A DNA stretch of 35,539 bases from a virus (taxonomy: Duplodnaviria; Caudoviricetes): IMG/VR virus record IMGVR_UViG_3300032170_000067, positions 1 through 35,539 of that record; one strand, given 5' to 3'. Below the pieces are notes generated by a model. It saw only the letters and a list, made by a program, of their open reading frames with translations. It made no database searches and was not told where the DNA came from. This document shows, piece after piece, positions 1 through 35,539 of the stretch. The position numbers and the translations under genes were made by a program. Numbering within the stretch: position 1 is the stretch's first letter; each line of letters starts with the position of its first letter.

Positions 1-261
1 AGCTACCTTTATGTTTATTTTTCTTCTTCTTTCTATTAAATTCATAACTAATTAAATTTGGAGTTATAATAACTCTTTTTGCTTTTAGAACAACTTTTAT
101 CATATTAATTTTTTCTCTGATTTCCAAAAATAAATTATTTATTTCTTTAGATAGTTCTATATATGCTTCCCTTCTGCCATTTTCTAATGCATCTATTGAC
201 ATTTTTAAATCAAGTATATAATCAATTTCTCCTAATCTTTCTTCAAGTTTTAAAGCTCTTT
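1..261 (+). repeat. Terminal direct repeat, left copy (matches 35279-35539)
   Basis: Ungapped alignment at offset 35278; 207-261 identical to 35485-35539; about 23 mismatches in 1-206 by manual count. Confidence 0.95.
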
Positions 262-283
262 CTAATAATCTTTCTTTGCTCAT
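1..283 (-). CDS. Hypothetical coiled-coil protein, runs off the window edge (allele of the 35223-35539 ORF)
   Basis: Manual translation MSKERLLERALKLEERLGEIDYILDLKMSIDALENGRRE...; ATG at 283 with upstream AAGGA. Confidence 0.7.
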   Translation of the reverse strand, partial: MSKERLLERALKLEERLGEIDYILDLKMSIDALENGRREAYIELSKEINNLFLEIREKINMIKVVLKAKRVIITPNLISYEFNRKKKKNKHKGS

Positions 284-292
284 CTTTAATCC

Positions 293-805
293 TTAATTAT
301 TAAAATATAATTTCTCTCTTAAGGAATCATTCTCTAAAGATACTTTATGAAATAATTTTTTCAAATCCTTATCATTAATTTTCTTTTTATGAAACTTCTT
401 TGGTTTTTTAATTTCAACTACATAATAATCATTTCTTTTTTCTATCAAATATGCCCCATACATTGTATTTTTTATATAATCAATTAAAGTATTTTCAAGC
501 CCTTCGACTACTACAAAACTAAATTCATTTGGAAATAAATATGGTAATTTATTTAACATTTTTCTATGTTTCCACCATTTTGCACTACTATAGATTTTTC
601 TTTTTATACCCTTTGTAATATTTTCAATTATTCTTAATTCTCTTAATAAATCAGATTTATTAGTTTTAAGTTCAAATTCAGATACATAAAAAGTTCTTTT
701 CACCCCTATAACATCTGCTCCTTCAAATTCTGTAACAACACCAAGATAATTTTTTTCATATAGAATCCAATTTGTAACTATGGATTTTGCTTTATTAATA
801 TTCAT
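293..805 (-). CDS. Putative PD-(D/E)xK nuclease-fold protein (MmcB-like)
   Basis: ADVIG...EFELKTNKSDL motif. Confidence 0.5.
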   Translation of the reverse strand: MNINKAKSIVTNWILYEKNYLGVVTEFEGADVIGVKRTFYVSEFELKTNKSDLLRELRIIENITKGIKRKIYSSAKWWKHRKMLNKLPYLFPNEFSFVVVEGLENTLIDYIKNTMYGAYLIEKRNDYYVVEIKKPKKFHKKKINDKDLKKLFHKVSLENDSLREKLYFNN

Positions 806-951
806 TTTTCATCTTTTTTTTCTTTTAATTTCTTTTCTACAATTTTTTCAATTTTCTTTTCAAGTTGTTTCTCTTCATATTCTTTTATCATTACATTTGT
901 TACAGCTAATTCATGGACCAATTTAAAGAAACTAGGAGTTCCAATTCCCAT
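802..951 (-). CDS. Small hypothetical protein, 49 aa (not in ORF track)
   Basis: MGIGTPSFFKLVHELAV...KDEK*; GGAGG RBS; ATGA overlap with the next gene. Confidence 0.65.
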   Translation of the reverse strand: MGIGTPSFFKLVHELAVTNVMIKEYEEKQLEKKIEKIVEKKLKEKKDEK

Positions 952-1380
952 TTATTTCACCTCCTCATTTACTTCAAATTTTTTAACTTTCCCTAATTCT
1001 AATAATAATTCAGTAATTTTTTTATCTTGATCATCTATTGTTTTTAATAAATCTAATAAATCATTTGTTGGCATTAAACTAAAATTTCCATAATAATCAT
1101 ATTTAAAATAAAGTATCCACTTTGTATAATTAGCCAAACACTCCTTAATGTGTTCTTTAATAATTAATCTCTTTTCGTGCTTACATTCATGAGCATAATC
1201 TTTAAGAATTGTTGTAAAAAAGAAACAAAGATCACCTGGGAATTGTGAAAATGCACCACTTCGAGGAGTTCTCATAACATCTTTATTATATTTTTTGCCC
1301 CATTTATCTGCTATTGCATGACCTATTTCCCTTTCGTATGCTTTCCCTCTTTTTATTCTTAGTTTTTCTTTTTTGCCCAT
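952..1380 (-). CDS. Putative Holliday junction resolvase (Hjc-like PD-(D/E)xK)
   Basis: KRGKAYERE...RTPRSGA...GDL...HECK motif order; located at the end of the replication block. Confidence 0.7.
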   Translation of the reverse strand: MGKKEKLRIKRGKAYEREIGHAIADKWGKKYNKDVMRTPRSGAFSQFPGDLCFFFTTILKDYAHECKHEKRLIIKEHIKECLANYTKWILYFKYDYYGNFSLMPTNDLLDLLKTIDDQDKKITELLLELGKVKKFEVNEEVK

Positions 1381-1406
1381 TTAGTCTCCTTATTTTTTCC
1401 AGAATT

Positions 1407-2789
1407 TTATAACATACTATCCTGCACATATTCGATTGCTGATAATCTTGCCTTAGCAATTTCTACATATTTTTTATTTATTTCAAATCCTAAATATCTT
1501 CTATTTAATAATTTACAGGCAATAGCAGTAGTTCCCCAACCAATAAAAGGATCAAGATTTATATCTCCTTCTCTACTACCAAGCATGATAAGATAAAACA
1601 TGAGTTTAATCGGTTTAACAGTTGGATGATAATTTTTGATATCCATATTTTCTAATCCCCTTTTCTTCTCACTCTTACTTGCTTTAGGAACTATTAAGAA
1701 AGGAAAGGTATCTTTAACTCCTTTTGAAACTGCCCATTTATCTAAATCAAAGTAGCGAGAATATGAACCTTTATCTTCTACTGAAGAATAGATTGATTTT
1801 GGTGGTATTCCTTTTCCACCACCATAAATTTTTTGTTTTATTTTATTATCCCTTAAACCTGCTTTACTTCTCGTAATTTTCCCATTATTTAACACATCAT
1901 CACTAACTAATAGATTTGCAGGAAAACGACCTTTTAAATCACTTCTAATATTTCTAATAAATTTATTGTTTTTTCCTTCTGAATATGTTTGAAATCCTTT
2001 GCTTGTTGTCTGTCTTTCACTTTGTCCATCTTTTTTATCCTTTTCACTCTCATAAGGTATTCTCCCATCATCTAACCAAGTTATTCCCTTCTTATTCTTT
2101 AATGCTTGATCAATATAAGTTTTTTCAGATAATGGTTTCATAGCAACAATAATAACTTCTACTGCTGGTTTTGGTTGGAATCCACCATAAGAACCTTCTA
2201 ATTTTTTAGCTTGTGGAGAAACTACTTTATGTCGCATCTTATCTCGTTCTTCACCTTGTGGTGTAGGATCTGGTAAATTTCTATTACCATATTCTCCTGC
2301 TGTTTTAAATCCAACTCCTTCTTTAACTTTTATTCCTAATCTCTTGTCTATCATTTTCCCTATATTCATTGCTTTAGGAAATCCTGATGCATAAGTCCAA
2401 TAGATAGAAGAAAATCCCATAAAGAATCCTGATTTAGTTAAATCCATAAGCACCTGACTTAAACTATCTTGTCTTGGCGTTGTCATTATAAAAGCAAAAG
2501 CACCTGGTTTTAATACTCTTAAACTCTCTTTCCATACTTCTATTGGTGGTAATACATCCCACTCTTTTCCCATAAAACCTTTTTTAATTCTTGATTGTTG
2601 TCTTAAAAATGGAACTTCCCTACCATAACTTCCTTCTTTTGTTTGATCTGGTCTGGCTCTGGAAGTAGAACTTAATTGATAAGGAGGATCGGTTACTATT
2701 AAATCAATAGAATTATCTGGAATTTCTTTTATCAATTCCATACAATCGCCACAATATATTTTGTCTAGTTCAAATTTGCCTAATTTCAT
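1407..2789 (-). CDS. DNA amino-methyltransferase (N6-A/N4-C, beta class)
   Basis: IVTDPPY catalytic motif near the N-terminus; HPTVKP; LDPFIGWGTT SAM-binding motif near the C-terminus. Confidence 0.92.
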   Translation of the reverse strand: MKLGKFELDKIYCGDCMELIKEIPDNSIDLIVTDPPYQLSSTSRARPDQTKEGSYGREVPFLRQQSRIKKGFMGKEWDVLPPIEVWKESLRVLKPGAFAFIMTTPRQDSLSQVLMDLTKSGFFMGFSSIYWTYASGFPKAMNIGKMIDKRLGIKVKEGVGFKTAGEYGNRNLPDPTPQGEERDKMRHKVVSPQAKKLEGSYGGFQPKPAVEVIIVAMKPLSEKTYIDQALKNKKGITWLDDGRIPYESEKDKKDGQSERQTTSKGFQTYSEGKNNKFIRNIRSDLKGRFPANLLVSDDVLNNGKITRSKAGLRDNKIKQKIYGGGKGIPPKSIYSSVEDKGSYSRYFDLDKWAVSKGVKDTFPFLIVPKASKSEKKRGLENMDIKNYHPTVKPIKLMFYLIMLGSREGDINLDPFIGWGTTAIACKLLNRRYLGFEINKKYVEIAKARLSAIEYVQDSML

Positions 2790-2792
2790 TTC

Positions 2793-3215
2793 TTATTTTA
2801 ATCTCCGAAATATTGAAATTATAGAAGTATTTGTGAATGCCCCATCCTGTCTTACTATTGTTTCTTCTAATTCCACTAACTTACTTGTTGGTATCCAATA
2901 AGCGTTGTATATTATTCTCCCTCCAATTTTACAAACCCTTACACACTCAAAAAAGGGTTGCCATCTATCAAAATATCCAATTTTCCACGGCGGATCCTCA
3001 ATAACTGTGTCAAAAGTTTCATCTTCAAAAGGCAATTTTTTCATATCAGCTTTAATAATTGATTTATCTTTTGGATCTAAATCTACTTTTATATCTCCTA
3101 ATTTAGATATTCCTGCACAAACATTTAAAGAATATCCTATAATTTTATTTTTAATAAATTCTTCTACTGTTTTATTCCAAATCCAACTTTCTTTTAAAGT
3201 AACTTTATTTTTCAT
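2793..3215 (-). CDS. Minimal SAM-dependent (probably DNA adenine) methyltransferase
   Basis: LNVCAG motif I, ADMKKLPFEDETFD, DPPW motif IV in only 140 aa. Confidence 0.75.
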   Translation of the reverse strand: MKNKVTLKESWIWNKTVEEFIKNKIIGYSLNVCAGISKLGDIKVDLDPKDKSIIKADMKKLPFEDETFDTVIEDPPWKIGYFDRWQPFFECVRVCKIGGRIIYNAYWIPTSKLVELEETIVRQDGAFTNTSIISIFRRLK

Positions 3216-3408
3216 CTTTCTCTTCTTCTTTTTCCTCTAATTCACTTTCAGGTATGATTTCTCCACAATTTTTACATTTAACGATACTTCCAATATCATT
3301 ATTACCACCTAAAATAATTATCTTGTCCGATTTGCAATAAGGACATATTAATCCTTCACTTGCATAATGAAATTTATTATCCATTGAAATTTTTAGATTT
3401 TGCCTCAA
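3205..3408 (-). CDS. Small zinc-ribbon protein
   Basis: CPYC...CKNC; true start may be the internal MDNKF. Confidence 0.7.
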   Translation of the reverse strand: MRQNLKISMDNKFHYASEGLICPYCKSDKIIILGGNNDIGSIVKCKNCGEIIPESELEEKEEEKDEK

Positions 3409-4324
3409 TTTTTTTTAATGCTTTATCCATTTTCTTTCTAAATTCCGGAGGCATTGGTGTAGATTTTTCATCATCCTCTGCCTTAAAATATTCTGGTTTT
3501 TTTACAGGTTTGTTTTTATCTATGTAATTTATCCATACTGATCCTTTTTCTAAAAATTCAGGAAGTCCATTTTTTTGTTTTAAAAATTTATCTAATCTCC
3601 AAATATGTGTATAAAAGTAATCTTCATCTGAGTGAATTATTGAATAATTTTTAATAGCCTGGATTATTTTATCTTTGCCATATTTCTTATAAGCTTTTTT
3701 TATTTCTTCAATTAGATTATCTGTTAATTTATGTTTTATTATTTTTTTGGAATTCCAAAAATCTAAAATATGTATATATTTTTTATTTCGTCTTTTATAT
3801 TCTTCTTCTGGTTCTTTTTTATAAAGTTTATCTATAATAGATTGATCTTTTTTGCTATATTTATTATTTTTATCTTTATCTCTTTCTCTTTCTTCTTCTA
3901 TATCTATATCTCTTTCTATACCGCACTTTGCGTTATCACTTTTAGATGTAACTTTATGTTGTAACTCTTTATCCTTTCTTTTCTTATGTTCTTTTCTGTA
4001 TTTTTTTTGTCTTTGATATTCTGATTGATATTTTTTCCAATTTAATATCTGAATCATATTGTTTTTAGATACTTTAATTTTTTCATGTTTAATCATCTTT
4101 TTTATACTTCTGTTTATAAGTTCGGTATCACATTTTAATAAACTTGCCAACTGTTTATTAGAAAATCCCATTTCTTCTGTTACACAGATTTTGCCTTCCA
4201 TAGCATTATCCCCAGCAAGTAATAGAAACCCAAACCATATAAATCTTTCGTCAGGCAATAATTCAATAAAGCAAGTTCCTCGCAAGGTTTGATCTACATA
4301 AAGCTTAATCCAGTTTCTTCTCAA
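3377..4324 (-). CDS. Phage replication initiator / replisome organiser
   Basis: N-terminal WIKL and ILNWKKYQ motifs, charged linker ERDIDIEEERERDKD, C-terminal helical domain; GTG/TTG-type start with GGAG RBS. Confidence 0.8.
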   Translation of the reverse strand: MRRNWIKLYVDQTLRGTCFIELLPDERFIWFGFLLLAGDNAMEGKICVTEEMGFSNKQLASLLKCDTELINRSIKKMIKHEKIKVSKNNMIQILNWKKYQSEYQRQKKYRKEHKKRKDKELQHKVTSKSDNAKCGIERDIDIEEERERDKDKNNKYSKKDQSIIDKLYKKEPEEEYKRRNKKYIHILDFWNSKKIIKHKLTDNLIEEIKKAYKKYGKDKIIQAIKNYSIIHSDEDYFYTHIWRLDKFLKQKNGLPEFLEKGSVWINYIDKNKPVKKPEYFKAEDDEKSTPMPPEFRKKMDKALKKIEAKSKNFNG

Positions 4325-4334
4325 TTAATCCTCC

Positions 4335-4601
4335 TTAGTTTCTTATTTCCTTAATGGAATTTATTTCTTCTTTGCGATACAGATCGGTTATTAAACAATC
4401 CAGTATTCTTGCTATATTCAATAAAATATCAAAGCTAGGCAAAACAAGACCTGTTTCCATCTGGGACAATAAAGCTCTATTAATATTTAGCTTGTCGGCT
4501 AGTTCCTGTTGCGAAATTCCCCTCTCTTTTCGTATTATTGAAATTGCATATTTATTGGATCTTTTAAGTCTTTTATTCATATTTGGTAATCTACTATGCA
4601 T
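4335..4601 (-). CDS. XRE/Cro-family HTH regulator
   Basis: IRKERGISQQELADKLNINRALLSQMETG...PS...IARILD. Confidence 0.9.
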   Translation of the reverse strand: MHSRLPNMNKRLKRSNKYAISIIRKERGISQQELADKLNINRALLSQMETGLVLPSFDILLNIARILDCLITDLYRKEEINSIKEIRN

Positions 4602-4618
4602 ACTATCTAAAGACGCGT

Positions 4619-4635
4619 GTTAACATATTGTTAAC
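4619..4635. promoter_or_regulatory. Perfect 7-3-7 palindrome GTTAACA-TAT-TGTTAAC, candidate operator
   Basis: Intergenic, directly upstream of the XRE gene. Confidence 0.5.
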
Positions 4636-4700
4636 TTTAAATAGGGTTAAATTTTAAATACCTTTCTTTGATTATTTTGTAAGAAATTTTAATTACTTCT

Positions 4701-5471
4701 TTAAATATCAAATAATGTAGCTTGTTTTTGTTTACTCTTTTCATATATCCACCATTTCATTACATCTTCTGGAGTTTTCCAACTATTTGTAATTCCTTTT
4801 TCTTCTCTATGTTTTATCATTTTTTTAAATGCTAATAGATAAGCATTATAAAATTTAGGATATCTTTTCTTGTGTTTTAATTTATCCCTTAACGGTATCA
4901 TTGGACACATAATACAGCCGATTCTTTTAAAACCTTCGTCATATAAACTGCAATATTTTAATTTGTATTTTTTTATAAATTCCCAGACATCTTGTTCTGA
5001 CCAATCAATAATTGGATGTAAAAATTTTTTAGTTTTTCTTGTCTTACAAACTTCAACCATTTTTCTTTTTTTTCTTTTCCAACTTTCTTGCCATCTATTA
5101 CCAGTAATTACTGTTCTTCCAACACCACCTCGTTCTTTTAAATAACGACAACAATATCTTACAATTTTTGTTGGTGGCATAGTTTCTCCGGATATTAAAA
5201 CAAACATACTTTTCTTCGGTCTTTCCCATATTACATTCGGATAATTTTTTCTTATAAATCTTACTAATTCTGGAGGATCTACCGTAGTAACATTATAATG
5301 TGCATCAAACTTAACCCCAGACATTTTGGCAATTTCATAAATAACAATGCTATCCTTACCACCACTAAAAGCTAAATAATATCCCTCTTTGGGCTCAAAA
5401 TATTTTAGTCTTTTAATTGCTATTTGAATTTTGTCTCTTTTACCTTCTAATGTAAATTCAATTAAACTCAT
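4701..5471 (-). CDS. PAPS reductase-family (PP-loop) protein
   Basis: AFSGGKDS, RYCC, ITGNRWQES, HPIIDWSE, RIGCIMCP. Confidence 0.9.
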   Translation of the reverse strand: MSLIEFTLEGKRDKIQIAIKRLKYFEPKEGYYLAFSGGKDSIVIYEIAKMSGVKFDAHYNVTTVDPPELVRFIRKNYPNVIWERPKKSMFVLISGETMPPTKIVRYCCRYLKERGGVGRTVITGNRWQESWKRKKRKMVEVCKTRKTKKFLHPIIDWSEQDVWEFIKKYKLKYCSLYDEGFKRIGCIMCPMIPLRDKLKHKKRYPKFYNAYLLAFKKMIKHREEKGITNSWKTPEDVMKWWIYEKSKQKQATLFDI

Positions 5472-5851
5472 TTGATTACTTTCATATCTTCTTCTATTAC
5501 TTTATAAAAAATTCTATCTACACCTATTTCTAAAAAATTTAATCTTTTAGCAACCTGGTATGATAGATCAAATTCCCTACCATCTATGAATGGACCTCTA
5601 TCATTACATCTTGCAATTACAGTTTTCCCTTTATAATAAAATTTAACCATTGTTCCAAATTTCATAGTCTTGTGAGCAAATGTTAAACATTCATGATTAA
5701 AAATTTCACCATTCGCTGTCAATTTTCCATAATGATATGATCCATACCAACTTGCTACTGCCAAATCATATTCTCTTACTTCTCCACCACCTATTATTAA
5801 GCAGCTAGTTGCAGAAGTAAGAATTAATGTAAGCGATATTAACGATTCCAT
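5468..5851 (-). CDS. RlpA-like double-psi beta-barrel lytic transglycosylase with N-terminal hydrophobic segment
   Basis: ASWYG...TANGE...AHKT...NDRGPF...DLS. Confidence 0.9.
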   Translation of the reverse strand: MESLISLTLILTSATSCLIIGGGEVREYDLAVASWYGSYHYGKLTANGEIFNHECLTFAHKTMKFGTMVKFYYKGKTVIARCNDRGPFIDGREFDLSYQVAKRLNFLEIGVDRIFYKVIEEDMKVIK

Positions 5852-5974
5852 TTACTTTATAAATTTTTAACTCCTTTTTAATGGAGCAATCAGGAAATGA
5901 TAAAGGGTACTTAATAAAATATAGGTCACTACTAATATTTTATCCTTCAAATCCCTTTTGCTCCATTTGTTATT

Positions 5975-6325
5975 TTATAAATTTATTTTTTCTTCTTCTG
6001 TTTTTCTTTCTACCAATCCTTGTCCAACTAAAATATCCATAATAAAAGCTATACCACCACTTTCTTCATCTGACCAATCGCATTCTATTTTATTGTCCTT
6101 TGTCCATACACCATATTTTCTTAATCTTTTACCAACAGTTTTAACAAAATCTTCATCTAAAGATAAAAATTTTGCTATTTCAGTATCATTTGGTCCTTTT
6201 TCTAATGAAGCCAACAGAATATAACCAACCTGATTATCTTTTGAATTGATATCTTTGTCTCCTGTCGTTTCCATTACTGCTTCTTTGATTTGTTTCTTTG
6301 TCAATGATTTTATTTTCTTACTCAT
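5975..6325 (-). CDS. Hypothetical protein
   Basis: ORF with AGGAG RBS in a tightly packed operon. Confidence 0.7.
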   Translation of the reverse strand: MSKKIKSLTKKQIKEAVMETTGDKDINSKDNQVGYILLASLEKGPNDTEIAKFLSLDEDFVKTVGKRLRKYGVWTKDNKIECDWSDEESGGIAFIMDILVGQGLVERKTEEEKINL

Positions 6326-6341
6326 TTATTTCATCTCCTTT

Positions 6342-6503
6342 TTATATTTCTAAAACATCTACTAATACAAAAAATATGAGTATAAAAAAAATTATTCCAA
6401 CCACAATTGTAAAGAAGAATGGTATCCCAAACCTTTGAGTTGCCAAATGATAAACAACGACAATAAAAATTGAGCTTACTAAAGAGATCAAAAAAGATTT
6501 CAT
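6342..6503 (-). CDS. Small two-helix membrane protein, 53 aa (replaces the 6331-6552 call)
   Basis: AAGGTG RBS then MKSFLISLVSSIFIVVVYHLATQRFGIPFFFTIVVGIIFFILIFFVLVDVLEI*. Confidence 0.65.
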   Translation of the reverse strand: MKSFLISLVSSIFIVVVYHLATQRFGIPFFFTIVVGIIFFILIFFVLVDVLEI

Positions 6504-6563
6504 TTTTCACCTTCTTTTGGCTTCCATCTCCAACATTTTTTAAGAATTTCAAACCATTTTTCT

Positions 6564-6785
6564 TTATTCATTTTTCCTTCCTATATAGCTTCTAAGTTTA
6601 GGATTAGGTTTTGGTTTTTCCTTTCTAATTCTGTTCATTTCATCTATTACTTCATCAAAAAATTCAGCAACTTTTTTCTGATATCTCCTTTTCTCTAATA
6701 TTGTTCCTAATAGAAAACCAATTATAAAAATAAAAACACCGAATATGATCCTAATGATTAGAATAATTAAAAATTCTATCTTCAC
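6564..6785 (-). CDS. Small membrane-anchored hypothetical protein
   Basis: Hydrophobic N-terminus, AAGGAG RBS. Confidence 0.7.
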   Translation of the reverse strand: MKIEFLIILIIRIIFGVFIFIIGFLLGTILEKRRYQKKVAEFFDEVIDEMNRIRKEKPKPNPKLRSYIGRKNE

Positions 6786-6796
6786 TTTTTCTCCTT

Positions 6797-7000
6797 TTAA
6801 ATAAAGATTAAATCTTCAGGTCTTGTTGCTATTGCTGTATAATCCTGAAATTTATTCCAATTACCAGCACATTTATATACAACAAAAATGTATTTATTAT
6901 TCCAGGATTTTAATTTGCCTGTTGCTTTCAGTCCTGAAGATGATGTATGTTCTACCCATTTACCAATATCTTCTTTTTTTAATTTCTTTATATCTATCAT
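6797..7000 (-). CDS. Hypothetical protein
   Basis: ATGA overlap with the upstream ORF. Confidence 0.7.
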   Translation of the reverse strand: MIDIKKLKKEDIGKWVEHTSSSGLKATGKLKSWNNKYIFVVYKCAGNWNKFQDYTAIATRPEDLIFI

Positions 7001-7197
7001 TCTTTATCCATCTCCAATAGTTTTTTTGCTTTACTTACTAAACTGTGAATAATTTCTAATTTATCGATTGTATTATTCATCTTAGTTTCTAAATCGAATA
7101 CTCTTATTTTTAATGAAGCTAAAAATGATTTATTCCTATCTCTTTCTATTTTTAGGTTTGCTATTTCTTCTTTTATTTCTTTTAATTCTTTTTCCAT
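6997..7197 (-). CDS. Small coiled-coil protein
   Basis: Heptad pattern; purine-rich RBS. Confidence 0.65.
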   Translation of the reverse strand: MEKELKEIKEEIANLKIERDRNKSFLASLKIRVFDLETKMNNTIDKLEIIHSLVSKAKKLLEMDKE

Positions 7198-7633
7198 TTT
7201 TATCCCTTTTTTTAATGGATAGGAGAGAAAAGGTGCAACCGATTGAGGTGGCTCTCCTATCCTTATATATCAAAGAAAGTTTAGGTTTTTTTTCATTTTT
7301 ATAATATTTGCGAAATGCTTGCTTTAAAGCGAATGCTCTATCTATTATTTTTCCTGATCTTGACATTAGCTCTTCATGTGCTTTTTCCATTACTTTTTTA
7401 TCTAAAATAAAAAAAATCCCAGAATCTGACTTTGATAATGAGCCAATTGGAATGTAATGTTCCCTTACTAAATGACTAATAAGTGCTCTTAATTCTCTGG
7501 GATTCATCCCTAACCGTGTTGCTAGTAGTTTATGTGGAATTGCATTTTTCTTTCCACTATGGAATTTTTTAAGATGATTAATGCATCTATATTCAATTTG
7601 CTCTTTAAATCTAAATTCTGGCTTACTTCTCAT
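7136..7633 (-). CDS. Winged-HTH DNA-binding protein (C-terminal ~40 aa doubtful)
   Basis: AIPHKLLATRLGMNPRELRALISHL...PIGS...GIF. Confidence 0.65.
   Translation of the reverse strand: MRSKPEFRFKEQIEYRCINHLKKFHSGKKNAIPHKLLATRLGMNPRELRALISHLVREHYIPIGSLSKSDSGIFFILDKKVMEKAHEELMSRSGKIIDRAFALKQAFRKYYKNEKKPKLSLIYKDRRATSIGCTFSLLSIKKRDKNGKRIKRNKRRNSKPKNRKR
7217..7262. repeat. 11-bp perfect inverted repeat with 24-nt loop
   Basis: GGATAGGAGAG (7217-7227) / CTCTCCTATCC (7252-7262). Confidence 0.8.
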
Positions 7634-8578
7634 TTATTTTCCCAAATTTACTATTTTTGACTTCCAGTATTTTGATGGCTTAACTTCATATCCTTTTCTT
7701 TCAATATATTTTCCTGTAATTAGAAAATCTCCGATCATTAACCTTTCTTTTCCCTCAATTTTCTTTTTAATTTCCCTATCAAGTTCTCTATATTCTTTAA
7801 CTACTAGAGATAGTTCCTCCCTTCTTATTAGTTTTTGCTCAAATTCAGAGTCATCAATTATTTCCATAGGTTGAGCTTTAATTTCAGGAAGGCAGATATG
7901 CAAAAATGAACAATATTGGCAGGTATCATAATCAGAAATACATTCTGGAATAGTCCCTTCTGCAACATGTTTTTCAATCCTTTCTGTTTTTTTAAGTATT
8001 TTATCCATATAATCTAGATCAAGATCTATCCAGATTAGTTTCGGTTGAAATCCAGGAATACTTTTTATATAGAAAAAGCCCCGCTCCTCACCTTTGATAT
8101 AAAGATAAGTCATAAGTTGGGCAGGATATTTTCTTATCCAGACTTTTTTAGAGTTAAAAAAATCTTTTAATGAATTTAAGCTATCAAAGTCATATTTATT
8201 TAATCCTTTAATTTCACCTGTATAAACTTTTCCATCTCCAAAATCTACTCTTATATCTATATGTCCTGTTATTCTTGGTCTCGACTCAGCAATTGCTCTG
8301 TCGGGTTCTGGTCTATAAACTCTAAAACCAGCATCTTCAAAATCCTTTAGTGCAAGTTCTTCAACCAATCTTCCACCTTCAAAAACAAATTCTAATCCTG
8401 CATCATGTGGTGTCTGATCCTGCCAACGAGTAATAGAATAAACTAAGAAGCGTTCGCAGGGATGACCTATTTGAGATGCTCTTACTGTATGACAAGGATA
8501 GATTTTAATTTTTTTTCTTTTGGCTTCAATAATTTGTGATATTACATCATTCATTGCTTTCCTTTTTTCCCTTTTCAA
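7634..8578 (-). CDS. Cas4-like / RecB-family exonuclease with probable Fe-S cysteines (likely start 8554)
   Basis: RASQIGHPCER, GHID...EIK, QLMTY, CQYCSFLHIC. Confidence 0.8.
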   Translation of the reverse strand: MKREKRKAMNDVISQIIEAKRKKIKIYPCHTVRASQIGHPCERFLVYSITRWQDQTPHDAGLEFVFEGGRLVEELALKDFEDAGFRVYRPEPDRAIAESRPRITGHIDIRVDFGDGKVYTGEIKGLNKYDFDSLNSLKDFFNSKKVWIRKYPAQLMTYLYIKGEERGFFYIKSIPGFQPKLIWIDLDLDYMDKILKKTERIEKHVAEGTIPECISDYDTCQYCSFLHICLPEIKAQPMEIIDDSEFEQKLIRREELSLVVKEYRELDREIKKKIEGKERLMIGDFLITGKYIERKGYEVKPSKYWKSKIVNLGK

Positions 8579-9374
8579 TTTCTTTTATTTCCTCTTTCCA
8601 TTTCTTATATTCTTCTTTCACTTTTTCATAAATTGTAGGTATTGATTTTTCTGTAAGTTCTGAAAGTGACTTTTTGCCTTTAACTCCTTTTCCGTCTTTT
8701 GCTATAAAAAATGTCATACTTTCTAACAATTCAGAAGCCATTTTTTTATCATTTCCTGACATCTCTAAAAGCATAGAACCAATTTTGTTTCGCAAATCTT
8801 TTGTTTCTTTTTTCATTTCCTTTTTTTTATATGTAACTTTACCAACCTTTGCTTGTTCAATTCCGCTACCTTTCAAATCTTCCCAAGTAAGATTTCTAAG
8901 CCCTAATAGTCTTGTAATCCCATTTCCTAAAAGATTTGTGTAAGCAGCTTTTCTTACATCGTTTTCATTAATCTCGGATGGTGGGATATCTTTTCCATGA
9001 CTTTTAGAGAAAAATCCATCTTTTGAACCTCTTGAACCTATTGCTTCAATAGTTGTGGATCCTAAACTGAAATAGCCCTTATATGTATATGAATAATGAC
9101 CATCTTCCGATCTTGTTTTTTCTGGCTCATCAATTCGCCATGAGATTCCAAAAAGCCTTGCTATTTTCTCCGCACCAGATACATGTAAATAAGGTTTGCC
9201 CATTTGGTCAATCCAATCATGAATTGATGTAACAGCTAAAGCTGCCCTTTTTATACGTTTTATAGCTTCAACTCTTTTTTCTGCATATTCTGCCATGTGA
9301 ACCAGATCGTCAGATACAATAGCAGGCATTTCCTCTTCAATTTTTAATATTTCTAAATCTTTTCCTTTTTTCAT
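8547..9374 (-). CDS. Putative single-strand annealing / recombination protein
   Basis: KPYLHVSGAEKIARLFG and VRKAAYT motifs; lies between an ATPase and an exonuclease; family uncertain. Confidence 0.5.
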   Translation of the reverse strand: MKKGKDLEILKIEEEMPAIVSDDLVHMAEYAEKRVEAIKRIKRAALAVTSIHDWIDQMGKPYLHVSGAEKIARLFGISWRIDEPEKTRSEDGHYSYTYKGYFSLGSTTIEAIGSRGSKDGFFSKSHGKDIPPSEINENDVRKAAYTNLLGNGITRLLGLRNLTWEDLKGSGIEQAKVGKVTYKKKEMKKETKDLRNKIGSMLLEMSGNDKKMASELLESMTFFIAKDGKGVKGKKSLSELTEKSIPTIYEKVKEEYKKWKEEIKEIEKGKKESNE

Positions 9375-9574
9375 TTTTCCTCCTTTTCTTTATATTTCCA
9401 ATCTTGTCTAAAAACTTTCTCATATTTGAGAAAAACTAAAAAACTATTTATATGTTTTCTGTCTATTACAACTTCAATTTCTTTCAAATCTAAGCCATCT
9501 ATTCCGTATATTCTTATTATTGCCTCTCTTTTATTTGCATTAAGGTCATTTAATTTTAATAATATTTCTCTCAT
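9371..9574 (-). CDS. Hypothetical protein
   Basis: ATGA overlaps on both sides. Confidence 0.7.
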   Translation of the reverse strand: MREILLKLNDLNANKREAIIRIYGIDGLDLKEIEVVIDRKHINSFLVFLKYEKVFRQDWKYKEKEEK

Positions 9575-10791
9575 TTTTTATTCCTTTCAATCTCCCCATC
9601 TACTAGCACAATGTCTGCAAATTTATCTATTGCTACTCTCTCTAACCAGATTTGATAATCAAATTTTTTCGCCATTTCTTCAATAATTCTCATGTTTTTA
9701 TCATCAAATAGATTAGCATCTGTAATTCTTATCACTGTGAGTTTTGGGTTAAGAATCATTGCCATTTTTATTGATATCTTTAATCTTTCACTATCGGCAA
9801 GTTGGTTAAATGGGATATCCTGAAGTTTTATTCCTTCTTCTTCAATTGTAAGATTTTTAAAAGGAATCTTCTTTTCTTTTAAAAGCTTTAATTTATTCTT
9901 ATCAAATTCTGCTATTTCATTAGTTAATCTTTTAGATTTTGATTTTTTGACGTCTGCTAAATATGATATTTCATTATATTTTTCTGCTTCTCTTATTTTT
10001 TCATTTATTCCTTCTGCCTTTTCTATTTTATCTCTGATTGTATTTAAATCTTTAGGACTTTTCCCTTTTATATCCTCTCTTAAATTTTTTACGGTATTTT
10101 CAAATCCCTTAATTGCATTCTTATAAACTTTTAATTTTTCTAGTGTTTCTTCTAGATAATACTGATCTACTTTAAGTTTTGAATTAAAATCACTTGCCTC
10201 TTCTAATTTTTTTGATAATTCTGCAATGCTTATAACTTTTTCAGGTAAATCTTTTTCAATTTTCAATCCCTTTAACTGACCTTCATAAGTTTTTATGTCT
10301 TTATTAACATCTGTTCTTTCATCATAAATTTGTTCCCTTTTCCTATTTATTTCATCTAATTTCTCTTTTAATCCAAAAGCTTTAAGAAGTAAATCTCGTT
10401 GTTCTTTAGAACCAAACATCATAAATTCTCGTGGATCAAAAGATAATTTACCCACAAAACTATTTAGCATAGTCTGTGGACTTTTGTATTGTATAGTTTC
10501 ATCTTCATTAGTTACTGTTAAATGACTTATTTTGTTATCTTTACAATATTTTTTTACTACAAAATTATCTATCTCCATAAACACTTCTGCTTTCCCCTGT
10601 CCTTTTCTAACAGGTTCAGTAATTTTTTTCTTACCTAAACCTTCCCCTCCAAGACACCATTCAATAGCATCTAAAGCTGATGTTTTACCTGAAGCATTCT
10701 CCCCAGCAATAACAATTACATTATCTTTGGGTTCTATCACCAACTCTTTTATTTTTTTAAAATTTTTTATTCTCAAAACTTTAATTTTCAT
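9571..10791 (-). CDS. SMC/Rad50-like ABC ATPase
   Basis: IKNFK, Walker A GENASGKTS, central coiled coil, signature-like LADSE, Walker B-like IRITD. Confidence 0.85.
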   Translation of the reverse strand: MKIKVLRIKNFKKIKELVIEPKDNVIVIAGENASGKTSALDAIEWCLGGEGLGKKKITEPVRKGQGKAEVFMEIDNFVVKKYCKDNKISHLTVTNEDETIQYKSPQTMLNSFVGKLSFDPREFMMFGSKEQRDLLLKAFGLKEKLDEINRKREQIYDERTDVNKDIKTYEGQLKGLKIEKDLPEKVISIAELSKKLEEASDFNSKLKVDQYYLEETLEKLKVYKNAIKGFENTVKNLREDIKGKSPKDLNTIRDKIEKAEGINEKIREAEKYNEISYLADVKKSKSKRLTNEIAEFDKNKLKLLKEKKIPFKNLTIEEEGIKLQDIPFNQLADSERLKISIKMAMILNPKLTVIRITDANLFDDKNMRIIEEMAKKFDYQIWLERVAIDKFADIVLVDGEIERNKK

Positions 10792-10813
10792 TACTTTTCC
10801 TCCTTAAATCAAC

Positions 10814-10829
10814 ATAGAATATCTTGTAT
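10814..10829 (+). other. Intact IS110 donor site AT-AGAATAT-CT-TGTAT (candidate attP; CT core 10823-10824)
   Basis: Left part identical to bridge RNA segment AUAGAAUAU; right part complementary to bridge RNA segment AUACAAGA; 12/14 identical to the IS621 donor as I recall it (ACAGTATCTTGTAT). Confidence 0.85.
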
Positions 10830-10847
10830 GTATATATTACTATTCTT

Positions 10848-11930
10848 TTAATCCGCTTCCTTTAAAATATTAAAAATATTTTTTATGATCTGTCTTTTTA
10901 AGCAACGAATTGCCCAAAGTTTGCTTTTGCCTTCCGATATCTTCTTTTTATAATAAGATTTAGATTTTTCTGGACCGTATCTGCTTATCTGGGTTAAAGC
11001 CACAGAATAAACAGCCATATTGAGTTTACGATTTCCATATCTATCAGTATATAATTTTCCACTATTACCTGACATTTTTCTAACTGGCGCAAATCCACCA
11101 TAACGAGCTAACTTGTCTTGGTTAGCAAAGCGATCTATTGTTTTAATCTCTACCATAATTTTACATGCATTAATCAAATTACAACCGAACAATTTATCTT
11201 TTAGAATCAAAATATGTTTAATACTACTTCCCAAATCATTTAAAATCTTATCTATTTCTTTAATATGATCTTTGGTTAAATTCAGATGTTCAATTAATCT
11301 TAAAATTGCATTACTCAAAAAATTTAATTCATTTTTAATTTCTTTTATATCTTCTTTGTAATATTTTAAGGATTTTTTTGAGAATATATTATTAAACTTA
11401 TTTTTGTAATTATCTCCATAATATTGATGTAAAAGATTATGTAAATGATTTTTAATTTTTCTTTTCTGCTTAACCAAACTCTCTCTTTCTTGTAGATGAA
11501 TATCTATCAATTTTATATTTTTTTGTTCTTCTGATACAACAGGACTAGCTGGTAATAATTCTTCAAATTTATTTAAAATAACTTTTCCTACCCTTTTAGC
11601 ATCTATGTAATCTGTTTTTTCTTTATGAACTGAATGCTTTCTTTCCCTATCAGTTAAGATTGGACTGATGTAATGAAGATTAAATCCTTTTTTATTGAGT
11701 TTCCGAGCTAGATGAAATCCATAACCATTGATATTTTCTAAACCTATTACTAAATTTCTTTTATTTCCTAAACATTTAAGCCATGAGAGGCAGATATCTA
11801 GTTTTTCATTATCAAATTTTAAATAACCAATTTCTTGTCCTAGTATATCCATAGCTACCGCTGTATGAGAATATTTATGTATGTCCATACCAACTACTAT
11901 TGAATTAATTGATAATGAATTATTGTTCAA
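10848..11930 (-). CDS. IS110-family bridge recombinase (DEDD RuvC + Tnp domain), candidate phage integrase
   Basis: GMDIHK (D), GLEN (E), KTDYIDA (D,D), FANQDKLARYGGFAP...SG (catalytic Ser), GNRKL; TTG start with AAGGAGG RBS. Confidence 0.95.
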   Translation of the reverse strand: MNNNSLSINSIVVGMDIHKYSHTAVAMDILGQEIGYLKFDNEKLDICLSWLKCLGNKRNLVIGLENINGYGFHLARKLNKKGFNLHYISPILTDRERKHSVHKEKTDYIDAKRVGKVILNKFEELLPASPVVSEEQKNIKLIDIHLQERESLVKQKRKIKNHLHNLLHQYYGDNYKNKFNNIFSKKSLKYYKEDIKEIKNELNFLSNAILRLIEHLNLTKDHIKEIDKILNDLGSSIKHILILKDKLFGCNLINACKIMVEIKTIDRFANQDKLARYGGFAPVRKMSGNSGKLYTDRYGNRKLNMAVYSVALTQISRYGPEKSKSYYKKKISEGKSKLWAIRCLKRQIIKNIFNILKEAD

Positions 11931-11956
11931 TTTTATACCTCCTTCTTGTATAATTA

Positions 11957-12116
11957 GAAAAGGAGAAAATCGATTAAAAACACTCTTGTATCAGAAGCCA
12001 CTAAGGCAATATTCTATTTAGTTTTTAATTTGATTCGAAGAGAACAGGGACAATCTGGAATAAGCTACTAGAGCAGAGTTATTTTGGTCTCCTGTTCTCT
12101 TCTTTGCTCCTTTTTC
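11957..12116 (-). ncRNA. Bridge RNA with target-binding and donor-binding loops
   Basis: Closing stem 12107-12114/11958-11965; 12-bp stem 12091-12102/12037-12048 enclosing guides AAAAUAACU and AUUCCAG; 9-bp stem 12021-12029/11973-11981 enclosing AUAGAAUAU and AUACAAGA; each loop capped by a GCy-yUAGU-rGC hairpin. Confidence 0.88.
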
Positions 12117-12150
12117 ATTTTAAAAAATTTTATTTTTTTATTATAGAAAA

Positions 12151-12951
12151 TTAAGGTTTCAATGGTTTATGTAATTTTATAGTTATCGGAGATGATTTGT
12201 ATAAAGGTTGAGCGATTATTGCTACAATTTCAGCACTCTCTTTAACTGGAACTGTTACCCATCCTCTCCTAGTTTGCCCAGAAGATATATCACCAAAACC
12301 AAAACATGGTTCCTTACTTTCATAAAATGTAGATTCATAGACATATCCATCTGAATCCTGAGCTTCATAATTAGAAATACTATAGTTTTGTTCTTCATTG
12401 CTTATATTTTTTACTTCTACATCAAATGCTATTAATCTAAAATCCCCTTTTGGTTGCATATGTTCACTTTTTGCTTTATAATCTTCAACACTATGAATAA
12501 TAAACTCACAGAAATCTTCAATAACTAATCTTTCATTAACATAAAAATCTTGTATAACCTCTTTAGTTTTTTCTTCTCCTACATCTTCTTCAACTGATTC
12601 TATTGTTGTTTCTTCTGTTTCTTCTAAAGTCGAAACTTCTTTTATAGTCTTACCAACATTTAAACTAAATACAATTAAAAAAATTACTACTAAACTTAAT
12701 AAAATTATTAGTGTTATATTTCCTATCTTTTCCTTTTTAGTTGCAAATCCTATTAAAGCACATATAGGACTTAATACTCCTACGGCAGCAGTAAAAATCA
12801 TCAATGAAACAAAAAACACCGCTATTCCAGAAAGACTTCTAATATCTCCTGAAAATGCAGTGCCAATGCCAAATATCATATATATAATAAATTCAGCAAC
12901 TAATGCAATTATTGATAAGAAAAAAATAATTAATGAATCTTTAAGTTTCAT
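12151..12951 (-). CDS. Membrane protein with DUF4352-like Ig-fold domain (possible superinfection exclusion)
   Basis: Three TM helices, acidic linker, FDVEVKN...QDSDGYVY...GQTRRGWVTVPV. Confidence 0.65.
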   Translation of the reverse strand: MKLKDSLIIFFLSIIALVAEFIIYMIFGIGTAFSGDIRSLSGIAVFFVSLMIFTAAVGVLSPICALIGFATKKEKIGNITLIILLSLVVIFLIVFSLNVGKTIKEVSTLEETEETTIESVEEDVGEEKTKEVIQDFYVNERLVIEDFCEFIIHSVEDYKAKSEHMQPKGDFRLIAFDVEVKNISNEEQNYSISNYEAQDSDGYVYESTFYESKEPCFGFGDISSGQTRRGWVTVPVKESAEIVAIIAQPLYKSSPITIKLHKPLKP

Positions 12952-13035
12952 TTTTCACCTAATTTTTTCAAATCTTAAATTTAAATGTTTTTCTATCATT
13001 TCCTTCGGCTAAGACAGTTTCACCATTTTTAATAA

Positions 13036-13395
13036 TTATTTTGAATGTTCAGGAAACCAAAATTCTATACATTCTTTCAAATAAGCATCTAATTTAACCC
13101 AATCTTCTTCAAATTCCATTTTCTGCAGAATAGGTATAATTTCATCTACGAATGGTTCATCAACAAATATCAATTTATCAGATAATTTTTTTATACCTTC
13201 TTTCATCAGTTCAATTGTTTTTGTTTTGTATAAATTTTCCAATTCCAATTCTTCTACTTCTTTTTCCAACTCAACGATTCTTAACTCCAAATCTACTATT
13301 TGTTTTCTACCAACAACATATCCAGAATAATAAGATAGAAAACAACCAACAAGTATTAATACCAATGTTATAGCAATTATAATTTTCTTTCTCAT
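13036..13395 (-). CDS. Membrane-anchored coiled-coil protein
   Basis: N-terminal TM/signal, heptads; GAGGTG RBS. Confidence 0.7.
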   Translation of the reverse strand: MRKKIIIAITLVLILVGCFLSYYSGYVVGRKQIVDLELRIVELEKEVEELELENLYKTKTIELMKEGIKKLSDKLIFVDEPFVDEIIPILQKMEFEEDWVKLDAYLKECIEFWFPEHSK

Positions 13396-13435
13396 TTTTC
13401 ACCTCTTTTACTCCTAAAGTTTGAAAGATCCTGAT

Positions 13436-13720
13436 TTATGAATTCAGGCTCTCTCTTTTAATTTGATGATATTTTCTTTGTTTTTCTTTTATCCTTTCAA
13501 TATTATTTTTATACCATTTTCTTTTATATTCTTTTATCCTTTTAGCATTATTTAATTGATATTTTTTATCATATTCAGGATTATTTTTCCGCCATTCTCT
13601 ATTATATTTTTTTGCACATTCTCTACACTCACTACCTAACCCATTTTTTGTGGTTCTGTTTTTATTGAATTCACTTTCAGATTTTACTTTTCCACATTTA
13701 CTACATCTTTTTGTTTTCAT
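13436..13720 (-). CDS. Zinc-finger protein resembling the N-terminus of phage HNH endonucleases, no nuclease domain
   Basis: CSKC...SEF...CREC followed by basic Y/W-rich helices. Confidence 0.7.
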   Translation of the reverse strand: MKTKRCSKCGKVKSESEFNKNRTTKNGLGSECRECAKKYNREWRKNNPEYDKKYQLNNAKRIKEYKRKWYKNNIERIKEKQRKYHQIKRESLNS

Positions 13721-13853
13721 TTTTTCCTTTAATTTTTTTGGGTTTATCGAATTCCATTGATTGACATCTGGGACATTTTTTTATTTCTTCTTTACGTGGC
13801 ACCCACGAGTGCCCACATTGTAAGCATCTAATTTTTTTAATTTTTATTTTCAT
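13701..13853 (-). CDS. 50-aa zinc-ribbon protein (not in ORF track)
   Basis: MKIKIKKIRCLQCGHSWVPRKEEIKKCPRCQSMEFDKPKKIKGKNENKKM*; GGTGA RBS; first ORF after a consensus promoter. Confidence 0.8.
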   Translation of the reverse strand: MKIKIKKIRCLQCGHSWVPRKEEIKKCPRCQSMEFDKPKKIKGKNENKKM

Positions 13854-13889
13854 TTATTTCACCACTTTTATAAGTTAAATATATTATAT

Positions 13890-13917
13890 ATTATATATTA
13901 TATTTTATAATTGTCAA
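13890..13917 (-). promoter_or_regulatory. Consensus sigma70/sigmaA promoter
   Basis: TTGACA (13917-13912), 16-bp spacer, TATAAT (13895-13890), just downstream of the lysis terminator. Confidence 0.75.
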
Positions 13918-13943
13918 GTATTTTTCAAAAAATATTTTGAAAT

Positions 13944-13983
13944 AAAAAAAATGGGATGCAAATTAAAATTAATCCACATCCCA
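13944..13983 (-). terminator. Intrinsic terminator ending the lysis operon
   Basis: TGGGATG...CATCCCA stem followed by a T-run. Confidence 0.75.
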
Positions 13984-14035
13984 ATTTTTAAATCTTAATA
14001 ATAATTAAGATAAAGATATCTATATTATTTATTTG

Positions 14036-14386
14036 TTATTTCTCTATCGGAAATCCAATTCTTTTTACGTGTCCCCAAATAGAAGTCAATAATTCAGCTA
14101 TAATAAATGAGAACGCAACAGTAGAGAATGCAGTTAAAGGTATAGTTATCATTTCAGAGAATTTCCAATAGATCATAGCAACTGGAATAGCACTAAATAA
14201 TCCCCAAACAATTACATAGGGAAGTATATTAGTTTGCAAAAAGTCTATTGCAGATTCCCAAGCAAATGCTTTAGACTTAATTGCTTCAGCTATACCTAAA
14301 ATTAGATCTACAAATATTGCTAATAGAATAGTGCTAATACCTATTAACAAATAATTTAGTTCAGTTATAAGTTCAGGAAACCACAT
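14036..14386 (-). CDS. Putative holin
   Basis: Three TM helices, directly after the endolysin. Confidence 0.65.
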   Translation of the reverse strand: MWFPELITELNYLLIGISTILLAIFVDLILGIAEAIKSKAFAWESAIDFLQTNILPYVIVWGLFSAIPVAMIYWKFSEMITIPLTAFSTVAFSFIIAELLTSIWGHVKRIGFPIEK

Positions 14387-14405
14387 TTTTATTTCACCTC
14401 CTTTT

Positions 14406-15272
14406 TTAATATTTAAAAATAATAAAATCTTTTCTTAGATCAGCATGTATAAAATTCTTTTTTCTATACAAACCAATCCCATTAAATTTTGTAAATCTTA
14501 AAATATAAAGAGCATATTTTATAATGTTCATGCCACTTGCCCTTGTGTCTGCTGCCATTCCTTTCATGTGATAACTTTCATTTGCTCCACCACAAATCTT
14601 ATTCCATTCAGGAGTTCTATAACCTGATACGACAATTATTTTATGTTTATTTTTATTAGGATATGGTTTGTTTATCAAATCTCTAACAATTTGAAGTTCT
14701 CTCGCTATTTCTTTAATACTATTAAAATACTCTTCTGGAGGCTCTATTTTTATCCCACTTCTGCTATTTGACCAAAATTCGCCCCATTTAAAATTTTCAG
14801 TAAGTTTTTTGTTAAAATCCATCTTCCAATCCAATTCATAAAGTTTATAATATTCTATTATTTTTCTTAAAGAAATATCATAAGTTATTCCAGTTGCGTA
14901 TCCACAAGCTTTTATTTGTTGACAAGCACAAATATAATTCCTACATTTTCTAACAGGTTCATATCTCTTTGCTTCTCCTATTAATTTTGCATAATCCTCT
15001 AAACTCTCTCCTGTTGAATCATATTTCCTGAATTTTGCTTGAACAGAAATATATTGTCCATTTATATACTCTTTGGTCCATAAAAGTTGGTATTCGTATC
15101 CACAGGTTTTTGTCCATTTATAGCCAAATAAGTTATTACCAGGAGCATGTTTACCAAAACCACTTTCATGACAAGCTTGTGCCATCATCAAAGAAGGTAA
15201 AATATTATACTGTTTACACAACTCTAATACTTTTGATTTAATTTTATTTATGAATTGCATAATTTTGTTCAA
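14406..15272 (-). CDS. Endolysin: GH73 glucosaminidase/muramidase + peptidase M15 domain
   Basis: AQACHESG, NNLFG, FRKY, GYAT; then SGYRT...SYHMKGMAAD...FIHADLR. Confidence 0.9.
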   Translation of the reverse strand: MNKIMQFINKIKSKVLELCKQYNILPSLMMAQACHESGFGKHAPGNNLFGYKWTKTCGYEYQLLWTKEYINGQYISVQAKFRKYDSTGESLEDYAKLIGEAKRYEPVRKCRNYICACQQIKACGYATGITYDISLRKIIEYYKLYELDWKMDFNKKLTENFKWGEFWSNSRSGIKIEPPEEYFNSIKEIARELQIVRDLINKPYPNKNKHKIIVVSGYRTPEWNKICGGANESYHMKGMAADTRASGMNIIKYALYILRFTKFNGIGLYRKKNFIHADLRKDFIIFKY

Positions 15273-15745
15273 ATTTTAAATTTATTAAATTTATTCATAA
15301 AATTTTTACACCATTTATAAAGTTCTTCCATGCTTCTATCTTGTTTTGTTGTATTACATCTTCGACAAATTATCCAAATATTATCTAAAGTTAAAATTTT
15401 TTTGTTATCTTTTCTATCTAATGTAGGTGAATTACTTTGTGCTTTTCCTTTTCCAAATTCCCAATCTAATTTGATATTATAAATAGGACAGTATTTAGTA
15501 TCTTTTGCTATGGGATATAAACTTTTAACTGCTGTAAATAAGATTTTGCAATATCTTTTATGATCTCTTATAGTTCTTGAACACCAAGCTTTTATTGGAT
15601 TATTTCTGCGATATTCTCTTTGATATTTTATTTCACATTTTTTACATCTACCAGATACACCAAATTTATGTCTACCTTTAGTATCTGGATAGAATTTATT
15701 TATTGATAATTTTTTTTTACAAATACTACAAATTTTCTTTTTCAT
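15269..15745 (-). CDS. HNH-superfamily (homing-type) endonuclease with N-terminal zinc finger
   Basis: CSIC...CKKC; SPTLDRKDN...DNIWIICRRCN. Confidence 0.7.
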   Translation of the reverse strand: MKKKICSICKKKLSINKFYPDTKGRHKFGVSGRCKKCEIKYQREYRRNNPIKAWCSRTIRDHKRYCKILFTAVKSLYPIAKDTKYCPIYNIKLDWEFGKGKAQSNSPTLDRKDNKKILTLDNIWIICRRCNTTKQDRSMEELYKWCKNFMNKFNKFKI

Positions 15746-15808
15746 TTTAACCTCCCTATCAGGTTAGGCAAGAAATAAGATAGGGTTATTCCTTGCCCAT
15801 ATTATTTA

Positions 15809-16165
15809 TTAATAAATTACTTGAATATAAGCAGCTATTCCATTTAATATTGTGAAAGCAATAAGAATCATATAAAAAGGAAATTTATCAGGTTTCTTTT
15901 CTAATTCCACATCTATATTCTTTTTATAATCCTTAAAATTTTCTTTTATATTTTTAATTCTTACATTATTTATATTCTTTACATTATTTTTTAATGTATT
16001 AATATTTTGTTTATTCAACTGAATCTGAGTTAGATTTTTTTCAACAGAATTCATTTGGTCACAAAGTTCATCTACCTTTTCCTTTATGTGTTTAACTGTA
16101 TTTTCTATTACTTCTAAACTTGGATTGTCTTTTGGTAGATTTTTCTTTTTCTTTCCTTTTACCAT
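15809..16165 (-). CDS. Coiled-coil protein with C-terminal TM helix (lysis-associated)
   Basis: Heptads then a hydrophobic tail; first gene of the lysis cassette. Confidence 0.6.
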   Translation of the reverse strand: MVKGKKKKNLPKDNPSLEVIENTVKHIKEKVDELCDQMNSVEKNLTQIQLNKQNINTLKNNVKNINNVRIKNIKENFKDYKKNIDVELEKKPDKFPFYMILIAFTILNGIAAYIQVIY

Positions 16166-16189
16166 TATTCCTCCCAGTTTAATTTTGCA

Positions 16190-16217
16190 AATAAAAAATC
16201 TCCTTTTTAGGAGATTT
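16190..16217 (-). terminator. Intrinsic terminator after the tail genes
   Basis: AAATCTCCT/AGGAGATTT stem plus T-run. Confidence 0.7.
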
Positions 16218-16250
16218 AAGTGATTTAGATTTTAGTTTTATTCTTTTTTA

Positions 16251-16481
16251 TTATTCTTCTTCCTCAAAACTTTCACTAATAGATTTTATAAATCTTAAAA
16301 ATAAATTTACAACCCAAAAAAGGTCAATAAGGACCTCTTCGGTTAAAACATCTTCCAATTTAAACTTTTTGTCCTTTATTTTTTTATTTGTAATTTCAAA
16401 ATTATTTAAAGCGCCATTTAATTTATCTTTGTTTTTTTCTAAATATTTGATTATTTTTTTCCGATCATTCAAAGAAAACAT
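16251..16481 (-). CDS. Hypothetical protein
   Basis: AGGAG RBS. Confidence 0.7.
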   Translation of the reverse strand: MFSLNDRKKIIKYLEKNKDKLNGALNNFEITNKKIKDKKFKLEDVLTEEVLIDLFWVVNLFLRFIKSISESFEEEE

Positions 16482-16489
16482 TTTTTCTC

Positions 16490-16855
16490 CTAATATTTAT
16501 TTAATGAACACCCTGGATCATCATAACTTATAGGTGGCTGAAAAACATAATTATAAATAGCAATCCATTTTTGTGCAAATACAACAATGGCTGGAATACT
16601 TGAACTTGAAGTAGTTTTTTTAGAAGTTGAAGATTTTGTTGTTGTAGAGCTACTTGAACTACCTCTTTGTGTTGCTGTAATAGTTTTTTGAGTTCCTGCA
16701 CTTTTTCCACCAGCCCCAACTGATTGTCTTTCTATAATTTTTTCAATAATTTCCTTTTTAGGAACAGTTGGATAAGTTATAACTAATGGAGTTCTGGTCA
16801 GTAGTAATCTTTTTCTATCTATTTGAAATCCTCTTATTATTCCTTTTATTAACAT
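16490..16855 (-). CDS. Hypothetical protein with Ser/Thr-rich tract
   Basis: TAATG coupling to the tail-tip gene. Confidence 0.6.
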   Translation of the reverse strand: MLIKGIIRGFQIDRKRLLLTRTPLVITYPTVPKKEIIEKIIERQSVGAGGKSAGTQKTITATQRGSSSSSTTTKSSTSKKTTSSSSIPAIVVFAQKWIAIYNYVFQPPISYDDPGCSLNKY

Positions 16856-19800
16856 TAAAGCACCTCGATTATACTTTTCATTATATTTGGAGTTGTTTCT
16901 GCTTCAGTTTCAAGTGTTAGTTTACAAACTCCCTTTTCATAAATAGTTTTAATTATTCTAAAAATTGGTAACTCTTTAATACCTAAAAATTTAACATTAT
17001 TATTTGGCTCAATTTCAACTGGCTTAATTCTTCCACCATTCTTATCAAAGATAAAATTATCAATTGAACAACTTAACTGATATCTTGGTTTTTTATGAAA
17101 ACTAAACTGTGCTTCACCAATCGCTTTTGCACCTACATCAGAAATTCCACCTAAACCAATAACGTGTTCTTTGTCAAATGGAATTTCTGAATTTTCATCA
17201 GTAAGTTCTATTTCCTGTCTTTTCATCATCTCATCAAAATAAACTAAATAAATTTTATTAAAATAACTTACAGAATTTTCCTCAAAGACTAAATTTTTAA
17301 TAGGGCAAATATAATCAATTGCCTCCCTATCTACTTCAAAAAATTTAACTTTTCTATCTTTTGTAATAGTCCATTCGTAATCTTGATATGCTAAAACATC
17401 TTCTAAAATATTTAAAGGTGCTGTTCTATCCCTATAATAAGCAGAAGTTAATTCAAAATTGCTTCTAATCCAATCAATATAAAAAGTAAATGCTGAATTA
17501 GTTGCAATTTCAAACTGAATGTATTTGATAGTATCTCTTGTTTCTATTGGAAAGTTATTTAAGTCAATTATTTTTTCTTGCCAAGCATCTTTATAATAAT
17601 ATTTAAAATTATCAAAATCCCCTGTTATGTTATAATATTCTAATTGTATATAATCTAATGCTCTTGCTATTACCATATCAACGGAAAGTTCAGTTCCGCC
17701 ATCAATTGAAGCATAAACAATTGTGCCTACTCGTCTGATTTTTACAGTATGCCAAGATATGTCTTGTGTATATGCTTGGCTCTCTAAAGCTGGGTCATAA
17801 TCTAAATACATCTCACTACCATATATATAAAACCATATAGACTCAATTTCGCCTATTAAACCAAGTTCAATACACACTGTAGTACCACTATCTGTGCTAT
17901 CTTGTTTAAAATCTACTTCAATTTCAAAATCATCATTAACACCTGATAACCAATCAGTATCAGGATATCTGTATCCACCACCTCCTGATGAAGTAATCTC
18001 TAAAACCCCACCAGTTATAATAGCATTATCTAAATTCCACTTTCCATCATCTTTAGAAAAATCAAATTCATAAATATTACTTGTAATATTAATTATTTTC
18101 TCTATCTTCTTATTTCTCAAAAAACCTAAATTATAATAATAAACATAATCCCAATAAGATTTTCCCAAATTAGCAGAATCATCCATACCAAATCTGAAAT
18201 ATTTATCAGTTGTAATTTGGGTTTCTCCACAAAGAGCAAAAACTCCATCAATATATAAAACCCAAAAATTATTTTTCATAGTAAGCCACAGTTCTCTATA
18301 TTTAGTCATATCTATTGAATAAGAATTACCAGCATCATACCAATCCTCAATTTTAGTTGAATAAATTGCTAATACTACACCTGCTATTCCATCTCTTAAT
18401 ATAAGTTGGGTTGTTTTCCCAGTATTGTCACATTTCATTCTTGTAATGATAACATTTCCTTTTACATTATGTCCCATATCAGTTCTTTGATAAACACAAG
18501 TATTTGCTGCAATTTTATTAATTGTCAAAATTCCATCACTAACGGAACCATAATCAGTTCCAATTAAAGTCCAAGCAGGTTCAGCATTTGGTGGTTCTTG
18601 ATCTGCTTCATATTGACAACTCCACTCTGGCTCAAACTGATACCTGCTATTTTCTCCAAATTTTACTTTTAAGATATCTCCTGTTATAGTTGAACGAACC
18701 CAAAATCTAAATAAATTTTTATTTTGTAAGTTTTGGATAAATGATAATGTTTTTGTTAGATTTTTTACTGGAGAATATTTAAAATTGTCATAATCTCCTG
18801 TGCATCCTTCCATTGTTAAGTATATATAATCTATTGCTCTTTCAGTCCCATAGTTCCAAGAAATCTCAGAACCACTATCTATTCTACAATAATAAGTTGT
18901 TCCTACTCGTCTGATTTTAAGTGTATGCCAATTTGTATCATCAACGAAAGATGTTGAATCTTTTAAAACTCCATCATAAACAATTCTGAAATCGTCAGTA
19001 GAACCACGAACATCAAAACGAATTGCATCTGTTGTATCCCCCACCAAATAAACTCTTACTTCAAAACCCTCAATTGAAGTAGTATCTTGTTTAAAATCAA
19101 CTTCAATTATAAAATCATCATCAAGACCAGACAGCCAGTTCACATCTGGATATCGTAAACCATAACCACCAGCAATAGTAATATCTAAAACTCCACCAGA
19201 AATGGTAGCATTATTTAAAGTCCATTTCTCATTATCAAAACTAAAATCAAAAAAATAAGATTTATTAGAACCTACAATTGTTTTAATTGAATGGTTTCCT
19301 TCTTTAACAATAGAATTCTCAAGTGAAAAATTAAGACCACCATTCCAACCATCTAAACTTTCACATAACTCAATATCTTTGTAATTGAAACAGTCTTGAA
19401 TTAAAGAAGTATTTAAATCTAATTTTTGTGTGTGATTAAGAAGTAAATCCTTTAAAATGTTTGAAGCATTTATTTCATCATCAGAAGTTAGTAATTTTAG
19501 ATTTTCAAGTTGTGCAAAATATTTATCTGTTGAAATAGTTGTATTAGAAATGCATTCAATCCTGAATTGCAAATATCTTTTCTCGTTATAAATATATACG
19601 CCTTCTTCAGTAGAATATACCGAAGAATATTTAAAATTATCATATTTTCCTGTTCCCTGGTCTATATAAAGTCCTATATCACTAATTTCTCTTTTTGTTC
19701 CATAGTTCCAACTGAGTTCTGCACCACTGTCTATTGAAAAATAGAGTATTGTTCCTATTCGGCGAATTTTTGCAGTATGCCAACTTGTATCTTGTGTAAA

Positions 19801-20766
19801 TGATTGTTGTTTTTTTGCTACACCCTTATAGTGAATTCTCATAAGAGAATGATATAAATCAAAACAAATAGGAGCATCATCTCCTACCAAGTATATTAGC
19901 ATTTCCATACCTTCTTCAACGGCATCATCTTGTTTGAAATCTGCTTCAATTATGAAATCATCATTTGCTCCTGATAACCAGTAGACATCTGGACTTCTTG
20001 TTCCACCCTTCTTCCATCCTGTTTCAGTTATTTCTAAAAACCCCCCACTAATTGTTGCACCGTCAAGTTCCCATTTCCCATCATCAGAGGAGAAACCAAA
20101 AGTATATATAATTTTATCAATTTCTGTTTTGACAATATCTAAAATTACATCTTCATCTATTTTTTTAGCATTTGCCCAACTTTTTTCAGTATATGGATTT
20201 GAGTGGTTTTCATCTAAGGTAACCAATTTTGTAGTAAAGTTAGCAGGTTGATTAAGAAGTATTCTTGCTTTTAATCTTTCTATATTCTCATCAATTTTAA
20301 TTTCAAATAATCCATCTTCTTCTGCGTTATAACTACGTTGCAATAAACTAATTTTAATTCCTTTATCTTCATCTGCTCTACTATAACCATATAAAATTTC
20401 ATCGCTTTGTTTATTATTTTTTTCGTTCCAGTTTTTAAATTCTCCAATATCATCTAAAACAAAAGTTTTTTTAATCTTTTTATTTTTAAAATCAATAAGT
20501 AATCCAGATGCTTTTAGATTGTAGTTTAAATTTCTATAATCTCTTTGAAATTCTGTAATATAACCTTGCCAGATAAGTTTGGAAAAATTATAAAGATAAA
20601 TATTGTTAAATAGCCCCACTTTATGATTTTGAAAGTAAGGATTTTCATTAAGTTTAAAATTTAGTTCAGAAGCTCCACCGTAGTGAATTTTTCGGAAATT
20701 TAGATTTTCTACTTTTTGAGGAAAATAATTGTTTTGGTTAGTATCAATAATTCGGAGTAATAACAT
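16855..20766 (-). CDS. Tail tip / baseplate hub (Tal-like) protein with repeated lectin-like domains
   Basis: Second gene after the tape measure; hub-like N-terminus (LIWQGYI); three ~157-aa beta-rich internal repeats. Confidence 0.75.
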   Translation of the reverse strand: MLLLRIIDTNQNNYFPQKVENLNFRKIHYGGASELNFKLNENPYFQNHKVGLFNNIYLYNFSKLIWQGYITEFQRDYRNLNYNLKASGLLIDFKNKKIKKTFVLDDIGEFKNWNEKNNKQSDEILYGYSRADEDKGIKISLLQRSYNAEEDGLFEIKIDENIERLKARILLNQPANFTTKLVTLDENHSNPYTEKSWANAKKIDEDVILDIVKTEIDKIIYTFGFSSDDGKWELDGATISGGFLEITETGWKKGGTRSPDVYWLSGANDDFIIEADFKQDDAVEEGMEMLIYLVGDDAPICFDLYHSLMRIHYKGVAKKQQSFTQDTSWHTAKIRRIGTILYFSIDSGAELSWNYGTKREISDIGLYIDQGTGKYDNFKYSSVYSTEEGVYIYNEKRYLQFRIECISNTTISTDKYFAQLENLKLLTSDDEINASNILKDLLLNHTQKLDLNTSLIQDCFNYKDIELCESLDGWNGGLNFSLENSIVKEGNHSIKTIVGSNKSYFFDFSFDNEKWTLNNATISGGVLDITIAGGYGLRYPDVNWLSGLDDDFIIEVDFKQDTTSIEGFEVRVYLVGDTTDAIRFDVRGSTDDFRIVYDGVLKDSTSFVDDTNWHTLKIRRVGTTYYCRIDSGSEISWNYGTERAIDYIYLTMEGCTGDYDNFKYSPVKNLTKTLSFIQNLQNKNLFRFWVRSTITGDILKVKFGENSRYQFEPEWSCQYEADQEPPNAEPAWTLIGTDYGSVSDGILTINKIAANTCVYQRTDMGHNVKGNVIITRMKCDNTGKTTQLILRDGIAGVVLAIYSTKIEDWYDAGNSYSIDMTKYRELWLTMKNNFWVLYIDGVFALCGETQITTDKYFRFGMDDSANLGKSYWDYVYYYNLGFLRNKKIEKIINITSNIYEFDFSKDDGKWNLDNAIITGGVLEITSSGGGGYRYPDTDWLSGVNDDFEIEVDFKQDSTDSGTTVCIELGLIGEIESIWFYIYGSEMYLDYDPALESQAYTQDISWHTVKIRRVGTIVYASIDGGTELSVDMVIARALDYIQLEYYNITGDFDNFKYYYKDAWQEKIIDLNNFPIETRDTIKYIQFEIATNSAFTFYIDWIRSNFELTSAYYRDRTAPLNILEDVLAYQDYEWTITKDRKVKFFEVDREAIDYICPIKNLVFEENSVSYFNKIYLVYFDEMMKRQEIELTDENSEIPFDKEHVIGLGGISDVGAKAIGEAQFSFHKKPRYQLSCSIDNFIFDKNGGRIKPVEIEPNNNVKFLGIKELPIFRIIKTIYEKGVCKLTLETEAETTPNIMKSIIEVL

Positions 20767-22014
20767 TTAATCACTCCTCAAAAATTTATATCTTGCTTTA
20801 TAATTAAGCCAAAAAGACATCTGATCTGTAATTTTATTTTCTGTGATACTATCTGAAACTACAACGATTCGAACTTTTCCTTTAGGAAGATAAACAAAAT
20901 TACCCCTATCATAGTTATTATTATCATTTTCATCTTGTAGATATGTGCTGAGTATCTTTTTTATAGTATCTACTTCATAAATTTCATTTTGAGAAATAAT
21001 CCCAATTTCACTTTTTCTAATTCCAAAACTTTCATCTATCGGAATTAATGCTATATAATCAATTCCAATTCTGTCTGATCCATTACCAATTAATTGAATT
21101 TCATAATTGGAATTAGTTGCCTGTGTTTCTGAATAAGGAACTTGAATTTCCCCAAGTTCAATTAATCGCCATAAATTAGTATCTTCTGCTTTAAATGAAT
21201 ATAAATCATTATATAAATCACCATATTTTAATCTTATTTTTATAACATCATCACTTGCACTTTCACTTTCACATCTAACTAGGACCAAATATCTACCTTT
21301 ATAATTTGCATTATTTAATGAGAATTTAATGTAAGTAGCCCAATCTGCTGTAGGATAAGCTATATCTGAATATGCTTTATTTCCTCCTCGACAATCTGCG
21401 TCAGCAGTTAAAGTCATATTAGTTAAAGTCTGTGATTCGGCTTCTAATACTGGTAAAAAGTTAGTGATATCTGAAATTAATTTCTCACTTTTTAAACCGT
21501 AATAAATATTGTAAATATCATCAGCAGATAATAATTTCATAAAGAATTCTGTAAAAGCAGAAATGTCTCCTTTTGTAGCAGAAATATCAAAATAATTAGG
21601 TAATGTTTTTGTTGCGTGAGGAGTTTCTGAATCACCTATATTAAGCAATTCACTATATCCAAAATTATCTACTAATAAACCAATATTAATCCAAATCTGA
21701 TTATTAATTGGTAATTTTGAAAAATCTCTTGTTCTTATTTCGTAGTTTAAAATTTCATAGAAAGTTGATTTTGTGGTTGCTGGTTTAATTTCTAAAATGC
21801 AATCTTTGCTCTCATCTTTAATTTTGTATAATTCATTAAATAAAGTTTTCAGATTTGCTAATGTGTTATCCGGAGAAGTTCCTTTAATTGAAATATCTAA
21901 ATTAATTACCTTCGAATTTTGATTTTTCAAAGAGTAAGGAAAAGAAATTATTGTTGTTGCATAAAAACCTGAATTTATAGATAATTCATTAATTTTAATT
22001 ATAGTATCAGCCAT
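20767..22014 (-). CDS. Distal tail (Dit-like) protein with inserted carbohydrate-binding-like domain
   Basis: Directly after the tape measure; LEAES...IDYIALIP segment typical of CBM folds. Confidence 0.65.
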   Translation of the reverse strand: MADTIIKINELSINSGFYATTIISFPYSLKNQNSKVINLDISIKGTSPDNTLANLKTLFNELYKIKDESKDCILEIKPATTKSTFYEILNYEIRTRDFSKLPINNQIWINIGLLVDNFGYSELLNIGDSETPHATKTLPNYFDISATKGDISAFTEFFMKLLSADDIYNIYYGLKSEKLISDITNFLPVLEAESQTLTNMTLTADADCRGGNKAYSDIAYPTADWATYIKFSLNNANYKGRYLVLVRCESESASDDVIKIRLKYGDLYNDLYSFKAEDTNLWRLIELGEIQVPYSETQATNSNYEIQLIGNGSDRIGIDYIALIPIDESFGIRKSEIGIISQNEIYEVDTIKKILSTYLQDENDNNNYDRGNFVYLPKGKVRIVVVSDSITENKITDQMSFWLNYKARYKFLRSD

Positions 22015-23681
22015 TACATCACTTCCTTTCCTTGAAATAATGATATTTGTCTTGCAAGTCTTTTTATGAATTCTTCGTCTCTCATTAATTGACTTGCCAT
22101 ATTAACATCGCCCATATTGTAATTATAATTAACCACACTTTGAGGTTTTCTAAGCAAAGCAATTAAATTTTTCTGCATCTCAGAAGTTAAAACAGCTTCT
22201 CCACCATGTGTTAAAATTCTTTGAGTTTTTGGAATTATTCCACCGAATTGAAAACCTGCACCTTCTTCCGGTCCACCTCTTCTTTTATATGTGTAAGTTA
22301 TTGTTCTATGAATATCTTTTGCAGCTTCTTTTAAATGTTGAACTCTTCCTAATGTATCATCAATATTGTCTTCGAATTTAATTTTTGGTGGATTTTCTTC
22401 TAAATATTTTGCACTTTTGTTAAATTCTTCTACTTGCTTCCTTGATTCTTCTATCGCTTTTAACACTTCTGGATTACGTGATTTAATTCCTTCTATCAAA
22501 TCTTCCCACGCTTCTCTACTTGCCTTTGCCCCTTTAGGAATGACTGCTAACATAAAGTCAGAAAGTGGAAGAATTAATTTAGTATCAAGTATATCACCTG
22601 CAATAAGCATATATAACTTGAGGTCCAAAACAAAATTTATAGCACCTTTTAATCCCTCTTTTAAGGTGTCTGCAAAAGTTATTGCTGTTTCCTCAGCAGT
22701 TCCAATTTCACCACTAACTCCTCCGAACGCTTTCTCTAAAGTTTTAACAGCAAGTTTTGCTATTCTCCAATCCTCACCAACAAACGCTCCAATAAAATCC
22801 ATAATCCAATCAAAAGCACTTTCAATTGCCGGATTAAGAATATTATCAATCCACCCTTGAACATTTTTGACTACTCCTTCCCAGCCCCCAAATGCTTTTG
22901 ATGCTTCATTAATTGCACCAACAATTTTTTCACCAATTAATGCTCTTAAATCTGACCAAATAGTAGAAAAAATACCTCCAACTTCTGCTAAAGTTAATAT
23001 ATCTTTACCTAATTTTTCAGCATTTTCTCTTGCAATTTTCATTGCGTAAGTTTGGAATCCAAGACGTTTTTCGTTTTCAGTTAATTGAGAGGAAGTTTTG
23101 CCTAAAGTTTCTGCATACCATTCATAGGCATCTGAAACTTGAAAAACAATCCCTAAATTATCCAAAATCATTTTTGATTGTCTACCCAAACCCATAGATA
23201 AACTCTCAACCATATAGTTAATATCCATTCCTGTTGCTTTTGCTGTGCGACGAGCGATTTCCATTACTTCATCAAAAATACTTGTATCTAATCCTAACAA
23301 CAACATTTTGTTAGCAGTTGCAAGTAAATCTACTTCTGCAATAGTTCCTCGTGTTGCTTTTTTCATATCAGCTAACAGTTTTTTAGAACTTGCTCCAGCT
23401 GCTTCTGCTAACGATTTAAAGGACTTTTTCAATGAGAGAGATTTTTGCCCTAAAATGATTAATTCTTTACCAACTTTGATTATGGCTTTTGCCATCTTTG
23501 CGGCAGCAATAACAACAGCAGCACTAATAACAGCTTTCCAAATAGTTGATACCCTTTTTCCAATAGTTGCGTTCGTTTTCTCAAACCTTTTTACAGATTT
23601 ATCTGCTTTATTAATTCCACTTAGAAAACCTGTGGCATCTGCTTCCATCCTTGTGATTAATTCACCTGTTTGTCTCGCCAT
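22014..23681 (-). CDS. Tail tape measure protein
   Basis: Ala-rich helical; LDNLGI motif; C-terminal FQFGGII...HGGEAVL; follows the chaperone. Confidence 0.9.
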   Translation of the reverse strand: MARQTGELITRMEADATGFLSGINKADKSVKRFEKTNATIGKRVSTIWKAVISAAVVIAAAKMAKAIIKVGKELIILGQKSLSLKKSFKSLAEAAGASSKKLLADMKKATRGTIAEVDLLATANKMLLLGLDTSIFDEVMEIARRTAKATGMDINYMVESLSMGLGRQSKMILDNLGIVFQVSDAYEWYAETLGKTSSQLTENEKRLGFQTYAMKIARENAEKLGKDILTLAEVGGIFSTIWSDLRALIGEKIVGAINEASKAFGGWEGVVKNVQGWIDNILNPAIESAFDWIMDFIGAFVGEDWRIAKLAVKTLEKAFGGVSGEIGTAEETAITFADTLKEGLKGAINFVLDLKLYMLIAGDILDTKLILPLSDFMLAVIPKGAKASREAWEDLIEGIKSRNPEVLKAIEESRKQVEEFNKSAKYLEENPPKIKFEDNIDDTLGRVQHLKEAAKDIHRTITYTYKRRGGPEEGAGFQFGGIIPKTQRILTHGGEAVLTSEMQKNLIALLRKPQSVVNYNYNMGDVNMASQLMRDEEFIKRLARQISLFQGKEVM

Positions 23682-23863
23682 TCTTTAATATCATCACTCC
23701 AATCAAGAATTTTTCTTTTAGGTATAATTTCTTCACTTAATTTATCAATGAAAAATAAAATTTCACTTAGTTTTAGATAACACAGTTCCCAGGGTTTAAT
23801 GCCAAAATGCTTTAACAAAATATATTTAATCTCTAATAATCCCTGGGAACTTTCTATTTTTTT
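23657..23863 (-). CDS. -1 frameshift extension of the tail assembly chaperone (gpT-like)
   Basis: Slippery A-AAA-AAA at 23863-23857; the -1 frame is open: IESSQGLLEIKYILLKHFGIKPWELCYLKLSE...KQVN*. Confidence 0.8.
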   Translation of the reverse strand, partial: KKIESSQGLLEIKYILLKHFGIKPWELCYLKLSEILFFIDKLSEEIIPKRKILDWSDDIKEWRDKQVN

Positions 23864-24135
23864 GGTTTTATGCCAAAAGTAAGATGTTTTCCTACTTTGT
23901 CAACTATATCCATCAGCTCAGAAGTAGATGGCCTGATTGCCTTGATTTTTGGATCAGTTAATTTGACTAATAAAAGAATTGCATCAATTATTTCTTGTGG
24001 ATGTTTAAAGAATTCTGCTGGTTCCTTACTGTGTTTGCTAAAAGCGTAAATTATTGGAAAACCAATATCTCCTGGTGGGTCGCAAGGAATTTCATATTCT
24101 TTTCCTTCAACCGTAATTTTAAAAATTTTATTCAT
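23854..24135 (-). CDS. Tail assembly chaperone (gpG-like)
   Basis: Between tail tube and tape measure; ends CCA AAA AAA TAG. Confidence 0.8.
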   Translation of the reverse strand: MNKIFKITVEGKEYEIPCDPPGDIGFPIIYAFSKHSKEPAEFFKHPQEIIDAILLLVKLTDPKIKAIRPSTSELMDIVDKVGKHLTFGIKPKK

Positions 24136-24146
24136 TTAACCTCCTT

Positions 24147-25109
24147 TTATATATATGCGGTTTCTACTGCATTACTTGCAGTTACAGTTATTATTTCTCC
24201 AGTTGCGGGTTTAATTGCTTTTGCAGTACAAAGAATTTCTAATTCTGTTGGTTCTGGGTCAAGAAATTTCTGAACTGCTAAATGTTTTAAAGAAGGTAAT
24301 TCAATTTTAAGTCCTTTCAAATCAGCATCAGTTCCATATGTTTGTTCAACTGTTAAAGACCCATCATCAAGCGCTGCAACTGGAGTTGTTCCTCCACCAT
24401 AAAGAACATTTTTGTAATGGTCTGAATCTACAAACTTCAATCTGAATTCAACATCAATATCAAAACCTAATTCAGTTAGGTCATTTCTAACAAAATCTTC
24501 TGTTTGACTATCCGGTGTAAGGTTTCTTAGAATAGTTATCCTAAAGAAACAAATATTTGCTATTACTACTCCGTCAAGTTTATAGAGTCCTTTGCCGTGA
24601 TAAAACATATATTTATCATTTGCTTCATAAGTAGGCGTTGCAGGTGATGCCTCAATACCTGGTGTTATTCCATAAAAACTAACTTCAATTGATATTGGTT
24701 GTCCAGAGTTTCCCTCTATGATTACCTGTTCTATTTTACAATCGGTAATCCTTTCAACCGTGTCTAAGTATTTTTCAATAGTTAGCCAAGGAATTGTATT
24801 TGCGTGTATGATTGTATGAACAGTTGGTCCTGTTCCCACAGGTGTATCTGCGCCCAAAACCCAAGCAAGTATTGCTGCTGCTAAATCTGGTCTTGCAAAA
24901 AACGAAAAAGTTCCATCCGGTTTATGAATATTTTTTACAATATTTGAAACCATTTGGTCACCTTCAAGTTCTCTGAAAACACCGATTTCCTGTAACATTT
25001 CAATAGTTTCTGCTGCTGATAATCTGACAAATTTATCAGGGACAATTCCAGTTCCTTTCGCTGTTTGTTTTGCTATACCTAAGTATCCTTCAGATGTTCT
25101 TTTTCCCAT
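24147..25109 (-). CDS. Major tail tube protein
   Basis: Position, size, GYLGIAKQTAKGT N-terminus, beta-rich. Confidence 0.8.
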   Translation of the reverse strand: MGKRTSEGYLGIAKQTAKGTGIVPDKFVRLSAAETIEMLQEIGVFRELEGDQMVSNIVKNIHKPDGTFSFFARPDLAAAILAWVLGADTPVGTGPTVHTIIHANTIPWLTIEKYLDTVERITDCKIEQVIIEGNSGQPISIEVSFYGITPGIEASPATPTYEANDKYMFYHGKGLYKLDGVVIANICFFRITILRNLTPDSQTEDFVRNDLTELGFDIDVEFRLKFVDSDHYKNVLYGGGTTPVAALDDGSLTVEQTYGTDADLKGLKIELPSLKHLAVQKFLDPEPTELEILCTAKAIKPATGEIITVTASNAVETAYI

Positions 25110-25264
25110 TATTTTTCACCTCCTTTTTTCTTTTCAAATTTTACAATATCCTTTCTTTCAAGATCTTTTTCAACACCCATAAAAGTCCCTCCTGGTTCTA
25201 TTACTCCTTGTTTAGGAACCCAAATAGGAAAAAAACCTAAATATCTTACTTTAATTTTTTTCAT
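25109..25264 (-). CDS. Small hypothetical protein, 51 aa (not in ORF track)
   Basis: MKKIKVRYLGFFPIWVPKQGVIEPGGTF...; GGAGG RBS; overlaps both neighbours. Confidence 0.65.
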   Translation of the reverse strand: MKKIKVRYLGFFPIWVPKQGVIEPGGTFMGVEKDLERKDIVKFEKKKGGEK

Positions 25265-25677
25265 ATACTTACCTCCTTTTTAATGTCCAAATAGAAGTTA
25301 ATAACACTAACTGGATTTTTTCTATCTCTTAAATAATCGACAGCGACTGATATAATTTTTGAAAAATCACAACTTCCGCCAAGAGATGAATTTGCTTGTA
25401 ATTTGTTGGTAACTAATTCAATAAAATTGTCAACATCTTGCTGAACACTTTCCGAGCCAGTTAATTTAAGATATACCTTAACAGCCACATTATAAACTCT
25501 ATCTAAACTATCAATTTCACTTGGAATAAATTCACTTATTCCTAAAGTTGAAATTGTGCAAGCAGGAAGATCAGAAGGAATTCCTTCTTTACCTGGCTCA
25601 TAACCATAAACTCCTTTGAATTCTGTAATTTCTTCTAAAATTGTTTTTAATTGTGTTTTTATATTTATTATGCTCAT
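25261..25677 (-). CDS. Tail terminator/completion protein
   Basis: Position and size; LPACTI, SLGG motifs. Confidence 0.65.
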   Translation of the reverse strand: MSIINIKTQLKTILEEITEFKGVYGYEPGKEGIPSDLPACTISTLGISEFIPSEIDSLDRVYNVAVKVYLKLTGSESVQQDVDNFIELVTNKLQANSSLGGSCDFSKIISVAVDYLRDRKNPVSVINFYLDIKKEVSI

Positions 25678-26033
25678 CTAAAAATTTTATCTATTGCTTT
25701 TTGAAATAAACGAATTATATTATCTATATTATTTTTTAATGCGTTTGTCATAAAATATTTTGCTTTTATTTTTTTAGTTCCAAGTTCCTGATAAATTGTA
25801 TAATGAACTTTAGAAGCAATTTCCCCTATAATTTTTGGACCTACAACTTTAGCTGGTTTTCCGTGTATATTTCTTCTCATATGTCCAGTTTTATGTGGGG
25901 CATCTTTAACACTATCTTTCCAAACAAGACTAACAGATTTGTTCATTGGATCTATAAGCAATCTTAAAGCCCTTTTATTATCAAACAGTTTTCTTAGTTC
26001 TTTTGCTCCTTTTAATTCCCATTTTATTTTCAT
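25674..26033 (-). CDS. HK97 gp10-like neck protein
   Basis: APHKTGHMRRNI...YQELGT...FM. Confidence 0.8.
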   Translation of the reverse strand: MKIKWELKGAKELRKLFDNKRALRLLIDPMNKSVSLVWKDSVKDAPHKTGHMRRNIHGKPAKVVGPKIIGEIASKVHYTIYQELGTKKIKAKYFMTNALKNNIDNIIRLFQKAIDKIFR

Positions 26034-26590
26034 ACTCTTACTTTCTTATAAGGGTCTAACCACTTCAAAACAAAAGGCGGCATTTCAGTCCCTGGTAGAG
26101 TAACAACAAAACCTTCATCAAATGTTTCGCTGTAATCTAATGTGTGTCTTTTAATATAAAAATGAACTAATGCAACACAAGACTGTTTTATAGGTTCTGG
26201 AATTGTTGTTGTATCTGCACCGTAACCAACGTTATAAGTAATTTCTACATTTTGATAACCCTTAGTAAAAACTAATCCATTCAAAACTATTTTTCCAAGT
26301 TTTTCATACAAATAGTAATCGTCCTCATTAATAGTTTCGCCATTTATTGTTAATGAAGTAATTGAATTAATTGGATAATAATCTACCCAAAGAACAGTAG
26401 TTCCATCACCATCATATTCCTCAGTTAAATCTCTATTTATTACTTTTTTGTGTAAGTGGTCTTCAATAGCGACTGAATATGCATTAATTAATGCTTCAAT
26501 TGCTATATCTTTGCCAGTATCATCCAAATCAATACCCATATCACTCTTAACATCGTTGACTGCACACAACGCATATTCTGAAAGAGCCAT
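26030..26590 (-). CDS. Head-tail connector/adaptor (gp6-like)
   Basis: VK..MGI, YPINSITS, YNVGY...IPEPIKQ, LDPYK. Confidence 0.8.
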   Translation of the reverse strand: MALSEYALCAVNDVKSDMGIDLDDTGKDIAIEALINAYSVAIEDHLHKKVINRDLTEEYDGDGTTVLWVDYYPINSITSLTINGETINEDDYYLYEKLGKIVLNGLVFTKGYQNVEITYNVGYGADTTTIPEPIKQSCVALVHFYIKRHTLDYSETFDEGFVVTLPGTEMPPFVLKWLDPYKKVRV

Positions 26591-26600
26591 ATCTCACCTC

Positions 26601-26885
26601 TTATTTATTTTTTAGTTCTTCCAACTTCTTGTCTTTTAATGGTTCAAGTTTCTTTTCTTCAACTTCTTCTACTTTCTTCAATTCAACTTTCTTTTCCTTT
26701 TCTGGTTCTGGTTCAGGTCTCCAACCTAATAGTTTAAACTCTTCTGGAAAATCTTTTAGTAACTGTTCTGCTTTTTCTTCAGAAACTGTTATTACTTTCT
26801 TTTTAGTAATAAGCACATCTTTTTTTGTTACTGGATCATAACCAGAATAATAATCACCAATAAATCTAATTCTTTTCTTCTTCAT
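26601..26885 (-). CDS. Small charged protein after the capsid gene (start revised to ATG 26885)
   Basis: AAGGAG RBS before MKKKRIRFIG. Confidence 0.65.
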   Translation of the reverse strand: MKKKRIRFIGDYYSGYDPVTKKDVLITKKKVITVSEEKAEQLLKDFPEEFKLLGWRPEPEPEKEKKVELKKVEEVEEKKLEPLKDKKLEELKNK

Positions 26886-26980
26886 CAAAACTCCTTTCTT
26901 TTTTTTGATTTGGGTGATTGTCAGAGCAACCACCCAATTATTACAATTTCCTTTGTAGTTTTACTCTGATAAAACTATTT

Positions 26981-28216
26981 TTAAGAAGTTATGTTATATC
27001 CGATTGCTACTACTGGTTCTGTGGCAATAGCATAAATAGGTGTAAATGCTCTTCGCATAGTTCCTAACAAACAATCCTGTTCACTTTCTGCATATAATTC
27101 TTGTAACAGTCTCATTCTTAGAGTTCTACGAGTTCCTGTGACAAAACCTCTTTTGAACACTAAGAATATAACTGTTTGTGTCATTGTAACACCATCATAA
27201 ACACCGCTTGCATTCAAATCCTCTCTAACAACACCACTTGTAATTATTGGAATACCATCCAATTTTCCTAATTCACCAGTAAGTATTGTTGCTCTTGGTC
27301 CGTATTTGTCCACAGTAATAACCTCTGCCAAACTTTTCATTTGGTTCCACCCAGATACACCAATAACGAATACTAAATCATTTATGAAAGTTCCATATTT
27401 GCCCATCTTTTTCTGTAGTTTTCCAATAGTTGCATAATCGAAAGTAGATAAATCTTCCTTCCAGTTATTTTCCAATGCTAACTTTCTATAACCTTTCCAC
27501 AGTTTCCTTCTGTCATCTGCCGAAGTAACATCACTATCTTGATGTGTTGCAGTTGTATCCCCATTAATAATTGCCTGTTCCATTGCTTCGTTTGCACTAT
27601 CAGCAATACCTTCTTTTATTAAAGGTAATACAGGAACAATACTATCTTCTTCTAAATAGTGTGAAACTAAAGTTCTTGTTCCAACACCCGCACCAGTCAT
27701 AGTAACTTTTCCAGTTGCGAATTTACTTATAGGAATTTTAGTTTGTCCTGTTGCTTCAACTTGTTCTTCTATTTTGTATGCAATCTGCTTTCCAACCTGT
27801 GCAGGAATTACATAAGGGTCTGATGGCATAGGAATATCTCTGTGTAGTGCAGGAATTCTATAAGCCAATTCAATCATCCTAATCAATTCTGCACTTAGAA
27901 TTGTAGGAATCCACTCTAAACCTTCACCAGCAGTTTGTGTATCTAACGCTTTTTGAAAATCTGGATACATTTTCAAATTTCTTGGGTCTGTCTTTAACAA
28001 CAAACCTGTTATGTATAAGTCATCTGATTTTTCCTGTAGAGCAATAACTTTTGCATCTGTAGAAGGTGTAGTTATCAATGCTTTAGCTGCTAACTGTTCT
28101 GGACCAAGTTTTGTAATGAATTCACCTTTACGAATTCCTTTCATCTTTTCTACAATAACACCATCAACTGCAGTTTTAATCAATTTTTCCAGTTCTTTTA
28201 AATCAATTTCACCCAT
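26981..28216 (-). CDS. Major capsid protein, HK97 fold
   Basis: GLEWIPT, AIINGD, GKLDGIPII; follows the prohead protease. Confidence 0.9.
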   Translation of the reverse strand: MGEIDLKELEKLIKTAVDGVIVEKMKGIRKGEFITKLGPEQLAAKALITTPSTDAKVIALQEKSDDLYITGLLLKTDPRNLKMYPDFQKALDTQTAGEGLEWIPTILSAELIRMIELAYRIPALHRDIPMPSDPYVIPAQVGKQIAYKIEEQVEATGQTKIPISKFATGKVTMTGAGVGTRTLVSHYLEEDSIVPVLPLIKEGIADSANEAMEQAIINGDTTATHQDSDVTSADDRRKLWKGYRKLALENNWKEDLSTFDYATIGKLQKKMGKYGTFINDLVFVIGVSGWNQMKSLAEVITVDKYGPRATILTGELGKLDGIPIITSGVVREDLNASGVYDGVTMTQTVIFLVFKRGFVTGTRRTLRMRLLQELYAESEQDCLLGTMRRAFTPIYAIATEPVVAIGYNITS

Positions 28217-28229
28217 ACTGATTTCCTCC

Positions 28230-29336
28230 TTATTCTAAAATTTTTTTCATACTCTCTTCAACTTTCTCTGTGACGAGTTTGACTATTAGTTCAGGAGTAA
28301 CTTCGGTTTTTACTTTCTTTTTGTCATCGGTCTGACCAGGAAGTAAATTGACTAAACCGTTTATCTTATCACTAACTTCAGATAGGTCTCCTTCATCTTT
28401 GATAAGCATTTTTACATAGTTTTCTATTGAAATTATATTTTGTGTAAATCTAAGATTTTCAAAGTATTCTTTTTCTCCTTCCTTCCACTCAATTTCTGTC
28501 CAATGAACTCCTTCCTTCCATTCTGGTGGTTCTTTATCACAATCTTTGTAATGTTTTGCTGCGTGGTTGTAACAACCTTTTTTCTCATCAGTTGGAATAT
28601 CAACACCACCACGAGCACCAAACAAAACACCCATTGCTGCTCTAATTCCGTTCCAAACTAAAGAATGATTTCCACTTGATTTGTGATGTGGTAATTTGTA
28701 TGAACCTTTAACATCTGCATTTTCCGCGTCATACCACAAACACATTATTTTCAAATCTGCAACTTCTGCTTCACGAACTTCAGCTGTCGCATCCCAGGGT
28801 TCCTCTAATGGAGCAACTGGTGTCTTTTTATATGGAATTACTTTTTTAACTTCAACTTTCTCTTCTCTCATACTTTTAATCGTCTGAATTTCTGCTAAAC
28901 TCATAGCAGGGAATGTAACTGGACTGATGTCATAAACTTTTATTTCCTTTAAGTATTTAATACCTTTATCTTCGTCATCTTCAAAATCAATTAACTTATA
29001 CCCAAATGACAGTTTATTAACAATCTTTTCTTTTATTAATGCAATTGCCTCTCTACCGTCCTGTGTGTTTTTAGTTATCTGTGCTTTTATGAACAACCCT
29101 TTCTCATCTTCAAAAACTCTAAGCGGTAATCCTATTGGAATCTCCCAAGTGTGTTGCCATAGAATTTTTCCTTCTTTTCTGAAGAAACTTAAATGCTTCT
29201 TAAATGCACCAGGTAGAACAACCTCATTATAACTATCAACTTTGTTGAATATTGAAGCATAACCTTCGAAAATTCCTTGTTCTACATCAAATTTGAAATC
29301 CTGTAACTCTAATGTTTTTCTTAGTACTTCACCCAT
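28230..29336 (-). CDS. HK97-type prohead protease with an extra C-terminal domain
   Basis: FEGYASIF, GAF, LWQH, LSFGY, DISPVTFPA. Confidence 0.9.
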   Translation of the reverse strand: MGEVLRKTLELQDFKFDVEQGIFEGYASIFNKVDSYNEVVLPGAFKKHLSFFRKEGKILWQHTWEIPIGLPLRVFEDEKGLFIKAQITKNTQDGREAIALIKEKIVNKLSFGYKLIDFEDDEDKGIKYLKEIKVYDISPVTFPAMSLAEIQTIKSMREEKVEVKKVIPYKKTPVAPLEEPWDATAEVREAEVADLKIMCLWYDAENADVKGSYKLPHHKSSGNHSLVWNGIRAAMGVLFGARGGVDIPTDEKKGCYNHAAKHYKDCDKEPPEWKEGVHWTEIEWKEGEKEYFENLRFTQNIISIENYVKMLIKDEGDLSEVSDKINGLVNLLPGQTDDKKKVKTEVTPELIVKLVTEKVEESMKKILE

Positions 29337-29360
29337 TTAAACCTCCTTTTTTAGTATTTT

Positions 29361-31592
29361 TTAAATTTCAGTAAATGGAACACATACGCAGGTACAGAAT
29401 GGATGTGCTGGTTCGTGTTTATGACCTGATGGAAATGATTTTCCAATTTCTACAGTAACACCATCATTTAATTCACATTGATGGTACGTGCAAGGCCCAC
29501 CCCCGTAAATCCAGGTATGGTGTGTAATTTTCATTTCTTCCATACCTTTCATATTTCCTTCACCATATGCAAAAGCAGTTTCAGTTCTTGCAATCCCTTC
29601 TGATTTTGATTTTGTAATATTTCCAAATACATTTTTAACTCTTTCACTTAATTCTGGAATTCCCTCACCTTCCTTAATACCTGCTTTTAATTCATCTTTT
29701 AAATGCTTTTCAACATCTTTATAAAATACCTTCATACCTTTTGAGAAATTTTTACCAATGTTTTCTACCGATGCAATAACCCAGGGAGATGTAACATCAA
29801 AATCGATTGTAATGCCAACTAAATCAATTGAATTCATAACACCTGCTTTTAATGATTTTTCCAATAAGAATTTATTTTCTGTATACATCATTAGTTCTTC
29901 ATCATAAGTTAGTAACCAATCAGTAAAATCGTATTGTTTAGTAAATTCTTTACTTGCTGCCTCAAAACTCCCACCTTTTTTCTTACAGTGGTTTTTTGCT
30001 GATGTTTCTGTCCAAATTTTCTTAGGGTATCTCATAGATTGAAGTTCTGATACTCCTTCTTTAATACCAAAAATGAAATCAATACATTTGCCATCTACTT
30101 TAGCAAAACAATTCTTTCTTGCAAACCTATCATATTTACCTGGATCTTCTAATCTACAAGCGTGCTCATTTGGAAAAGGTTTTTCAAGAAGACTCTTTTT
30201 ACCCTCCATTCGTCCTATAACTAAATTCGCTTGTTCCTTTAAAACTATACCAACATTTTTCATAAACTCTTTTCGTATCTTTTTTAGTCTTCTATCTCTG
30301 TTTCGTATTAACGTTTCCCACATTTGTTTTTTAGAAAATACAAAATATTTCTTGCTCGATTTTGGTTCCTCAATCGCTGGCTCAGTAAACATCAAATTTA
30401 AAGGCATCGGCCATCTATTACCCCAGGGAACTGGTGGCCAGTTTTCCTTAGCCCTTGCTTGATTAATTAACATAAATCCACTTTTGATTCCTTTATCATA
30501 CATTTCATATCTTGTTTTCTCATCTGCTTTTAGAACAGCGTCCATTAAAAACTCAACATACAAATTGGAATCTGCGTATTGTCTAAATTGTGGAATCAAA
30601 AATTTGTCCACATTTTCTTCATACATATTAACTCTTGGTCTTATTCCTTGTGTATACCAGATTCTTCTTTGTTCAAAAACATTTGCGTAGTTTGCATATT
30701 CAAGTAAACCAACCATAGCAGGTGGAATATCATATATTGCACACACCTCCTCTCTACTCATTTTTCTCTGTTTTATGAACTGTGCGTCCTGTTGTGTCAT
30801 TCCTATATCTTTTGCTTTTAAACCACCTTCTAATATTGCAGTTCTATGTGCTTTTTTTATACCTCTGTGTGCTTTTGCCCATCTTTGTTGTAGTCTTAGC
30901 CACTCTGTATCTGATAATGACCCAGGGTATTCTAAAACTGTACCTGGCATTTCTCCAGATTTAAAAAACTCTTCTGCGTGTTCCTGAGCATATCTGTCAA
31001 GTAAAACGCTTCGTCTTGCGGCACTAATAGGAGATAAACCATAATAATCATCAATTGGATTCCCTAATTTTAGATGAATAATTTCGTCTGCATTAAATTT
31101 AATGTCTTTTAAATTAACTGTATAAATATATCCCTTTATATACTTCTTTGGGTCTGGAACTATTTTCATTCTATCTGGTCTTAATACATATATTTCAACT
31201 GGTAGTCCAAAAGCATTTCTAACAATTTCCCAATACGCGTTTCCTGTTAGTTCCAAACATAACTCTGTTATATACCAAAAATTGTAACGAGTTTGATATG
31301 GGTTTGGATTTTTGAGTAAACGAGAAACTCTGTTATCTACTTCTATTCTTCCTTTGTCTGTTTTTTGATAAACTTTTAGTGGTAGGCTGGCAACCGCTTT
31401 CGCATTTTTATCAACACAAATATAAACCCAAGTATCAGTTGCGAATGTTTTCGCATATTGTTTTAAAGTAGTTAGTTTTGTAGGATCTGTTAAGCCGTGT
31501 TCTACTTCTCTATAAATAACTGGAAAAGTTTGAGATGCTTTTTCCTCTAACTTACCAGTAAGTAAAATTTTTAATCTATCTTTTAATTTCAT
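29361..31592 (-). CDS. HK97-family portal fused to a MuF-like minor head domain
   Basis: LLKNPNP, TGNAY, YYGLSP, ILEGG, INQAR; C-terminal IARTET...HPFCTC. Confidence 0.9.
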   Translation of the reverse strand: MKLKDRLKILLTGKLEEKASQTFPVIYREVEHGLTDPTKLTTLKQYAKTFATDTWVYICVDKNAKAVASLPLKVYQKTDKGRIEVDNRVSRLLKNPNPYQTRYNFWYITELCLELTGNAYWEIVRNAFGLPVEIYVLRPDRMKIVPDPKKYIKGYIYTVNLKDIKFNADEIIHLKLGNPIDDYYGLSPISAARRSVLLDRYAQEHAEEFFKSGEMPGTVLEYPGSLSDTEWLRLQQRWAKAHRGIKKAHRTAILEGGLKAKDIGMTQQDAQFIKQRKMSREEVCAIYDIPPAMVGLLEYANYANVFEQRRIWYTQGIRPRVNMYEENVDKFLIPQFRQYADSNLYVEFLMDAVLKADEKTRYEMYDKGIKSGFMLINQARAKENWPPVPWGNRWPMPLNLMFTEPAIEEPKSSKKYFVFSKKQMWETLIRNRDRRLKKIRKEFMKNVGIVLKEQANLVIGRMEGKKSLLEKPFPNEHACRLEDPGKYDRFARKNCFAKVDGKCIDFIFGIKEGVSELQSMRYPKKIWTETSAKNHCKKKGGSFEAASKEFTKQYDFTDWLLTYDEELMMYTENKFLLEKSLKAGVMNSIDLVGITIDFDVTSPWVIASVENIGKNFSKGMKVFYKDVEKHLKDELKAGIKEGEGIPELSERVKNVFGNITKSKSEGIARTETAFAYGEGNMKGMEEMKITHHTWIYGGGPCTYHQCELNDGVTVEIGKSFPSGHKHEPAHPFCTCVCVPFTEI

Positions 31593-32899
31593 TAAATCAC
31601 CCTAATATTAGGTTTTCCCATTTTAAAATTTACAATTAATTCCCTAATTGCATCTGGTCCGTGATCATCAATATCTGCTGGTATTTCTTTTAATGTTTTT
31701 GTTTTTTTATACTGATAATTTTCCATTTCCTCAGTAAACTGAGGACATCTAACTGTATTTACAAATAGTCTTCGAGCCCCTGGTTTTAATAGTTGCCTAA
31801 CCAACTCAAATCCTAATCTTATCTCAGTCTGTTGGCCTCTAATGTAAAAACCGTGTTTTCTCATTTCTGCAATTGCCTCTGGTTTTGAGATGTCTCCGTA
31901 GGATCCATCTTCTTTTTTATATTTGTTCAAATCTATATATTCTCTAACATATTTGCCAAATTCATTATGGGTTAAATGAGTTCTGTAAATCTCGCCAACC
32001 ACATAAAAATTCTCATCCTTAATATGCACAAAAAGACAAACTGCTGGAGTTATAAAGCCAAAGTCAAAAGTTACATATAAAGGCAAATCAGGTGAGTATT
32101 CCATATCAGTATAATTTAACTGTGGACTAAAATTTTTATAAATCCTACCCACAAAAGTTAAAAATCCTGCTTCATATTCCTGCTTAAAAGCATCCTGCGA
32201 TAAATCCTCTTTTGCAGCTTTAATTTCATCTTTATCCAAATGTGGGTTATCTATTGATTTGCAAAAAAATGATTTCCAACGAGGATTATCTTTTTTTAAT
32301 CCTTTTTTATGAAGTTTGAATGTCCAATTTCTTCCCTTAGGAGTAGTAGTGAATGCTGCTATTCCGATTTTATCAGTTAGACGTTGCCTGATATTTCGTT
32401 CCCAAACTTCCTCATTCATAGTTGCTGCTTCAACTAATAAAACCCAGTCTAATGATTCACCACCCAATTTAGTGATATCTTTACCTGATTTAACATCGCA
32501 AGTTGAAATTCCATTAACTCCCTCAATTTTGAAATACATTTTTCCTGTTTTTGGTGAATTTGACAGATTTTCAAAAGCAAATCCCTGATCTTGAAAACTT
32601 TCTAAAATGTAGTGAAATTCAAACTGTCCTAATTCATAAATTGAGGAAATGATCCAACCTTTAGTTCCTCCGTATAAAATCATTGGTTCTACATCTCGAG
32701 CTGATGATAATGATTTACCTGATTTAACTCCAGCGTGCCAAACTCGAAATCGCTTGTTTGAATTATGAAATTTTAATTGAGTTGGTTCCCACGGTTTATA
32801 ACCTATTCTTTCAAAGTACTTTTGTTTCCTAGTTAAGATTTCTCCAGAAGCTTTTTGATTTAAATATTTATATAATTCATAACCTTGTAATTTATTCAT
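31592..32899 (-). CDS. terL: Terminase large subunit
   Basis: GVKSGKS Walker A, TTTPKG, SIDNPHL, QEYEA, DFGF, DDHGPDA. Confidence 0.92.
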   Translation of the reverse strand: MNKLQGYELYKYLNQKASGEILTRKQKYFERIGYKPWEPTQLKFHNSNKRFRVWHAGVKSGKSLSSARDVEPMILYGGTKGWIISSIYELGQFEFHYILESFQDQGFAFENLSNSPKTGKMYFKIEGVNGISTCDVKSGKDITKLGGESLDWVLLVEAATMNEEVWERNIRQRLTDKIGIAAFTTTPKGRNWTFKLHKKGLKKDNPRWKSFFCKSIDNPHLDKDEIKAAKEDLSQDAFKQEYEAGFLTFVGRIYKNFSPQLNYTDMEYSPDLPLYVTFDFGFITPAVCLFVHIKDENFYVVGEIYRTHLTHNEFGKYVREYIDLNKYKKEDGSYGDISKPEAIAEMRKHGFYIRGQQTEIRLGFELVRQLLKPGARRLFVNTVRCPQFTEEMENYQYKKTKTLKEIPADIDDHGPDAIRELIVNFKMGKPNIRVI

Positions 32900-33185
32900 T
32901 AAAAATCGGATAAATTTTTAAAATATTTATAAGATAATCATCACAGTTCTATCTTTTTAGCGATTTTTTACCCATACCCCCTTTCTAAAATACCTGATAA
33001 AATAATATGCCAAGTTTACATAATGTATATTATCGGAACTTGTTTTCATTAATATATAAATATAATCTAATTAGGATTTATATCAAATTTATATAATATG
33101 ATATCCTTTTATCAGGATTTATATTAACCCATTATTCACCCTTTAAAAGATGAATACATAATATTCACCCTTAAAATAGTGAACA

Positions 33186-33599
33186 TTATAATTTCATTAC
33201 CTTTCCACCATCTCGATCTGCTCTCTCCATTGATTCCCCTAATATTCCTTTCATTACTGTTATTTGTTTTTTCTCTAAAACTATTGATACATTAGGTGGT
33301 TGCAATCCAAAAGTTCTCAATATATAAACTGCAGCTTTGAAACTTGTTTTCTCATTACTACTTTTCAATAATTTAGCCATTTTATTTGCTGCTGGAATCA
33401 AAGCTGCCCTTAAAATCCTCTTAGCTTCAATAATCATTACGTCTTTTATTTTTTTCCAATAATGGATAACTTCAGGTTCTTTAAACCATTTTCGGATTGT
33501 CCTGTCAGATACGTGTAATTCTTCAGCAATATCTTTTATTTGCCAAGCCATAGCTCTCAATTCAAGTGCTTTAAATTTTCTATTAGGTATATCTGGCAT
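33186..33599 (-). CDS. Probable terminase small subunit (HTH); start revised to ATG 33599
   Basis: IAEELHVSDRTIRKWFKEP; upstream of terL; GGAGG at 33608-33604. Confidence 0.7.
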   Translation of the reverse strand: MPDIPNRKFKALELRAMAWQIKDIAEELHVSDRTIRKWFKEPEVIHYWKKIKDVMIIEAKRILRAALIPAANKMAKLLKSSNEKTSFKAAVYILRTFGLQPPNVSIVLEKKQITVMKGILGESMERADRDGGKVMKL

Positions 33600-33612
33600 A
33601 TTTTCCTCCAAT

Positions 33613-33637
33613 AAAAAAAGAGCCCTTTCGGACTCTC
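33613..33637 (-). terminator. Intrinsic terminator immediately before the terminase RBS
   Basis: GAGAGUCC-GAAA-GGGCUCUU followed by a U-run. Confidence 0.8.
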
Positions 33638-33681
33638 AATCTTAATTTTTATTTCTTTAGATACCTCTAGATCATGGTAAA

Positions 33682-33711
33682 AACATAGCACTTTTTGTTG
33701 TCATTTGTCAA
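33682..33711 (-). promoter_or_regulatory. Candidate late promoter
   Basis: TTGACA, 18-bp spacer, TG-C-TATGTT (extended -10). Confidence 0.55.
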
Positions 33712-33712
33712 G

Positions 33713-33961
33713 TCACTTAATTCCATCAGGTAATTTATCGAACCCTGTTTTTCTTAATATTTTCCTCGTAATATAATTAATTTCTCTATTTATTTCATTT
33801 CTAAAATCAAAAAGTTTTATATTTATAAGTTCTCTACTTTTCGGTGTTATCTTAGTAATAATAGCGATATAACCTAATTTAGATGGGTGTCTAATAACTT
33901 CATTAAGTATATCATAGGCTTCTCTTAATTCATCAACTGGATCTTGTTTTTTTTCCCTCAA
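33713..33961 (-). CDS. Hypothetical protein
   Basis: GGAG RBS, TTG start. Confidence 0.6.
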   Translation of the reverse strand: MREKKQDPVDELREAYDILNEVIRHPSKLGYIAIITKITPKSRELINIKLFDFRNEINREINYITRKILRKTGFDKLPDGIK

Positions 33962-33974
33962 ATATTTACTCCAT

Positions 33975-34022
33975 AAAAAAAGAGGAATTCTAAGAGCTTC
34001 ATTCTCACTCCTAAAATTCCTC
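33975..34022 (-). terminator. Intrinsic terminator
   Basis: GAGGAATT...AATTCCTC long stem plus T7. Confidence 0.7.
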
Positions 34023-34070
34023 CAATTATTTGGTCAGAATTATCTTTTATTTATCTATTTATTTATCATT

Positions 34071-34283
34071 TTATTCATCATTTTTAAATGCAGGTTTAAG
34101 CGAAGTTTCTATTCTCGCTATGGTTGGATATCCGTCTTGAACTTTTATTGTTAAAGTGAAATAACCGTTGCGATTTATTTCCTCTCTTTTTTCTTTTACT
34201 AAATTTATAATTCTTTCTGCTGTTGTTTTCAATTCAACCTTTTCTATTCTTTTTTTAATTCTTTCTGCTTTTGTTTTTTTCAT
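34071..34283 (-). CDS. Small hypothetical protein
   Basis: ORF track; GYFTLTIKVQDG beta-hairpin. Confidence 0.6.
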   Translation of the reverse strand: MKKTKAERIKKRIEKVELKTTAERIINLVKEKREEINRNGYFTLTIKVQDGYPTIARIETSLKPAFKNDE

Positions 34284-34485
34284 ATTTTATAGCCATCTAT
34301 CTAAAGTAATAAAAATATAAAATACAAGAAATAATAACATAATAAATATGATAATAAAAATTAAAATTATCCATTCCAATAAGCTCATTTTTCTCCATTG
34401 TTATTTTTTAATATATTCTATCAGGAAAAACGCACAGAAATAGCCTTTAAACTCATTTTAAAAGACTAATTAATATAAATGTATA

Positions 34486-34629
34486 TTAATTTTTCCTTTT
34501 TCTCTTTTCAAAATCCTTATTTATTTGTTTTAAATTTATTTCAAATATTTTTTTATTTAATCTATCAATCTCATGCATCAAAATAACTATTGCTATTATA
34601 GATAATGCTAAAAGAATTTTTACAATCAT
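34486..34629 (-). CDS. Small membrane-anchored protein, 47 aa (not in ORF track)
   Basis: MIVKILLALSIIAIVILMHEIDRL...; GAGG RBS; ATGA overlap. Confidence 0.55.
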   Translation of the reverse strand: MIVKILLALSIIAIVILMHEIDRLNKKIFEINLKQINKDFEKRKRKN

Positions 34630-35051
34630 TTTTCTTCCTCTGCTAAAGTTTCACCAAAAAGTGAAGTTCTGACACTTTGAAAAGCATCAATACTGCATCT
34701 TTCTATTAATTTATCCTCTTTAGTTCTAGAATTTTTTAATTTTTTTCGCCCATATCTAATACATTTATCTAAATAATTTTTAATAGAGGTTGAATTTATT
34801 GGGATTGTATTTGGTTTTGGTCCTGCTTCAGTTTTAGGTTGAAATCCTTTTAATATTTTTCTTTTTTCTTCTACTAAACCTTCAAAACATTTCCATAATT
34901 CTTTTAATTTTGAAAAATTTATCTTATTTATATCTATTCCTTCAAATATAATTGCATAATTACCATTTTTTAATTCTTCTATCCTAATAATCTTTCCATT
35001 TGATAATTTTATTAATAATTTTGCTGTTTTGACTATTTTTAAAAATGTTAT
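34626..35051 (-). CDS. 141-codon ORF starting at ATA (not in ORF track)
   Basis: GGAGG-AAAA-ATA, then a stop-free frame TFLKIVKTAKLL...YLDKCIRY...DAFQSVRTSLFGETLAEEEK*. Confidence 0.65.
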   Translation of the reverse strand: MTFLKIVKTAKLLIKLSNGKIIRIEELKNGNYAIIFEGIDINKINFSKLKELWKCFEGLVEEKRKILKGFQPKTEAGPKPNTIPINSTSIKNYLDKCIRYGRKKLKNSRTKEDKLIERCSIDAFQSVRTSLFGETLAEEEK

Positions 35052-35323
35052 TTTTCCTCCTTTTTTAATATATATTTAGCTTCTTTTATTATAGCTCTTT
35101 CAAATGCTTCTCTTTTTTCATCATCAGTAAGTGGTTTTTTATCCAACTGTTTTGCATACCATCTATAATCATCTAATAAAGTTGGATTTTTAATTAACTT
35201 TATTAAAAATTTTATTTTTATTCTATAGCGAATTATTATAATTATCTGAATGGTTATTAAGAACACTAGGATCAAAAGAGCTACTTTTATGTTTATTTTT
35301 CTTCTCCTTTCGATTAAATTCAT
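35048..35323 (-). CDS. Membrane-anchored hypothetical protein
   Basis: TM segment; the three allele differences within its first 15 codons are synonymous. Confidence 0.7.
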   Translation of the reverse strand: MNLIERRRKINIKVALLILVFLITIQIIIIIRYRIKIKFLIKLIKNPTLLDDYRWYAKQLDKKPLTDDEKREAFERAIIKEAKYILKKEEK

Positions 35324-35539
35324 AACTAATTAAATTTGTAGTGATAATAACTCTTTTTGCTTTCAAAACAGCTTTTATCATGTTAATTTTTTCTCTAATT
35401 TCTGAAAATAAATCATTTATTTCTTTAGATAATTCTATATATACTTCCCTTCTACCATTTTCCAAATTATCTATAGCCATTTTCAAATCAAGTATATAAT
35501 CAATTTCTCCTAATCTTTCTTCAAGTTTTAAAGCTCTTT
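35223..35539 (-). CDS. Hypothetical protein whose 5' end lies across the circular junction (ATG at 283)
   Basis: Frame continues through the 55-bp overlap. Confidence 0.7.
   Translation of the reverse strand, partial: RALKLEERLGEIDYILDLKMAIDNLENGRREVYIELSKEINDLFSEIREKINMIKAVLKAKRVIITTNLISYEFNRKEKKNKHKSSSFDPSVLNNHSDNYNNSL
35279..35539 (+). repeat. Terminal direct repeat, right copy
   Basis: See 1-261. Confidence 0.95.

Follow-up and report, generated by a model that had tools for sequence, protein, structure and literature searches.

Does the IS110-type recombinase encoded by a tailed phage belong to a mobile element that merely resides in the phage, or does it integrate the phage itself? 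In temperate tailed phages the attachment site, attP, classically lies just 3' of the recombinase gene, between the lysis or accessory genes and the replication block, and this int-attP module is common to otherwise different phages. The window, by which we mean the whole 35,539-nucleotide stretch that was analyzed (IMG/VR record IMGVR_UViG_3300032170_000067, positions 1 to 35,539), carries at this place a gene for an IS110-family recombinase, a predicted bridge RNA and a donor site. An initial annotation proposed that the donor is attP, that the entire phage is the mobile unit and that the bacterial attachment site, attB, is programmed by RNA.

The window represents a tailed phage of 29% GC with all genes on the minus strand, and annotation of its ORFs gives a full set of head, tail, lysis, packaging and replication genes. 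The late genes (holin, endolysin, tape measure, tail tube, capsid, prohead protease, portal, and large and small terminase) occupy 14036..33611 (minus strand). Accessory membrane/lipoprotein genes (12151..13395, minus strand), in which there is no left-donor arm, separate the lysis genes from the bridge RNA, and a gene for an SbcC/AAA_23-type ATPase (9571..10791, minus strand) opens the recombination-replication block. None of the 40 ORFs scanned was an Inovirus gene (Zot, coat, or rolling-circle replication). The 1303-aa tail protein at 16855-20766 contains internal repeats with 67–75% DNA identity and has a weak laminin-G match. Two methyltransferase genes and a PAPS-reductase-domain gene at 1407-5471 suggest DNA modification against host restriction.

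The contig had been taken to be a circle, and this was upheld in part. Its ends are a 261-bp repeat of 91% identity within one ORF (1-261 versus 35279-35539), probably two strain variants that close a 35,278-bp circle. A second contig of 35,333 bp encodes an identical recombinase, and its length (35,333 = 35,539 − 261 + 55) would fit the same circle plus a 55-base assembly overlap. There is no exact terminal repeat, and IMG/VR classes the record as linear and 36% complete. We regard a circular phage genome as likely.

The proposed integrase is a 360-aa IS110-family bridge recombinase (10848..11930, minus strand; Pfam PF01548 and PF02371). It is intact, as first described: the acidic residues D16, E65, D107 and D110 do not vary across an alignment of 28 sequences, and S287, which aligns with the serine motif of IS621, is at least 90% conserved. 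The score against NCBIfam NF033542 is 134.4, just below the cut-off of 140. Comparison with the copies in a second phage (L001) and on a chromosomal contig (L002) gave dN/dS values of 0.12–0.15, by which measure the recombinase is under purifying selection. In the likely source run, the cassette has the depth of the flanking phage DNA (about 17), which is single-copy behavior.

Searches for relatives of the recombinase gave 80 of 125 confirmed metagenome loci, together with 7 loci in genomes. In the 90% cluster, five of the six near-full-length members (two of them this genome) lie on contigs longer than 10 kb; among the listed hits at 43–55% identity for which a length was given, the figure is 2 of 109. 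No close recombinase (E 1e-40) was present in 87 genomes of the class to which the genome of L087 belongs (Candidatus Hydromicrobium, class Humimicrobiia by NCBI), assemblies that are incomplete and lose repeats. Searches of viral_contigs with the recombinase alone or two alignments, with the SbcC-like protein plus an alignment, and with a pair of lysis-region proteins yielded no relatives, and none of 50,697 annotated phage records matched, so the slot is not comparable with that of integrase-bearing relatives. At one of the loci (L005:234-1475), a short tyrosine recombinase gene is followed directly by a gene for a 68%-identical IS110 recombinase, and no bridge RNA separates the two.

The initial annotation saw neither a tyrosine nor a serine integrase in the window, and profile searches agree. 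A six-frame search gave no match to serine resolvase (PF00239), and PF00589 gave one sub-threshold match (15.4 bits against a cut-off of 27.1) to a 275-aa ORF without annotation in the recombination block. No divergent repressor was seen; the single HTH_3 gene is on the same strand as all other phage genes, and L001 has two such genes. A directionality factor or excisionase is not evident in the window.

Upstream of the recombinase gene is the predicted bridge RNA (11962..12110, minus strand; ends approximate). The two loops recognized initially were borne out by the fold, with a z-score of −3.0 and none of 200 shuffles folding as well, and by double-sided changes in 17 of 29 pairs among eight relatives, a control that leans favorable because the structure was derived from the same related rows. 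Rfam has no match anywhere in the window. Guide sequences were read in the window and in 8 of the 87 loci, with L030 left out; most relatives, at 41–49% identity, have other loop sequences and fall outside the guide pattern used. These loci (among L007-L085) form a large compact IS110 clade with the same inverted right arm and a different donor, often adjoining a GGCA[TC]CC motif.

The register of the guides was set by compact relatives whose guides fit their own junctions: the seven bases plus CT directly before the small hairpin of the target loop give the left junction. By this rule the left target guide agrees with the junction at all seven bases in L003, L006 and L020, and the right target guide at four of four in L006 and L020 and three of four in L004 (L013 is cut by contig ends). 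In the window, the left target guide with its core is therefore AATAACT plus CT (12075..12083, minus strand), and the right target guide (12055..12060, minus strand) specifies CT-GGAA and is followed by the handshake dinucleotide AU; the target is AATAACT-CT-GGAA. The left target guide had previously been misread by two bases as AAAATAA-CT, and the junction strings proposed from that register were consequently wrong. The donor loop holds the left donor guide AGAATAT (12009..12015, minus strand) and the right donor guide (11985..11991, minus strand), which specifies CT-TGTAT and is followed by the handshake dinucleotide AG. The handshake bases of the donor loop match the target in full for two of six distinct target guides (three of eight rows, window included), so that covariation is partial. 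By analogy with IS621 (PMC13626964), handshake pairing would rise from two pairs before strand exchange to four after it, and these bases would favor insertion.

The donor, AGAATAT-CT-TGTAT (10816..10829, plus strand; core CT at 10823-10824), fits both donor guides, is flanked by short ACATA/TATGT inverted repeats and lies 18 bp past the stop codon of the recombinase gene, where it had been pointed out initially. The window contains no other exact copy; by chance, 0.0016 copies would be expected per window, and 4e-6 no farther than 100 bp from the stop codon. The window has no exact target; the nearest sequence, with one mismatch, is in the capsid gene. In compact relatives, the right-donor arm follows the gene and the left-donor arm stands 50–59 bp before the target guide, both inverted. 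The inversion of the donor is thus a trait of the lineage, and its reading as a sign peculiar to the phage did not hold, since ordinary insertion sequences among the relatives share it.

The arrangement in front of the RNA is different. In four compact insertion sequence relatives the left-donor arm upstream of the RNA has zero or one mismatch in 13, whereas the best match within 150 bp upstream of the window RNA has five mismatches in 13, and the arm is likewise missing in L001, L003 and L014 (best four to five of 13 within 150 bp). The cassette therefore has no second end of its own. The hybrid junctions that bound compact IS110 elements, at both ends of a 1.3–1.6 kb unit, are absent from the window, in line with the original observation that the donor is whole. 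The rest of the left-donor arm lies across the core, in 10791..10815 (minus strand), with a ribosome site and the start codon of the next gene, a segment that L001 has in common beyond the core.

The donor is thereby placed directly in front of the ribosome site of the SbcC-like gene (10791-10850), and excision could couple to early gene expression through the donor junction ahead of this gene. In compact relatives the donor junction creates a promoter with TTGACA (L006, L013 and L020); this element is degenerate in the two phages, reading TATACA or TTAACA. There was no promoter-like call at the donor junction on the gene strand, and the promoter scan found 14 sites against 11.2 expected. Because the left-donor arm is not beside the RNA, the latter is not switchable by circle formation through a junction promoter. 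The AAGGAG ribosome site that follows the left-donor arm (10795-10805) resembles an AAGGAG at the start of the bridge RNA (11931-11962); it is possible that this is a trace of where phage DNA came between arm and RNA.

The expectation that related phages keep recombinase, RNA and donor at this locus was realized in L001. This phage differs from the window in its tail, lysis and recombination genes and has a YqaJ/RecT pair; its SbcC-like protein, in the same place, is 31% identical. It nevertheless carries the same cassette at 92% identity, with identical guides and a whole donor, in the same slot. Homology between the two phages runs for about 45 bp through the core, as far as the ribosome site and start codon of the gene that follows. 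An insertion sequence would break at the core, and this argues for a shared int-attP module. All four guides are unchanged between window and L001, although synonymous sites differ by 0.26. Contigs that cross the donor were found in two further runs, X2 and X8 (one each). The recombinase tree places L002 as the sister of the window (89/93), in a six-row clade (100/99) that also holds L001. An RlpA-like lytic transglycolase of the window (5468-5851) is 79% identical in L001 and about 70% identical at the DNA level to genes of three class genomes (G083, G085, and G086), a similarity that may provide a weak additional link to the host.

L002 provides the integrated state. It matches the window at 92.5% as far as the core and then continues as host genome, with lysine 5,6-aminomutase genes and Hsp20-like and ECF-like genes in the chromosomal part. 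The junction, AATAACT-CC-TGTAT, joins left target to right donor; its core is CC instead of CT, which may reflect a synonymous serine codon in that host. The phosphatase gene so joined is truncated and ends FLTNNS-CMLIIIYF-stop. A 13-base match at one pre-specified position has a probability of about 7e-8. Five of the 87 genomes match the chromosomal DNA of L002 at 80–99%, and in three the match begins at the core. G083, G086 and G087 each contain one AATAACT-CT-GGAA, in an orthologous HAD-IIA phosphatase gene at the motif FLTNNSGR, where the empty site reads AATAACT-CT-GGAAG. The empty target is thus present in three of the five genomes of the group; the assemblies of the other two are without the gene. 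The 13-base target was rejected as evidence of a host by itself: its occurrence is near chance, with a copy in 45 of the 87 genomes, and none of 25 inspected lies in the FLTNNSGR motif. As the 13-mer alone is common, the evidence for the host is that the breakpoint falls on the target. L002 begins inside the recombinase gene, and its bridge RNA and upstream side lie beyond its end. The likely source run of the window yielded no phosphatase gene, and there was no spacer-like match linking the window phage to G083-G087. Weak matches to the window on G087:C16 were discarded as a candidate prophage; they represent a degraded island, with no related intact prophage. This region (G087:C16:20000-62000, L290-L292) holds terminase-small-like, tyrosine/serine recombinase-like and restriction-type genes and has one small ORF in common with the window.

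Relatives of the cassette with other target guides had been anticipated, and L003 supplies one. L003 and L014 encode recombinases with 77–84% amino acid identity to that of the window (77% for L003), and their guides specify AATTATA-CT-GATA. G083, G085, G086 and G087 carry this site uninterrupted in a TadE-like gene. In L003 the junction AATTATA-CT-TGTATG lies in the TadE-like gene, and the 127 bases beyond the join are 100% identical to G085. L002 joins at the target specified by the window guides and L003 at that of its own guide, so the guide predicts the landing site twice; both break at the core equivalent to 10823-10824, the position named from the window. Elements of the L003/L014 clade must be larger than the cassette, as the left-donor arm is missing before their RNA. 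Between the recombinase gene and the right-donor arm of L003 (1477-2321) is a gene for a staphylococcal-nuclease-type lipoprotein, and nuclease-type genes like it recur in island-like regions of G086 and G087.

The search for prophage junctions thus succeeded for one type, left target/core/right donor (L002 and L003), and did not find the other, left donor/core/right target. The second junction would read CAACATAGAATAT-C[T/C]-GGAAG. A viral scan for it gave two hits, both chance occurrences in unrelated viruses. Over the host gene, four runs showed only the uninterrupted gene, with no loose end at the core, in contigs, which drop rare forms. Among 120 of the about 580 stretches matched by a 14-base donor-arm scan, none continued as right donor or matched window DNA, and the two that continued as GGA did not match the target. 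No homologue of the SbcC-type protein was present in the 87 class genomes, and a protein search with the truncated phosphatase gave no candidate.

With the parts, the target, one junction type and the sharing of the module in hand, we consider it quite probable that the phage inserts its entire 35-kb circle into the HAD-IIA phosphatase gene at AATAACT-CT-GGAA by means of the bridge recombinase, with the donor as attP. The empty target, the hybrid junction at its core, the donor of L001, and the guide and junction of L003 all support the proposal of an RNA-programmed attB. Of the three findings that the initial annotation named as contrary to it, none was encountered, in searches that retrieved no close phage relative without the cassette. 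That the whole phage is the moving unit is a step further, for no phage genes are seen beyond the recombinase of L002 and there is a single junction type; we judge it probable to a similar degree. By the chemistry of IS621, the bridge RNA would pair with both sites, donor and target, and the whole circle that carries the donor would go in by strand exchange at CT. Because the donor is the only site of the phage, the circle would enter complete and split the phosphatase gene, leaving a prophage with the recombinase gene at one end and the SbcC/AAA_23-type ATPase gene at the far end. Excision would be carried out by the same complex, and this is the weakest step of the scheme. The system may have originated from a compact IS110 of the lineage when a phage genome came between the left-donor arm and the bridge RNA.

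It is unlikely that the cassette is instead a passenger, an IS110 in circle form that was caught once and then spread between phages by ordinary recombination, the phage being lytic or episomal and L002 a compact sibling. Compact relatives with both hybrid junctions do occur in the lineage (L006 and L020; in part L004 and L013), most homologues are on contigs of 1–2 kb, and L002, whose upstream side is unseen, could itself be compact. No repressor switch is evident, and IS110-like passengers of tailed phages have been published, as in phage Omega (accessible text of PMC3706429). However, a passenger would leave hybrid junctions (that of Omega has defined limits), whereas here the donor is whole in two phages and homology runs across the core; nor is there a left arm before the RNA in the window, L001, L003 or L014. 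L002 nests between the two phage copies in the tree, and the four guides have stayed the same despite the synonymous divergence of window and L001. An enzyme active on this donor would in any case insert the whole circle.

Two further readings were weighed. Integration might be one-way, with clean excision rare and a return by single-strand copy-out that uses the donor loop only, or with dead-end insertions decaying to cargo islands. The handshake gain from two to four pairs points in this direction, IS621 forms single-stranded circles by donor-only recognition (according to the accessible part of 10.64898/2026.08.31.748434), and L003, with its nuclease passenger and an upstream ABC-permease end, looks like the end of an island. 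We nonetheless think this distinctly unlikely: whole donors in the window, L001 and contigs from two more runs indicate that joined donors are common, for which a cycle of excision offers a simple account, and the integration step is in any event common to this reading and to the best explanation. That the recombinase serves mainly another end, the disruption of the host phosphatase or the rearrangement of phage modules, with lysogeny incidental, appears very improbable. Both targets do fall within conserved motifs of coding sequence, and the genes are cut short by insertion; yet the window contains a single exact donor but no exact target, and two guides match unrelated genes, as would be expected if conserved motifs are reliable landing sites.

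Returning to integration of the whole phage, we lean, by a narrow balance, toward a broader picture: a family of temperate tailed phages of sediment Actinomycetota in which a bridge recombinase has replaced a protein-specified integrase. The int-attP module would be swapped between phages, the landing gene changed by about 11 RNA bases, and the whole 35 kb moved in and out against the handshake bias and above the reported 20 kb, with excision setting the old insertion sequence junction before the replication genes as a possible switch. If integration occurs as proposed, an insertion sequence machine has been taken over as a phage integrase, the attachment site of a tailed phage is set by an RNA guide, and the host range of lysogeny could shift by a few bases. 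Since a prophage must exit on demand, the phage would constitute a natural test of the reversal of bridge recombination, an open matter for IS110 biology and for bridge-editing tools. It would also offer an enzyme that selection has maintained together with a large cargo and a single-copy target, its donor, target and RNA being defined to the base.

The closest mechanistic parallel is IS621 and its IS110 group. From the accessible text of PMC11208160 and PMC13626964, the likeness extends to the DEDD and serine enzyme, the upstream two-loop RNA, the CT core, the 7+4 target, the handshake AU in the target loop and the hybrid junctions formed on insertion. The donor here differs in being whole inside a 35-kb phage, with the left-donor arm away from the RNA, and in being inverted relative to the gene (left target/right donor at the 3' end of the gene), the last difference applying to the whole lineage. 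IS621 is described as excising poorly in the available part of PMC13626964. Another parallel is provided by the cargo-bearing IS110 loci of a recent preprint (bioRxiv 10.64898/2026.08.14.744561), which, in its accessible text, have ends that enclose multi-gene cargo, some of it phage-derived; many of the loci are without another integrase. That cargo is mostly plasmid DNA; the words 'prophage', 'capsid' and 'virus' do not occur in the main text as accessible, and no whole-unit mobility was seen there for elements above about 20 kb. Here, in contrast, the cargo is a complete virion-encoding genome in the joined state.

As to phages, the cassette occupies the slot of the classical int-attP module in both the window and L001, comparable to the Cluster J example in the accessible text of PMC3706429. 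Unlike that module, it comes with no tyrosine or serine integrase, arm sites or excisionase that we could find, and the choice of site resides in RNA. The initial annotation was aware of no phage that integrates in this manner. Filamentous phages do use IS110-type enzymes: in the available portions of the reports, PivNM/Irg integrates the Neisseria phages Nf and MDA-phi, whose prophages are flanked by a CT duplication (PMC4471427, PMC7058167), and the filamentous phage Af1 of Acinetobacter has an IS110-type enzyme (PMC11209303). These systems resemble the one proposed here in that the phage is integrated by an IS110-type enzyme of its own and its ends bear a CT duplication. Nf and MDA-phi are single-stranded filamentous phages of 7–8 kb that use abundant dRS3 repeats, and no guide RNA is mentioned in the accessible text (PMC4471427, PMC7058167, PMC11209303), whereas the phage described here is tailed and double-stranded, its site is single-copy and intragenic, and the guides agree with the junctions. 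Our literature search, outside which most subscription journals lay, found no tailed phage with a bridge-RNA integrase, and none is described in the accessible text of PMC9778887, PMC3706429, PMC13604230 or 10.64898/2026.01.12.699009. Integration by an IS110-type enzyme is already known from filamentous phages; what is likely to be new here is a tailed phage whose integrase would be guided by RNA.
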